Shown: positions 1 to 64,000 of the stretch, piece after piece
How the letters are laid out: every line of letters begins with the position of its first letter
How positions within the stretch are numbered: position 1 is the first letter of the stretch
Origin: Desulfobacterales bacterium
GTDB lineage: Bacteria > Desulfobacterota > Desulfobacteria > Desulfobacterales > JARGFK01
NCBI GenBank assembly: GCA_029211065.1
Contig: JARGFK010000001.1
Coordinates: 37,265-101,264, forward strand
Direction: 5' to 3'
DNA length: 64,000 bases
The notes under the pieces: model-generated
Databases searched by the model: none
What the model was told of the DNA's origin: nothing
Seen by the model: only the letters and a program-made list of their open reading frames with translations
Made by a program: the position numbers and the translations under genes

Positions 1-1
1 T

Positions 2-3000
2 AAAGGTAAACGCTATTTAAAGGAATTTAATCCCGATTTGCTCAAAGGCCAGCGGGCCGGTCGCGATATCAAGGATCCGGTGTCCGGCGAGGTGGTGGTA
101 AAAAAGGGGCGGATGTTTACCAAGCGTGTGCTTGCCCAGTTAAAAGCCAGCAATACGACAACGATTCCGGTGGGTTTGGATGATATCACCCATAAGGTCT
201 TTGCCCATGCGATTGTTGATCCCAAAACCGGTGAAACGGTTATAAAGGCCAACGATCTGGTGGATGAAGAGACCCTCCTGAAACTGAGCAATGCCGGCAT
301 TAATGAATTTGAGCTGCTTTTTATCGATGAAATGTCCAGCAGTGATTCTATTCGCAAGACACTTTTACTGGACAAGGTGGAGACCAAACAGGACGCCCTG
401 ATTGAAATCTATCGGCGCCTCAGACCGGGTAACCCGGCTACGCCGGAAGTGGCCCAGGATTTTGTTGATCACCTGTTTTTCAAATCGGCTTATTACGATC
501 TGTCCAGCGTGGGAAGACTGAAGATCAACCTGCGACTGGGGATCGATACGCCCATCAATATCGTCACCCTGAGAAAGGAGGATATTCTCCTAACAGCCAA
601 GACGCTGATTGCCCTCCGGGACACCCAGGGCGTTGTGGACGATATCGACCATCTGGGAAACCGACGGGTCCGTGCCGTCGGCGAGCTGCTTGAAAATCAG
701 TATCGGATCGGTCTGGTGCGGATGGAACGGGCCATTAAAGAACGGATGAGTCTCCAGGAGGTGGATGCCCTGATGCCCCATGACCTGGTGAATCCGAAAC
801 CGGTTTCGGCGGTTGTGAAGGAATTTTTCGGCACCAGCCAGCTCAGCCAGTTCATGGATCAGACCAACCCGCTTTCTGAAACAACCCACAAGCGGCGGCT
901 GAGCGCCCTCGGACCGGGGGGGTTGACCCGTGAACGCGCCGGTTTTGAGGTCAGGGACGTGCATCCGTCTCACTATGGGCGCATATGCCCCATTGAAACA
1001 CCGGAAGGACCCAATATCGGGCTGATCGTCTCTCTTAGCACGTATGCGCGCGTGAACGATTACGGCTTTATTGAAACGCCATACCGGGTCGTTAAAGATT
1101 CCACGGTAACCAACGAGGTCAAATTCCTGAGCGCCTTTGAAGAAAAGGAACTTCCCATTGCCCAGGCAAACGCCCTGGTGGATAAAAAAGGCAGCTATGT
1201 CAATCAACTGGTTACGTCGCGGGTTGCCGGAGAGTTTATGATGGTCAACCGGGAAGAAATTGAACTCATGGATATTTCGCCCAACCAGCTGGTCAGTGTA
1301 TCGGCTTCGCTGATTCCTTTTCTGGAAAACGACGATGCCAACCGGGCGCTGATGGGATCCAATATGCAGCGGCAGGCGGTTCCGCTTATCATGAATCAGG
1401 CCCCCCTGATCGGTACGGGCATCGAAGGGGTTGTCGCCAAAGATTCCGGCGTGGGAGTGGTGGCCCAGCGTGATGGTGTGGTGGATGCGGTTGAAGCCTC
1501 CCGTATCGTTTTGCGACATGCGCCGGCTAAGGATCGCAGCGCCAAAGACGTGACCATCTATAACCTGGCGAAATTTAAACGTTCCAATCAGAATACCTGT
1601 TTTAACCAGCGTCCCATTGTTGAAAAAGGCCAGCGCGTTAAGGCCGGCGATATCATAGCCGACGGACCCGCCACCGACAAGGGCGAACTGGCCCTGGGTA
1701 AAAACGTCACCGTGGCGTTTATGCCGTGGGAAGGGTATAATTTCGAAGATTCGATTCTGGTGAGCGAACGACTGGTTCGTGATGGTGTTTATACCTCCGT
1801 CCATATTGAAGAGTTTGAAGTCGTTTCCCGGGACACCAAGCTGGGAAAAGAAGATATTACGCGGGATATTCCCAATGTGGGCGAAGAAGCACTCAAGGAC
1901 CTGGATGAAAGCGGTATCATTCGGCTGGGGGCTGAGGTTGTTCCCGGCGACATCCTGGTGGGAAAGATTACGCCAAAAGGAGAAACGCAGCTTTCACCGG
2001 AAGAGAAACTGCTGCGGGCCATCTTCGGGGAAAAGGCCGGCGATGTTAAAGACACTTCTTTGAGGGTTCCTCCGGGTGTCGAAGGGATTGTCATTGATGC
2101 CAAAGTCTTTTCGAGACGGGGGGTTGATAAGGATGAACGCAGTCGACTGATAGAAGATGCTGAAATCGCCGCCCTTAAAAGAGACCGGGACGACGAAATC
2201 CGGATCAATGAGGAAATCGCCCGCGGGGAGATTGAAAAGCTGCTCATCGGTCAGAAATCTGAAACCGTGATAAAACGGGGCAAGAAGATTTTACTGCCGA
2301 AAGGCAGCAAGATCGACGCCGATACACTGGCGGGAATACCGCTGGCGCAGATCGAGGGGATCGTATTGCAGGACCCCAAGGCGACCGAAAAAATCCATGA
2401 TATCCTTGAACAGTATCGTCAGAACTGCGACCGCTGCCGGGCCGAGCTTGAAGAGCAGGTCAGCCGCTTTGACCGCGGGGATGATCTGGCTCCCGGCGTC
2501 ATCAAGATGGTGAAGGTTTACGTGGCCATGAAACGAAAACTTTCGGTGGGCGATAAAATGGCCGGCCGTCATGGCAATAAAGGGGTGGTATCACGGGTTT
2601 TGCCCCAGGAGGATCTGCCGTATTTTGAGGACGGCACCCCGGTGGATATGGTGCTCAACCCGTTGGGGGTTCCGTCGCGAATGAATGTGGGGCAGGTTCT
2701 GGAAATTCATCTGGGTTATGCCGCCAAAGGGCTGGGCGCCCAGATCAATAAACTGCTGGAAGAGAACAAGCTAAAGGAAGTGCGCACGAAGATGAAGCGG
2801 ATATTTTCCGATTCAGATACTCCCAAGATGCTCGACGGCCTGAATGAAAAAGCGTTGGTCAATTTCGCCCGGCAATACCGCGACGGTGTGCACATGGCCA
2901 CCTCTGTTTTTGACGGCGCCAAGGAAGAAGAGATCAAGGCGCTGCTGGATGAAGTTGGATTATCCACATCCGGGCAAGCCACCCTGTACGACGGGCGCAC

Positions 3001-3380
3001 CGGCGTACCGTTTAAACAGAAGATCACGGTGGGCACTATGTACATGCTGAAACTGCACCATCTGGTTGACGATAAGATTCATGCCCGTTCCATCGGGCCG
3101 TATTCACTCGTTACACAGCAACCCCTCGGCGGCAAAGCCCAATTCGGCGGCCAGCGGTTGGGGGAAATGGAAGTATGGGCCATGGAAGCCTATGGCGCAG
3201 CCCATGCGCTGCAAGAGTTTTTAACCGTCAAGTCGGATGATATGGCGGGTAGAACGCGGATGTATGAAAAGATCGTTAAAGGCCAGAATACATTGGAACC
3301 GGGCATCCCGGAGTCCTTTCGGGTTCTGACAAAAGAACTTCAGAGTTTGGGTTTAGATGTCAAACTACTTGAAGGAAAAG

Positions 3381-3388
<8 letters not shown>
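2..3388 (+). CDS. rpoB: DNA-directed RNA polymerase subunit beta, 5'-truncated by the window edge. The frame is open from nt 2, and the 'M' at 38 in the ORF track is an internal TTG.
   Basis: Motifs [52 protein letters not shown] and [12 protein letters not shown]; immediately followed by rpoC. Confidence 0.98.
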
Positions 3389-7793
<4,405 letters not shown>

Positions 7794-7922
7794 TGGACCG
7801 GTTTCAGCCGTTTATCGACGATATGTTCGGCGGCTGCCGGGTGGTCTGAACAGTGTGACGGCCATGCCGGATGGAGGGAAAAAAATAAATGCTTGGGAAT
7901 GTGATTTTAGACATAATAATGC

Positions 7923-7951
7923 TTGACAATTTGGTTTTAAATTTATAACTT
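7923..7951 (+). promoter_or_regulatory. Putative sigma70-type promoter of the str operon
   Basis: Perfect TTGACA at 7923-7928. Downstream AT-rich tataac/taactt -10 candidates have 15-17 nt spacing, none optimal. Lies ~60 nt upstream of rpsL. Confidence 0.3.
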
Positions 7952-8007
7952 TCAGCTTTTTATGACCTAATAAAATTTAGGTCGAAACGTGTAAAAAAGG
8001 GGAAGAT

Positions 8008-8379
8008 ATGCCGACGATTAACCAGCTGATCCGAAAGGGCCGCAAACGGATACAAAAGAAAACCAACACGCCTGCGCTCAAAGGTGCTCCCCAGAAAAGA
8101 GGGGTATGTACCCGGGTGTATACTTCTACGCCCAAAAAACCCAACTCGGCTTTGCGTAAAGTGGCACGTGTCCGGCTGACCACCGGCATTGAGGTAACCG
8201 CCTATATTCCCGGAATCGGCCACAACCTGCAGGAGCATTCCGTGGTGCTGGTTCGCGGCGGCCGCGTCAAGGACCTTCCGGGCGTCCGGTATCACATCGT
8301 CCGGGGGACGCTTGACTCGCTGGGTGTTGCGGATCGGAAACAGGGGCGGTCCAAGTACGGGGCCAAAAAACCAAAATAG
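8008..8379 (+). CDS. rpsL: 30S ribosomal protein S12
   Basis: [14 protein letters not shown]...[17 protein letters not shown]. Confidence 0.98.
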
Positions 8380-8466
8380 GATTAGAATTCAATCCCGCCA
8401 GAGCGGGACAGGATTCAAGTTTCACAATTAATTGGAAAAATTACCAATAACGCAAGGGTACAGCAG

Positions 8467-8937
8467 ATGCCAAGAAGAAGAGAAATTCCGGAAAAAATCA
8501 TTATACCCGATTCCAAGTACAATAATAAGCTGGTATCGAAGTTTATCAATGCGATTATGCGAAACGGCAAAAAAAGCATTGCCGAATCCATTTTGTATGA
8601 TGCCATGGATATTATCGCAAAAAAAACAAGCGATCCGGCAATTAAAGTGTTCGAGAAAGCCGTTGATAATGTTCGGCCGATGATTGAAGTAAAATCACGA
8701 CGCGTGGGCGGATCGACCTACCAGGTGCCGACTGAAATTCGTCCCTCACGGCGAACCGCATTGGGAATTCGGTGGATCATCAGTTACGCCCAGGGTCGTT
8801 CTGAAAAAACGATGGCGAACAAATTGGCAGGTGAATTACTGGACGCAGCCAACCAGAGAGGTTCGGCGGTAAAGAAAAAAGAAGACACGCATAAAATGGC
8901 GGATGCAAACAAGGCCTTTGCCCATTTTCGGTGGTAG
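8467..8937 (+). CDS. rpsG: 30S ribosomal protein S7
   Basis: MPRRREIPEKIIIPDSKYNNKLVSKFINAIMRNGKKSIAE...MADANKAFAHFRW. Confidence 0.98.
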   Translation: MPRRREIPEKIIIPDSKYNNKLVSKFINAIMRNGKKSIAESILYDAMDIIAKKTSDPAIKVFEKAVDNVRPMIEVKSRRVGGSTYQVPTEIRPSRRTALGIRWIISYAQGRSEKTMANKLAGELLDAANQRGSAVKKKEDTHKMADANKAFAHFRW

Positions 8938-9047
8938 TGAATGAAAAAAATGTGTGCATGAACACCCGGCCGGGGAAATCCTGACCGTATGACTACGGTA
9001 AAGCCCGGGCGCTTGATGCAATAATTTTTTCAAGGGGAGGACGAGAG

Positions 9048-10241
9048 ATGGCGAAGCAGAAATTTGAGCGGACCAAGCCGCATGTGAATGTGGGGACGAT
9101 CGGCCATATCGATCATGGCAAGACGACATTGACGGCGGCGATAACGAAGCATATGGGATTGAAGGGTCTGGCGGAGTACGTGCCGTTTGACCAGATCGAC
9201 AAGGCGCCTGAGGAGAAGGAGCGCGGCATTACGATCGCGACGGCGCATGTGGAGTATCAGACAGCCAATCGTCATTATGCGCATGTGGATTGTCCGGGTC
9301 ATGCGGATTATATCAAGAACATGATCACGGGAGCGGCTCAGATGGACGGCGCCATATTGGTTGTGGGAGCGGATGACGGACCGATGCCCCAGACGCGGGA
9401 GCACATACTGCTGGCGCGTCAGGTGGGGGTGCCGCGGATCGTGGTATTTTTGAACAAGTGCGACATGGTGGATGATGAGGAGTTGATTGAGCTGGTGGAG
9501 CTGGAGCTGCGGGAGCTTTTGGACAAGTATGAGTTTCCGGGGGATGACACGCCGATTATCCGGGGCAGTGCCTTAAAGGCGCTGGAGAGTGATGATCCGG
9601 ACAGTGCCGAGGCCAAGTGCGTATTTGAGCTGATGGAAGCGATCGACACGTTTATTCCGGAGCCCAAGCGGGACATCGACAAGCCGTTTTTGATGCCCAT
9701 CGAGGATGTGTTCAGCATCTCGGGGCGCGGCACGGTGGTAACGGGTCGAGTGGACCGGGGGATCATCCATGTGAGCGATGCGATCGAGATTGTGGGCATC
9801 CGGCCGACGGTAAAGACGGTGTGTACGGGCGTAGAAATGTTTCGCAAGCTGTTGGACGAGGGTCGTGCGGGGGACAATGTGGGGTTATTGCTGCGGGGGA
9901 CCAAGCGCGAGGATGTAGAGCGCGGCCAGGTGGTGGCGATTCCGGGATCGATTAAGCCGCACACGAAGTTCAAGGCAGAGGTATACATATTGAGCAAGGA
10001 AGAGGGGGGACGGCATACGCCGTTTTTCAATGGGTACCGGCCGCAGTTTTATTTTCGGACGACGGACGTGACGGGGATATTGCAGCTGCCCGAGGGCGTC
10101 GAGATGGTGATGCCGGGAGACAATGTAACGATATCGGCCGATTTGATCACGCCGATCGCGATGGAGAAAGAGTTGCGGTTTGCGATTCGTGAAGGCGGCC
10201 GTACGGTGGGCGCCGGCGTGGTAAGCGAAATAATCGAATAA
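9048..10241 (+). CDS. tuf: Elongation factor Tu
   Basis: [47 protein letters not shown]; strong SD aaggggagg upstream. Confidence 0.98.
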
Positions 10242-10259
10242 CCATGAAAGATAGAAGCA

Positions 10260-10571
10260 ATGATAACGAACAGTAAAATCAGAATCAGACTCAAGGCTTA
10301 TGATCACAAGCTTTTGGATCAGTCGGCGACTGATATAGTGGATACGGCCAATAAAACCGGCGCAAAAGTGGTGGGTCCGATTCCGTTGCCGACGCGGATC
10401 AATAAGTTTTGCGTTTTGCGATCTCCCCACATCGACAAAAAATCTCGCGAACAGTTCGAAATCCGAACCCATAAGCGACTTTTGGATATTATTGATCCCA
10501 CCCAGCAGACGGTGGATGCGTTGATGAAACTGGATCTTTCTCCGGGCGTTGACGTAGAAATAAAATTATAG
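10260..10571 (+). CDS. rpsJ: 30S ribosomal protein S10
   Basis: [21 protein letters not shown]...[14 protein letters not shown]. Confidence 0.97.
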
Positions 10572-10590
10572 CACAGGGATTGAGAGCGCT

Positions 10591-11223
10591 ATGAGCAGAG
10601 GACTGTTAGGTAAAAAATTAGGAATGATGAGTCTGTTTTCATCAGAAGGCATCATGCAACCCGTTACCGTTGTACAGGTCGGTCCCTGTGTGGTAACCCA
10701 GATAAAGACGATTGCGACAGACGGATATAATGCGCTGCAGCTGGGGTTTGGAGAGAAAAAGGCTTCACGCCTCAACAAACCGATAACCGGGCACCTGAAA
10801 AAGAGCGGCGAGGGGCGTTGCGCTGTCCTGCAAGAATTTTCGGTGGACAAACCGGAAGACTATCAGTTGGGGCAATCCGTTACCCTGGAAGTCTTCAATG
10901 TCGGGGAACGGGTTGATGTGGTTGGAAAAAGCAAGGGCAGGGGATTTAGCGGCGTCGTAAAACGGCACGGTTTCCATGGCGGTAAAGATACCCATGGCAG
11001 CATGAGCCATCGGGTCCCTGGCTCCATCGGTACCAGCGCCTGGCCTTCACGGGTCGCCAAGGGGAAAAAAATGCCCGGGCAATACGGCAATGACCGTATT
11101 ACGATCCGCAATCTGGAGATTGTCGAAATCCGGCCGGATCAACATCTGATTTTATTAAAGGGCGCCGTACCGGGGTTCAAAACTGGAATTGTTTCCATCA
11201 ACAAAGTAAAACTTAAGAAATAG
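10591..11223 (+). CDS. rplC: 50S ribosomal protein L3
   Basis: GLLGKKLGMMSLF...GKSKGRGFSGVVKRHGF; S10-operon order. Confidence 0.97.
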   Translation: MSRGLLGKKLGMMSLFSSEGIMQPVTVVQVGPCVVTQIKTIATDGYNALQLGFGEKKASRLNKPITGHLKKSGEGRCAVLQEFSVDKPEDYQLGQSVTLEVFNVGERVDVVGKSKGRGFSGVVKRHGFHGGKDTHGSMSHRVPGSIGTSAWPSRVAKGKKMPGQYGNDRITIRNLEIVEIRPDQHLILLKGAVPGFKTGIVSINKVKLKK

Positions 11224-11290
11224 CTACAAATTTGGGACAACCTACAGCCTCCAGGGGTGGTTGCCACCGATAGATCCATAGAGGATAATT

Positions 11291-11914
11291 ATGCCAGTTG
11301 TTGATGTATTAAACACCAAAGGTGAAAAGGTTTCACAGACCGAACTTGCGGACAGCTTGTTTGATGTTCCTGTGAAACAGAGCGTCTTGCACGAGGTTGT
11401 CACCATGCAGTTGGCCTGCCGGCGTGCGGGAACAGCATCCGTCAAACACCGTTCCGATGTCAGCGGAAGCGGGCGGAAACTCTTTCGCCAGAAGGGTACC
11501 GGACGTGCCCGGCGGGGGGATATTAAGGCCCCGCCCTTACGCGGCTCAGGTTCGATCTTCGGCCCGGATCCCCGTTCATACAGCTACCGGGTGCCGAGGA
11601 AGGTGCGCAAAATGGCCCTTAAAATGGCTTTAAGCTGTAAACTGAAAGATAACCAACTGGTTGTGCTGGATGGATTCAGCCTTGGGAAGATCCGCACAAA
11701 GGATTTCATGGATGCCTTGAACAGCCTGGAAGTCCAAAACGCGCTGATCATTATCGATCAAAAGGATGAAAATCTGGAACTGTCATCCCGCAACGTGCCG
11801 GATGTTAAGGTTCTTAGAACGGAAGGCTTAAACGTGTACGACATCCTTAAGTATGAGAATCTGGTCCTGCTGGAGTCTTCGATCAAAGGAATTGAAGGGA
11901 GGCTGCTCTCATGA
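11291..11914 (+). CDS. rplD: 50S ribosomal protein L4
   Basis: [22 protein letters not shown]; operon order. Confidence 0.96.
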
Positions 11915-12198
11915 TTCAGTATGATATTATCAAACGTCCGTTGATCACCGAAAAAACGAGCATTCAAAAAGAAGCCGCCAATCAGGTTTCCTTTGAAGTG
12001 GACCGCCGGGCGAACCGGGTTGAAATTAAACGGGCGATTGAAAAGATATTTAGTGTCAGGGTTTCAAGCGTGAAAACCATGCAGGTTAAAGGAAAGACGA
12101 AACAACGCGGCCGAATTGTCGGGAAACGCAAAGATTGGAAAAAAGCGATTGTGACATTGTTGCCGGGCGAACGGATTGATTTCTTCGAAGGCGTTTAA
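11911..12198 (+). CDS. rplW: 50S ribosomal protein L23
   Basis: [12 protein letters not shown]...; 4-nt overlap with rplD. Confidence 0.96.
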
Positions 12199-12268
12199 CA
12201 AATCAGCGAACAAGGGCTGATCGTCGGCCGGAGGGCCGGATAACACACCTGAATATGAGGAACAAGTA

Positions 12269-13096
12269 ATGGCAGTAAAAAAAGTAAAACCCACGTCTCC
12301 TGGCAGGCGTTTTCAGATTTATTCAACCTTTGAAGAGATCACTAAGGATGTACCTGAGAAAAGCCTGCTGAAAAGAATTAAAAAAACAGGCGGACGCAAT
12401 GTGAACGGACATGTTACCTGTCGGCATCGCGGCGGCGGAAGCAAACGGCATTACCGCATCATTGATTTTAAGCGGGACAAAAACGGGATACCGGCCAAGG
12501 TGGCGGCCATTGAATATGATCCCAACCGCTCGGCCAGAATTGCGCTGCTGCATTATGTCGATGGTGAAAAACGTTATATTTTGGCGCCGCTGAATCTGGC
12601 GGTGGGCGATAGTGTACTTTCCGGTCCCCAGGCCGATATTAAACCCGGCAATACGCTTCCCCTCAGCAACATCCCTTTGGGAACCCATATCCATAATATC
12701 GAATTGCGCATCGGTAGAGGCGGACAGATTGTCCGGAGCGCCGGGACATTCGCGCAGTTGATGGCCAAAGAGGATAGGTATGCCCTGGTTAAGCTACCTT
12801 CCGGCGAAGTGCGCATGATATTACTGCAATGCACAGCCACGATCGGTCAGCTTGGCAATGTGGTTCACGAAAATATTTCCCTGGGCAAAGCAGGCCGGAC
12901 GCGTTGGCAGGGGAGACGTCCCAAGGTGCGCGGGGTTGCCATGAACCCGGTCGACCATCCCATGGGGGGCGGCGAGGGAAGATCCTCAGGCGGGCGACAT
13001 CCCTGCTCACCGTGGGGGATGCCCACAAAGGGATACCGTACCCGAAAAAACAAGCGTAGTGATCGTTATATCGTTAAAAAGCGGACAAAAAAATAG
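12269..13096 (+). CDS. rplB: 50S ribosomal protein L2
   Basis: [15 protein letters not shown]...[25 protein letters not shown]. Confidence 0.98.
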
Positions 13097-13151
13097 GACT
13101 GAATCCGATCGTTAATTCAGTGGACAGCAAATAAAGATACCAGGAGAAGTT

Positions 13152-13433
13152 ATGCCTCGATCGTTAAAAAAGGGACCTTTTATTGAGCCGAAATTGTTAA
13201 AGAGGGTCATGGCGACGCAACAATCCCGCAGCAGTCGGGTTATTAAAACATGGTCAAGACGCTCGACTATTATTCCTGAAATGGTCGGCATTACCTTGGC
13301 GGTTCATAACGGCAGGAAATTTATACCGGTTTTTGTGTCGGAAAATATGGTCGGTCACAAACTGGGAGAATTCTCTCCGACACGAACATTTTATGGACAT
13401 GCCGGTGACAAGAAATCAAAACTGAAAAAATAA
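13152..13433 (+). CDS. rpsS: 30S ribosomal protein S19
   Basis: [19 protein letters not shown]...[13 protein letters not shown]. Confidence 0.98.
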
Positions 13434-13475
13434 ATTGATGACAACACTTCTAACGAAAAAAAAGGAATAACAGTG

Positions 13476-13814
13476 ATGGAGGTTAGAGCGGTTTCGAAAT
13501 ATATACGCGTTTCTCCTCAAAAGGTTCGAACGCTGATTGGGGCCGTCAAGGGCAAACCGGTTGAAGCCGGCCTCAATGCGCTGAAGTTCATGCCGCAAAA
13601 GGCGGCCAAAATTTTAGAAAAAACGCTTCGCAGCGCAGTGGCCAATGCCGATCAGAATCCGGATATCGATGTTGATGCGTTGATTATTCGCAATATCACT
13701 GCTGATCAGGGGCCGACCTTGAAGCGCTTCCGGGCCAGGGCGCGCGGTAGAGGCGCCCGGATTTTAAAGCGAACCGCACACATAACAGTCACTTTAGCTG
13801 AGAAATCGGTATAA
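13476..13814 (+). CDS. rplV: 50S ribosomal protein L22 (ATG 13476; GTG 13473 is also possible)
   Basis: [27 protein letters not shown]. Confidence 0.96.
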
Positions 13815-13829
13815 AAAGGAGGTTGGAGC

Positions 13830-14489
13830 TTGGGTCAGAAAGTTAATCCGATCGGATTGAGATTAGGGATCGTCAAGACATGGGAATCTCGCTGGTATGC
13901 CGGCAAGAATTATGCGGATTACATCCTTGAAGACTATAAGATCAGAAAATTTCTCAAAAAGAAACTCTATCATGCCGGTATTTCCCGGATTGAAATTGAA
14001 AGATCATCCAAGCGTGTTCGGCTTCGGGTTTTCACGGCAAGACCCGGAATCGTTATCGGAAAAAAAGGCGCTGAAATTGCTCAACTGAAAAAAGAGCTTG
14101 AGAAAAAGATGTCGTCGCAGGAAGTTACCATCGACATTCAGGAGGTTCGCAAGCCCGAGATCGACGCGCAGCTTCTGGCTGAAAATGTCGCCTTGCAGAT
14201 TGAACGACGGGTCGCTTTCCGACGCGCCATGAAACGGGGGGTTACTTCGGCCATGCGGTTTGGCGCGCTGGGGGTTAAAATCATATGCGCCGGCCGGTTG
14301 GGCGGAGCTGAAATGGCCCGAAGGGAGTGGTACCGTGAAGGGCGCGTACCGCTGCATACCCTACGGGCCGACATCGATTATGGTTTTATTGAAGCACGAA
14401 CGACTTACGGCATCATCGGGGTGAAGGTGTTCGTCTTTAAAGGAGAGATTTTAAAAAAGGAACAACTTGAGTCGGCAGTTAATGAATAA
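13830..14489 (+). CDS. rpsC: 30S ribosomal protein S3 (TTG start)
   Basis: [24 protein letters not shown]. Confidence 0.97.
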
Positions 14490-14504
14490 TAGGAGAAATT
14501 GGAC

Positions 14505-14918
14505 ATGCTCAGTCCCAAAAAAGTAAAATTTCGCAAACAACAAAAGGGCAAAATGAGAGGTGTCGCCCGTAGAGGCTGCAGCTTGGATTTCGGCGAATTC
14601 GGACTGCAGGCGATTGAATGCGGCGCTCTCAGTGCCAAGCAGATTGAAGCCGCCCGTATTGCCATGACCCGCCATGTTAAAAGAGGCGGTAAAATGTGGA
14701 TCAGAGTATTTCCGGACAAACCGATTACCAAAAAGCCCGCTGAAGTCAGAATGGGAAAGGGCAAAGGCGCACCCGAGGGGTGGGTTGCGGTTGTACGTCC
14801 CGGCAGAATTCTTTACGAGATGGAAGGTGTGACGCGAGAATTGGCCCAAGAAGCACTCCGCCTTGCCGCACACAAGCTTTCGGTTAAGACCCGGTTTGTG
14901 GAAAGGAGCACGCGCTGA
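14505..14918 (+). CDS. rplP: 50S ribosomal protein L16. ATG 14505 is preferred over the ORF-track TTG 14499.
   Basis: [19 protein letters not shown]; aggag SD 9 nt upstream. Confidence 0.96.
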
Positions 14919-15142
14919 TGAAAGCGAGTGAGATAAGGGAACTAAGCCGGGAGGAAAGAGCGCGCAAACTTGTTGAGTTGAAGGAGGAGTTGTTTAACCT
15001 GCGATTTCAACATGAAATCGGCCAGCTTGAGAGCCCTGCTAAAATGAAACAGATTAAACATGATATTGCCAGAATAGAGACCCTGTTGCGTGAAACTTCC
15101 TTACAGGGAGCGCCCAATAACACTAAAACGGAAAAAGAATAG
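14918..15142 (+). CDS. rpmC: 50S ribosomal protein L29
   Basis: [19 protein letters not shown]; start overlaps the rplP stop (TGATG). Confidence 0.95.
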
Positions 15143-15150
15143 TCGCTGTC

Positions 15151-15408
15151 ATGAAAAAACAAGGGAAAAAAAGACAAATGGTCGGGACGGTCGTCAGCAA
15201 CAAGATGGATAAAACGGTGGTGATCCTTGTTGAAAGACTGGTACAACACTCGCTCTATCAGAAATATGTGAGGCGGCGGGAGCGGTTTTCCGCCCATGAC
15301 GAAGGCAATGCCTGTAATATTGGTGATAAAGTCGCAATAACTGAATCTAGACCGCTAAGCCGGACAAAAAGATGGCGCGTCAGTGAAATACTTGTGAAAG
15401 CTGTTTAG
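15151..15408 (+). CDS. rpsQ: 30S ribosomal protein S17
   Basis: [29 protein letters not shown]. Confidence 0.96.
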
Positions 15409-15430
15409 TCGAAGATAAAGGATAACTGAA

Positions 15431-15799
15431 ATGATACAGGCAGAGACGAGGTTGACGGTAGCAGACAATTCAGGCGCCAAGGTGCTCTATTGCATCAAGG
15501 TTCTGGGCGGCACCCGCCGACGGTATGCGACGATCGGCGATGTGATAGTTGTCAGTGTAAAGGAAGCCATCCCGAACGCCAAAGTAAAGAAGGGCGATGT
15601 TCTAAAAGCTGTGGTCGTCAGAACCAAAAAAGAAATTCAGAGACAGGACGGCTCTTTCATACGATTTGATGATAATTCTGCCGTCTTAATCAATGCGCAA
15701 AGAGAACCTATCGGAACGCGAATATTTGGGCCGGTTGCAAGGGAATTGCGGGGCAAGCGGTTTATGAAAATAATTTCACTGGCGCCGGAAGTATTATAA
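15431..15799 (+). CDS. rplN: 50S ribosomal protein L14
   Basis: [27 protein letters not shown]. Confidence 0.98.
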
Positions 15800-15873
15800 G
15801 ACAGGTTTGTTTATACGCCTGCTTGTTTTGCGAAGACTCGCAAAATGAAATTTAAACGGAGAAATGGCTGATA

Positions 15874-16200
15874 ATGAAGCGTAAATGCCTAATAAAAAAA
15901 GACGACAAGGTAAAAATTGTTGCCGGTAAGGAAGCGGGGAAAATCGGCAAGGTCCTGAAGGTCAATCGCAAGAAGGAACGGATACTGATTGAAAAAATCA
16001 ATATCATTAAACGCCATACCCGACCGAGCGCTCAAAATAAACAAGGTGGCATTGTCGAGAGTGAGGCCCCGATCCATTGGTCGAATGCCATGTTGATGTG
16101 CAACAAATGCTTGACGCCCGTTCGCATCAAACTACAGCGGTTGGAAGACGGTAAGAAGAAACGGGTTTGTCGAAAATGTAACGAATTAATAGACGCTTGA
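15874..16200 (+). CDS. rplX: 50S ribosomal protein L24 carrying a C-terminal CxxC...CxxC motif
   Basis: KKDDKVKIVAGKEAGKIGKVLKV...GGIVESEAPIH; C-terminal CNKC...CRKC. Confidence 0.95.
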   Translation: MKRKCLIKKDDKVKIVAGKEAGKIGKVLKVNRKKERILIEKINIIKRHTRPSAQNKQGGIVESEAPIHWSNAMLMCNKCLTPVRIKLQRLEDGKKKRVCRKCNELIDA

Positions 16201-16236
16201 GTACTATAAATCAGGATTGAGTGTCGGAGGCTATCG

Positions 16237-16776
16237 ATGTCACAGATAGAAGAGTTCTACCATAAGGAAGTGGTTCCCAAACTGATCGAAACCTTTCAGT
16301 ATAAGAACAGAATGCAGGTTCCGAAGTTTGAAAAAATAGTATTGAACATGGGCATGGGCGAAGCGATCCACAACATGAAGCTGCTGGACGCCGCCCTGGA
16401 AGAGCTGAAGCTCATTGCGGGACAGCAGCCGGTCATCACACGGGCAAAAAAATCCATAGCCGCTTTTAAATTAAGAGAGGGGATGCCCATCGGTTGCATG
16501 GTGACGCTGAGGCGCAAGCGCATGAATGATTTTTATAACAAGCTGGTTAATATCGCCCTGCCGCGCGTTAGAGATTTTAGAGGGGTTTCGCCCAAAGCGA
16601 TGGACGGTCGCGGCAATTATACTTTAGGTATCAAGGAGCATATGATTTTTCCTGAAGTGGATTATGACAAAATTGATAATATTAAAGGTCTGAATATAAC
16701 GATTGTTACAAGTGCGAAGACGGATGAGGAAGGAAGAGAGCTTCTTAAACTGATGGGGATGCCATTTAGAAATTAA
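16237..16776 (+). CDS. rplE: 50S ribosomal protein L5
   Basis: [16 protein letters not shown]...; spc-operon order. Confidence 0.97.
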
Positions 16777-16866
16777 CGGACGGATTTCAGCTCTGCAGCG
16801 TTAATAATATAAAAAACGTCAACCGCAAGGTTCACTTTCTGTTCGGAAGTTCACAAGGAGGATAGT

Positions 16867-17052
16867 TTGGCAAAGAAGTCGCTTCAGATAAAGGCAGTCA
16901 GAAAGCCGAAATTCAAGGTGCGGGCCTATAACCGGTGTCCGATGTGCGGCCGTTCCAGGGCTTTTCTGAGAAAATTTGGTATTTGTCGTATTTGCTTTCG
17001 GGATCTGGCCTCCAAAGGGAAGCTCCCCGGAGTCTGCAAATCCAGTTGGTGA
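16867..17052 (+). CDS. rpsN: 30S ribosomal protein S14, short zinc-binding (type Z) form, TTG start
   Basis: [45 protein letters not shown]. Confidence 0.96.
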
Positions 17053-17116
17053 TGTTCGGAATGAACGATGAATCCATTTTTAATTACTTAAATTGTAACA
17101 GTAAACGGAGAAAACG

Positions 17117-17515
17117 ATGGCGATGAGTGATCCCATTGCGGACATGTTGACCCGCATTAGAAATGCAGGCAAGGCCAAATTCAATAGTGTGGATATTCCG
17201 GGTTCAAAGCTGAAAGTTGAACTGGCAAAGATATTGAAAAACGAAGGCTACATCAGGAATTACAAGTTCATTAAGGATGAAAAACAGGGGATACTGAAAG
17301 TCTACCTGAAATATGACCAGGGTCAGACCAGTTCCATCTACAGCCTGAAACGTGTCAGCAAACCCAGCAGGCGGGCTTATGTCAAAAGCAAGGACGTCAA
17401 ACCCGTGTATAATGGGTTGGGCATTTCGATCTTGTCCACCTCGCGTGGTATGATGACGGACCGCCAGGCCAGGAAAGAAAACATAGGGGGCGAAGTCCTC
17501 TGTACAATATGGTAA
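17117..17515 (+). CDS. rpsH: 30S ribosomal protein S8
   Basis: MSDPIADMLTRIRNA. Confidence 0.97.
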   Translation: MAMSDPIADMLTRIRNAGKAKFNSVDIPGSKLKVELAKILKNEGYIRNYKFIKDEKQGILKVYLKYDQGQTSSIYSLKRVSKPSRRAYVKSKDVKPVYNGLGISILSTSRGMMTDRQARKENIGGEVLCTIW

Positions 17516-17533
17516 TTATAAGAGGAGTCATCA

Positions 17534-18073
17534 ATGTCTCGAGTAGGTAAAAAACCGATTCAAATTCCAGATAAAACCGAGCTTGCTTATAAGGATCGAT
17601 TCTTGACCGTAAAAGGCGGAAAAGGTTCACTGACCCGGTCGATCCATCCGGCTGTCGATCTGAAAATCGAAGGCGGCATTTTGAATGTAACGCTGCTAAA
17701 GGAGGACCGCAGCAGCAGGGCATTTCAGGGCCTTACCCGCAGCCTTGTGGACAATATGATCCAAGGCGTCAACAAGGGGTTTGAAAGGATTTTAGAAATA
17801 AACGGCATCGGTTATCGGGCTGAAATCAAGGGTAACAGCATTGTTTTTAACCTGGGGTACTCGCACCCGATCACCTTTGATCTTCCGAAAGGTATCTCTG
17901 CCAACATGGAAAAGAATACGCTCATCAAGCTATCCGGAATCGACAAGGAGCTGCTGGGCCATACGGCTGCCGCCATACGCCAGTTAAGGCCGCCGGAGCC
18001 TTATAAGGGCAAGGGGATCAAGTATGCCGAAGAAATTATCCGGAAGAAAGCCGGCAAGACCGGAACGAAATAA
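17534..18073 (+). CDS. rplF: 50S ribosomal protein L6
   Basis: MSRVGKKPIQIPDK...PEPYKGKGIKY. Confidence 0.97.
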   Translation: MSRVGKKPIQIPDKTELAYKDRFLTVKGGKGSLTRSIHPAVDLKIEGGILNVTLLKEDRSSRAFQGLTRSLVDNMIQGVNKGFERILEINGIGYRAEIKGNSIVFNLGYSHPITFDLPKGISANMEKNTLIKLSGIDKELLGHTAAAIRQLRPPEPYKGKGIKYAEEIIRKKAGKTGTK

Positions 18074-18138
18074 TCTGAAGAATGATACGGACGAACAGCG
18101 TCGGAAGTTTTTCTTTTCTACCATAAGGATTTTTTAGG

Positions 18139-18507
18139 ATGGGATCGACAAATCAAAAGCAAACAGCGCGTTTAAAGCGAAAAAAAAGTATCCGCAAGCG
18201 TTTGGCTGGAACCCAGCAGCGGCCCAGACTGTGTGTGTTTCGGAGTGCGTCACATATCTATGCCCAAGTCATCGATGATGTCAATGCACAAACGGTTGTG
18301 GCCGCAGCCAGTACCGAAAAAGCCGTCAAAGATCGCGGTGCATTCAAGAGCAAGATCGAGCAGGCGGTTTTTATCGGTGAACTCATCGGGCAGCGTGCCA
18401 TTGAAAAAGGAATTAAGCAGGTTGTATTCGACCGCAATGGGTTTTTATATCACGGCCGGGTGAAGGCGGTTTCGGAAGGCGCACGCAAAAAGGGTTTGGA
18501 TTTTTAG
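18139..18507 (+). CDS. rplR: 50S ribosomal protein L18
   Basis: RPRLCVFRSASHIYAQVIDD...FDRNGFLYHGRVKA. Confidence 0.96.
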   Translation: MGSTNQKQTARLKRKKSIRKRLAGTQQRPRLCVFRSASHIYAQVIDDVNAQTVVAAASTEKAVKDRGAFKSKIEQAVFIGELIGQRAIEKGIKQVVFDRNGFLYHGRVKAVSEGARKKGLDF

Positions 18508-18537
18508 TTTTTTTAGCAAAGCAAAGGAGGCAGGTCC

Positions 18538-19035
18538 TTGTTCAAACATCAAACGGACGAAAATGAATTAATTGACAAGGTGGTACATATCAACCGGGTG
18601 GCAAAGGTTGTTAAAGGCGGGCGCCGGTTCAGTTTCAGCGCCATTGTCGTTGTCGGCGACGGTCGCGGCAGCGTCGGTTACGGTCTTGGGAAAGCCGGCG
18701 AGGTTCCGGAAGCGATTCGTAAAGGCGTCGAAAAAGCAAAGAAGAACATGATTAAAGTGCCGCTGGTCAATGAAACGATTCCTTATGAAGTCACGGGGAA
18801 ATTCAGTGCCGGACGGGTGTTGTTGAAACCGGCTTCTGCGGGAACCGGTGTTATCGCCGGCGGGGCGGTCCGGGCAGTGCTTGAGGCTGTCGGCGTCCAG
18901 AATATTCTGACGAAATGTATGGGGACTCATAATCCGCACAATGTCGTCAAAGCAACATTTAACGGTCTGCAACTGTTACAGAGCCGCGAAGATGTGGCGG
19001 CGCGACGCGGGATTCCGGTTGCCGAACTTGGTTGA
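18538..19035 (+). CDS. rpsE: 30S ribosomal protein S5 (TTG start)
   Basis: [36 protein letters not shown]. Confidence 0.96.
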
Positions 19036-19049
19036 GAGGGGTTGGATTG

Positions 19050-19247
19050 ATGAGCGCAAAACTGAAAATTACACTGGTAAAAAGCATGGTCGGTAGACCT
19101 GAAAAACAACGTAAGGTGTTGCGGGGAATGGGACTGACAAAACTAAATAAAAGTGTCTTTCTGAATGACACGCCGTCTATCCGGGGAATGGTCCACGCGG
19201 TATCGCACCTGGTGAAAGCCGAGGAGAACACCCATGAAGTTAAATGA
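19050..19247 (+). CDS. rpmD: 50S ribosomal protein L30. ATG 19050 is preferred over the ORF-track TTG 19032.
   Basis: [29 protein letters not shown]. Confidence 0.94.
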
Positions 19248-19674
19248 ATTGTCTCCGCCGAAAGGGTCGCGCAAAAACCGCAAGCGTCTGGGGCGCGGCA
19301 TGGGATCGGGCAGCGGAAAAACCGCCGGAAAAGGCGCTAAAGGGCAAAATGCACGCTCCGGCGGCGGTGTTCGGCCGGGTTTCGAAGGCGGCCAGATGCC
19401 GCTCCAGCGCCGGCTGCCCAAACGCGGTTTTACCAATATTTTTAAAAAGAAGTTCGCCGAGATCAATCTGCGGGATCTGGCGCGATTTGAAAGCGGCAGC
19501 CTGGTGGATGAACCGGCTCTGGTCCGCTCTGGTCTGATCAGCGGAAAAAGGGACGGTATCAAACTTCTGGGAAAAGGTGAGATCGCCCATCCGCTTTCAA
19601 TAAAGGTAAACAGGGTCAGCAAAAGTGCCCGCGCTAAGATAGAAGCCGCCGGCGGGAATATAGAGGTTATCTGA
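19234..19674 (+). CDS. rplO: 50S ribosomal protein L15
   Basis: [34 protein letters not shown]. Confidence 0.96.
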
Positions 19675-20990
19675 TGATTGGCAGCGGGTTTCAAAATATT
19701 TTCAAGATACCTGAGCTGAAAAAGAGAATTTTGTATACATTTGCGCTCCTTTCGGTATATCGTATCGGGGTTCATGTGCCCACACCGGGAATCGACAGCG
19801 TTGCATTGGCCTCTTTTTTTGCCAGAGCCAAGGGAACCCTCCTGGGCCTCTTTGATATGTTTTCGGGCGGCGCGCTGGAGCGCCTGTCGGTTTTTGCTTT
19901 GGGCATTATGCCGTATATCAGCGCCTCGATTATTCTGCAGTTGCTGACCGTGGTCATCCCCCATCTGGAGCGATTGTCAAAAGAAGGAGAGCAGGGGCGC
20001 AAGAAGATAACCCAGTATACCCGTTATGGAACGGTCGTCCTTAGCATCATCCAGGGCTTCGGAATCAGTGTCGGGCTTGAAAATATGACGGCGCCCGGCG
20101 GCGCACCGGTGGTCATTATGCCGGGATGGGCCTTTCGGCTGATGACCATCATCACCCTGACGGCGGGAACCGCTTTTATCATGTGGCTGGGCGAACAGAT
20201 CACCGAGCGGGGAATCGGCAACGGTATCTCTTTGATTATTTTTGCGGGAATCGTCGCACGCCTGCCCACGGCCATCGGGAACACCTTTCGGCTTCTGTCC
20301 ACCGGTGAAATGGGAATCTTTCCCGTCTTGATTCTGGTTGTGCTGATGGTGCTGGTCGTCGCTTTTATCATTTTTGTCGAACAGGGCCAGCGCCGGATTC
20401 CGGTTCAATACGCCAAACGGGTTGTGGGCCGAAAGATGTACGGGGGGCAGAGTACGCATCTGCCCTTGAAGATTAATACCTCGGGGGTTATACCGCCTAT
20501 TTTTGCTTCGTCCATCATTATGTTTCCGGCCACATTGGCAAGCTTTATCACGATTCCCTGGATGCAGCGGATGGCTGCGGCGATTACACCCGGGAATGTG
20601 GTTTATGAGCTGCTGTATGTCGGATTCATTTTCTTTTTCTGTTATTTTTATACCGCCGTTACCTTTAACCCGGTGGATGTTGCCGACAACATGAAAAAAC
20701 ACGGCGGCTATATCCCCGGCATTCGACCGGGAAAACGCACAGCCGATTATATTGACAGGGTTTTGACCCGTATCACCCTCGGCGGCGCCATCTATGTGTC
20801 GGCGGTATGCGTGCTTCCCTCAATTTTAATATCAAGGTTTAATGTGCCTTTTTATTTCGGCGGCACCGCATTGCTGATCGTGGTTGGTGTGGCCATTGAT
20901 ACGATCTCACAGATCGAGTCTCACATGCTGACGCGTCATTACGAGGGATTTTTGAAAAAGGGCGGCGCCCGGGTAAAAGGCAGATCATAG
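19674..20990 (+). CDS. secY: Preprotein translocase subunit SecY
   Basis: 10-TM-like hydrophobic profile; [16 protein letters not shown]; position after rplO. Confidence 0.97.
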
Positions 20991-21071
20991 CGCGCGAAAT
21001 ACCGGTGCCGGAAGAAACTTCGCCATCGGTAAAATTTTTGGTTGGTGTTATAAAGCGAGAAAGGGTCCCAT

Positions 21072-21290
21072 ATGCAAAAAGAAGAACCCATTATCGTTGA
21101 GGGCAAGGTTATTGAAACACTGCCCAACGCGATGTTTCGGGTGGAGTTGGAAAATAAACATAAGGTTCTGGCTCATATATCCGGAAAAATGCGGATGCAT
21201 TTTATAAAAATTTTGCCCGGTGATACGGTAACGGTTGAACTTTCACCATATGATCTGACCCGCGGCAGAATCACCTATCGATCGAAATAG
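21072..21290 (+). CDS. infA: Translation initiation factor IF-1
   Basis: [44 protein letters not shown]. Confidence 0.97.
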
Positions 21291-21367
21291 AGAAGAAATT
21301 GGTGTTAATCTTGAGAACACCCATAACTGACTGATGGACATATCATCCGCCAGACGGAGAGAATCAA

Positions 21368-21481
21368 ATGAAAGTAAGGGCTTCAGCAAAAAAAATGTGC
21401 AGCAAATGCAAAATCGTCCGAAGAAAACGGGTGGTAAGGGTCATTTGCGTAAACAAGCGACATAAACAGAGACAGGGATAA
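21368..21481 (+). CDS. rpmJ: 50S ribosomal protein L36 (37 aa; below the ORF-track length cut-off)
   Basis: My translation: [37 protein letters not shown], with the C..C..C..H zinc pattern. Confidence 0.93.
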
Positions 21482-21497
21482 AAGAGGAGGATGTGCC

Positions 21498-21881
21498 TTG
21501 GCCAGAATTGCGGGCGTCGATTTACCGAGAGGTAAGCGGGTAGAGGTTGGGCTGACATATATTTACGGTATCGGCAAGACCACTTCAAAACGGATACTTT
21601 CCAAGCTGAATATTGATCCTGGTACCAAAACGGATCAATTGTCGGAAACCGAGATCAACAATATCCGAAAAATAATCGACAGTGAAAACAAAGTGGAAGG
21701 TGAGCTTCGCACGGATATTTCGATGAACATAAAGCGATTGATGGATTTGGGCGCCTATCGCGGCTTGCGTCATCGCAAAGCACTCCCCGTGCGGGGACAA
21801 CGGACCAAAACCAATGCACGGACTCGCAAAGGACCCAGGCGATCCGCGATAAAGAAGAAGAGCGCTGCGAAAAAGGCGTAA
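21498..21881 (+). CDS. rpsM: 30S ribosomal protein S13 (TTG start)
   Basis: [26 protein letters not shown]. Confidence 0.97.
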
Positions 21882-22027
21882 CACGTTTGATCGGTTACCG
21901 CTTTTGGACTGCAGGCTGCTTCTGACAATCCATTCGGCGACAATGTGACGGGTAAAACCCGAAAGAATGTCGTAATGACAGTTTAGATTTAATACTGAAA
22001 TGGAACGAGAATAAGAGGACAATATTC

Positions 22028-22414
22028 ATGGCGACGAGAACCCGTACCAAGAAAAAAGAAAAGAAAAATATTTCAAATGGTGTGGTCCATATCCAATCCA
22101 CATTCAACAATACCATCATCACCATCACCGATCCTGTGGGCAATGTGATTGCCTGGTCGAGTTCCGGTGTTCAGGGCTTTAAAGGTTCCAGAAAGAGCAC
22201 CCCCTTTGCCGCCCAGCTTGCGGCTGATGACGCCGTAAAAAAGGCCATGGAACACGGCATGAAAAATGTGGAAGTGTATGTCAAAGGCCCCGGCGCCGGA
22301 CGCGAATCGGCTTTAAGATCGCTTCAGGCCGCAGGGTTTAACGTGGTCATGATAAAGGATGTTACACCGATTCCCCATAACGGGTGTCGACCGCCAAAAA
22401 GACGAAGAGTTTAG
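22028..22414 (+). CDS. rpsK: 30S ribosomal protein S11
   Basis: [18 protein letters not shown]...[13 protein letters not shown]. Confidence 0.97.
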
Positions 22415-22466
22415 ATAGTTATCATATGTGATCGTTTTGCAGCAACAGGGTTTATAAGGAGGAAAC

Positions 22467-23096
22467 TTGGCACGATATACAGGTTCTGTTTGCCGGCTAT
22501 GCCGCCGCGAAAACTTAAAACTGTTTTTAAAAGGAGACCGTTGTTATTCGGATAAATGCGCATTTGACCGGCGCAGCTATCCGCCGGGTCAGCATGGACA
22601 AGGCCGCAGAGGAAAAATTTCGAACTACGGCATACAGCTTCGCGAAAAACAGAAATTAAAACGAATGTACGGTCTTTCCGAAAAGCAGTTTCACCTGTTC
22701 TTTGAAAGGGCCGAACGACAAAAGGGTATCACCGGAACCAATCTGCTGGTGTTGCTTGAACGCCGGATGGACAATGTTGTTTACCGGCTCGGCTTTGTGA
22801 ATTCTCGTGCACAGGGAAGACAGCTTGCGAAGCATAATCATTTTACGGTAAATGGAAAAAAAGTGAACATTCCGTCCTTCCTTATTAAAATCGGTGACGT
22901 TGTCGAGGTTAAAGAGAAAAGCAGAAATTTAAATGCGATTGCTGGATCCCTTGAAGCTTCTGTGCGACGGGGTGTGCCACAGTGGTTGGAATTGGAAAAA
23001 GAAAACCTAAAGGGAGTGGTCAGGGCCCTGCCTGTTCGTGAAGATCTTACAATGCCGATTCAGGAGCAGCTGGTTGTGGAACTCTATTCCAAGTAA
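22467..23096 (+). CDS. rpsD: 30S ribosomal protein S4 (TTG start)
   Basis: [26 protein letters not shown]. Confidence 0.97.
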
Positions 23097-23211
23097 GCGG
23101 ACGTGTCAGGTTTAGAAATGTGAGCCATGCCGCTCCCTATTTCATTGTTATAAACAGCGTTCTCCACGCAGACACCCTTTTATTTAATAAAATACAATCT
23201 GGAGACATAAA

Positions 23212-24243
23212 ATGTCATCGAATGAAATTATGTACATGAACTGGCAGGAAATCATACGACCGGACAAGGTCGATGTAACCAGCAAATCAAATTACGGCAA
23301 GTTTGTCTGCGAACCTCTGGAAAGAGGGTTTGGCCTAACCATCGGCAATTCATTAAGACGCATCATATTGTCATCTTTGTATGGTGCGGCTATTGTTTCG
23401 TTAAGGCTTGAATCCGTCATGCATGAGTTTAGCGTGATTGAGGGCGTGCTGGAAGATGTGACCGAGGTGATTCTCAACCTCAAGGAAGTGCGGTTAAGGC
23501 TTTCCGATGCAAAACCGCGAACCATCCGTATTCAGGCCAAAGGGAAAGGGGTGGTTACCGCCGGTGACATTATCAGCGATGACGGTAAGTGTGAGGTGCT
23601 TAATCCCGATCAGTATATTGCAACACTTAATGGCGACGCTGACCTGAAGATGACGATGACCGTTAAAGTCGGCAAGGGATATGCCCTGGCCGAATCCAAT
23701 AAAGATGAGGATGCCCCGGTCGGCACGATGCCCATTGATGCGGTTTTTTCGCCGATCAAACGGGTGAACTATGTTGTGGGCAACGCCCGGGTGGGTCAGC
23801 GAACCGACTATGACAAGTTGACGCTGGAGGTGTGGACGGATGGGAGCATCCGGCCGGAAGACGCTGTGGGCTATGCGGCCAAAATTATGAAAGAACAGAT
23901 GACGATCTTCATTAATTTCGATGAACAGCTTGAACCCGAACCGGATAAAAAGCCCGACAAAACCCGCAAGCCCAAATTTAATGAAAATCTTTATCGCAAT
24001 GTGGAAGAGCTTGAGCTATCCGTTCGCAGTGCCAATTGTCTGAAAAACGCGAATATCCTTAAAATTTATCAACTGGTGAACAAAACTGAAGCCGAGATGC
24101 TCAAGACCAAAAACTTCGGCCGAAAATCCCTCAACGAAATCAAAGAGGTTTTAAGCGAAATGGGGCTTTCGCTGGGGATGAAGCTTGACGGCTTCAACGC
24201 CCCTGAAGAAGAGATCGAGGAAGGAGAGGCAACCATTCAATGA
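23212..24243 (+). CDS. rpoA: DNA-directed RNA polymerase subunit alpha (the true start could be a few codons downstream)
   Basis: [20 protein letters not shown]; C-terminal domain [16 protein letters not shown]. Confidence 0.96.
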
Positions 24244-24872
24244 AACATCGAAAAACGGGTGTAAAATTAGGTCGAACCACCAGTCATCGGACCGCCATGT
24301 TTCGAAACATGGTGACGTCGCTTTTAAAATACGATCGTATCCAGACCACGGATGTCAAAGCCAAGGAATTGAGGCGCTGGGCGGACAATATCATCACGCT
24401 TGCCAAGCGCGGAGATCTGCATGCCCGGCGTCAAGCCCTGGCAATTGTAATGGAAAAAGACGTGGTCAATAAACTTTTTGCCGAGGCAGCCGAACGCTTT
24501 GGTTCCAGGGCAGGGGGTTATACGCGTATTGTCAAGCTTGGCAGGCGTCCCGGAGATGCGGCGCCGGTTTCTATAATCGAACTGATTTCAGCAGAGACAA
24601 CCAAAACCAAAGATAAAAAGCCGAAGAAGAAAAAGGGAGACAAGGCTGCCAAGCCCAAAACCCGAAAATCCAAAGACGTATCGCCTGAAAAGGAAGAAAC
24701 CGCTTCAGCTGCGCAAGATATGAAGCCCGATGTCGCCACAGCCGAAAAACCAGAGAAAAAAAAGAAAACCAAAGCGGTTTCGGCAAAGGATACGGTCAAG
24801 AAGGTAAAAGCTAAAAAAGAAAAAACTTCCAAGGCATCAAAAAAGGCGGATGATTCCCCAAAGAAGGACTGA
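24240..24872 (+). CDS. rplQ: 50S ribosomal protein L17 with a ~90-aa lysine-rich C-terminal extension
   Basis: [24 protein letters not shown]...; tail [24 protein letters not shown]...[10 protein letters not shown]; ATGA overlap with rpoA. Confidence 0.95.
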
Positions 24873-24917
24873 GCCTTCCGTTCCGTTTTTTAACACGGTT
24901 TTTTGTGTAAACTTAAT

Positions 24918-24955
24918 AAAGCCCTGCTGGTTCGGTTCAGCAGGGCTTTTCTGAT
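24918..24955 (+). terminator. Rho-independent terminator ending the alpha operon
   Basis: aaagccctgctg-gttcggtt-cagcagggcttt hairpin followed by a T-rich tract. Confidence 0.85.
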
Positions 24956-25009
24956 TATTTCATAAATTAGGCGCACCGGACGAGAACTTCAGACGGGTTT
25001 TTAAAAAAA

Positions 25010-25921
25010 ATGCCGGAAACCAAACTATACCGCCTTTCAGATGCTATCGCCCGCTTTGTCACGGACGGCAGCGAGGTTGCCCTGGGCGTTTCCCAGGAGA
25101 CGTTGATTCCTTTTGCCGCCGGGCATGAGATCATGCGGCAGCAGAAACGCAATTTGACGTTGATCGGTCCGATTTCCGACATCTTATTCGATCAGATGAT
25201 CGGCGGCGGCTGTGTTCGCAGAATCCGCGCCGCATGGGTGGGAAACGTCATCACCGGATCCGGTTATAATTTCCGGCGGGCGGTGGAATCCGGCGCCATC
25301 GAGATGGAAGATCATTCCAATTTAACCCTGCTCACGGCGCTCCAGGCCGGCGCTTTAGGCGTTCCGTTTATGCCCACGCGTACTGCGCTGGGCAGCGATT
25401 TATTCAAAACCAATGCATCCATCATGCCGGCAACGTGCCCGTTTAGCGGGGAAAAGCTGGCAGCGGTCAAAGCCATCCATCCGGATGTCGCCATTGTGCA
25501 TGTTCAGCGGGCGGACCGCTTTGGAAACGCACACATTTGGGGCAATCTGGGAATCACCCGGGAAGCCGCCATGGCCAGCCGGAAGATCATTCTGACGGCT
25601 GAGGAGATTGTGGCGCCGGAAAAAATAAACAGCGACCCCAATCGGGTTTTGATCCCCGGCTTTCGGGTCAGCGCAGTGGTCCATGCCCCCTGGGGCGCAC
25701 ACCCCTCGCCGGTGCCGGGCTACTATAACCGCGACCATCAGGCATTCATCGACTATAGCAGCGCCAGCAGGACGCCGCAGCGTTTTAAAACGTGGCGATC
25801 CCGCTGGGTGGACCCCATCTGCAGCCATGCGGACTATTTAGATCTGCTGGGGGCTGAACGCTTGGGAGCACTCGGCCTAACACATCATGTCTGGCCGGAA
25901 CCGGTTGATTATGGATACTGA
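25010..25921 (+). CDS. Family-I CoA-transferase subunit A (glutaconate/3-oxoacid CoA-transferase-like)
   Basis: 303 aa; pattern typical of GctA/AtoD-like alpha subunits (VTDGSEVALG..., GSGYNFRRAVE..., VAIVHVQRADRFGN); paired with a B subunit. Confidence 0.75.
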   Translation: MPETKLYRLSDAIARFVTDGSEVALGVSQETLIPFAAGHEIMRQQKRNLTLIGPISDILFDQMIGGGCVRRIRAAWVGNVITGSGYNFRRAVESGAIEMEDHSNLTLLTALQAGALGVPFMPTRTALGSDLFKTNASIMPATCPFSGEKLAAVKAIHPDVAIVHVQRADRFGNAHIWGNLGITREAAMASRKIILTAEEIVAPEKINSDPNRVLIPGFRVSAVVHAPWGAHPSPVPGYYNRDHQAFIDYSSASRTPQRFKTWRSRWVDPICSHADYLDLLGAERLGALGLTHHVWPEPVDYGY

Positions 25922-26693
25922 GAATCTCAATTATACGCCGGCCCAGATCATGGTAACGGCCGCAGCCCGTGAAATCGGCAACGCTGAAGTGGTCTTTGTG
26001 GGGATGCGGCTGCCGCTGCTCGGATTTTTGCTTGCCAAGAGCACCCATGCGCCGGATGCCGTGGGGGTGTATGAACTGGGGGTCGTTCGGGAGTCGCTTG
26101 CGCCGGAGCCGATCTTAACCATGGGGGACCTGCCCAACTTGTACCGGGCCCAGTGGCTTGCCGATAGCGCCGATGTGATGGGGTTGCTCCAGCAAGGTTT
26201 TGTAGACGTCAGTTTCATCGGCGGCGCTCAGATAGATCGATACGGCAATTTAAACACCAGTTATATCGGCGGAACGGAAACCGTCAAAACACGGCTTCCG
26301 GGCAGCGGCGGCGCCTGTGATCTGGCAAGCCTGGCAAAACGACATATAATTATGTTACCCCATGAAAAACGTCGTTTTGTTCCCCGGGTGGACTATATAA
26401 CCTCCCCCGGCTACGGCAACGGCGGCAACTGGCGCAGCCAAATGGGATTGCCCCGGGGGGGGCCGATCCGGGTCATCACCACGCTGGGCATCTTATGTTT
26501 TGATCCGGAAACCCGGGAGATGATCCTGACCCATGTACATCCCGGCGTGAGCGTCGAGAAAGTGAAGCTTAACACCGGCTGGCCCCTGAGGGTTGCGTCG
26601 GAACTGAATCAGACTTCCGCACCTACAGCCGTCGAGATGGAAAAGCTCAGACAATTTGATCCCGAGGGCTATTGGACGGGCAATACCGGTTAA
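25911..26693 (+). CDS. Family-I CoA-transferase subunit B. ATG 25911 (MDTENLNYTPAQIM) is preferred; it overlaps subunit A by 11 nt.
   Basis: MVTAAAREIGNAEVVFVGMRLP..., GVYELGVV (candidate catalytic Glu), GGAQIDRYGNLN, LPGSGGACD. Confidence 0.75.
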   Translation: MDTENLNYTPAQIMVTAAAREIGNAEVVFVGMRLPLLGFLLAKSTHAPDAVGVYELGVVRESLAPEPILTMGDLPNLYRAQWLADSADVMGLLQQGFVDVSFIGGAQIDRYGNLNTSYIGGTETVKTRLPGSGGACDLASLAKRHIIMLPHEKRRFVPRVDYITSPGYGNGGNWRSQMGLPRGGPIRVITTLGILCFDPETREMILTHVHPGVSVEKVKLNTGWPLRVASELNQTSAPTAVEMEKLRQFDPEGYWTGNTG

Positions 26694-26753
26694 GGGAATG
26701 TCCCGGTGGAACGGCAATTTTCAGTGGCCAGTCGATTCTGGAAGGGACATTCC
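26694..26753. repeat. 10-bp inverted repeat with a ~40-nt loop just after the CoA-transferase genes
   Basis: gggaatgtcc (26694-26703) pairs with gggacattcc (26744-26753). Confidence 0.5.
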
Positions 26754-26931
26754 GGCGTCCGGGTTGGCCGGGGTTTAAAATACTAAAAATATTAACGAAA
26801 CTATTTTTATTTATTTTTCATGATTGCGGAAACGGCTTGACAGAAACAAAAAAATTTGATCTTAATGGCATAATACGATTTAAGAGTTGTCTGGAAAAAG
26901 GTTTGTCCCCTAACATCGAAAGGAGGTACAG

Positions 26932-28014
26932 ATGCTCTTTAGAAAAAGCGTTTTTCTAACAGTAGTTTGTGTGTTATGCCTCGGACATGTTATCGGTCCG
27001 GCTCTGGCCGGAGGGCCGTCACTGGACGCCTGGAAACCCAATTTCGATCCGGCCGGCGCCAAGTACAAATTCATCGTTTCAAATGTGTCCCATCCGGTGC
27101 TCAGGGGCGTATACACCGGCTTTGCGATCCGCGACGAGTTGTGGAAACGCACCAACGGACAGATGTATTTGGATTACAAGCCCTTTTCCATGCTTGGCGG
27201 CGAGGTGGAAGTGCTCAACCAGCTTCAAATGGGTGCCATCCAGGGAATGGGAACCAGCTCGGTGGCCGCTACCAACCTGGGTCCCCGGTTCGGTGTGGTC
27301 AACCTGCCGTTTCTGATCGACTCGTTTGACAAACTGGATAAATTTGTCGCCAATAAAGAGCTGTTTGACCATTTTATGATGGCGATGGACCACCAGGGGA
27401 TTATCGGGCTCGACATTACCGGGTACGGAAACTATGGCTGGGCAACCACCACTCCGGTCAAAACCCTGGCGGACGCCAAGAAGGTCAAGTTCCGCATTGC
27501 CGAGGCGGCCGTCAACCAGCTTCTTTATAAGGAGTGGGGATTTAATCCGGTGGTGATGCCGTGGCCGGATGTGCCGGTGGCGCTCAAGCAAGGGGTCATT
27601 AACGGTCTGGATCATACCCCGATGGTATGCAATATCACCAAAAAATTTGAAGTCGCCAAGTATTTCACCCAGCTCAATTACGCCCAGGGCCTGTTTATCT
27701 GGATTTTCAACAAGGCCTGGTTTAACAGCCTGCCGGCTGACCTGCAGAAGATCTTTGTGGAAACCGTGCATGATGTCTGCGCCAAGATTCGAGAAGAAGT
27801 CAAACAGCAGGAAGTCGATGAAATCGCCAAGGCCAAGGCTGCCGGCATTGAGTTCTATCAGCTGTCGGATGCCGCCATGGACCTGCTGAAGCGCAAAGGC
27901 GATGTCGTCCATAATAAATATGCTGCTGAAATCAACAAGCTGTATAAAGGCGACAAGTACAAGTCAAAAAATTTTCTCAAAGAAGTCCAGGATTATATCG
28001 GCTATAAGCCGTAA
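26932..28014 (+). CDS. dctP: TRAP transporter substrate-binding protein (DctP family)
   Basis: Signal peptide MLFRKSVFLTVVCVLCLGHVIGPALA; 360 aa; followed by DctQ and DctM. Confidence 0.85.
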   Translation: MLFRKSVFLTVVCVLCLGHVIGPALAGGPSLDAWKPNFDPAGAKYKFIVSNVSHPVLRGVYTGFAIRDELWKRTNGQMYLDYKPFSMLGGEVEVLNQLQMGAIQGMGTSSVAATNLGPRFGVVNLPFLIDSFDKLDKFVANKELFDHFMMAMDHQGIIGLDITGYGNYGWATTTPVKTLADAKKVKFRIAEAAVNQLLYKEWGFNPVVMPWPDVPVALKQGVINGLDHTPMVCNITKKFEVAKYFTQLNYAQGLFIWIFNKAWFNSLPADLQKIFVETVHDVCAKIREEVKQQEVDEIAKAKAAGIEFYQLSDAAMDLLKRKGDVVHNKYAAEINKLYKGDKYKSKNFLKEVQDYIGYKP

Positions 28015-28028
28015 GTTATTTTTTTCAT

Positions 28029-28063
28029 AAACAAAGGGGGTTTTCAACAAGCCCCCTTTGTTT
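28029..28063 (+). terminator. Intra-operon stem-loop (attenuator or mRNA stabiliser) between dctP and dctQ
   Basis: aaacaaaggggg-ttttcaacaag-ccccctttgttt, perfect 12-bp stem. Confidence 0.6.
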
Positions 28064-28070
28064 ATGTCCG

Positions 28071-28592
28071 ATGCCGTTGAGACAATTCATGTTCCGTAAC
28101 ACTCTGAACTTTTTAGACAAGGTCCTGACATTTTTTGAAGAGTGGACCCTGTTTATCGCCGTGATGATCGCCCTGATATCACTGTTTTTTAATGTGGTGC
28201 TGCGCTATGGGTTCAACTACTCGCTGGCATGGTCGGAGGAACTGGTCCGGGAAGTCATCATCTTCACCACGTTTATCGGATGCAGCGCCGCCGTTAAAAA
28301 TCGCTCCATGATCAAAATTGACGCCCTGGTTCAGCTGGCCCCCGGATTAAAGGCTCCCCTCAGCTATTTCAGCAACTTTGTGACGATTATTTTTGCCGGT
28401 ATGATGATATATTACGGCTGGCTGATGGCGCTGCTGCAGGTCCGAACATATCAGAAGACCATCATCATGCAGATCCCGCTGGTCTATCTCTATGCCATCC
28501 TGCCGGTTATGGGTGTGATGATGTTGATTCGGACCGTTCAGGTTATTTACGAGGATTTCACCAAAGCGCGTCTTGCAGACAACCGGAAATAG
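28071..28592 (+). CDS. dctQ: TRAP transporter small permease (DctQ family)
   Basis: 173 aa, 4 predicted TM segments, between dctP and dctM. Confidence 0.85.
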   Translation: MPLRQFMFRNTLNFLDKVLTFFEEWTLFIAVMIALISLFFNVVLRYGFNYSLAWSEELVREVIIFTTFIGCSAAVKNRSMIKIDALVQLAPGLKAPLSYFSNFVTIIFAGMMIYYGWLMALLQVRTYQKTIIMQIPLVYLYAILPVMGVMMLIRTVQVIYEDFTKARLADNRK

Positions 28593-28634
28593 ATCCCGTT
28601 GATGCCGCCGGGGTTTTAAAAAGAGATTCGGATT

Positions 28635-29933
28635 TTGGAAACAAGCCATATCATTATCATGCTGATTTTGCTGGGATGCATGGCGAGCTATATTCCCGTG
28701 TTCATGTGCCTGTTTTTTACGGCCGTACTGGGGTTTATCTTATTTACCGATCTGCCGCTGCTGCTGCTGGCTCAGAGTATCTTTCGCAGCATGGACAATT
28801 TTGCGCTGGTGGTGGTCCTCTTTTTTATTCTGTGCGGCAATATCATGACGGCCGGATCGATTGTTGAAAAGCTGATCAAAGTGGCCAACGCGCTGGTGAG
28901 CTGGCTGCCGGGGGGGCTCGGTATGGCCGGCGTATTGGCGTGCGGCCTGTTCGGCGCCATATCCGGATCCACCGTGGCAACGGTGGTGGCGCTGGGCGGC
29001 TTCATGATCCCGGCCCTGATCGAAAACGGTTATCCCCAGAAATACTCCATCGGTCTTATGACCACGTCGCCCAACCTCGGGGTGATTATCCCCCCCAGCA
29101 TCGGCATGATCCTTTACAGCATGATCAGCAACGTCTCGCTGGAGGGCCTGTTTCTGACGGGATTTTTACCCGGCGTGATGATCATGTTCGGCACCTGTGT
29201 GTACACCTATTTTGTTTTCCGTACCAACACGGAACTCGTGCGGAAGCCGGTTCCGAAATTCATGGAAGTCCTGGCTGTTTTCAAGGAGGGCTTCTGGTCC
29301 CTGATGCTGCCCGTGATTATTTTCGGCGGGATTTTTTCCGGGGCTTTTACCGCCAACGAGGCTGCGGTGGTTGCCTGTGTGTATGCCTTTATCGTGGAGC
29401 TTTTTATTCACAAGTCCATGAAGCTGAGCCAGGTAAAGCAGATTACCGTGAGTTCAGCGGTTACCTCCGCGACGCTTCTCATCATCGTGGCGGGCGCCAC
29501 CTGTTTCGGCCGGTTGTTGACCCTGGAAAGCATCCCCGGTAAAATTACCGAAGCGGTCTTGGCGACGGTACAGTCTCCGGTCATATTTCTGCTGGCCATT
29601 AACATCCTGCTCCTGATTGTGGGGATGTTCATGGACATTATTTCCGCCACTATGATACTGGGGCCGGTGTTTCTGCCGATGCTGGATGCCTTTGGTGTCA
29701 ACTGGCTGCATTTCGGGTTGATCCTGACGGTAAATCTGGCTATCGGATACTGCACGCCGCCGATGGGGGTCAGTCTTTACATTACCGGCGCCATTGCCAA
29801 TAAAGACATCATCTATGTCACAAAATCCGTAATTCCCTTTCTGATTATCCAACTGGCGGTTCTTTTCTTTCTTACCTATATGCCGGATATTGTGTTGTGG
29901 CTGCCGCGTGTCATGGGATTTGCGGCGAGATAA
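28635..29933 (+). CDS. dctM: TRAP transporter large permease (DctM family), TTG start per the ORF track
   Basis: 432 aa polytopic membrane protein; FILCGNIMTAGSIVEKLI..., typical DctM length and order. Confidence 0.88.
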   Translation: METSHIIIMLILLGCMASYIPVFMCLFFTAVLGFILFTDLPLLLLAQSIFRSMDNFALVVVLFFILCGNIMTAGSIVEKLIKVANALVSWLPGGLGMAGVLACGLFGAISGSTVATVVALGGFMIPALIENGYPQKYSIGLMTTSPNLGVIIPPSIGMILYSMISNVSLEGLFLTGFLPGVMIMFGTCVYTYFVFRTNTELVRKPVPKFMEVLAVFKEGFWSLMLPVIIFGGIFSGAFTANEAAVVACVYAFIVELFIHKSMKLSQVKQITVSSAVTSATLLIIVAGATCFGRLLTLESIPGKITEAVLATVQSPVIFLLAINILLLIVGMFMDIISATMILGPVFLPMLDAFGVNWLHFGLILTVNLAIGYCTPPMGVSLYITGAIANKDIIYVTKSVIPFLIIQLAVLFFLTYMPDIVLWLPRVMGFAAR

Positions 29934-30084
29934 TCAATCACTGCAATGTTTAATAAAGCTTAGAAAACCTGGTTCTCCCCCGCCAAATGGCGGAATTTTC
30001 AAAGGGATAGACGAAGAACCCGTAGCGCGCGGGTCAATTTTTTCTGGCTTTACCTCGGTTTTTAGTGTCAAAAAATTCAAACCC

Positions 30085-30158
30085 CAAAAATAAAAATACA
30101 AACAGTTTGGCGGGCTCACCGCCCTAAGCCAAGCTGAAGGGCAAATTTCAAATTCCAA
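30085..30158 (-). repeat. Repeat family 2, copy 1 (partner at 59171-59240)
   Basis: The reverse complement ttggaatttgaaatttgcccttcagcttggcttagggcggtgagcccgccaaactgttt aligns with ttggaatttgcccttcgacccggctcagggcggtgagccagccgaaccgttt. Confidence 0.75.
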
Positions 30159-30173
30159 CAGGAGAAACGGCAG

Positions 30174-31457
30174 ATGACGACGGCTGTCGGTCAGCTTGAT
30201 AAGGCGCTGCGTTACCGCTGGCTTATTTTCTGGATACTGGCATTCGGATACGTCCTGGTTTATTTCCACCGGCTTTGTCCGGCAGTGGTGGCGGTGGACA
30301 TGATGCAGGATCTGAAGGCCGGGGGCGCCCTGACCGGCTTTCTGGGAGCAGCCTATTTCTACCCTTACGCCATCATGCAGCTGCCGGCCGGGCTTCTCTC
30401 CGATTCATGGGGTCCGCGCAACACCATCACCCTTTTCTTCGGGGTGGCCTTTATCGGGTCAACGGTCCTGGGACTGGCGCCGACGGTGTTTTGGGCCATT
30501 GTCGGCCGCATACTGGTGGGAATTGGGGTAGCCATGCTCTTTGTTCCCACCATGAAAATATTGGCGGAATGGTTTCGCGTGCGCGAATTTGCCACTATGA
30601 CCGGGATCCTCATCGCCATGGGCGGCATCGGTTCTTTATCGGCCGCAACCCCCCTGGCACTGCTGAGCGCAGCCATCGGCTGGCGAAAGTCTTTTCTGGC
30701 GGTGGGCGGCTTGACCTTATTGATGGTGATAATCGTCTGGTTGTTTGTGAGGGACCGACCGGCTGATTTCGGCTGGCTGTCGCCGGCCGCCGAAAAACAA
30801 CAGACCGCGGCGCTACCCATCGGCCTCATCGAGGGCGTCCGCAGGGTAGTGACAACGCCTTCATTCTGGCCGGTGGCCTGCTGGTTTTTCTTTGACTGCG
30901 CCATCTTTTTCTCTTTCGGCGGGCTTTGGGGCGGGCCTTATCTGATGCATGTGTACGGCCTCAGTAAGGGGCAGGCCGGCCACATTCTGTCCATGCTGGC
31001 CATCGGCATGATCGTTGGAAGTCCAATCTTAAGCTACCTCTCAAACAATGTCTTTCATGCCAGAAAACCGGTTATTGTATTATCAGGTGTGATTACCCTC
31101 ATGCTTTCGGCTGTGCTGGCATTTTATACCGACAAAATACCCCCGGCGGGCTTATACGGGTTGTGTCTGGGGATGGGGTGTTTTACCAGCGCCATTGTCG
31201 TGGTCGCATTCACCACCACCAAGGAACTATTTCCGGTGCAGATCGCCGGAACAGCCACTGGCCTGGTCAACCTGTTTCCGTTTGCCGGCGGCGCGGTGTT
31301 TCAACCGGTTCTGGGCTATGTGCTGGAAAGCCGGGGACGTATTGGCGAAGCCTTTACCCTGGCCGGCTACCAGCAGGCCTTTCTGGTGCTGTTTGTCTGC
31401 GGTGTCATCGCATTTCTGTCCACTCTGTTTATGAAAGAAACACTAGCGCACGACTAA
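30174..31457 (+). CDS. MFS transporter
   Basis: 427 aa, ~12 TM; QLPAGLLSDSWGPR loop motif typical of MFS. Confidence 0.85.
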   Translation: MTTAVGQLDKALRYRWLIFWILAFGYVLVYFHRLCPAVVAVDMMQDLKAGGALTGFLGAAYFYPYAIMQLPAGLLSDSWGPRNTITLFFGVAFIGSTVLGLAPTVFWAIVGRILVGIGVAMLFVPTMKILAEWFRVREFATMTGILIAMGGIGSLSAATPLALLSAAIGWRKSFLAVGGLTLLMVIIVWLFVRDRPADFGWLSPAAEKQQTAALPIGLIEGVRRVVTTPSFWPVACWFFFDCAIFFSFGGLWGGPYLMHVYGLSKGQAGHILSMLAIGMIVGSPILSYLSNNVFHARKPVIVLSGVITLMLSAVLAFYTDKIPPAGLYGLCLGMGCFTSAIVVVAFTTTKELFPVQIAGTATGLVNLFPFAGGAVFQPVLGYVLESRGRIGEAFTLAGYQQAFLVLFVCGVIAFLSTLFMKETLAHD

Positions 31458-31697
31458 TTTTTCCTGGAATTAAATTATCATAATTTGGAACGGAAACCAC
31501 AAACGGAACTTGAAAGGTATTCCACAGCCGATTCAAGGCAGTAATCTCGCATCTGGCCATCCTTGAGATATGTATCCCTTATCAGAACTACAGAGCCAAG
31601 ATTCATCTATTTCTAATTTTGTAGTCGTCCTGATTTGGCCGGTAGAACAAGTCGTCGCCGATAGTAAAGAGAGGCAGAGAGCTGTGAAAGGGATGGT

Positions 31698-32726
31698 TCA
31701 GGTTGTCTGTCTCTCGATAAGCTGAAAACCGACATCAATAGTCCTCTGGAGGACCGGTTCGCTTTTTAATCTTGACAGCAAGGCTTCGGCCGCCTTATGG
31801 CCCATTAGTGCGCGGTCGAATTTGACCGTGGTCAGGGACGGCACGGTATGGGCGGCAAAGGGCTGATCACCGAATCCGACCATGGCGATCTGATCGGGGA
31901 TTGTCAAACCGCGGGATTGTATCTCTGTCAGAGCTCCCTGGGCCAGGGTGTCTGAGCTGCAAAAAACCGCACCATCGATAAAACCGCCGTCAAGCAGACT
32001 GGCTATGCCAACGCGTCCGGCGAGAAAACTGGTCGGCACCGGCACCGTACTGATTGCCACTCCTGTCACCCCTTTCTCTTCAAGTGTTTTCAGAAACGCC
32101 TGTTGACGCAACTGGGCGCGATGATCAGTAGCTGAGAGGATGCCTATCCGCCCCTTGTTGCGGGAAAGGAGATAAACGGCGACCGCCCGACCGACGCGCT
32201 GATGGGAAAAGCCGACCACCACGTCGAGGGGGGTCGGGGTGATGTCCCAGGTTTCAACGACCGGAATATTTGCCGCCAGCAGAAGCCGTTTGGCCTGAGG
32301 CGAGTGGTTGGTTCCGGTCAGGAAAACACCCTCCGGGCGGCTCCGCAGAATAGTTGCGATCAGCGATCCCTCCTGTTCCTCGCTGTAGCCTGATTCGCCG
32401 AGGAGCACCTGGTAATTGGCCTCTCTCATCTTTTCACTGAAAAACTTGATGGTTTCCGCATAAACCGAATTGGCGATGGACGGCACAATCGCCGCAATCA
32501 GCCGGCTTCGTCGCGAGGCCAGGCCACCGGCCAGCAGGTTGGGGACATAGCCGGTCAGGGCTATCGCTTTCTGGACTTTCGCCAGAGTCTTAGGCGCCAC
32601 TTTTTCGGGCTGGTTGAGGGCGCGGGACACAGTGATGGGTGAAACTCCGGCCAGTTTGGCCACGTCGCCAAGGGTGACACTGCCTGTGGCGCGCGGACTG
32701 CTGTTTTCTGATCGGAAAGCTTGCAT
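31698..32726 (-). CDS. LacI-family transcriptional regulator
   Basis: N-terminal HTH VTLGDVAKLAGVSPITVSRALN plus a periplasmic-binding-protein-like sugar-binding core. Confidence 0.92.
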   Translation of the reverse strand: MQAFRSENSSPRATGSVTLGDVAKLAGVSPITVSRALNQPEKVAPKTLAKVQKAIALTGYVPNLLAGGLASRRSRLIAAIVPSIANSVYAETIKFFSEKMREANYQVLLGESGYSEEQEGSLIATILRSRPEGVFLTGTNHSPQAKRLLLAANIPVVETWDITPTPLDVVVGFSHQRVGRAVAVYLLSRNKGRIGILSATDHRAQLRQQAFLKTLEEKGVTGVAISTVPVPTSFLAGRVGIASLLDGGFIDGAVFCSSDTLAQGALTEIQSRGLTIPDQIAMVGFGDQPFAAHTVPSLTTVKFDRALMGHKAAEALLSRLKSEPVLQRTIDVGFQLIERQTT

Positions 32727-32778
32727 GCGGCGAATCTCCTTTTCAACCAGTATAGCCTGATTTTGCTTTTAAGACAAT

Positions 32779-32793
32779 ATGATAGCGTTACCA
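32779..32793. promoter_or_regulatory. LacI-type operator half-palindrome near the regulator's own promoter
   Basis: atgatagcgttacca; related to the second site at 32945-32960. Confidence 0.5.
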
Positions 32794-32931
32794 ATTAATG
32801 CGGCCAACAATAAAGTCGCTCTTTATAATCAAAACTATCCTATACAAAAATATTAAGAAAATAAATATTATAAGATAGTTATAACAATTTCTTATCTGCG
32901 CCACTTTTTTTATATCATTTTAATTTTCCTG

Positions 32932-32960
32932 TTGACAGATATTAATGATAGCGCTAACAT
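32932..32960 (+). promoter_or_regulatory. Sigma70-type promoter of the gudD operon with an overlapping LacI-type operator
   Basis: TTGACA (32932-37), 17-nt spacer, TAACAT (32955-60); operator atgatagcgctaacat (32945-60), near-palindrome around the central GCGC. Confidence 0.6.
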
Positions 32961-33019
32961 AAACAACAATCAAACCCATCTGCCGCACGCTTCGCGTTAG
33001 GCCGGAAAAGGAGGCCGCC

Positions 33020-34369
33020 TTGAACGATTCTCTCTCCGGGACTGGGGGGACACCCGTTGTGACTGATTTTCAGGTCATCCCGGTTGCCGGCCATGACAGT
33101 ATGCTGCTCAATTTAAGTGGTGCACATTCCCCCTTCTTTATCCGCAACATCTTGATCCTTACTGACAGTCATGGGCATGTCGGGGTCGGCGAGGTGCCGG
33201 GGGGTGAAGGGATCCGCAAGACCCTGGAAGATGCTCGGTCCATGGTGGTGGGGCAGTCAATCGGTCGCTATAACAATATCCTCAATCAGGTGCGGCAAAC
33301 CTATGCCGACCGTGATGCAGCAGGACGCGGTCTGCAGACATTCGACCTGCGGATAATGATCCATGCGGTCACCGCGCTGGAAGCCGCGCTGCTTGATTTG
33401 CTCGGACAGTTTCTTGAGGTTCCGGTCGCCGCCCTCCTAGGCGAAGGACAGCAGCGATCTGCGGTCGAAGCCCTCGGCTATCTGTTCTACATCGGCGACC
33501 GGCACAAGACCAATCTACCCTATCTGTCCGATCCGGACAACCCTGACGACTGGCTACGCCTGCGCCATGAAGTCGCCATGACCCCGGAAGCGATCGTGCG
33601 CCTCGCTGAGGCGGCCCACGCCCGCTATGGCTTCAACGATTTCAAGCTCAAGGGTGGGGTGCTCTCCGGCGAGGAGGAGATCGCCGCAGTCACCGCGCTG
33701 GCTAAACGTTTTCCCAAAGCTCGGATTACCATCGATCCCAACGGGGCCTGGTCCTTAGATGAGGCCGTCCGTTTATGCCGCGACCAACATGATGTCCTCG
33801 CTTACGCCGAAGATCCCTGCGGCGCGGAAAAATGTTTTTCCGGGCGCGAGGTGATGGCAGAGTTCCGCCGCGCCACCGGCTTGCCCACCGCAACCAATAT
33901 GATTGCTACTGACTGGCGACAGATGGGGCATGCCATTCAGCTGCACTCAGTGGATATCCCCCTGGCCGACCCGCATTTCTGGACCATGCAGGGCTCGGTC
34001 CGGGTGGCACGGATGTGCCACGAATGGGGGCTGACCTGGGGATCTCACTCCAATAACCATTTTGATATTTCCCTAGCGATGTTCACCCATGTGGCTGCTG
34101 CGGCACCCGGCAAGATCACTGCCATCGACACCCACTGGATCTGGCAGGACGGACAGCGCCTGACAAAAAATCCCTACAAAATCGTCGATGGTATGCTCAG
34201 CATCCCGGAGAAGCCGGGGCTGGGATTAGAAATTGACTTCATCGCCATCGAAAAAGCCAACGAGCTATGTCAGTCGATGGATTTCGACGGACGGGACGAT
34301 GCTATTGCCATGCAGTACCTAATCCCCGGTTGGACTTTCGACAACAAGCGCCCCTGCTTGGTGCGCTGA
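33020..34369 (+). CDS. gudD: D-glucarate dehydratase (enolase superfamily), TTG start with aaaggagg SD
   Basis: Long near-identical runs to E. coli GudD as I recall it: [112 protein letters not shown]. Confidence 0.93.
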
Positions 34370-34392
34370 CAGACAACCAAAAAGGATCGATT

Positions 34393-35292
34393 ATGGACAC
34401 CAGTTTTATCAAGGGGGTCATCCCTCCGATCGTTACCCCCGTTGACAACCAGGAGCGGGTCAACGAAAGGCCTTTGCGGCAGATCGTCGATCACATCATC
34501 GCCGGCGGGGTACACGGCATCCTTTCCCTCGGCAGTAACGGCGAGTTTTACGGGCTGGCCCGTAAAGAGCAAGAGCGGGCTGCAGCCATCACCTTGGATC
34601 AGGCCGAAGGACGGGTGCCGGTTTATATCGGTATCGCTGAAATCACCACGCGCGAATGTGTAGGTTGGGCAAAATGGGCCGAACAGCATAAAGCTCAGGC
34701 GATTTCGGTGCTCCATCCCATGTTCCTCAGTCCCAGCGACGAGGAGCTTTACCAGCACTTTAAAACGGTGGCCGAAGCCACCTCCTTGCCCGTACTGCTC
34801 TATAACAACCCTGACCGGATGCGCTGCGGGATCTCCGCCAACCTGGTAGACCGGTTGGCTGACATCCCCAACATCGTCGGCATTAAGGAGAGTAGCGGCG
34901 ACATGACACTGACCGCGGAATTTATTCGCCGCACCCGTGACCGCGATTTCAAGGTGATCGCCGGGCGCGACATTCTGATCCTCAGCACTCTGGTTTATGG
35001 CGGAGCGGGAACCGTGGCGTCTTCGGCCAACGTCGTGCCGAAGCTGGTGGTGGAGATTTACAACAAGTTTATGGCTGGCGACCTGGCTGGCGCGCTCGAA
35101 GCCCAGTATCGCCTGGCACCCATGCGCATGGCTTACAACCTTGGCAGCTTTCCAGTGGTGACCAAGGACTACATGCGACTGCTCGGTTTTGAGGTGGGCG
35201 AATCGATCCGCCCGAATACCCGCAGCTCCCCAGAGAACATGGCCAAGTTGAAGAACCTGTTAGATGACCTCGGAGCGGAACGCCTCGCGTGA
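34393..35292 (+). CDS. DapA/DHDPS-family class I aldolase or dehydratase; candidate 5-dehydro-4-deoxyglucarate aldolase, or KdgD-like. ATG 34393.
   Basis: MDTSFIKGVIPPIVTPVD..., GSNGEF, YNNP, GIKES (Schiff-base Lys context); sits between gudD and garR. Confidence 0.8.
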   Translation: MDTSFIKGVIPPIVTPVDNQERVNERPLRQIVDHIIAGGVHGILSLGSNGEFYGLARKEQERAAAITLDQAEGRVPVYIGIAEITTRECVGWAKWAEQHKAQAISVLHPMFLSPSDEELYQHFKTVAEATSLPVLLYNNPDRMRCGISANLVDRLADIPNIVGIKESSGDMTLTAEFIRRTRDRDFKVIAGRDILILSTLVYGGAGTVASSANVVPKLVVEIYNKFMAGDLAGALEAQYRLAPMRMAYNLGSFPVVTKDYMRLLGFEVGESIRPNTRSSPENMAKLKNLLDDLGAERLA

Positions 35293-35328
35293 CCCACGCA
35301 TTTGACAATCAGAAAAGGAGATACAAGG

Positions 35329-36261
35329 ATGAAAATCGGATTTATCGGCCTGGGGATCATGGGTAAGCCGATGAGCAAGAACCTGCTCAAGGCCGGCTAT
35401 CAGCTAGTGGTTATGGATAAGAATCAGATTCCGGTGGAAGAGGTTGTCGCTGTAGGTGCAGCAGCGGCAAACAGCCCCAGGGCGGTCGCTGAACAGACCG
35501 ACATCATCATCACCATGCTGCCCAACTCCCCCCACGTCAAGGAGGTGGTGATAGGTGACGGGGGGATTATCGAGGCAGCCCGACCGGGCATGATCGTCAT
35601 CGACATGAGTTCCATTGCCCCCCTAGTGAGCCGCGAGATCGCAGCGCAATTGGCGGAAAAAGGGGTGGAGCTGCTTGACGCACCGGTCAGCGGGGGCGAA
35701 CCCAAGGCCATCGACGGCACCCTTTCGGTGATGGTCGGTGGGAAAAAGGCGGTGTTCGACAAGTGCTACGACATCATGAAGGCAATGTCAGGGTCGGTGG
35801 TGCTGACGGGCGATGTCGGCGCCGGCAACATCACTAAGTTGGCCAACCAGATCATCGTAGCCCTGAACATTGCCGCCATGTCCGAAGCTCTGGTACTGGC
35901 TACTAAGGCCGGTGTCGAACCGGAACTCGTTTACCAGGCTATCCGCGGCGGTTTGGCTGGTAGTATGGTGCTGGATGCCAAGGTGCCGCTGGTCCTCGAC
36001 CGCAAGTTCGACCCCGGTTTCCGCATTAACCTGCACATCAAGGACCTCGGCAACGTGCTGGAAACGTCCCATGAGATCGGTGTCCCTTTGCCGTTGACCG
36101 CTGCCGTTATGGAAATGATGCAGGCGATGAAGGTGGATGGAATGGACCATCTAGACCATGGTGCGTTGGTGCGACACTATGAAAAACTTGCCCAGGTCGA
36201 AGTTAAGCGCTTAAGAAAGTCAGATGCCGCCCGGCCGATTGGCGTTATAGTAAGTGAATAA
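35329..36261 (+). CDS. garR: 2-hydroxy-3-oxopropionate (tartronate semialdehyde) reductase. ATG 35329.
   Basis: MKIGFIGLGIMGKPMSKNLLKAGY..., TMLPNSPHVKEV, DAPVSGGEPKAIDGTLSVMVGG, GAGNITKLANQIIVALNIAAMSEAL. Closely resembles E. coli GarR from memory. Confidence 0.9.
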   Translation: MKIGFIGLGIMGKPMSKNLLKAGYQLVVMDKNQIPVEEVVAVGAAAANSPRAVAEQTDIIITMLPNSPHVKEVVIGDGGIIEAARPGMIVIDMSSIAPLVSREIAAQLAEKGVELLDAPVSGGEPKAIDGTLSVMVGGKKAVFDKCYDIMKAMSGSVVLTGDVGAGNITKLANQIIVALNIAAMSEALVLATKAGVEPELVYQAIRGGLAGSMVLDAKVPLVLDRKFDPGFRINLHIKDLGNVLETSHEIGVPLPLTAAVMEMMQAMKVDGMDHLDHGALVRHYEKLAQVEVKRLRKSDAARPIGVIVSE

Positions 36262-36572
36262 TGGTAAAGCGATCTACGCTCGCTGCATTAATGTCAGCAG
36301 AATTCCGGGGGGTATTCACCGATTGTGTCACCGATCTGGCATTCGGGGGCACTGATTGCCGTGACCCGTACCTTGGCTGCGGTCATGAGCCTGGGAAACT
36401 GGTCAAAAACTGATTATACGACACGTCTCAGACTCTCTGTTCGGAGGGCGGAACGAAAATATGGCCCTGATTTCAGGGAACATCGAAAGTTATCACGGGG
36501 CTATCACCAACAACCCGACATCCGCAACAATGCTGATGTCAAAGGTTCACTGACCAAGAAAGGAGGAGATCA

Positions 36573-37619
36573 ATGAAAAGAATTTTGCTGAGTACAGGAG
36601 TGGTGTTGCTTGCCCTGGCCCTGCTGTCGGTTACTCCTGGCATGGCCGCTGAAAAATTAATCAAGGGGAACCTGCGGATTGTCATCGGGTCCAAATCGAC
36701 TGGTGGGGATACCTATCAAAACTCCAGCATCGTCGCGGCCGCGCTGGCCAAGAAACTGGATATCAACGTCAAAGTTGATGCCACTGGGGTGAGTGCCGCT
36801 TTTAAGGCTCTCGAACAGGCTGGCGCCAGAGGCAACACTATCATGATCTTCCACGACCAGTCCTACCTAGGCAACCTCTACGGCGTCAAGGGGTACGATG
36901 ACATCTTCCAGAATTACATCATCGGGCCGACACTCGCCATCAACCCCGGCAATGCTTACCTGGTGCCGAAAAAGTCCCCTTACCAGACCATCAAAGACAT
37001 CATCGCCGCCTGCGGTAAAGGGACCAAGGTGCGGGTGGCCATCCAGCCCGGTGGCGTCTCGGAGATAGGCTACTCTGCGCTGAAAAATGCCATTAAACTC
37101 AAGTATCCGGGGATGGAAGCCAATCTGGTGGCGGTGAACACAGGCTCGCAGTCGGCCAAGGACCAGCTCTTGTTTGACGGCCAGGCCGATCTGATCAACG
37201 GGTCGGTGCAGGCCAACGAGCAGTACACCCGGCTGCCAGCCGACGACCAGAAGGCGATGCGTTTTGTCTGGTTGACCGCCCGCCAGCAGACAATTCAGCA
37301 GGCCAACCCGCAAGGGATGGGGGGGACCAATCGCGAGCAACTACTGCAGTATGTGGAGCCCAATGCCTATGTGCCCTATGACGAGAAAAGCAATTTCACT
37401 TTCGACAAGGAATTTTTCATCCTCTACAACAAGAAACTGGACCCGAAAATTATCAGCTATCTGGACAAGGCTCTGAGCGAAATCTATGCCGAAGGCAAGA
37501 TCCAGCAGACGCAAAAAAAATCCTTCTTTATCCCGGACTTCCTGCCTTCTGGTGAGGCCCAGGCGTACTTGAAAGAGAAAAATGAGAAGTATAGAAAAAT
37601 CATCAACGCCATCAAGTAA
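36573..37619 (+). CDS. tctC: Periplasmic substrate-binding protein, TctC/Bug-like (divergent)
   Basis: Signal peptide MKRILLSTGVVLLALALLSVTPGMAA; immediately upstream of tctB/tctA. The family call rests mainly on context. Confidence 0.6.
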   Translation: MKRILLSTGVVLLALALLSVTPGMAAEKLIKGNLRIVIGSKSTGGDTYQNSSIVAAALAKKLDINVKVDATGVSAAFKALEQAGARGNTIMIFHDQSYLGNLYGVKGYDDIFQNYIIGPTLAINPGNAYLVPKKSPYQTIKDIIAACGKGTKVRVAIQPGGVSEIGYSALKNAIKLKYPGMEANLVAVNTGSQSAKDQLLFDGQADLINGSVQANEQYTRLPADDQKAMRFVWLTARQQTIQQANPQGMGGTNREQLLQYVEPNAYVPYDEKSNFTFDKEFFILYNKKLDPKIISYLDKALSEIYAEGKIQQTQKKSFFIPDFLPSGEAQAYLKEKNEKYRKIINAIK

Positions 37620-37732
37620 GGCATCCTCAACCTCCCCCCGATCCCTGGTGCGGGGGGAGCAAGCTTAATTTCAGGACAAGAGGGTTTCACCGGATAAGCC
37701 GGGGCATTACCAGCTGATCAAAAGGTTCTTCC

Positions 37733-38176
37733 ATGGATAATGGGTTGTCGTCATTGTTTAAGGTTTCTATCGATTTCAAGGAATCGCATACCTTTTTTCC
37801 GACCATTGTGATCTGGGTATTGCTGTTCCTCGTGCTGCTGATTTTCCTGATTTATGGCATCCCCTATGTGCGAGACCTGCGCAGCGGCAAACGCAAGATG
37901 GCATTCAGTCTGGCAAATATGGACAAGCTCAGATTCGGTGGGACTCTGGTGCTGACCGTCGCCTATTTTCTGCTGATGGACTATGTAGGCAGGTTTTTCC
38001 CGAACATGGGCTTCGGCTTCCTGTTCGTGTCGATCCCTTTCATTTTCCTGCTCTCTCTGCTCTACGTGCACGGGGTTGACCGCCGCAAGCTCCTGGCAAT
38101 CAGCCTGAACGCCCTGATTGCTCCGAGTGTCGCCTGGTACGTGCTGGCGCAGCTGTTCAATATTTCCCTGCCCTGA
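37733..38176 (+). CDS. tctB: Tripartite tricarboxylate transporter small membrane subunit (TctB-like)
   Basis: 147 aa, 4 hydrophobic segments, between the tctC-like gene and tctA. Confidence 0.7.
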   Translation: MDNGLSSLFKVSIDFKESHTFFPTIVIWVLLFLVLLIFLIYGIPYVRDLRSGKRKMAFSLANMDKLRFGGTLVLTVAYFLLMDYVGRFFPNMGFGFLFVSIPFIFLLSLLYVHGVDRRKLLAISLNALIAPSVAWYVLAQLFNISLP

Positions 38177-38197
38177 AGACGTGGAGATTAGTTTGTT

Positions 38198-39709
38198 ATG
38201 GAATATTTTGCGGACCTGTCGGTTACCTATTATCTGCTGATTCCCGTCGGAGTGATGATCGGAATCATCTTCGGGGCCATTCCGGGAATGACCGCGACCA
38301 TGGCAGTGGCGGTCTGTCTGCCACTGACCTATGCCTTGAATCTCAACCAGGGGCTGGCATTGCTCCTCGGGCTATACGTAGGTGGAATTTCCGGAGGTCT
38401 GGTCCCGGCGATTCTCTTGAATATCCCCGGAACCCCATCCTCGATTACCACCACTTTTGATGGCTATCCCATGACGCTTAAGGGGGAGAGTGAAAAGGCA
38501 CTCAAGATCGGTATCGTCTCTTCGTTGTTCGGAGGGCTTCTCAGTGCAGTGATCCTGTTTTGTTTCGCGCCGGTGCTGGCGGATGTTGCGATTAAGTTCT
38601 CTTACATCGAAAAGTTCCTGATCATCTTTCTCGCCCTGACGGTGATCGCATCCCTATCGAAAAACCTTCTGGCGGGGATCTTCAGCGGGGTGCTCGGCGT
38701 GCTGTTCAGTCTGATCGGAACTTACGACATCTCCTTGGGAGGGAACGGCGACATCCGGCTGATGTTTCCCTTCTTGGAATATTACCTTGAAGATGGGTTC
38801 TCGCTGATGCCGGTGTTGATCGGCCTGTTCGGCTTAGCCACCATCCTCGAAGAAGCGGAGAAGGGGTGCCGGGATGAACCCTTGGGCACAGATCTGTCGC
38901 TGTCAAAGCGCTCCAAGTTCTCCATTCACTATTTTAAAGGACAGGTCATCAACCTTTTCCGATCCGGCCTCCTTGGCACATTCATCGGCATGCTACCCGG
39001 GGTTGGCGGCAGTGCGGCTTCGGTGCTTTCCTACACTCAAGCCAAGAACTTCTCGAAGAACCCGGAAAAAATGGGTAAGGGGGCCCCGGAGGGGGTGATC
39101 GCTTCTGAAGCGGCCAACAATGGCCTGACTGGCGGTGCGCTGATCCCTCTACTCTCTCTGGGAATCCCTGGTGACAGTACCACCGCAGTGCTGATCGGCG
39201 CTTTCACCTTGCAGGGAATCCAGGTCGGCCCGCTGTTCATCGGCGAAAATCTGGGGACCTGGCATACCATGATGCTGGCCCTGCTGATAGCCAATCTTAT
39301 TATGTTCCTTGTCATGTTTTATGCCATCAAGTACATTGTCAAGGTGATCACAGTCCCCAAGTATATTCTCTATCCGATCATCCTGATGATGTGTGTGGTC
39401 GGTTCCTACGCTATCAATTACGGCGTAATGTTCGATGTCTGGACCCTGCTGATCTTCGGCATCTTCGGCTACCTGGCGCAGAAAGTCGGCATCGAGATCG
39501 CCCCCTTCATTATCGGTTTCATTCTCGGCAAATCGGCGGAGGTCTATTTCGTCAAAAGCCTCGAATCCTTCGGTACCCTGACGATCTTTTTCACCAAGAG
39601 CCCGATCGCTATGTTTCTCTGGGTGCTGATCTTTATGTCGGTAGGCTACTCGATTTACACGACCATCAAGAGCTATCGGAAGAACAAACGCACTGGAAGC
39701 ACCGCTTAA
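38198..39709 (+). CDS. tctA: Tripartite tricarboxylate transporter large permease (TctA family)
   Basis: 503 aa polytopic; [18 protein letters not shown] and [16 protein letters not shown] motifs. Confidence 0.88.
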
Positions 39710-39755
39710 AGAGTGGTCGCTCTTCAGCAGAACTATTCAGACCAAGGAATCGCAG

Positions 39756-41294
39756 ATGGGAATCACCAAGACTGGACATCAGACTATTCAAGTGGACGAG
39801 CACGATAACGTCGCTATTGTCGTTATTGCCGGTGGTCTCAAGAGCGGTGAATTGCTTGATAACGGCATCAAACTGATAGACGACGTTCCCCAGGGTCACA
39901 AGGTAGCACTTGCCGATCTAGCTGCAGGCGACCCCATCATGCGGTATGGTGAGGTTATTGGATATGCAGCCGATGCAATTGCCCGGGGCAGTTGGATCAG
40001 TGAAGTACGGGTTCGCCTGCCGGAGGTGTTACCTCTGGCGGAGATAGCCCGTGGCACTAGACCGGTGCCGGATCTGAAGCCGCTTGAAGGCTATACCTTT
40101 GAAGGGTTCCGCAACGCAGACGGCACAGTGGGGACAAAAAACATCATGGGAATTACCACCAGCGTCCAGTGTGTTGCCGCCGTTGCTGATTATGCTGTCC
40201 GGCGTATCAAGCAGGATCTACTGCCTCGCTATCCGTACGTCGATGACGTAATCGCCCTCAACCATGCCTATGGCTGCGGCGTGGCAATTGATGCTCCGGC
40301 TGCCGTTGTGCCGATTCGGACCCTTCAGAACTTGGTTGTCAATCCCAATTTAGGAGGCGAAGTTCTGGTCTTAGGACTTGGTTGTGAGAAGCTGATGCCG
40401 CAGCGATTGCTTCAGGATATAGAGCAGGCGGAAGCCAGCATCATTGAACTCCAGGATGAAGATCTTTATGGGTTTGATGCCATGGTTTCAGCAATCCTTG
40501 AGGCAGCGGAAAAGAAGCTGGTTCGTTTGAACCGGAGACGTCGTAAAACCTGCCCGATGTCCGACCTGAGGGTCGGCCTGCAATGTGGCGGTAGTGATGC
40601 CTTCTCCGGCATTACCGCCAACCCCGCAGTCGGTTTTGCAGCCGACCTGATGGTGCGCGCCGGGGGAACGGTGGTCTTCTCGGAGGTGACCGAAATACGG
40701 GATGCTGTTCACCTGCTGGTACCCCGCGCCAGCAATCAAACCATAGCAAAAGCGCTGCTTCGCGAGATGGCATGGTATGACCGCTACCTGCAAGCCGGTG
40801 GGGTCGACCGCAGTGCAAACCCCACGCCCGGCAACAAGGCGGGAGGCCTGGCCAATATCGTGGAAAAGGCGTTGGGTTCGATCGTCAAGTCCGGCACCAG
40901 CCCGCTGGTTGACGTGCTTGGCCCCGGAGAGCGCCTGCGCACCAAGGGTCTTGTGTTCGCGGCGACACCGGCCAGCGACTTCGTTTGTGGCACACTGCAG
41001 CTATCCGCCGGCATCACATTGCAGGTATTCACCACTGGACGCGGCACACCCTACGGTTTGGCGATGGCCCCTGTGATCAAGGTCTGCACCCGCTCAAACT
41101 TAAGCAGGCGCTGGCACGATCTAATCGATCTTGACGCCGGCCGGATCGCAACCGGAGACGCCAGTATAGCCGATGTCGGTTGGGAGTTGTTTCACCTAAT
41201 TCTTGATGTTGCCAGCGGACGAAAAACAGCCGCCGCGGATCGTCTCGGGCTGCACAATGATTTAGTGCTGTTTAATCCCGCCCCTATAACTTGA
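39756..41294 (+). CDS. garD: Galactarate dehydratase (UxaA/GarD family, SAF N-terminal domain)
   Basis: DNVAIVV...PQGHKVAL...[74 protein letters not shown]. Matches E. coli GarD as recalled. Confidence 0.9.
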
Positions 41295-41350
41295 TCCGCC
41301 AGGCCGGCGCCAACTCACGTTAGAAGGAAAACCTATCAAAGGTAGACACT

Positions 41351-42484
41351 ATGAGAAGCCAGTGTGAAGGAGATCACATCGCTCGTATCAAGCTTTCCAA
41401 GGTCCTGCTGCCCCTGGACCATGCCTTCAGCGATGCCAAAGTTTTTGTCGGCCGACAACGACCTCTACAGCATGTAAACTTGATGTTTGCAGAAATCGAC
41501 AGCGCTCAGGGTTATGACGGCTTAGGCTTCAGCTATGCCCTTAGGTGCGGAGGTGCAGGACAGTTTGCGCATGCCTGCGAGATTGCGCCGCTGATAGTTG
41601 GTGAAGACCCGAATGATATTTCGAAAATCTGGAGCCAATTGCTTTGGGCTGGGGCGTCGGTTGGCCGCAGCGGCATTGCGGTCCAGGCGATGGCCGCCAT
41701 CGATATCGCGCTCTGGGACATGAAAGCGAAGCGGGCCCGGCTTCCGCTTGCCAAACTCATCGGGGCATACCGGGATTCCGTGCCGTGTTATAACACATCC
41801 GGAGGTTATCTTCAGGCCCCGATTGAGGAAATCCTCGAAAAAGCCGATCGCTCACTTGAACGAGGCATCCAGGGGGTGAAGATTAAGGTCGGCCAGCCGG
41901 ACATGGCGGCGGATCTCAAACGCGTCGAAGCCCTCCGTAAACACCTGGGGGATGAGGTGCCGATCATGGTCGATGCCAACCAGCAATGGGACCGAATGGC
42001 TGCCTTGCGCTTCGGCCGCCAGGTTGAAGCACTAAATTTGGCATGGATCGAAGAGCCTCTTGATGCATATGATGCCGAGGGCCACGCCGCCCTCGCTGCC
42101 GCGATAGATACCCCAGTCGCAACTGGAGAGATGCTGTCCAGCGTTGACGAACACCGTGGTCTGATAACCCATGGGTCGGTGGACATCATCCAGCCAGACG
42201 CCCCTCGGATCGGGGGCATCACCCCCTTTCTGCGCTTGGCCGACCTGGCAGACCAGGCGGGTTTGGGCATGGCGCCACACTTCGTAATGGAAATCCATAT
42301 CCATCTGGCCGCCTGCTATCCGAGAGAACCGTGGCTTGAACACTTCGAATGGCTGGAACCGCTCTTCAATGAACGGTTGAAAATCAACAATGGGCAGATA
42401 GAAGTTCCCAATCAGCCTGGACTGGGCTTTTCACTAAGCACACAAATGCGACAATGGACGATGGAAGCCATTTCCATTGAATAA
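41351..42484 (+). CDS. Enolase-superfamily enzyme, mandelate-racemase subgroup (candidate L-talarate/galactarate or tartrate dehydratase)
   Basis: KxK motif (VKIKVG), metal ligands VDANQ / IEEP / TGE, IIQPD...APH dyad. Confidence 0.8.
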   Translation: MRSQCEGDHIARIKLSKVLLPLDHAFSDAKVFVGRQRPLQHVNLMFAEIDSAQGYDGLGFSYALRCGGAGQFAHACEIAPLIVGEDPNDISKIWSQLLWAGASVGRSGIAVQAMAAIDIALWDMKAKRARLPLAKLIGAYRDSVPCYNTSGGYLQAPIEEILEKADRSLERGIQGVKIKVGQPDMAADLKRVEALRKHLGDEVPIMVDANQQWDRMAALRFGRQVEALNLAWIEEPLDAYDAEGHAALAAAIDTPVATGEMLSSVDEHRGLITHGSVDIIQPDAPRIGGITPFLRLADLADQAGLGMAPHFVMEIHIHLAACYPREPWLEHFEWLEPLFNERLKINNGQIEVPNQPGLGFSLSTQMRQWTMEAISIE

Positions 42485-42926
42485 GCATTACCGTCAACCC
42501 GCTTTTCCGGTCATTTAATTGGCCATGTTCTAACTGAAAATTTCAACACTACCAAATTTCGATGTTTTATTTGCCCCGTAATACAATTTCGGCTATTAGT
42601 TTCCGTCTGGGCTTTTTTAATTTTAAAATAGGACTATCATGAGTATGCTGCTCCTTCATGATATGTAATCCCCATCGGGTATTTTTAATGCCTCTTAAAA
42701 GTGTAGATGCCTTGCCTTGACTGATACACCTCCCCAGGCTTTTATGTTGCTGATTTGGCTATCAAATCATATAATTGTTTGTATAGCGATTAGGCACTCA
42801 AGCCTATCGTTAATCCCAAAAGGAGGTGCAACATGAAAGTATCCCAGGCAACCGATTATTTTTTCGACTATCACAAGGCAGAAGCTTGGCACTTGCAATA
42901 TTGTATTTTATAGGATACACTCAACT

Positions 42927-43217
42927 ATGTTTGAAATCCGTCAGACTGAAATATTTTCTAAGTGGTTAAGTGGATTGCGAGACCGTGAGGCGCGAGCGCG
43001 AATTCAAACTCGGATTGACCGTTTACAGCTTGGCCTGGCTGGCGATGTTAAGCCGGTAGGCGAGGGAGTATCCGAATTGCGGATAGACTATGGACCTGGG
43101 TATCGAATATATTTTGTAAAGCGCGGACGGGCGTTGATCATTCTGCTTGCCGGCGGTGACAAGCGTACCCAAGGTGCAGATATCAAGACGGCGCTGAAGC
43201 TGGCGCATGATTTATAG
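42927..43217 (+). CDS. Type II toxin, RelE/HigB-like 'addiction module killer' family
   Basis: MFEIRQTEIFSKWLSGLRD..ARARI..RIDRL..G..GDVKPVGEGVSELRIDYGPGYRIYF; followed 9 nt later by an HTH antitoxin. Confidence 0.8.
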   Translation: MFEIRQTEIFSKWLSGLRDREARARIQTRIDRLQLGLAGDVKPVGEGVSELRIDYGPGYRIYFVKRGRALIILLAGGDKRTQGADIKTALKLAHDL

Positions 43218-43226
43218 GAGGCTATA

Positions 43227-43520
43227 ATGGCAAAAACCAAAACTCGACCTTATGACGCTGCTGAATACCTGGAAACCCCAGAAGATATGGCTGCTTACCT
43301 TGAAGCCGCTTTGGAGGATGGCGAGCCGGCTATAGTGGTAAAAGCTTTGGGAGCCATTGCACGCGCTCGTGGTATGTCCCAGATCGCGCGTGAAACGGGG
43401 TTAGGGCGCGAAAGCCTTTATAAAGCTCTTTCTTCAGAAGGCAACCCGGAGTTTGCTACGGTACTGAAAGTGGTGCGCGCGTTAGGTCTTAAGCTTCACG
43501 CTGAGCCAGAGCATGCATAA
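43227..43520 (+). CDS. Type II antitoxin, HigA-like 'addiction module antidote' HTH protein
   Basis: PYDAAEYLETPEDMAAYLEAALEDG...ARGMSQIARETGLGRESLYKALS..GNP.F.TVLKVVRALGLKL. Confidence 0.8.
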   Translation: MAKTKTRPYDAAEYLETPEDMAAYLEAALEDGEPAIVVKALGAIARARGMSQIARETGLGRESLYKALSSEGNPEFATVLKVVRALGLKLHAEPEHA

Positions 43521-43763
43521 GGTTTTTCTCAAAATTTAATAGTATCATCAATAACTTCAGCCTGCATGATTTCATTCGTCAATCATAAAATTTCGGGGGT
43601 TCTTCGAATGCAATATAGCTTGCCTCAGTCCATATTAATAAAATGAATTCATAGATGATTCGTCCCCAAAATCGCAATAAAGTTCGGCATAAGAACTGGA
43701 GTCTATTTCGAAAAAATTAGACTGTAGAACTTTTGGATGTGGTAGAACAGATCACCGATTCCG

Positions 43764-44369
43764 TTACGAGCGTGGTTTTCGCTTTTTTTTCTGCACGGAA
43801 AAACCGAAGCGGCCCAGGCTGCGGCCCAGCGCAAAATACTGCCCGTGGGCAAATGCCAGCAGGCCGCCTTTTTCTAAATGCAGGCGGCCTCTGCTATCGA
43901 GCAGCGACGCCGACACCTGCACGGCAACCACTTCGGCCACAAACATGGTGTGAGAACCCAGCTTTACTGACTGTTGAATGCGGCACTCTATGTTGAGTGG
44001 ACACTCCTGAATGATCGGACACTGCAACTTCAGGGCCGGCGCGGCTGTCAGGCCGGTTTGGGCGAACTTGTCCACCTTGCGGCCGGAAACCATGCCGCAC
44101 CAGTCGGTTGCCTTGGCCTGTCTGAGAGAAGGAACATTAACGACAAACTGTTTGGTGGCCTGGATGATTTCATAGGAATAGCGTTCCGGGCGGACGGAAA
44201 TCGACAGCATGGGCGGCTCACTGCATACATTTCCGACCCAGGCAATCGTGATGATGTTCGGTTTCCACTGGGGGGTTCCGCCGCAGGTTACCAGCACAGC
44301 CGGCAGCGGCGAGAGGACGTTTCCGGGTTTCCATGATTTTTTTTCTACAACGGTTTCACGCTTTGCCAT
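43764..44369 (-). CDS. Flavin reductase-like (FMN-binding split-barrel) protein. Start at the internal ATG 44369 (MAKRETVV).
   Basis: LPAVLVTCGG...NIITIAWVGNVCSEPPMLSISVRPERYSY...FVVNVP, typical flavin reductase-like domain. Confidence 0.75.
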   Translation of the reverse strand: MAKRETVVEKKSWKPGNVLSPLPAVLVTCGGTPQWKPNIITIAWVGNVCSEPPMLSISVRPERYSYEIIQATKQFVVNVPSLRQAKATDWCGMVSGRKVDKFAQTGLTAAPALKLQCPIIQECPLNIECRIQQSVKLGSHTMFVAEVVAVQVSASLLDSRGRLHLEKGGLLAFAHGQYFALGRSLGRFGFSVQKKKRKPRS

Positions 44370-44490
44370 GTCATGAGGCCCTTTAATATCGATATGAATT
44401 AACCCCACAAACCTTATTGTGGACCTTTTTAGGGCCACCATTAAGATACCCCTTTTAGGGGTGGTCGTTAACTCATGCGTATTCAGGAAT

Positions 44491-45150
44491 TTAGTGTATC
44501 CGTATCTTGCGGGTCGGTTGATAGAGGCCGGCTTCATTTGCACCCAGCAAACCCGCCTGCCAGGAACGTTTGTCTACCGGCGAGAGGTTCTTAATCATTT
44601 CTTCCGATAACAGCGATACCCTGCCGATACGATCCAGCCGTTGGGCGATCTGCTCAAGGGGCTTATCCTGCGTTATCCACAGGTGTTTGTCAAACGCTTT
44701 TAAATTTAAAGGCCGGGTGTAGCCTCGCAGTGTTTTTTCGCATGCCACATTATAAAACTGCTCGAAGTAGGACATGACCAATTCCCTTAAATTGCGATAA
44801 ATCGGCTCGCGAAAACGCAGTCCCGCAAAATTGGAATTGGCCAGCGCGCCCCAATGGCCGTCCCTTTTGAACAATGCCAGCAGATGATCGTCATCCCGAT
44901 CATTCGGCAGCATTTCCAGGATCAAAGGGGGATGTCCCAGACGGCTCAGCAGGGCTGCCGCAAACAAGGCGCCGTCAAAGCAATGGCCGGTTCGTTCGCG
45001 CAGGACGCGCAGCGGGCAGCGGTAAGTTCCATCGTTGCTGTAGGTGAGTTTGTCAAGGAAACCCTGGATACTGGGCGCAGTATCCAGCCGTGCGATAAAG
45101 CGGCGTTCGGAATTTGTTAATGATTGGTTCAGATCTTTAAGCGATACCAT
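44491..45150 (-). CDS. Transglutaminase-like (papain-fold Cys/His) domain protein. Start ATG 45150 with a ggag SD.
   Basis: RTGHCFDGALFAAALL...DDDHLLALFKRDGHWGAL, candidate C/H/D triad spacing. Confidence 0.55.
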   Translation of the reverse strand: MVSLKDLNQSLTNSERRFIARLDTAPSIQGFLDKLTYSNDGTYRCPLRVLRERTGHCFDGALFAAALLSRLGHPPLILEMLPNDRDDDHLLALFKRDGHWGALANSNFAGLRFREPIYRNLRELVMSYFEQFYNVACEKTLRGYTRPLNLKAFDKHLWITQDKPLEQIAQRLDRIGRVSLLSEEMIKNLSPVDKRSWQAGLLGANEAGLYQPTRKIRIH

Positions 45151-45172
45151 GGAGGCTCCAAGTAAGCAGTTG

Positions 45173-45763
45173 TTAGTAGAAATATGCATCCGTTTCGACC
45201 CGTCCGGAGGGATCAAAACGAACGCCTTCCATTTCGAGTAATGTCCGTTTCATGTTAAGGCCGCCCTGGTACCCGCCGAGGGTTCTGTCGGACCGGATGG
45301 CCCGGTGACAGGGGATAATGATGGGAAACGGGTTGCCGGCAAGGGCGGCGCCCACCGCCCGGGCGCCCTTAACATTTCCCACACGCCTGGCAATCCTTTG
45401 ATAGGTGCTGACACTTCCCCGGGGTATGCCGTGCTCCGCGTATAACACCTTCTGTTGAAAAGATGAGCAAAAGTCCAGACGAATCGTATTCAGGGGAAAG
45501 TGGATATCGTCTCCGGCCAGAAATGCCGCGACCCGATCGGCAACCGTATCGATTTCAGGGCAGGAAGATGAGCTGCAATCAGGATACCCGGCGGCCACTA
45601 TCAATCCGGCCGAAGAACCGGGTTTGGAGAGAATAACACGCTGGATCATGGGCCGGCCGTGAAAGCGTGACCAGACAAGTGCCACCGGTCCAAAGGGGGT
45701 TTCGCGCAGGCAGAAGGATAATGAGGTTGTCTTGATCTTATTTAAGCGTTTTATATTATGCAT
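45173..45763 (-). CDS. Methylated-DNA--protein-cysteine methyltransferase (Ogt/MGMT family)
   Basis: Active-site PCHRAI motif, with ...GGYQGGLNMKRTLLEMEG at the C-terminus. Confidence 0.85.
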   Translation of the reverse strand: MHNIKRLNKIKTTSLSFCLRETPFGPVALVWSRFHGRPMIQRVILSKPGSSAGLIVAAGYPDCSSSSCPEIDTVADRVAAFLAGDDIHFPLNTIRLDFCSSFQQKVLYAEHGIPRGSVSTYQRIARRVGNVKGARAVGAALAGNPFPIIIPCHRAIRSDRTLGGYQGGLNMKRTLLEMEGVRFDPSGRVETDAYFY

Positions 45764-45882
45764 CTGCGACCCAATCGGTCGGAGCCCAGTGTTTTATTCT
45801 TTGCCGTTGTGCTTTTCAATCTGTCCGGCAGTGGCCCGGGGGTCCGCCAACATGATATCTGGTGGTATCACAATAGTGCGGG

Positions 45883-46281
45883 TTACGCAAAATAGCTTTG
45901 ATACTCGGCTGGAATTTTTTCCCGGTTTACCTCAAAGAGTTCGATCAATACGCCATCCGGCGCCGGCACCATGATGTACCGCCACAGGCCCAGGTCGGTA
46001 ATATTCTTTTTAAGGGGAATTTCCGCAAGCTTCAGCCGATCCACCATACCGGCGAGATCGTCGGTTTGAATACCAAAGTGGTGAATGCTGCCCCTTCCCG
46101 GGTTTTTTGGGGGCTGATCGTAGAGATGCAGCCTGCCGCTGCCAATTCGAATGAACACGTTTCTTGAACCGGCCATGACACTGTCGAGGATGATTTCACC
46201 ACCGAAAAGATTCGTGTAAAATCGGATGCTTATGTCAATATCTGACGCAAAGATGTGGACATGGTGAAGGTGGGTGTTCAT
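45883..46281 (-). CDS. VOC/glyoxalase-family protein
   Basis: 132 aa; HHVHIFASDID...HHFGIQTDD paired beta-alpha-beta-beta-beta signature. Confidence 0.7.
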   Translation of the reverse strand: MNTHLHHVHIFASDIDISIRFYTNLFGGEIILDSVMAGSRNVFIRIGSGRLHLYDQPPKNPGRGSIHHFGIQTDDLAGMVDRLKLAEIPLKKNITDLGLWRYIMVPAPDGVLIELFEVNREKIPAEYQSYFA

Positions 46282-46934
46282 TTTTTGGTAATTTTGGGGC
46301 GGGGGATGATCGGTTCCGGTATTTTTTCGACAATCCTCCCATCGCTATCGATAAAATAGCTATCCTTCAGAGACATGGCCCAGTTAATGTCATAGTTGTC
46401 GACCAGTTTTAATTTGCTTAAGGTCTTGCCGAGTTTTCGATGCGCTCGGTTTAGCCCCCAGCGTATATCTTCCTCAGTGGAATACCCAAGTTCTTTCAGG
46501 ATTTCTCCGATTCTGCGGTTTTTTTGTGTTTTTTGAAGCATTACGGCAAAGTCGCGCTGTTCGGGTGAAATGCGGCCGAATTCAACCAGGATCTCACCCA
46601 GTTTCATTTTTTGCAGGCGGAGCGCTTTTACAAGGTCGTCCCTGGAAACCAAGTCCAGAGACATCAGGATCTCACCGATTTTGGGTTCATGGGTTTTGCG
46701 GTAATGAAACAAGCCGAAGACGGCGTTAAAGATTTTAGTCAGCAGGTATGCAATTGTCAGTGAAACTGCTAAAAAGAAAATAAAATTAGCAGCCGGACTG
46801 TCGAACACTTCCAGCAGGCCTGTCAGGTCCGTGGATGGATATAGAAATGGCAGCAACAGGTAGGAAAACAGACAGATGGAAAAAATTGCGATAAATATGG
46901 AAAGCCTGAACATTGGGTTCATTTTTTTCACCAT
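46278..46934 (-). CDS. Small membrane-anchored protein with tandem GspE-N/MshEN-like repeats
   Basis: Two N-terminal TM segments, then repeats KIGEILMSLDLVSRDDL / KLGEILVEFGRISPEQ / RIGEILKELGYSTEED. Confidence 0.6.
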   Translation of the reverse strand: MVKKMNPMFRLSIFIAIFSICLFSYLLLPFLYPSTDLTGLLEVFDSPAANFIFFLAVSLTIAYLLTKIFNAVFGLFHYRKTHEPKIGEILMSLDLVSRDDLVKALRLQKMKLGEILVEFGRISPEQRDFAVMLQKTQKNRRIGEILKELGYSTEEDIRWGLNRAHRKLGKTLSKLKLVDNYDINWAMSLKDSYFIDSDGRIVEKIPEPIIPRPKITKK

Positions 46935-46997
46935 GCATGTCGGTGTATCAAGTGTACACTCATTGATTATTAAAGGAAAAGTCTTTAATAATCAACC

Positions 46998-47013
46998 TTC
47001 AATAAGTGTGCCA
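46998..47013 (-). promoter_or_regulatory. Possible sigma54 (-24/-12) promoter for the 46934 gene
   Basis: Minus strand reads TGGCAC-actta-TTGAA. The -24 element is perfect; the -12 element has TTGA instead of TTGC. Confidence 0.3.
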
Positions 47014-47133
47014 GACCCCTTCCGGGCGATCTATACCGCCTTTAAACCATTATAAGCACAAGAAATCATTTGGCAAATATTCAGCGGAGGTATCATGGAA
47101 AAGATTCGCCCGCCCCGCCGAACAGCCGGGATT

Positions 47134-47172
47134 TGCACATTAATATGTGCACGCTGCACAATAAAGTGTGCA
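47134..47172. promoter_or_regulatory. Two tandem TGCACA-N6-TGTGCA palindromes (candidate activator or UAS sites)
   Basis: tgcacattaatatgtgca (47134-51) and tgcacaataaagtgtgca (47155-72), centres 21 bp apart. Confidence 0.55.
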
Positions 47173-47398
47173 CATCCGGTGAAAGGGGGTTGGGTAATAG
47201 CGATGGCAGCGGCTATCTGTGAGGGGGTGGTGTCCCGGGGGCGGTTCCATAATTGGGATGTGCCGGTATTCGCAGCTCGACTGACATAAGTTCATCATAG
47301 TGAACAAAATTGAAAATATAAGCGCAAATAACGTTGTTTAAATTAAATAATTTAATACAGTATGTTGAATATTACTTATTAAAAATTTAAAAAAAATC

Positions 47399-47458
47399 TT
47401 GACGTATATCGAATTGATATTTATAGTGATTAAAAATTATGTTCTTTATTATGAACAT
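47399..47458 (+). promoter_or_regulatory. Sigma70-type promoter plus downstream operator upstream of the ferredoxin gene
   Basis: TTGACG (47399-404), 17 nt, TATAGT (47422-27), 13 nt, GTTCtttattATGAAC (47441-56). Confidence 0.6.
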
Positions 47459-47497
47459 TTCAAAACGGCAAAATTAATCATTGGAGACAGCTGAAAG

Positions 47498-47986
47498 ATG
47501 CATTCTAAAACCCTGGTGATCTACCCTGAAAAATGTAACGGCTGTGGGGACTGTGAAGTCGCCTGCTCGAAAAGGCAAACCGGAATTAATAATCGCGACC
47601 GGTCATGTATACGGGTTATGAGAGAGTCCGACGACGACACCTTTTTCCTGCCGATGACCTGTCAGCAGTGTGATGATCCGCCCTGTCTGGCGGCATGCCC
47701 GAATGATGCGATTTTCCGGGATGAAGTGCTGAACCGCGTTTTGATCAACCATCAGAAGTGTGTCGGCTGCCGGATGTGTGTGTCGGCCTGTCCTTTCGGG
47801 GCTATGGGGTTTGACGAGGAGCGGGGCAAATCGTTCAAATGCGACCTGTGCGGCGGAGCACCGGAATGCGTGCGTATATGTACAACCGGGGCAGTGGCAT
47901 ACGATGCACCGCATATGCTCCAGAATCCGCAGATGGTCCAGTCTGCCGCCAAGATAGCCTGTGTGATGAGATCGATGGTCTTCTGA
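47498..47986 (+). CDS. Poly-[4Fe-4S] ferredoxin (CooF/DmsB-like, four Cys clusters)
   Basis: CNGCGDCEVAC, CQQCDDPPCLAACP, CVGCRMCVSACP, CDLCGGAPECVRIC. Confidence 0.88.
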   Translation: MHSKTLVIYPEKCNGCGDCEVACSKRQTGINNRDRSCIRVMRESDDDTFFLPMTCQQCDDPPCLAACPNDAIFRDEVLNRVLINHQKCVGCRMCVSACPFGAMGFDEERGKSFKCDLCGGAPECVRICTTGAVAYDAPHMLQNPQMVQSAAKIACVMRSMVF

Positions 47987-47997
47987 AGGATGACGGC

Positions 47998-48125
47998 TTC
48001 GTAAAAAGTCCCCAAAGCCGTCATTCCCGCGAAAGCGGGAATCCATACCAGCTGAAAATAATGGATTCCGGGTCAAGCCCGGAATGACAGACAAGGTGAA
48101 TTTTGCCTTTTTACGAGTTCATCAA
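47998..48125. mobile_element. MITE-like repeat, family 1, copy A (partner at 59032-59160)
   Basis: Terminal inverted repeats tcgtaaaaag...ctttttacga; internal hairpins tcattcccgcgaaagcgggaatcc and attccgggtcaagcccggaat; shared 3' end tttttacgagttcatcaa. Confidence 0.75.
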
Positions 48126-48136
48126 GGATAGAATAA

Positions 48137-48541
48137 ATGTCATTTTTTAAAGTTAACGAAAAATGCAACGGTTGTCTGGCCTGTGTCCAGAACTGCCCGG
48201 CCAGTGCGCTGAATTACATGGACAAGGGGAACAACCGTAAGATTTGCCATAACCTGTCACTTTGCGCCCGCTGCGGCAACTGCTGGCGCATCTGCCCCCA
48301 GGCGGCGATCGAATTCAACCAGTTGTTACAGGGCGGCTGGAATGAAGTAGCAGAGATGGCGCTGGTGCATTGTATGGTTTGCGGTGAGCCGGTTTATACC
48401 GCCGGCATCGGGAAAACGCTTTCTGAGAAACTGAACAGGGAAGTGGAAGCCTTATGTCCCGAACATAAAAAATCCTTCCCCTTAAGCACCTGGAAACGAA
48501 TTGCCATAGGGCGGGGCCTTCAGACGGGTAACGGAAAATGA
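48137..48541 (+). CDS. 2x[4Fe-4S] ferredoxin-domain protein with a C-terminal Cys-rich tail
   Basis: CNGCLACVQNCP and CARCGNCWRICP; CMVCGE...CPEH. Confidence 0.8.
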   Translation: MSFFKVNEKCNGCLACVQNCPASALNYMDKGNNRKICHNLSLCARCGNCWRICPQAAIEFNQLLQGGWNEVAEMALVHCMVCGEPVYTAGIGKTLSEKLNREVEALCPEHKKSFPLSTWKRIAIGRGLQTGNGK

Positions 48542-49209
48542 TTGTCGGCAGTCAAAAACCATTTCAGGAGATCGTTTTATCCCTTTCGGAATATCAAAAG
48601 GTTCTGGTCATGGGATGCGGCACCTGTGTAACCGTCTGCCTGACAGGGGGCGATAAGGAAGCGCGGCGGCTTGCGAGTGCGCTGGCCCAGGAATTCAGCC
48701 AAAAGGAGAACCCGCCGGCCTTTGAAGTTAATACCATTGAAAGACAATGTGAGCGGGACTGGATTGTCAATTTCCTTGAGATTCCCGACGGTGTCGATGC
48801 GATTTTATCGCTGGCCTGCGGTGCCGGTGTTCAAACCCTGGCAGCTGTTTTTGAGGATTTGCCCGTAATCCCGGCACTGAATACCACCTTTCTGGGGGCG
48901 CTGGATCGGCCCGGGGAATGGAATGAAAAATGCCTGGGGTGCGGGGATTGCATCCTGACCCATACCGGCGGCATCTGTCCGGTGGCGCGCTGCGCCAAGC
49001 GGCTCTTTAACGGACCGTGCGGCGGAACCCTTAACGGCAAATGCGAAATCAGCGCGGTGATCGGAAGGGAAGTGGACTGTGCCTGGCAACTCATCATCGA
49101 ACGTCTTGCCAGGCTCGACAAGCTGGACGAGTACCACAAGATCCGGCAGCCCAAGGACTGGACCGCCGAAACCTCAACCGGCCCACGGACGCTGGTTCAT
49201 ACAAGCTGA
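48538..49209 (+). CDS. MetV-like protein (methylene-THF reductase C-terminal-domain family)
   Basis: GCGTCVTVC..., CLGCGDCIL..GGICPVARCAKRLFNGPCGG (the NGPCGG motif as I recall for the MTHFR_C/MetV family). Confidence 0.65.
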   Translation: MIVGSQKPFQEIVLSLSEYQKVLVMGCGTCVTVCLTGGDKEARRLASALAQEFSQKENPPAFEVNTIERQCERDWIVNFLEIPDGVDAILSLACGAGVQTLAAVFEDLPVIPALNTTFLGALDRPGEWNEKCLGCGDCILTHTGGICPVARCAKRLFNGPCGGTLNGKCEISAVIGREVDCAWQLIIERLARLDKLDEYHKIRQPKDWTAETSTGPRTLVHTS

Positions 49210-49332
49210 TACAGCGGAACCCATCTTAAAAAACACATCTAATGTCCGATGGCTGCGTTATCTGACGAGTCAGAAGGTATCTACCCATGGACGGAGGCCT
49301 CGCCCTCCCCATCTGCTTCCTTGAGATGGGTT

Positions 49333-49845
49333 TTATTTCAAAGTTAATCTAAACCTCTGCTCGGTGATCTTTCCACCCCACTGGTCCACCGGATGTTCCT
49401 CGACCAGTTTAAACCCCTCGGATTCGTAAAGCCCGCGGGCTGCATCCAGCCCCTGAAAGGTCCATAGGAAAATTTTGCGATGCCCGGTTTTTCTACAAAA
49501 CGCGACGGCTTTTTCAAGCAGTAGTTTTCCGATGCCGATGCCCTGCCGCTCCGGTTCCACAATAAACCAGCGCAGGCGGGCGCCCTCTGTGTCGGCCAGT
49601 TGGCCGTCGACGGCAACCGCACCGGCAAATGCTCCGTCAGCGCGTATCGTCCAGAATCCATCCCGCTTTTTGCGGAAGTTAACAAAAAATGCGGAGAGTT
49701 CCCGGGCGACCTGGGCTTCAAAGGACATGTTAAAGTTCCAGTTCTTGTAATAATAGACTGCGTGAAGCGCCGTCACTTTGCCGATTACGCCGGGGTAATA
49801 CCCGGCCCATTCCAGTTTTAAAAACTTGATTCGGCCGGCATCCAT
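49333..49845 (-). CDS. GNAT-family N-acetyltransferase
   Basis: RQGIGIGKLLLEKAVAFCRKTGHRKIFLWT, acetyl-CoA-binding motif A. Confidence 0.8.
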   Translation of the reverse strand: MDAGRIKFLKLEWAGYYPGVIGKVTALHAVYYYKNWNFNMSFEAQVARELSAFFVNFRKKRDGFWTIRADGAFAGAVAVDGQLADTEGARLRWFIVEPERQGIGIGKLLLEKAVAFCRKTGHRKIFLWTFQGLDAARGLYESEGFKLVEEHPVDQWGGKITEQRFRLTLK

Positions 49846-50080
49846 AATAAACTCCTCATGGGCATGGTATACCTTGTCATGTTTTTCATGCTAGATTAAG
49901 GTGTTACTGGTAATGATAACATGTTTTGTAAACAGATTGTCAATATGCATTCCGTGGACTTCTAAAATAATCTCTGAATCGGCGGTATCTGGGACCCTCC
50001 ATATAGTTTGTTTCCAGGTATTGCTTTTTTTTTACAAAATGCCTAATTATTGATATGGATATTTAAAAAGGAGGCAAAAC

Positions 50081-50581
50081 ATGAAGACAGACCCGGCTGA
50101 TGTGTTGAAGGAAGCGCTTTTGCTGGAGAAAAGAGGGTATGCGTTCTATAAAATGGTGTCCGTCAATATCCAGGACAAAGCGACCCGGCGTTTTTTTGAA
50201 CTGATGGCGGATGAAGAGAAAAATCATATTCAGCTGTTGGTCGAAGAGTTGAAAATGTATCAGTCCCGGAAAAAATTTACTCGAAATAATTTTGACGACA
50301 CGACCAGCAGCCAGATCTCCGACCTGGTCCTGTCAAGTCCTTTGCAGGATCGGATTTCCGCGGCTGAATTTGAAGCCGCCGCCATATCCGCCGCCATGCT
50401 GATGGAGGAGCGCGCCATCAAGTTGTATGCGGATAGGGCCAATGCCTCAACCGATACCGATGAAAAAAGACTATACAACTGGCTGGCCGACTGGGAGCGT
50501 TCGCATTTGAAATATCTGACCGGAATCGATCAGGCTCTCAAGGAAAAAATCTGGAACGACAATCAATTCTGGCCGTTCTAA
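50081..50581 (+). CDS. Ferritin-like/rubrerythrin-family di-iron protein
   Basis: Two E..(30)..ExxH-type segments: LEKRGYAFY...ADEEKNH and MEERAIKLY...DWERSH. Confidence 0.65.
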   Translation: MKTDPADVLKEALLLEKRGYAFYKMVSVNIQDKATRRFFELMADEEKNHIQLLVEELKMYQSRKKFTRNNFDDTTSSQISDLVLSSPLQDRISAAEFEAAAISAAMLMEERAIKLYADRANASTDTDEKRLYNWLADWERSHLKYLTGIDQALKEKIWNDNQFWPF

Positions 50582-50674
50582 GACTGCGTGCCCGGGTGTG
50601 TGCCGGTGGTTCTCGAACAAAACGGTCTCACATTTATTTCCGTATACAACCATCTATTGAAAAGGAGACACGAC

Positions 50675-51133
50675 ATGTTGCCCATTAAAAAAATATGTTG
50701 TCCGACTGATTTCAGCGAGCCATCCCATGAAGCGCTCAAGGTGGCTTGTGAATTGGCCACACATTTTAGGGCCGAACTGATTCTGGTCCATGTCGTAACG
50801 CCTATTCCGGTAATCCCGATCCATGATGATCCCACCAGCTTTAATCTGCCGTTATATGAAAAAGAGATGGAACAGTCCGCCGTAAAATCTCTGAAAAAGA
50901 TGCAGCAGGAAAAAGTTTCGCAAAGTATCCAGTCCCGCACGGTGGTCATCCAGGGTGATCCGGCTACCCAGATTGTCAAACTGGCGGATACTGAAAATAT
51001 GGACATGATCATCATTGCGACCCATGGCTTTACCGGCTGGCGGAAATTTATGTTCGGCTCCGTGACCGAGAAGGTGATCCGCTATGCAAACTGCCCGGTG
51101 CTGTCGATCCGGATGCCGTCGCAGCAGGAATAA
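50675..51133 (+). CDS. Universal stress protein (UspA family). ATG 50675 with an aaggag SD.
   Basis: MLPIKKICCPTDFSEPSHEAL...ELILVHV...MIIIATHGFTGWRKFMFGSVTEKVIRYANCPVL. Confidence 0.88.
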   Translation: MLPIKKICCPTDFSEPSHEALKVACELATHFRAELILVHVVTPIPVIPIHDDPTSFNLPLYEKEMEQSAVKSLKKMQQEKVSQSIQSRTVVIQGDPATQIVKLADTENMDMIIIATHGFTGWRKFMFGSVTEKVIRYANCPVLSIRMPSQQE

Positions 51134-51356
51134 ACCCTGCAGCTGCAACAACAGGGTGGAATTCACTTTGAAATTCGCATCAAGCAATCGTCCGGAGCGG
51201 CCGGTGGATAGGAAGGGAGACGGTTTTTTCATATCCTTTTTGCTTGACGGATCGTCCGAGATTTACTATATTTTTTTCTCTTTGATGCACTTGTCACGAC
51301 CCCTGCACATCATGCCAGGATGAAATTTTATTAAGATCGGTCAGAGCGGAGGCCTA

Positions 51357-51800
51357 ATGAAATTAAAACAAATTACCATTTCAATTGAGAATTCACCGGG
51401 GCGCCTTTACGAAGTAACCAAAGCACTGGGCGATGCCGGTATTAACCTGCGAGCTTTAAACCTGGTGGATACCGGTGCGTTTGGCCAGCTGCGCCTTCTG
51501 GTTTCGGACATCACCACCAGTCGACGAATCCTGATGCAGATGCAAATGCCGGCGATGGTCACTGAAGTCATCGCGGCGGAGATCGAAGATAAACCCGGCA
51601 GCCTGGCGGCGATGCTGAAATCGCTGCTGGATGCCCATATCAATGTTCTTTATACCTATGCGTTTGTCGGATTTTCAGTCGGAAACGCCGTGATGATATT
51701 TCGATTCAGCGACAACGACGCGGCCATCAATGTCTTGCAAAAAAACGGCATCAAACTTCTGGACGCCAAAGCTTTCGGCATTTTAGAAACGAACGGCTGA
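51357..51800 (+). CDS. Tandem ACT-domain protein
   Basis: 147 aa; two ENSPGRL/EDKPGSL beta-alpha-beta-beta-alpha-beta starts. Confidence 0.75.
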   Translation: MKLKQITISIENSPGRLYEVTKALGDAGINLRALNLVDTGAFGQLRLLVSDITTSRRILMQMQMPAMVTEVIAAEIEDKPGSLAAMLKSLLDAHINVLYTYAFVGFSVGNAVMIFRFSDNDAAINVLQKNGIKLLDAKAFGILETNG

Positions 51801-51943
51801 CAAAGCCTCAATGGTTGCCGGCTTGATCAGGCCATAAAAGAATTGAGACCTTAATGGGGCCAAAGTGGATGTTTTGAAAAGGTCTCGAACTACAGCTCTT
51901 CGGGTTCAGCGAATCATTTACGTATAGCAAAAAGGGGGTCTTG

Positions 51944-52891
51944 ATGGAAAGTCAGTCGAAATTTCGTCCCCGAAAATTTGCGGTGGTGGGTGCGGGGCCG
52001 GTGGGATGTATCGTTGCAGCCTTTCTATCGAAAGGGGGTTATGAAGTTACCCTCTGTGATGTGATACCTGAATTGATAGCGCCGGCAGTGAATCCGGGAA
52101 TTATTATTGAAGGCGCCGAAAATATCCGCCATCCGGTTGCAAAAACATGCCACACGGTGGACGAACTTGCCGACGACCCGCCGGATGTCATATTTCTGAC
52201 GGTTAAGGCAAACGCGATTCCGCTGATCGCCTCAGCCATAGAGGGCTTCCATTGCGAGGGCATGTATGTCGTCAGTTGGCAGAATGGGATCGATACGGAG
52301 CTTGCCATTGCTGCGACTCTCGGCAAAAAACCGGTCCTGCGCGCCGTTGTCAATTATGGATGCGGACTTCTAAAGCCGGGGCACGTGCACATGCCGTTTC
52401 ATCACCCCCCCCATCATATTCAGGAACTGGATCCGGATACTTCCGATGCTGCTGTTGCCATTGCCGCGGCGCTCACCCGGAGCGGCCTGCCGACAAACCA
52501 CACCGATCGGATCGTAACAATGGTCTGGCGCAAGGCGATTCTGAATGCCTGCATGAATCCCGTTTGTGCGGTAACGGGTATGACGATGGCGCAGGCCATG
52601 GGCGACCCGATGGTCTTCCAGATTATCGATTCTCTGGTTAAAGAATGTGTCAAGGTGGCCCGGGCCAATGAAATCAGCTTGGGATGGGATTTTTATCCCT
52701 ACTGCATGGAGTATATGAAAAGCGCGGGCAATCACAAACCCTCCATGCTGGTGGATATCGAAAATAAACGCCGCACCGAGATCGACTTTATCAACGGAAA
52801 ATTTATTGAGTACGGTGAGCAGGCCGGTGTGACGACACCCTATAACGTGACCCTTCGTTCTCTGGTCAAGGGACTCGAATCAAGACTGTAG
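51944..52891 (+). CDS. Ketopantoate reductase (PanE/ApbA)-family 2-oxoacid reductase
   Basis: KFAVVGAGPVGCIVAAFL Rossmann start; ...NGIDTE..., WRKAILNACMNPVCAV, PSMLVDIENKRRTEIDFING. Confidence 0.8.
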   Translation: MESQSKFRPRKFAVVGAGPVGCIVAAFLSKGGYEVTLCDVIPELIAPAVNPGIIIEGAENIRHPVAKTCHTVDELADDPPDVIFLTVKANAIPLIASAIEGFHCEGMYVVSWQNGIDTELAIAATLGKKPVLRAVVNYGCGLLKPGHVHMPFHHPPHHIQELDPDTSDAAVAIAAALTRSGLPTNHTDRIVTMVWRKAILNACMNPVCAVTGMTMAQAMGDPMVFQIIDSLVKECVKVARANEISLGWDFYPYCMEYMKSAGNHKPSMLVDIENKRRTEIDFINGKFIEYGEQAGVTTPYNVTLRSLVKGLESRL

Positions 52892-52988
52892 ATGCCGGTC
52901 TCGATGGTTTCTGTTTCAAGGCTGTGATCGCTTGACGGCTGCATCTTTTTGATCCGTATTCTCTCGCATTCGTTGGAAAACGAACCAA

Positions 52989-53780
52989 ATGAAAACACAA
53001 GAGGGCAAGCGCCTGTATATCGGCGTTGATGTGGGCGCTTCCAGAACCAAGGCGGTGGTGATGGATGCACACAAAAACCTGCTCGGTCGGGAAGTGCGGC
53101 CTTCCGGAACCGATTTCGGCGAAGCTTCCCGTCGCTGCCTGGCTAACGCCCTTCACATGGCCGGCGCCGACGAGAGCCATATTGCCCGAACCGTGTCCAC
53201 CGGCTACGGTCGTAAAAACGTAGCTTACAGCGACGATACCCGTACCGAAATCGGTTGTCATGCCAAAGGATGTTATTTCTACTTTCCGAAGGCTATCACC
53301 ATTATCGATATCGGCGGCCAGGACAACAAGATCATCAAACTGGACGAGGCCGGTCGACGTCTCGGTTTCAAGATGAATCGCAAATGTGCGGCCGGAACCG
53401 GCGCTTTTCTCGAAGAGATGTCTCCCCGCCTGGACATTCCGCTTGAAGACATGGATCGTCTGGCCAGGCAATCGGAAGACATGGTGAAACTGGGAAGTTT
53501 CTGTACGGTATTTTCCGCCACGGAAGTGCTGCAGAACATCCGCCAGGGCAGAAAAGTCGCGGATATCGTTAAAGGGCTCTTTTTCTCGGTGATCAAGCGG
53601 GTTTCGGAAATGGATTCATTGAGCGAGAATGTGGTTATGACCGGCGGCGTGGTGGCCCACAATCCCTTTCTGGTCCGGATGATGGAAGAGATCATCGGCC
53701 GCAGTATTCTGGTTCCCGACTATCCTCAACTGACGGGTGCGGTGGGGGCCGCTTTGTATGCCATTGAAAACAGCAGTTAA
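52989..53780 (+). CDS. BcrA/BcrD/HgdC-type ATPase, activator of (R)-2-hydroxyacyl-CoA dehydratase
   Basis: YIGVDVGASRTKAVV, IIDIGGQDNKII, MNRKCAAGTGAFLE, SFCTVFSATEV, VMTGGVVAHN. Confidence 0.88.
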   Translation: MKTQEGKRLYIGVDVGASRTKAVVMDAHKNLLGREVRPSGTDFGEASRRCLANALHMAGADESHIARTVSTGYGRKNVAYSDDTRTEIGCHAKGCYFYFPKAITIIDIGGQDNKIIKLDEAGRRLGFKMNRKCAAGTGAFLEEMSPRLDIPLEDMDRLARQSEDMVKLGSFCTVFSATEVLQNIRQGRKVADIVKGLFFSVIKRVSEMDSLSENVVMTGGVVAHNPFLVRMMEEIIGRSILVPDYPQLTGAVGAALYAIENSS

Positions 53781-53806
53781 ACTGTCAGCGACCATGGAGG
53801 AATATT

Positions 53807-55063
53807 ATGTCTGAAGAAAAAAAAGTCATCATCCGGCGGCTTAATGCCGCGAAAGATCTTGGAAAATTCATGGCCGATTACTACTACGAACTGGATGCGG
53901 CCTCGAAATCCGGGAAACAGAAGATCGCCTGGTGCACCAGCGTGGGCCCGGCTGAAATTCTAAGGGGGATGGGATATCTGATTTATTTTCCGGAAACGCA
54001 TTCCGCCATGCTCGGCAGCACCCGCATGGCCACGGACCTGATCCCCAAGGCCAATGCCATGGGGTATTCCCCGGAGATCTGTTCCTATCTTACTGCCGAC
54101 ATCGGAGCGTTTCTCGAAAACGTCACGCCGCTGGCAAATATTTTCAAGGGGATTGAAAGCATCCCTCGACCCGATGTGCTGGTATACAACACCAACCAGT
54201 GCCGCGACGTTCAGGACTGGTTCAACTGGTATGCCAAGCGATTTAACGTGCCGGTTGTGGGCATCGAAACCTACCGAAACGTTCCCGAGGTTACCCCGGT
54301 GCACATCACATCCATTTCACGGCAGATGGAGAATATCGTCCAGCCGCTGGAAGACGTCGCCGGCCGCAAGCTGGATATGGATGAATTTAAAAACGCGGTG
54401 GCCCTGTCGCGCGAATGCTCAAATCTGTGGGATAAGTGCCTGGCGGCCGCGGCCGCCCGCCCGTCCCCGCTGACGTTTTTCGACGGTACGACCCTGATGG
54501 GGCCCGCCGTGGTCGGCCGGGGAACCCAAAAGGCCATCGATGTCTACCAGCTGCTCCTCGAAGAACTTAATGAGCGAGTTGCGGCCGGCGAGGGCGCCAT
54601 CGAAGATGAACGCTATCGGCTTTATTGGGACGGTATGCCCGTATGGGGCCGCTTGAGTATGCATTCCAAGCTGTTCGCCGGCCTGCAGGCCAATGTGATC
54701 GCGTCGACCTACTGCAGCAGTTGGATATTTAGTGCGCTCGATGCGGGCAATCCCTTCGAGAGCATGGCCCGTGCTTACACGGAACTTTTTATCGTGCGTT
54801 CCGACGCTTACAAGGAGAAATATATCCAGGACAAGCTGGCATTCTTTCAATGCGACGGCATCATCTACCACGATGCCAAAACCTGCCCCAACAACACCAA
54901 TTGCCGTTACGGCATGGCGCAACGCCTGGAGAAAACAACCGGCATTCCCAGCCTGACCATACACGGGGACCTGAACGACCTGAGGCTTCTCTCCGATGAA
55001 CAGACCAAAACCAATGTCGAAGCCTTTATCGAACAACTGGAAGAAAATGGAAAGGCGGCCTAA
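53807..55063 (+). CDS. 2-hydroxyacyl-CoA dehydratase family subunit (HgdA/HgdB/BcrC-like, HGD-D domain)
   Basis: KIAWCTSVGPAEIL..., PEICSYLTADIG, DGIIYHDAKTCPNNTNCRYG, HGDLNDLR; directly downstream of the activase. Confidence 0.8.
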   Translation: MSEEKKVIIRRLNAAKDLGKFMADYYYELDAASKSGKQKIAWCTSVGPAEILRGMGYLIYFPETHSAMLGSTRMATDLIPKANAMGYSPEICSYLTADIGAFLENVTPLANIFKGIESIPRPDVLVYNTNQCRDVQDWFNWYAKRFNVPVVGIETYRNVPEVTPVHITSISRQMENIVQPLEDVAGRKLDMDEFKNAVALSRECSNLWDKCLAAAAARPSPLTFFDGTTLMGPAVVGRGTQKAIDVYQLLLEELNERVAAGEGAIEDERYRLYWDGMPVWGRLSMHSKLFAGLQANVIASTYCSSWIFSALDAGNPFESMARAYTELFIVRSDAYKEKYIQDKLAFFQCDGIIYHDAKTCPNNTNCRYGMAQRLEKTTGIPSLTIHGDLNDLRLLSDEQTKTNVEAFIEQLEENGKAA

Positions 55064-55163
55064 CCCGGATATTTTATGAAATATTCGGGCGAACGATATT
55101 TTTCGTCACAAGGCAGGCTGTATGTTTGCCTGCGAGCATTCAGTCTCATTAAGGAGGAATCAT

Positions 55164-57245
55164 ATGATAGACGCACTGTTCGAACCGAAAGGGGTGGCGG
55201 TGATCGGCGCTTCTGCGAAAGAACTTCATATCGGGAACCGGATCATCAAAAACCTGGTCGATTTCGGATATACCGGGGACATCTATCCGATCAATCCCAA
55301 TGCGGATGAAATCCGGGGCCTGAAGGCCTATAAATCCGTTCTGGATGTTCCGGGGCAGGTCGATGTGGCCCATATGGTCATACCGGCCCGGTTTACCCCC
55401 CAGGCCTTTGAAGACTGCGGCAAAAAAGGGGTCCGGCACATCATCATCAACTCCGGCGGTTTTTCGGAAACCGGACCCGAGGGCGAAGCCATCGAAAAGG
55501 CCTTCATGGACGTGGCGCGTCAATACGGCATGCGGGTCTTGGGCCCCAACTGCCAGGGCATCATCAACTCGGATCCCAAAATTCGGGCCTACTGCAACTT
55601 TACCTTCACGTTTCCGGAGCCCGGTTCCATTTCCATCGTGGCGCTAAGCGGCGGGGTTGCCGAACTGATCCACCAGGGATTTGTCGCCATGGGGGTGGGC
55701 ACACGGATTTACGCCTCCAACGGAAACGCCTGCGACGTGAGCATCCCGGAGATTATCCGCTATCTGGGCGAAGACGAAAAAACCCGGGTCATCGTGACCT
55801 ACGTGGAGGGGCTGAGAAATCCGTCCGAGTTCATAGCGGCGGTCACCCACGTGGCGGCCAGAAAACCGGTCCTGGCCATGAAAGCGGGCCGGACGGCCGC
55901 GGGCGCCAAGGCGGCGGCATCGCATACCGGCGGGCTTGCCAAAGAAGATCTGGCCACCGATCTGATCTTTAAAAAAGCCGGTGTTTTAAACTTCATGGAT
56001 GAAGGTGAATTGATCGCCGCGGCCGCGGCCTTTGCGACCCAGCCGATTCCCAAGGGCAATCGGGTGGGCATTATCACCAATACCGGCGGGCCGGCGGTGA
56101 TTGCCACCGATGTTTTTGTGGGCGCCGGTCTGGAATTGCCGTCACTTTCCGAAAAAACAGAGGCCTTTTTGAAAGAACGCCTGTTTCCGGATGCCTCGAT
56201 CCGCAATCCAGTGGATGTGCTGGCCACTGCTCCGGCCGAGCATTTCCGGTTCTGCCTGGATGCCATGATGGCGGACGACAATTTCGACGCGGTGTTTGTC
56301 AACTTCGTTACGCCCTTTTTCGTGGAAACCGACAGCATCGTCAGAGAGATCGTGACGGTCAGCCAAAAACAGTTGAAACCGATTGTCTGCAACCTGATGA
56401 CCGATCGGCGTCAGTGGACCGAGACCGTCAGGATTCTTCGCGAAGGCGGCGTTCCCTTTTTTGCGTTTCCCAGCGAGGCGGCCCGCGCCATGGCCGCTTT
56501 GGTGCGCTATCAACAGATTCGGCAGCAGGACGCCGGACGGGTCGTGATCTTTGACGATGTGGACAAGCCCCGGGCCGAAGCGATTCTGCAAAAGGCCGCG
56601 GCCGCCGGACGAAAGCGTCTGTCGGCGGCAGAGGTCTTTGAAATTCTGGCTGCCTATAAAATTCCGGTGGTCGACTGGGGCGCGGCCGATAGCGTTGAAG
56701 CAGCGGTTGCAACTGCGCAGCAAATCGGTTTCCCGGTGGCTGTCAAGGCGGATTCGGCCGCGGTCGTTCACAAGAGCGATATGGGCGCCGTGGCCCTCGA
56801 CCTGAAAGACCCGGCTGCGGTCCGGGCTGCCGTTGAAAAGATGAAACAGAAAATCGAGGCCGACGATCTGTCCTTTTTCGTTCAGAAATATGTGCCCGGC
56901 GGCCTGGAGATCGCCCTGGGCGCCAAAGCCGAAGCGGGTCTCGGCCATCTGATCATGTTCGGCCTGGGCGGCATCTTTGTGGAAGTATTAAAAGACGTGG
57001 TGTTCAACCTGATGCCGGTGACCGACGCCGAGGCCGACCGGATGCTGTCCGACATAAAGGGCGCCGCACTGCTTGCCGGGGTCCGGGGCCGCCGGGGTGT
57101 CGATCGGGAGGCCGTCAAAGAGCTCATCTGCCGGCTATCGCAACTGGTCGGCGATTTGCCCGTCATTTCGGAAATGGATATCAATCCGGTGTTGGCTTTT
57201 GAAGACAGGGCCGTCGTCGTGGATGCCAGAATTTCGCTTGATTGA
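55164..57245 (+). CDS. ADP-forming acyl-CoA synthetase (CoA-binding + succinyl-CoA-synthetase-like + ATP-grasp fusion). ATG 55164 with an aaggagg SD.
   Basis: MIDALFEPKGVAVIGAS...IGNRIIKNL..., GPNCQGIINS, ASHTGGLA, C-terminal ATP-grasp FPVAVKADSAAVVHKSDMGAVALDL. Confidence 0.88.
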   Translation: MIDALFEPKGVAVIGASAKELHIGNRIIKNLVDFGYTGDIYPINPNADEIRGLKAYKSVLDVPGQVDVAHMVIPARFTPQAFEDCGKKGVRHIIINSGGFSETGPEGEAIEKAFMDVARQYGMRVLGPNCQGIINSDPKIRAYCNFTFTFPEPGSISIVALSGGVAELIHQGFVAMGVGTRIYASNGNACDVSIPEIIRYLGEDEKTRVIVTYVEGLRNPSEFIAAVTHVAARKPVLAMKAGRTAAGAKAAASHTGGLAKEDLATDLIFKKAGVLNFMDEGELIAAAAAFATQPIPKGNRVGIITNTGGPAVIATDVFVGAGLELPSLSEKTEAFLKERLFPDASIRNPVDVLATAPAEHFRFCLDAMMADDNFDAVFVNFVTPFFVETDSIVREIVTVSQKQLKPIVCNLMTDRRQWTETVRILREGGVPFFAFPSEAARAMAALVRYQQIRQQDAGRVVIFDDVDKPRAEAILQKAAAAGRKRLSAAEVFEILAAYKIPVVDWGAADSVEAAVATAQQIGFPVAVKADSAAVVHKSDMGAVALDLKDPAAVRAAVEKMKQKIEADDLSFFVQKYVPGGLEIALGAKAEAGLGHLIMFGLGGIFVEVLKDVVFNLMPVTDAEADRMLSDIKGAALLAGVRGRRGVDREAVKELICRLSQLVGDLPVISEMDINPVLAFEDRAVVVDARISLD

Positions 57246-57314
57246 CCCATTTTTTTGAATCGATTCTTTCAGGACTGGTTTAACCGACACTGAATTGAGT
57301 GAAAGGAGATCGTC

Positions 57315-58871
57315 ATGGCATTATGGATGAACCTCGGACAGCAGTTGAAAGTCAATGCCAGAAAATTTCCGCAAACCGTTGCGCTGAAAGACAGCCGGCG
57401 GCAATTTACCTATCCGGAGCTCAACAGGCGGGTCAATCGCCTGGCCCACGGTCTTGGCGGGCTCGGTCTTGGAAAAGGGGACAAATTGGCGGTGCTGCTG
57501 GAAAACAGTATCGAGTTCATTGAGGTCTATCTGGCCGCGGCCAAGACCGGCATCGTGATCGTGCCCATTAATTTCAGGCTGCTGGGGCCGGACGTCGAAT
57601 TCATTGTCAACAACTCCGATGCCCGCGCCATGATTGTCCACGATGAATTTACAGCGGTTGTCGGCGCCGTCAGGGACCGGCTGGAAAACGTGCGCCCGGA
57701 AAACTTTATCGCCGTCGGAAATACCTGTGAAGGCTACCGGAATTATGAAGACATCATGCAGGGGGCATCCGAACATGAGCCGGATGTCCGCGTAGCGCCC
57801 AAAGATGCCTGGATTCTGATCTATACCTCGGGCACCACCGGCAAACCCAAGGGGGTGGTCCGTTCCCACGAATCCCACATCGCCTTTTATCTGATCAACG
57901 CCGTCGATTTCGGCTTCAACGCGCACGACATCTGTTTGAACGTCATGCCGTTGTGTCATATCAACTCGACTTTTTTTACCTTCACCTTTACCTATGTCGG
58001 CGCCACCGTATATGTCCATCCGGCGCGATCATTCAGACCCGAAGAAATTCTTGAGATTATCGAACGCGAAAAGATCAGCTTTATTTCGCTGATTCCGACT
58101 CATTACAACACGATTCTCAACGTTTCCGAAGATGCGAAAAAGCGGGATGTCGGTTCCATCCGCAAACTGCTGTGCTCTTCCGCGCCGGTTCGGAAAAACA
58201 TGAAGCTGGCCATCATGGAGTTCTTTCCCGGCGTTCAACTCTACGAAGGCTATGGCTCCACGGAAGCCGGGATTGTCACGGTGCTAAAACCCGAAGACCA
58301 GATGCGCAAGCTGGGCTCCATCGGCTATGAATCTTTGGGAACGGACTTTGTCAAAATCTGCGATGAAAGCGGACGCGAGGTGCCGGTGGGCGAGGTCGGC
58401 GAATTGTACTCCCGGGGGCCCATGCTGTTCGATGAATACTACAAGCTGCCGGATAAAACGGCTGCCGCTTTTCATGGCGAGTGGTTTTCAGCCGGCGATA
58501 TGGCCCGCATGGACGCAGACGGCTTTTATCAGATTGTCGACCGCAAGGACAATATGATCATTACCGGCGGCGAGCATGTTTATCCCAGTGAGGTCGAAGA
58601 CGTGATCGGCAGCATGCCCGAAGTGTTCGACGTGGCAGTCATCAGTTTGCCGGACGACAAATGGGGCGAGCGGGTGACGGCCGTGGTGATTCCAAAGACG
58701 GAAATCGATCAGGCAGCCATTATCGAGGTCTGCCGGGCCAAACTGCCCGGCTTCAAGGTCCCCAAGCAGGTGCTGATCATAGCAGACGACGAAATGCCCC
58801 GAACGGCCACCGGCAAGATTCTCCACCGCATTCTCAGGGAGCGCTATGGGGAAGGGGGAAAAGGGCCCTAG
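57315..58871 (+). CDS. AMP-forming acyl-CoA ligase (ANL superfamily)
   Basis: LIYTSGTTGKPKGV, YGSTEAG, DRKDNMIITGGEHVYPSEVE, PRTATGKILHR. Confidence 0.9.
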   Translation: MALWMNLGQQLKVNARKFPQTVALKDSRRQFTYPELNRRVNRLAHGLGGLGLGKGDKLAVLLENSIEFIEVYLAAAKTGIVIVPINFRLLGPDVEFIVNNSDARAMIVHDEFTAVVGAVRDRLENVRPENFIAVGNTCEGYRNYEDIMQGASEHEPDVRVAPKDAWILIYTSGTTGKPKGVVRSHESHIAFYLINAVDFGFNAHDICLNVMPLCHINSTFFTFTFTYVGATVYVHPARSFRPEEILEIIEREKISFISLIPTHYNTILNVSEDAKKRDVGSIRKLLCSSAPVRKNMKLAIMEFFPGVQLYEGYGSTEAGIVTVLKPEDQMRKLGSIGYESLGTDFVKICDESGREVPVGEVGELYSRGPMLFDEYYKLPDKTAAAFHGEWFSAGDMARMDADGFYQIVDRKDNMIITGGEHVYPSEVEDVIGSMPEVFDVAVISLPDDKWGERVTAVVIPKTEIDQAAIIEVCRAKLPGFKVPKQVLIIADDEMPRTATGKILHRILRERYGEGGKGP

Positions 58872-59031
58872 ATGTTTAATCTGTAGGAAGGACGCCTGCG
58901 GTGCAGATTGAGGCGGGGAGAGCGATGCCTGTTGATTGACCATGTATTTGGAGCACCCGATAGGATAGTCTTACTTGACAGGCTTTGCCTTTTATTTTTG
59001 TTTGTAAAATACAAATTCCCAAAATGATTAT

Positions 59032-59160
59032 CTTGTAAAAAGTCGAAAATGCGCCTCTTTCGTCATTCCCGCGAAGGCGGGAATCCAGGAATTTCAGACG
59101 GTTCTGGATGTCGGATCAAGTCCGGCATGACAATTGGAGTACTTTTTACGAGTTCATCAA
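59032..59160. mobile_element. MITE-like repeat, family 1, copy B
   Basis: cttgtaaaaagtc...gtcattcccgcgaaggcgggaatcc...tgtcggatcaagtccggcatgaca...actttttacgagttcatcaa; same ends as copy A. Confidence 0.75.
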
Positions 59161-59170
59161 ATTTTGGTAA

Positions 59171-59240
59171 TTGGAATTTGCCCTTCGACCCGGCTCAGGG
59201 CGGTGAGCCAGCCGAACCGTTTGATATTTGGGATTTGATA
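59171..59240 (+). repeat. Repeat family 2, copy 2
   Basis: ttggaatttgcccttcgacccggctcagggcggtgagccagccgaaccgtttgatatttggg; matches the reverse complement of 30085-30158. Confidence 0.75.
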
Positions 59241-59346
59241 CTTGGAATTTCAATAAGTAAATGAAATAACAACACAGGATAACCAAATTCTGGCCTCTGG
59301 GTCAGGATTCTTTTTTATTTGATTATTTATCGGAGAGGAGACCATC

Positions 59347-60537
59347 ATGTTGACAAAAGCGTTCATACCGTACCAAGGCTATTACAGTACCCCCTTTTCC
59401 AGATGGCAGGGTACGATGGCCAATGAAAATTCAATCGTGCTGGCGGCGAATACCTCCAGCCGATGGTTTACCCGCAAGAACTGGGACCCCAAGATGTTCG
59501 ATTATCTCTTTCTGGGAATCACGATACACCAGCTCCATGGATTTTACGGCGGTCCCTGGGCTGCGGCGCTCATGGGCGCACCGGGCATTCCCGGGGTGAT
59601 ATTGAGCCAGGCCTGTACCACATCCACCACCAGTATTTTTCAGGCTGCGACGGGCGTTGAGACCGGGCTTTATCAGAATGCCTACTGCCTGATGACCGAT
59701 CGCTGTTCCAACGGCCCCCATGCGGTCTGGCCCAACCCCAATGGGCCGGGGGGCGAAGTCATTTCCGAGAACTGGCTGATGGACAACTTCAGTCAGGACC
59801 CCTGGGCCAAAAACGCCATGATTCAAACCGCTGAAAACGTTGCAAAGGAGACCGGCATCAAACGGGAGGAATGCGACGCCGTCACCCTCCGGCGCTACGA
59901 ACAGTACATGGATGCCTTTGCCGACGACAAGGCCTTCAAAAAGCGCTACCTGTTTCCGGCCGAAGTCAGGATTTCCAAAAAAGAAGTCAAGCTGGTGGAG
60001 GATGACGAAGGCATTATGCCCACTACCGCCGAAGGCCTGGCCGGGCTCAGGCCCGTCGTACCGGACGGCGTCCATACGTTCGGCTCCCAGACCCATCCGG
60101 CCGACGGCAACTGCGGCCTGGCTATAACCACCCGTGAAAAGGCCAAAGAACTGAGCGCCGACCCCAAGATAGAGGTCCAGGTAATATCTTTCGGATACGC
60201 CCGCACCAAAAAAGGGTTTATGGCCATGGCAGTGGTGCCGGCAGCGCAGATGGCGCTGGACAAAGCCGGCATCACCGTAAAGGACGTCAAGACCATCAAA
60301 ACCCACAACCCCTTTGCGGCCAATGACATTTACATGGCACGGCAGATGAACATCGATGTCAACAGCTTCAACAACTACGGCAGCTCGCTGATATTCGGGC
60401 ATCCCCAGGCGCCCACAGCCGGACGCCTTCTCATTGAAGGGATTGAAGAAACGGCCATGGCCGGCGGCGGCTATCTGCTACTGGGCGGGTGTGCGGCCGG
60501 CGATACGGCCGCCGGGCTGGTGTTGAAAGTCGGATAG
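59347..60537 (+). CDS. Divergent thiolase-family protein (acetyl-CoA C-acyltransferase-like)
   Basis: SQACTTS (nucleophile Cys context), NPFAANDI, GSSLIFGHPQAPTAGR, GGCAAGDTAAG. Confidence 0.8.
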   Translation: MLTKAFIPYQGYYSTPFSRWQGTMANENSIVLAANTSSRWFTRKNWDPKMFDYLFLGITIHQLHGFYGGPWAAALMGAPGIPGVILSQACTTSTTSIFQAATGVETGLYQNAYCLMTDRCSNGPHAVWPNPNGPGGEVISENWLMDNFSQDPWAKNAMIQTAENVAKETGIKREECDAVTLRRYEQYMDAFADDKAFKKRYLFPAEVRISKKEVKLVEDDEGIMPTTAEGLAGLRPVVPDGVHTFGSQTHPADGNCGLAITTREKAKELSADPKIEVQVISFGYARTKKGFMAMAVVPAAQMALDKAGITVKDVKTIKTHNPFAANDIYMARQMNIDVNSFNNYGSSLIFGHPQAPTAGRLLIEGIEETAMAGGGYLLLGGCAAGDTAAGLVLKVG

Positions 60538-60566
60538 TAATACGAACAAAATCTCACCAGCAAAAA

Positions 60567-60612
60567 GCTCGCTGATTGCATGGTTTAATGCAGCAATCAG
60601 CGAGCCTTTTTG
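60567..60612 (+). terminator. Rho-independent terminator after the thiolase gene
   Basis: 13-bp perfect stem gctcgctgattgc / gcaatcagcgagc, 13-nt loop, then cttttt. Confidence 0.85.
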
Positions 60613-61605
60613 TTCCTTGGAATAATAGAAGTTTTGATTATGGAATTAGATATCTTAAAAAATTTATTTTATGAGAGTGGTTGATGGAGGCAAGGAAGTG
60701 CCTGTTTAAGGAGCGTCAAAATGTGAAGATAACTTGAACCCATCAAACAATTAAACAGTGCAGAATGGATCAGACGTTCTTTATTGATTTTTATAGAATT
60801 CTGTCGAGCACTGATAGCCGCTATATGCGTTTTGAGGTTCTCACCGTAAGCCGGGCACTAATGGTCGGAGTCCTCGCTCACCTGCTTGACGATTAGGACT
60901 TAAGGATCGTAGCCACAGACCTAACTTTCGGAAAGATTAAACATACATCTGATAGTGTGAAATTTTCAGGACCTCCGGACGTCATTATTTTCAGTGATTT
61001 TCTTCCAATCTGGGTGCCGCTGCTTCTGATCATCATGTGTAACACCCGCCATACTCAACCATACTCGCTGTATGCAAAAACTTTCAATAACGAAAAAAAC
61101 TCAACCAAGCTGGATTCATACTAAAATAGTGACATTTTCAACCATACTGATGGTATTTGCTACAGATTAATTTCCAGCTCAGGATGAATGGGAGGCCAAT
61201 TTGAAATGTAAATTTAAGATACCACGAAATGAATTGAACGCGCAATAATTATATGTGTTTCAGAGTCATGTACGATAGAGAACTGCCAGAGATAATCTCC
61301 AATATTCAAGACAATTCAAAAATGGGTAGAGGGACGGTCTTGTTTTAATGCATTAAGGTTCCAAGAAGGTTAGTAAGGGAATGGCGGATTTTCTATGAGT
61401 TGGCCACTACATACCGGTTGATTCAACTATTTCCACCTGAGATATCTTCTGGAGATCGCAGCCGCATCAAAACTACAGATATGAGAGTAGTATCTCAAGG
61501 CCAAGAAAAATTGTTATAAGAGAATAGTAGCCGAAATGGAGTATTGTTTTTATATTTTCAAACGACTTTGGTTGTTTTAAATTAAATCGTATGAATGTCA
61601 ACGGA

Positions 61606-61893
61606 CTATCCCCCACCGACTAAAATCATAAAAATCACCTTTTCCCCGTCTTTGAGGACCCGCTTTGAATATTGGTCGCGGTTTAGAATGCCTTCCTCAT
61701 TCAGCATCACCTGAATGGTTAAATCCAGTTTGCCGTCATTATCCAGGAGGGCCTTTTGCATCTCCCGGCCGTGGCGCTTTGTAAGAAAAGCGACCAGATC
61801 CGCGACGGTTCCGGCGGGAAGATCGATTTCGGTTTTTTTCCCGATGAGTTTTGCCAACGCCGGCAAACCCAGCGATTCGATTTTGATTTTCAC
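61606..61893 (-). CDS. MoaD/ThiS-family ubiquitin-like beta-grasp protein
   Basis: 95 aa ending ...VIFMILVGGG (C-terminal Gly-Gly). Confidence 0.7.
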   Translation of the reverse strand: MKIKIESLGLPALAKLIGKKTEIDLPAGTVADLVAFLTKRHGREMQKALLDNDGKLDLTIQVMLNEEGILNRDQYSKRVLKDGEKVIFMILVGGG

Positions 61894-61909
61894 AGATTTT
61901 ACTCCATTG

Positions 61910-62680
61910 CTAGATGATCTGTTGTTCCTCGAATTTGCGGCTGATGCTTTCCGCCGCTTCCCTGGTGGCCGTTACCAACGCCTTCATTTTATCATCGTCA
62001 AGGGTCATTTTAAATCCCACCACCCAGATCGCGGCGCTAAAATGCCGATTTAAACGGATCGGTGCGGCCACGGCCCGGACTCCGGGGATATATTCCTCAT
62101 AATCAGCGGCATAACCCATCTTTCGAACCTGTTCAATATCGGAAAGATACTGCTGCGGATCGGTGGCGGTATTATCCGTATATCGGGGGATTCCTTTGGA
62201 TTGAATGATTTGGGACGCCCGGGACGCATTCATTTCGGCCAGGAAAACTTTTCCGGCAGCGCCTGCCATCAGCGGAAGGGCTGTTCCCACCGGGGAAGTG
62301 ATTTTAAGGTCGTTGCGGGATTCGACGATATCCAGGATGGTGATGTGCTCGCCGTTCAGCACCCCCAGGAAGACAGACTCCTGGGTTATTTCCATCAGGT
62401 TTTCCATCACCGGCCGGGCCAGGTCTTTTAAATCGAACTGGGAATAGGCTGCTTTGCCCAGCTCCAGAAGCGTCAGCCCCGAGCGATACCGTTTGGTGGC
62501 GGGGTCGCGCATGATGGCGCCAAGTTCTTCCAGGGCGGCGGTGATGCCGTGGACCGTACTTTTACCGATCCCCAGCTCTTTGGACAGGTCACTGATTTTA
62601 AGCCCCTGGGCGGATTTGGTGACCAGTCTCAAAATCTCAAACGCTTTTGTTACGGACGGTGCAAGATATTTCGGCGGCAT
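61910..62680 (-). CDS. IclR-family transcriptional regulator
   Basis: N-terminal wHTH KAFEILRLVTKSAQGLKISDLSKELGIGKSTVHGI; C-terminal IclR effector domain of typical ~250 aa size. Confidence 0.88.
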   Translation of the reverse strand: MPPKYLAPSVTKAFEILRLVTKSAQGLKISDLSKELGIGKSTVHGITAALEELGAIMRDPATKRYRSGLTLLELGKAAYSQFDLKDLARPVMENLMEITQESVFLGVLNGEHITILDIVESRNDLKITSPVGTALPLMAGAAGKVFLAEMNASRASQIIQSKGIPRYTDNTATDPQQYLSDIEQVRKMGYAADYEEYIPGVRAVAAPIRLNRHFSAAIWVVGFKMTLDDDKMKALVTATREAAESISRKFEEQQII

Positions 62681-62804
62681 TGTTCACCATAGTGAATATT
62701 TTGATTAGTATTACAATTATTTTATTTTTTTGTCAATATTATTTTTTTGAATGGTTATGCTTGTTTTTATATAATTCAAAAGGATTGATACGATCAGTTT
62801 TCTC

Positions 62805-62861
62805 TTGACAGGTCAGCAGAAACTGATATTATTCAAAAAAATATTGTTCATGATAATGAAC
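62805..62861 (+). promoter_or_regulatory. Sigma70-type promoter plus palindromic operator upstream of the HdrA-like gene
   Basis: TTGACA (62805-10), 16 nt, TATTAT (62827-32), 13 nt, GTTCATgataATGAAC (62846-61, perfect palindrome). Confidence 0.65.
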
Positions 62862-62930
62862 TATGAAACAGCAGAGTGAACTGAAAGTCATTTCAGAAAG
62901 AACGGCAAATGCTGTCGGGCGTTATACCCA

Positions 62931-64000
62931 ATGAGGATTCCAACCGTGAATCACAACGCAGTTCTTGTTATCGGCGGCGGAATTGCAGGGATGCAGGCCT
63001 CCATCGACCTGGCCAACATGGGGATTCAGGTGTATTTGGTGGAGAAGACCCCCAGCATCGGCGGTCGCATGGCCCAGTTGGACAAGACCTTTCCCACCAA
63101 TGACTGCGCCATGTGTATTCTGGCGCCCAAGATGATCGAATGCGCCAATCATGAGAATATCAAACTGCTGACCTACTCGGAACTCGACAGCCTGACCGGC
63201 AGGACCGGAAAATACAAGGCCCGTATTATTCGCAAAGCCCGTTTCATTGATGAAGACAAGTGCGTGGGTTGCGGCGACTGTTTAGACGGGTGCCCGATAA
63301 CGGTCAGCGACAATTTTAACGCAGGGCTGGGCCAACGCAAGGCCATCCACAAATACTTTCCCCAGGCCGTACCGTCTACCTTTACCATCACCCGCCGGGG
63401 AACAGCGCCCTGCAAGGCCGCCTGCCCGGCGCATATCAGTGTTCAGGGGTATATCGCACTGGCGGCCCAGGGCAGGTACGATGAAGCGTTGAAGTTGATC
63501 AAGGAACAAAATCCGCTCCCGGCTATTTGCGGCAGGGTGTGCCACCACCCCTGTGAATCGGTCTGCACGCGGGGACAGCTGGATGAGCCGGTGGCCATCG
63601 ATTCCATCAAGCGCTTCGTCGCGGACAGGGAACTTGATGCTGAAAAAAGATACATTCCTGAAATAAAAAACACGAAAAATGAAAAGGTTGCCGTCATCGG
63701 TTCGGGCCCGGCCGGGCTTTCCTGCGCCTATTATCTGGCCCGGGAGGGATATGGGGTAACCGTTTTTGAAAAGCTGCCCATTCCCGGCGGAATGCTGTCG
63801 GTGGGCATACCGGACTATCGCCTCCCCAGAGATGTTATTGCTGCCGAGATTCAGATTATCCGGGACATGGGCGTCGACATCCGGACCGGGGTGGATGTCG
63901 GCAGGGACATCACCATCCAGCAGCTTCGCAAAGAAGGCTATTGCGCCATCTTCCTGGGAATCGGCGCCCAGGAATGCAAGCTCATCGGGATTGAAGGCGA
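62931..64000 (+). CDS. HdrA-like FAD/FeS oxidoreductase fused to a GltD/NfnB-like NAD(P)H module, 3'-truncated by the window edge. Not in the ORF track because no stop is reached.
   Basis: My translation: MRIPTVNHNAVLVIGGGIAGMQASIDLANMG..VYLVEK.PSIGGRMAQLDKTFPTNDCAMCILAPKM, CVGCGDCLDGCP, then CKAACPAHISVQGYI...NPLPAICGRVCHHPCESVCTR and KVAVIGSGPAGLSCAYYLAREGYGVTVFEKLPIPGGML. Confidence 0.85.
   Translation, partial: MRIPTVNHNAVLVIGGGIAGMQASIDLANMGIQVYLVEKTPSIGGRMAQLDKTFPTNDCAMCILAPKMIECANHENIKLLTYSELDSLTGRTGKYKARIIRKARFIDEDKCVGCGDCLDGCPITVSDNFNAGLGQRKAIHKYFPQAVPSTFTITRRGTAPCKAACPAHISVQGYIALAAQGRYDEALKLIKEQNPLPAICGRVCHHPCESVCTRGQLDEPVAIDSIKRFVADRELDAEKRYIPEIKNTKNEKVAVIGSGPAGLSCAYYLAREGYGVTVFEKLPIPGGMLSVGIPDYRLPRDVIAAEIQIIRDMGVDIRTGVDVGRDITIQQLRKEGYCAIFLGIGAQECKLIGIEG

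Follow-up and report, generated by a model that had tools for sequence, protein, structure and literature searches.

A conserved operon of sulfate-reducing bacteria predicted to convert phenylpyruvate or phenyllactate to benzoyl-CoA through a one-subunit-type radical dehydratase

Six same-strand ORFs at positions 51941-60537 (plus strand) of the window, the whole 64-kb stretch of DNA that was analyzed, form a real and widely conserved operon of sulfate-reducing bacteria. Its most likely role is to convert phenylpyruvate or phenyllactate to benzoyl-CoA via an oxygen-sensitive radical dehydratase of a one-subunit type, a reading to which we assign a probability of roughly 0.6. We observed directly which genes the cluster contains, that their order is conserved and their catalytic motifs are intact, to which families they belong, that they co-occur with the benzoyl-CoA pathway, and that they are orthologous to a cluster of Desulfococcus multivorans.

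The initial annotation had described seven ordered elements in this region, and its six genes, MITE and strong terminator were found in place. It had also named neighborhood conservation as a check. The order PanE-type reductase, activase, one HGD-D protein, ADP-forming synthetase (where present), AMP-forming ligase and thiolase is kept across 80 Desulfobacterota species at 60-85% identity; the same order in 80 loci from different species places the arrangement far beyond chance. Across these related loci, the core genes recur as follows: activase, 75/76; reductase, 66/71; AMP-forming ligase, 55/61; ADP-forming synthetase, 44/71; thiolase, 32/58. Upstream USP and rubrerythrin genes occurred at none of the 80 related loci, and the regulatory role once suggested for the USP gene is not supported. 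A tandem ACT-domain protein (147 aa; 51357-51800, plus strand; PF19571 ACT_8, E = 3e-19) is encoded directly 5' of the reductase gene in 18 of 66 related loci, and is probably a small-molecule sensor or accessory protein.

The first gene of the cluster (51941-52891; an ATG at 51944 is an alternative start) encodes a PanE/ApbA-family NAD(P)H 2-oxoacid reductase of 316 aa. The protein has both domains of the family (PF02558 and PF08546; TIGR00745, 197 bits versus a cut-off of 141), a GAGPVG dinucleotide-binding motif, and the catalytic Lys and Glu, K198 and E280, which are invariant in 67 orthologues. Every 2-dehydropantoate reductase equivalog model scored under its cut-off, so pantoate synthesis itself is not implied; we propose that the enzyme would reduce phenylpyruvate to (R)-phenyllactate. 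Its neighbor (52989-53780) encodes an ATP-dependent activase of the HgdC/HadI/BcrAD type (263 aa; PF01869, 171 bits; TIGR00241, 217 bits versus a cut-off of 125) whose best solved relative is HadI (PDB 4eht, E = 3e-58). All 77 orthologues compared keep two cysteines, C133 and C172, which lie 39 residues apart, the spacing of Cys127 and Cys166 in HgdC, and the protein has the features expected of a putative ASKHA-type ATPase activator with two cluster-bridging cysteines per monomer.

The third gene (53807-55063) encodes a lone iron-sulfur protein of 418 aa that belongs to the HGD-D fold (PF06050, 201 bits, residues 46-411). Compared with solved relatives, it matched HadB (3o3m_A, E = 5e-53, residues 19-416), MbdO (5e-26) and DCCP (2e-4); bit scores were 184 for HadB, 226 for NF052455, 132 for BcrB, 95 for MbdO, 82 for BzdO and 57 for the DCCP model. 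Three more specific identities were rejected: HadB equivalog (NF052455, 226 bits versus a cut-off of 750), double-cubane protein (NF040772, 57.5 bits over residues 169-411 only versus 350, with the six-Cys signature incomplete), and catalytic subunit (BcrB/BzdO/MbdO) of class I benzoyl-CoA reductase (TIGR02260, 132 versus 487; TIGR03191, 82 versus 449). Some databases name orthologues of this protein lactoyl-CoA dehydratase.

Seven cysteines of the HGD-D protein are invariant in 81 sequences. Three of them (C92, C132 and C360) align both with cysteines of HadB and with Cys95/128/380, which bind the cluster in BzdO (PMC11971306). By this alignment they would ligate a catalytic [4Fe-4S] cluster, whose fourth iron is kept open to water or substrate in HAD enzymes; C43 may or may not occupy that fourth site. 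The other four are absent from HadB and from the canonical alpha paralogue of the same genome, and two of these lie at or next to double-cubane ligand positions. With the ligand numbering of PMC11971306, C92, C132, C303 and C360 coincide exactly with double-cubane positions and C43 falls one residue off, while C204 and C366 are invariant cysteines specific to this family; the sixth double-cubane cysteine sits in an insertion missing from the window HGD-D orthologues. W42 aligns with the BzdO Trp that fills the lost sub-cluster site (Trp46 in that paper's numbering; PMC11971306). Given the extra invariant cysteines, the metal center, and hence the chemistry, may differ from that of a classical dehydratase.

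A beta subunit was not found: the window and all 80 related loci have only one PF06050 gene per cluster, and in G324, a 100%-complete genome, the orthologue of the window HGD-D gene is the sole member of PF06050. Likewise, no paired BzdN/BcrC-type subunit occurs at the loci or in G324. The window cluster thus lacks the heterodimer of HAD systems, in which an alpha subunit with the substrate-binding cluster pairs with a homologous beta subunit bearing a [4Fe-5S]-type cluster. Going beyond the initial annotation, we propose that the HGD-D protein is an alpha-like 2-hydroxyacyl-CoA dehydratase that would act without a beta partner.

A reductase driven by ATP, similar to double-cubane proteins or benzoyl-CoA reductase and acting on an aromatic or unsaturated CoA ester within the same catabolic island, could also present four double-cubane cysteines with C43 one residue away, the family-specific C204 and C366, a single subunit type as in DCCP, and an association with benzoyl-CoA pathway genes. 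We regard this as unlikely, because the sequence is much closer to HadB than to MbdO, BcrB, BzdO or the DCCP model, the insertion with the sixth cysteine is lacking, W42 is retained, and the constant partner is a 2-oxoacid reductase, the source of exactly the substrate that a dehydratase would use.

For the dehydratase that we favor, two enzymes could supply the CoA thioester. One is a fused alpha-beta ADP-forming acyl-CoA synthetase (55122-57245; 707 aa; CoA_binding_2, Succ_CoA_lig and ATP-grasp_5) with an SHTG histidine motif at H268, whose best solved relative is an ADP-forming 4-hydroxybutyrate-CoA ligase (8wzu, E = 5e-131); because only 44 of 71 loci carry its gene, we consider it accessory. 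The other is an AMP-forming acyl-CoA ligase (57315-58871; 518 aa; PF00501, 291 bits, and PF13193), with FadD5, FadD13 and a feruloyl-CoA synthetase as its nearest solved relatives. The initial annotation had outlined reduction of a 2-oxoacid, CoA activation by ligases, an activase-dependent dehydratase and a thiolase, an outline with which the HadB and HadI matches and the gene order conserved in 80 species agree. Its view that ligases or synthetases replace a CoA-transferase also holds: no protein of the cluster has a CoA-transferase domain, and the two enzymes stand in place of a family III CoA-transferase (FldA, HadA, GctAB).

The final gene (59347-60537) encodes a thiolase of 396 aa. It had been called divergent, fairly so given its weak Pfam scores (Thiolase_N, 63 bits; Thiolase_C, 59 bits) and a TIGR01930 score of 165 bits versus a cut-off of 241. 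C90, N321, H352 and C382, the catalytic Cys/Asn/His/Cys set of degradative thiolases, are invariant in 34 orthologues, and we propose that the protein may serve as a 3-oxo-3-phenylpropionyl-CoA (benzoylacetyl-CoA) thiolase. A terminator-like hairpin just 5' of the thiolase start was indistinguishable from shuffled sequence. An intrinsic terminator, a hairpin followed by a T run (60559-60614, plus strand; -32.1 kcal/mol, z = -6.96, none of 200 shuffles as stable), closes the cluster.

Genes surrounding the related clusters bear on the substrate. Directly upstream in about two-thirds of the 80 species lie genes for an indolepyruvate:ferredoxin oxidoreductase and a PaaK-like ligase (IorA, 33/51; IorB, 36/55; PaaK-like, 33/57), with IorA scoring 755 bits against a TIGR03336 cut-off of 651. 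Further upstream are a dehydrogenase/hydratase fusion in 12 related loci and Had (TIGR03201, 491 bits versus a cut-off of 339) in 16, and some loci also carry benzoyl-CoA-pathway genes. The window holds no gene for the hydratase/dehydrogenase step; elsewhere in its own genome, contig C258 carries IorA-IorB-PaaK behind a hydratase and a dehydrogenase/hydratase fusion, with Oah (546 bits versus a cut-off of 464) and Had 10 kb away.

Two dispersed repeats occupy the 475-bp gap 5' of the thiolase gene. The first, a MITE-like element of 129 bp between the ligase and thiolase genes (59032-59160), matches 41 places in its own genome, including at least 10 full-length copies at 95-100% identity, and aligns with a window copy at 47998-48125. 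The second adjoins it (59161-59290) and has 27 matches in the same genome, one of them on contig C258, where it separates the genes for IorB and PaaK.

We also surveyed 400 genomes of the phylum for Oah, the ring-cleaving hydrolase. It was present in 67 of the 79 genomes with an HGD-D orthologue, compared to 45 of the 321 without one (raw counts that ignore kinship); in the other 12 genomes with an orthologue it was not seen. In eight genomes from six of the sampled families, a single contig carries both the Oah gene and the HGD-D orthologue, separated by 10-57 kb. The 45 genomes that have Oah but no HGD-D orthologue weigh further against the ATP-driven reductase considered above, since they indicate that the HGD-D protein does not serve this pathway as its general ring reductase. 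What ties the cluster to aromatic catabolism is the processing of side chains to supply benzoyl-CoA rather than reduction of the ring.

A near-identical cluster in D. multivorans is already annotated as phenyllactate-type, its published function being an annotation. In strain DSM 2059, Dmul_24840-24880 are predicted to encode FadD4, the alpha subunit of R-phenyllactate dehydratase, its activator, phenylpyruvate reductase and an ACT protein (PMC5109826, Table S1); Dmul_24870 is listed as 'putative phenylpyruvate reductase' and Dmul_24880 as 'ACT domain protein' (PMC5109826). These orthologues occur in the same order as in the window, whose dehydratase is 76-77% identical, activase 67%, reductase 61%, ACT protein 68%, and AMP-forming ligase 65% (to FadD4). 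Dmul_24650 and Dmul_24750 share 68% identity with the window thiolase over all 396 residues, and the D. multivorans thiolase with this identity has been assigned to benzoylacetyl-CoA cleavage (PMC5109826). D. multivorans grows on phenyllactate, and FadD4, IorA3B3, the fusion protein and the thiolase of its cluster were formed on phenylacetate or phenylpyruvate, with FadD4 named among the proteins formed specifically on these substrates; the text does not report detecting the dehydratase, activator and reductase proteins (PMC5109826).

The two organisms differ in several details. D. multivorans has IorA3B3 directly upstream and a second AMP-forming ligase and a TRAP transporter downstream, lacks the ADP-forming synthetase present in the window, and encodes its thiolase and dehydrogenase/hydratase fusion in an adjacent divergent cluster, whereas in the window genome a separate contig carries IorAB/PaaK and the fusion, and a pair of repeats has inserted ahead of the thiolase gene. 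From the conserved IorAB/PaaK/Had neighbors, the Oah co-occurrence, and the annotation and physiology of D. multivorans, it can be inferred that the substrate class is aromatic, of the phenylpyruvate/phenyllactate type, a step beyond the initial annotation.

The same chemistry on an aliphatic substrate (2-oxoisocaproate, 2-oxoglutarate or pyruvate/lactate), by Had-, Hgd- or Lcd-like enzymes unrelated to aromatics, seems highly improbable. The best solved relative of the HGD-D protein is indeed a 2-hydroxyisocaproyl-CoA dehydratase, but the shortfall against the HadB equivalog (226 versus 750 bits) indicates that the protein is not a Had orthologue. Against the lactoyl-CoA dehydratase name given to orthologues, the 4-hydroxybutyrate used by the solved enzyme closest to the ADP-forming synthetase, and the 12 genomes with an HGD-D orthologue and no Oah stand the conserved neighbors (IOR at the equivalog level, PaaK-like, Had and a cinnamate-cluster thiolase) and the response of the D. 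multivorans cluster to phenylacetate and phenylpyruvate (PMC5109826).

We think it improbable, too, that these enzymes run in reverse, from cinnamoyl-CoA or an aryl acid through phenyllactyl-CoA to phenylpyruvate, so feeding IorAB or salvaging aromatic amino acids. 2-Hydroxyacyl-CoA dehydratases are reversible, and the ACT-domain protein in the cluster would fit such a role; however, the thiolase, the dehydrogenase/hydratase fusion, Had and the Oah neighbors point to breakdown towards benzoyl-CoA, and no attenuator or amino-acid biosynthesis gene was seen at the window cluster. [quoted passage not shown]

The chemistry that we propose in the forward direction is like that described for the Fld system. 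In Clostridium sporogenes, FldABC, FldI and FldH take phenylpyruvate via (R)-phenyllactate and phenyllactyl-CoA to cinnamoyl-CoA with the aid of an ATP-dependent activator. Fld uses two dehydratase subunits (FldB and FldC), the CoA-transferase FldA and a dehydrogenase of another family, and its cinnamoyl-CoA serves as an electron sink through reduction to phenylpropionate. The window has one subunit type, ligases for the transferase, a PanE-type reductase and a thiolase, which points to oxidation to benzoyl-CoA. The Fld phenyllactate dehydratase system is cited in PMC13416013.

The (R)-2-hydroxyisocaproyl-CoA dehydratase HadBC and its activator HadI of Clostridioides difficile (PDB 3o3m and 4eht) are the closest solved structures to the window dehydratase and activase, but the window lacks a HadC-like beta subunit, a HadA CoA-transferase and an LdhA-type dehydrogenase. 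The double-cubane cluster protein DCCP of Carboxydothermus hydrogenoformans, with its reductase (PDB 6eno and 7yyl), and BzdN, the electron-storage subunit of class I benzoyl-CoA reductase, are of the same superfamily as the HGD-D protein. DCCP, like the HGD-D protein, consists of one subunit type that receives electrons from an ATP-dependent donor. The two sequences are only weakly similar (E = 2e-4; hhalign, 18% identity), the HGD-D protein has no sixth ligand, and the window activase is a small HadI-type protein, unlike the DCCP system.

Homology and context suggest the following reactions, substrates and oligomeric state for the window cluster, which would supply the side-chain branch of a module for anaerobic catabolism of aromatic acids that ends in benzoyl-CoA. 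The PanE-type reductase would act on phenylpyruvate, and perhaps also on the 4-hydroxy or indolyl analogues, to give the (R)-2-hydroxy acid. The CoA thioester would be made by the AMP-forming ligase or, in clusters that have it, by the ADP-forming synthetase, in place of the clostridial CoA-transferase. The activase would spend ATP to pass one low-potential electron into the iron-sulfur center of the lone HGD-D protein, a putative homo-oligomer that would turn phenyllactyl-CoA into cinnamoyl-CoA with loss of water by a ketyl-radical route. A 3-hydroxyacyl-CoA dehydrogenase/enoyl-CoA hydratase fusion, whose gene in the window genome neighbors those for IorAB, PaaK, Had and Oah on a different contig, could then convert cinnamoyl-CoA to benzoylacetyl-CoA.

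A broader reading, which we offer only tentatively, is that the lone-subunit enzyme is an intermediate between homodimeric double-cubane proteins and heterodimeric dehydratases, and that the cluster together with IorAB and PaaK constitutes a missing phenylacetate route. Each HGD-D subunit may hold more than one [4Fe-4S] unit, using C43, C303 and either C204 or C366. IOR running in reverse may reductively carboxylate phenylacetyl-CoA to phenylpyruvate, after which phenylpyruvate may be reduced to phenyllactate and activated, the radical enzyme may turn phenyllactyl-CoA into cinnamoyl-CoA, and beta-oxidation may carry cinnamoyl-CoA to benzoyl-CoA. Such a route may serve sulfate reducers that do without PadBCD/PadEFGHI.

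Seven genes lie on the + strand of the window between 51.3 and 60.6 kb, with successive gaps of 140, 97, 26, 58, 69, and 475 bp. Assignment with Pfam and NCBIfam profiles identified a tandem ACT protein (51357-51800; PF19571), a PanE/ApbA-family reductase (51941-52891; TIGR00745, 197 bits versus a cut-off of 141), an activase of the HgdC/HadI type (52989-53780; TIGR00241, 217 bits versus 125), a single HGD-D protein (53807-55063; PF06050, 201 bits), a fused ADP-forming acyl-CoA synthetase (55122-57245; CoA_binding_2, Succ_CoA_lig, and ATP-grasp_5), an AMP-forming ligase (57315-58871; PF00501, 291 bits), and a divergent thiolase (59347-60537; Thiolase_N, 63 bits, and Thiolase_C, 59 bits). The reductase scored below the cut-off of all 2-dehydropantoate reductase equivalog models. 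A hairpin of -32.1 kcal/mol (z = -7) closes the cluster; this final terminator excepted, promoter and terminator scans did not outperform shuffled sequence. The initial annotation had described the cluster accurately, and its proposal that ligases stand in place of a CoA-transferase agrees with the absence of any Pfam or NCBIfam match to a CoA-transferase domain among the seven proteins.

Judged by their catalytic motifs, the cluster enzymes look intact. The activase, whose closest solved relative is the 2-hydroxyisocaproyl-CoA dehydratase activator HadI (E 3e-58), carries two cysteines, C133 and C172, that are invariant in 77 orthologues and spaced 39 residues apart, as are the cysteine pair that bridges the cluster in HgdC. 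In the thiolase the catalytic residues C90, N321, H352, and C382 are all invariant, as are Lys198 and Glu280 of the reductase, which also has a GAGPVG motif. The SHTG histidine motif of the ADP-forming synthetase and the TSGTTGKPK P-loop of the AMP ligase are both present.

The 475-bp gap between ligase and thiolase contains two dispersed repeats: a 129-bp MITE-like element (59032-59160) with 41 matches in this genome, at least 10 of them full-length at 95-100% identity, and a second repeat (59161-59290) with 27 matches. In relatives without the two insertions this gap is usually 30-70 bp. The ~1 kb past the terminator (60613-61605) has a G+C content of ~0.40, versus 0.50-0.58 in the cluster, holds no ORF of at least 60 aa, and is followed by an IclR-family regulator gene on the minus strand (61910-62680). 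Elsewhere in the window, a + strand run at 36573-42484 encodes an unassigned 348-aa ORF, the tripartite tricarboxylate transporter subunits TctB and TctA, and two proteins of the galactarate/altronate dehydratase and mandelate racemase/enolase families, respectively; the run resembles a cluster for acid-sugar uptake and dehydration with no relation to the dehydratase cluster.

The cluster is real and conserved, and its genes are predicted to form an operon. Relatives of the HGD-D protein, sought in one genome per species, numbered more than 560; the closest 80 are 70-85% identical and come exclusively from Desulfobacterota or unclassified MAGs, including Desulfosarcina, Desulfatibacillum, Syntrophobacteraceae, Desulfoprunum benzoelyticum, and the Olavius Delta 1 and Delta 4 symbionts. 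Counting only loci with sufficient flanking DNA, we found the same order and strand for the activase in 75 of 76, the reductase in 66 of 71, and the AMP ligase in 55 of 61, bearing out the expectation of a neighborhood conserved across genomes; the thiolase (32/58) and the ACT protein (18/66) were retained as well. The ADP-forming synthetase is dispensable, occurring in only 44 of 71 loci, and may either spare ATP in activation or conserve energy from a CoA ester.

When all ORFs from these loci were clustered, other genes conserved upstream of the reductase emerged, namely those for indolepyruvate:ferredoxin oxidoreductase (alpha in 33/51 loci, beta in 36/55; TIGR03336, 755 bits versus 651) and a PaaK-like ligase (33/57). 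Had, a benzoyl-CoA-pathway neighbor, matched TIGR03201 at 491 bits versus a cut-off of 339. USP and rubrerythrin genes were found in none of the 80 related loci, so both were rejected as components of the system, and the suggestion that the upstream USP gene might be regulatory has no support. At locus L100 (G324:C3:252000-271900), in a 100%-complete relative, an unassigned 418-aa ORF and an IclR-like gene, not a PanE-type reductase, precede the activase and lone HGD-D protein, which adjoin divergent thiolases, a dehydrogenase/hydratase fusion, and Had; some gene calls at this locus are wrong.

The dehydratase relative has no companion subunit: a second HGD-D gene is absent from the cluster in all 81 genomes. 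A hidden beta subunit elsewhere was rejected as well, because the orthologue is the only PF06050 gene of the 100%-complete genome G324, and the only other HGD-D-family members of the window's own genome form a separate alpha/beta pair on another contig, C210. It follows that the enzyme must function with no paralogue as partner, presumably as a homo-oligomer. The C210 pair (C210:430-2892, locus L096, outside the window) is canonical, and at the end of its contig stands a truncated activase gene. Cysteines 58/95/122/285/315/349 of the beta protein are spaced exactly as are the [8Fe-9S] ligands of BzdN, 36/73/100/263/293/327 (PMC11971306), each position being higher by 22, and its scores against HadC (217 bits), DCCP (197 bits), and BzdN (196 bits) are nearly equal; on these grounds the pair may be a double-cubane-containing heterodimeric enzyme.

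All 81 lone HGD-D sequences share seven invariant cysteines (43, 92, 132, 204, 303, 360, and 366), of which only 92/132/360 are common to HadB, the C210 alpha paralogue, and the BzdO ligands, Cys95/128/380 (PMC11971306). When the orthologues were aligned with the C210 beta protein and ten proteins above the double-cubane model cut-off, C92, C132, C303, and C360 fell exactly on double-cubane ligand columns and C43 one residue off, the sixth ligand lying in an insertion that the lone orthologues do not have; C204 and C366 occur in the lone orthologue family only. This pattern could reflect a larger or second cluster, and the extra cysteines are the basis for an alternative in which the protein is an ATP-driven reductase of the double-cubane or benzoyl-CoA-reductase type, not a dehydratase. 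We regard this as unlikely: the protein resembles HadB far more than it does BCR or DCCP proteins, its W42 lines up with the Trp that occupies the site of the lost sub-cluster in BzdO (Trp46 as numbered in PMC11971306), and a 2-oxoacid reductase is the constant partner of the lone protein.

To relate the putative dehydratase to benzoyl-CoA catabolism, we searched a sample of 400 Desulfobacterota genomes, in which HGD-D matches were bimodal: orthologues at 49-77% identity (E ≤5e-141) and paralogues at no more than ~37% (E ≥4e-86). The orthologue was present in 79 genomes, about one fifth, a count that takes in one genome (G223) where the gene is broken into two fragments, 56-58% identical. Oah, the ring-cleaving hydrolase of the benzoyl-CoA pathway, occurred in 67 of these 79 versus 45 of the 321 without the orthologue, giving an odds ratio of 34 that ignores kinship among genomes and, being uncorrected for relatedness, is an indication only. 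In eight genomes, drawn from six of the sampled families, a single contig carries both genes, 10-57 kb apart. The 45 genomes with Oah alone rule out the lone HGD-D protein as the pathway's general ring reductase. Orthologue matches in nine genomes (G189, G097, G022, G345, G251, G193, G163, G260, and G070) contain one or two in-frame stops (TGA, TAA, or TAG), which may be match edges entering a neighboring gene, sequencing errors, or pseudogenes.

A counterpart exists in Desulfococcus multivorans DSM 2059, where a tabulated series (Table S1) runs from iorA3 and iorB3 to the ACT domain protein Dmul_24880, followed by a putative phenylpyruvate reductase (Dmul_24870, 319 aa), a predicted R-phenyllactate dehydratase activator (Dmul_24860, 269 aa), and, beyond the predicted dehydratase alpha subunit, FadD4 (Dmul_24840, 518 aa); two thiolases of 396 aa, Dmul_24650 and Dmul_24750, are also recorded (PMC5109826). 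The window's proteins are 68% (ACT), 61% (reductase), 67% (activator), 76-77% (dehydratase), and 65% (FadD4) identical to these, and its thiolase is 68% identical to Dmul_24650 and likewise to Dmul_24750; the match positions differ from the published coordinates by a few bases at most. Among the proteins encoded by these two neighboring clusters, FadD4, IorA3B3, the fusion protein, the thiolase, and others are reported to form specifically on phenylacetate or phenylpyruvate, and phenyllactate is a growth substrate; Dmul_24850-24870 were read as converting phenyllactate to phenylpyruvate, in a text silent on detection of these three proteins (PMC5109826). In the literature searched, the gene family is otherwise touched on only by a brief remark about a 'singular' FldB-like gene in a 2026 study of BzS1, a benzene degrader (PMC13416013), and no biochemical study of it was found. 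The cluster is a new member of a kind already annotated with a predicted function.

From the genes present, their conservation, motifs, and co-occurrence, and their orthology, all directly observed, we infer every reaction of what is most likely a route from phenylpyruvate to benzoyl-CoA (probability about 0.6). The PanE-type enzyme would reduce phenylpyruvate to (R)-phenyllactate, a ligase would activate this to phenyllactyl-CoA, and the HGD-D protein, primed by the activase, would dehydrate it to cinnamoyl-CoA; the dehydrogenase/hydratase fusion would then hydrate and oxidize cinnamoyl-CoA to a product that the thiolase would split to give benzoyl-CoA plus acetyl-CoA. These observations support the pathway interpretation of the initial annotation and sharpen its view that the substrate could not be read from the sequence, pointing to an aromatic one.

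Contig C258 of the same genome carries orthologous IorA (73% identical), IorB, and PaaK-like genes, with an SDR, an SCP-x-type thiolase, a small protein, a hydratase, and a dehydrogenase/hydratase fusion 5' of them and two sensor kinases 3'; 10 kb upstream are Oah (TIGR03200, 546 bits versus 464) and a Had homologue. What the window lacks, ring cleavage in the benzoyl-CoA pathway and the enzymes of beta-oxidation, is therefore encoded elsewhere in this genome. Both repeat families also occur on C258, between the IorB and PaaK-like genes (61384-61485) and 3' of the sensor kinases (67517-67793), so the same elements have invaded the two parts of the divided module.

Desulfobacterota mineralize much of the organic matter of anoxic sediments, and the conserved module offers a concrete route open to test. 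The window adds one further member, an example of a module split between two loci and invaded by repeats. For enzymology, it presents a natural experiment: a dehydratase relative without a beta subunit, whose cysteines are otherwise typical of double-cubane proteins. The interest that remains lies in this single-subunit architecture, in the extra cysteines, and in the possibility that the module takes part in the phenylacetate route.
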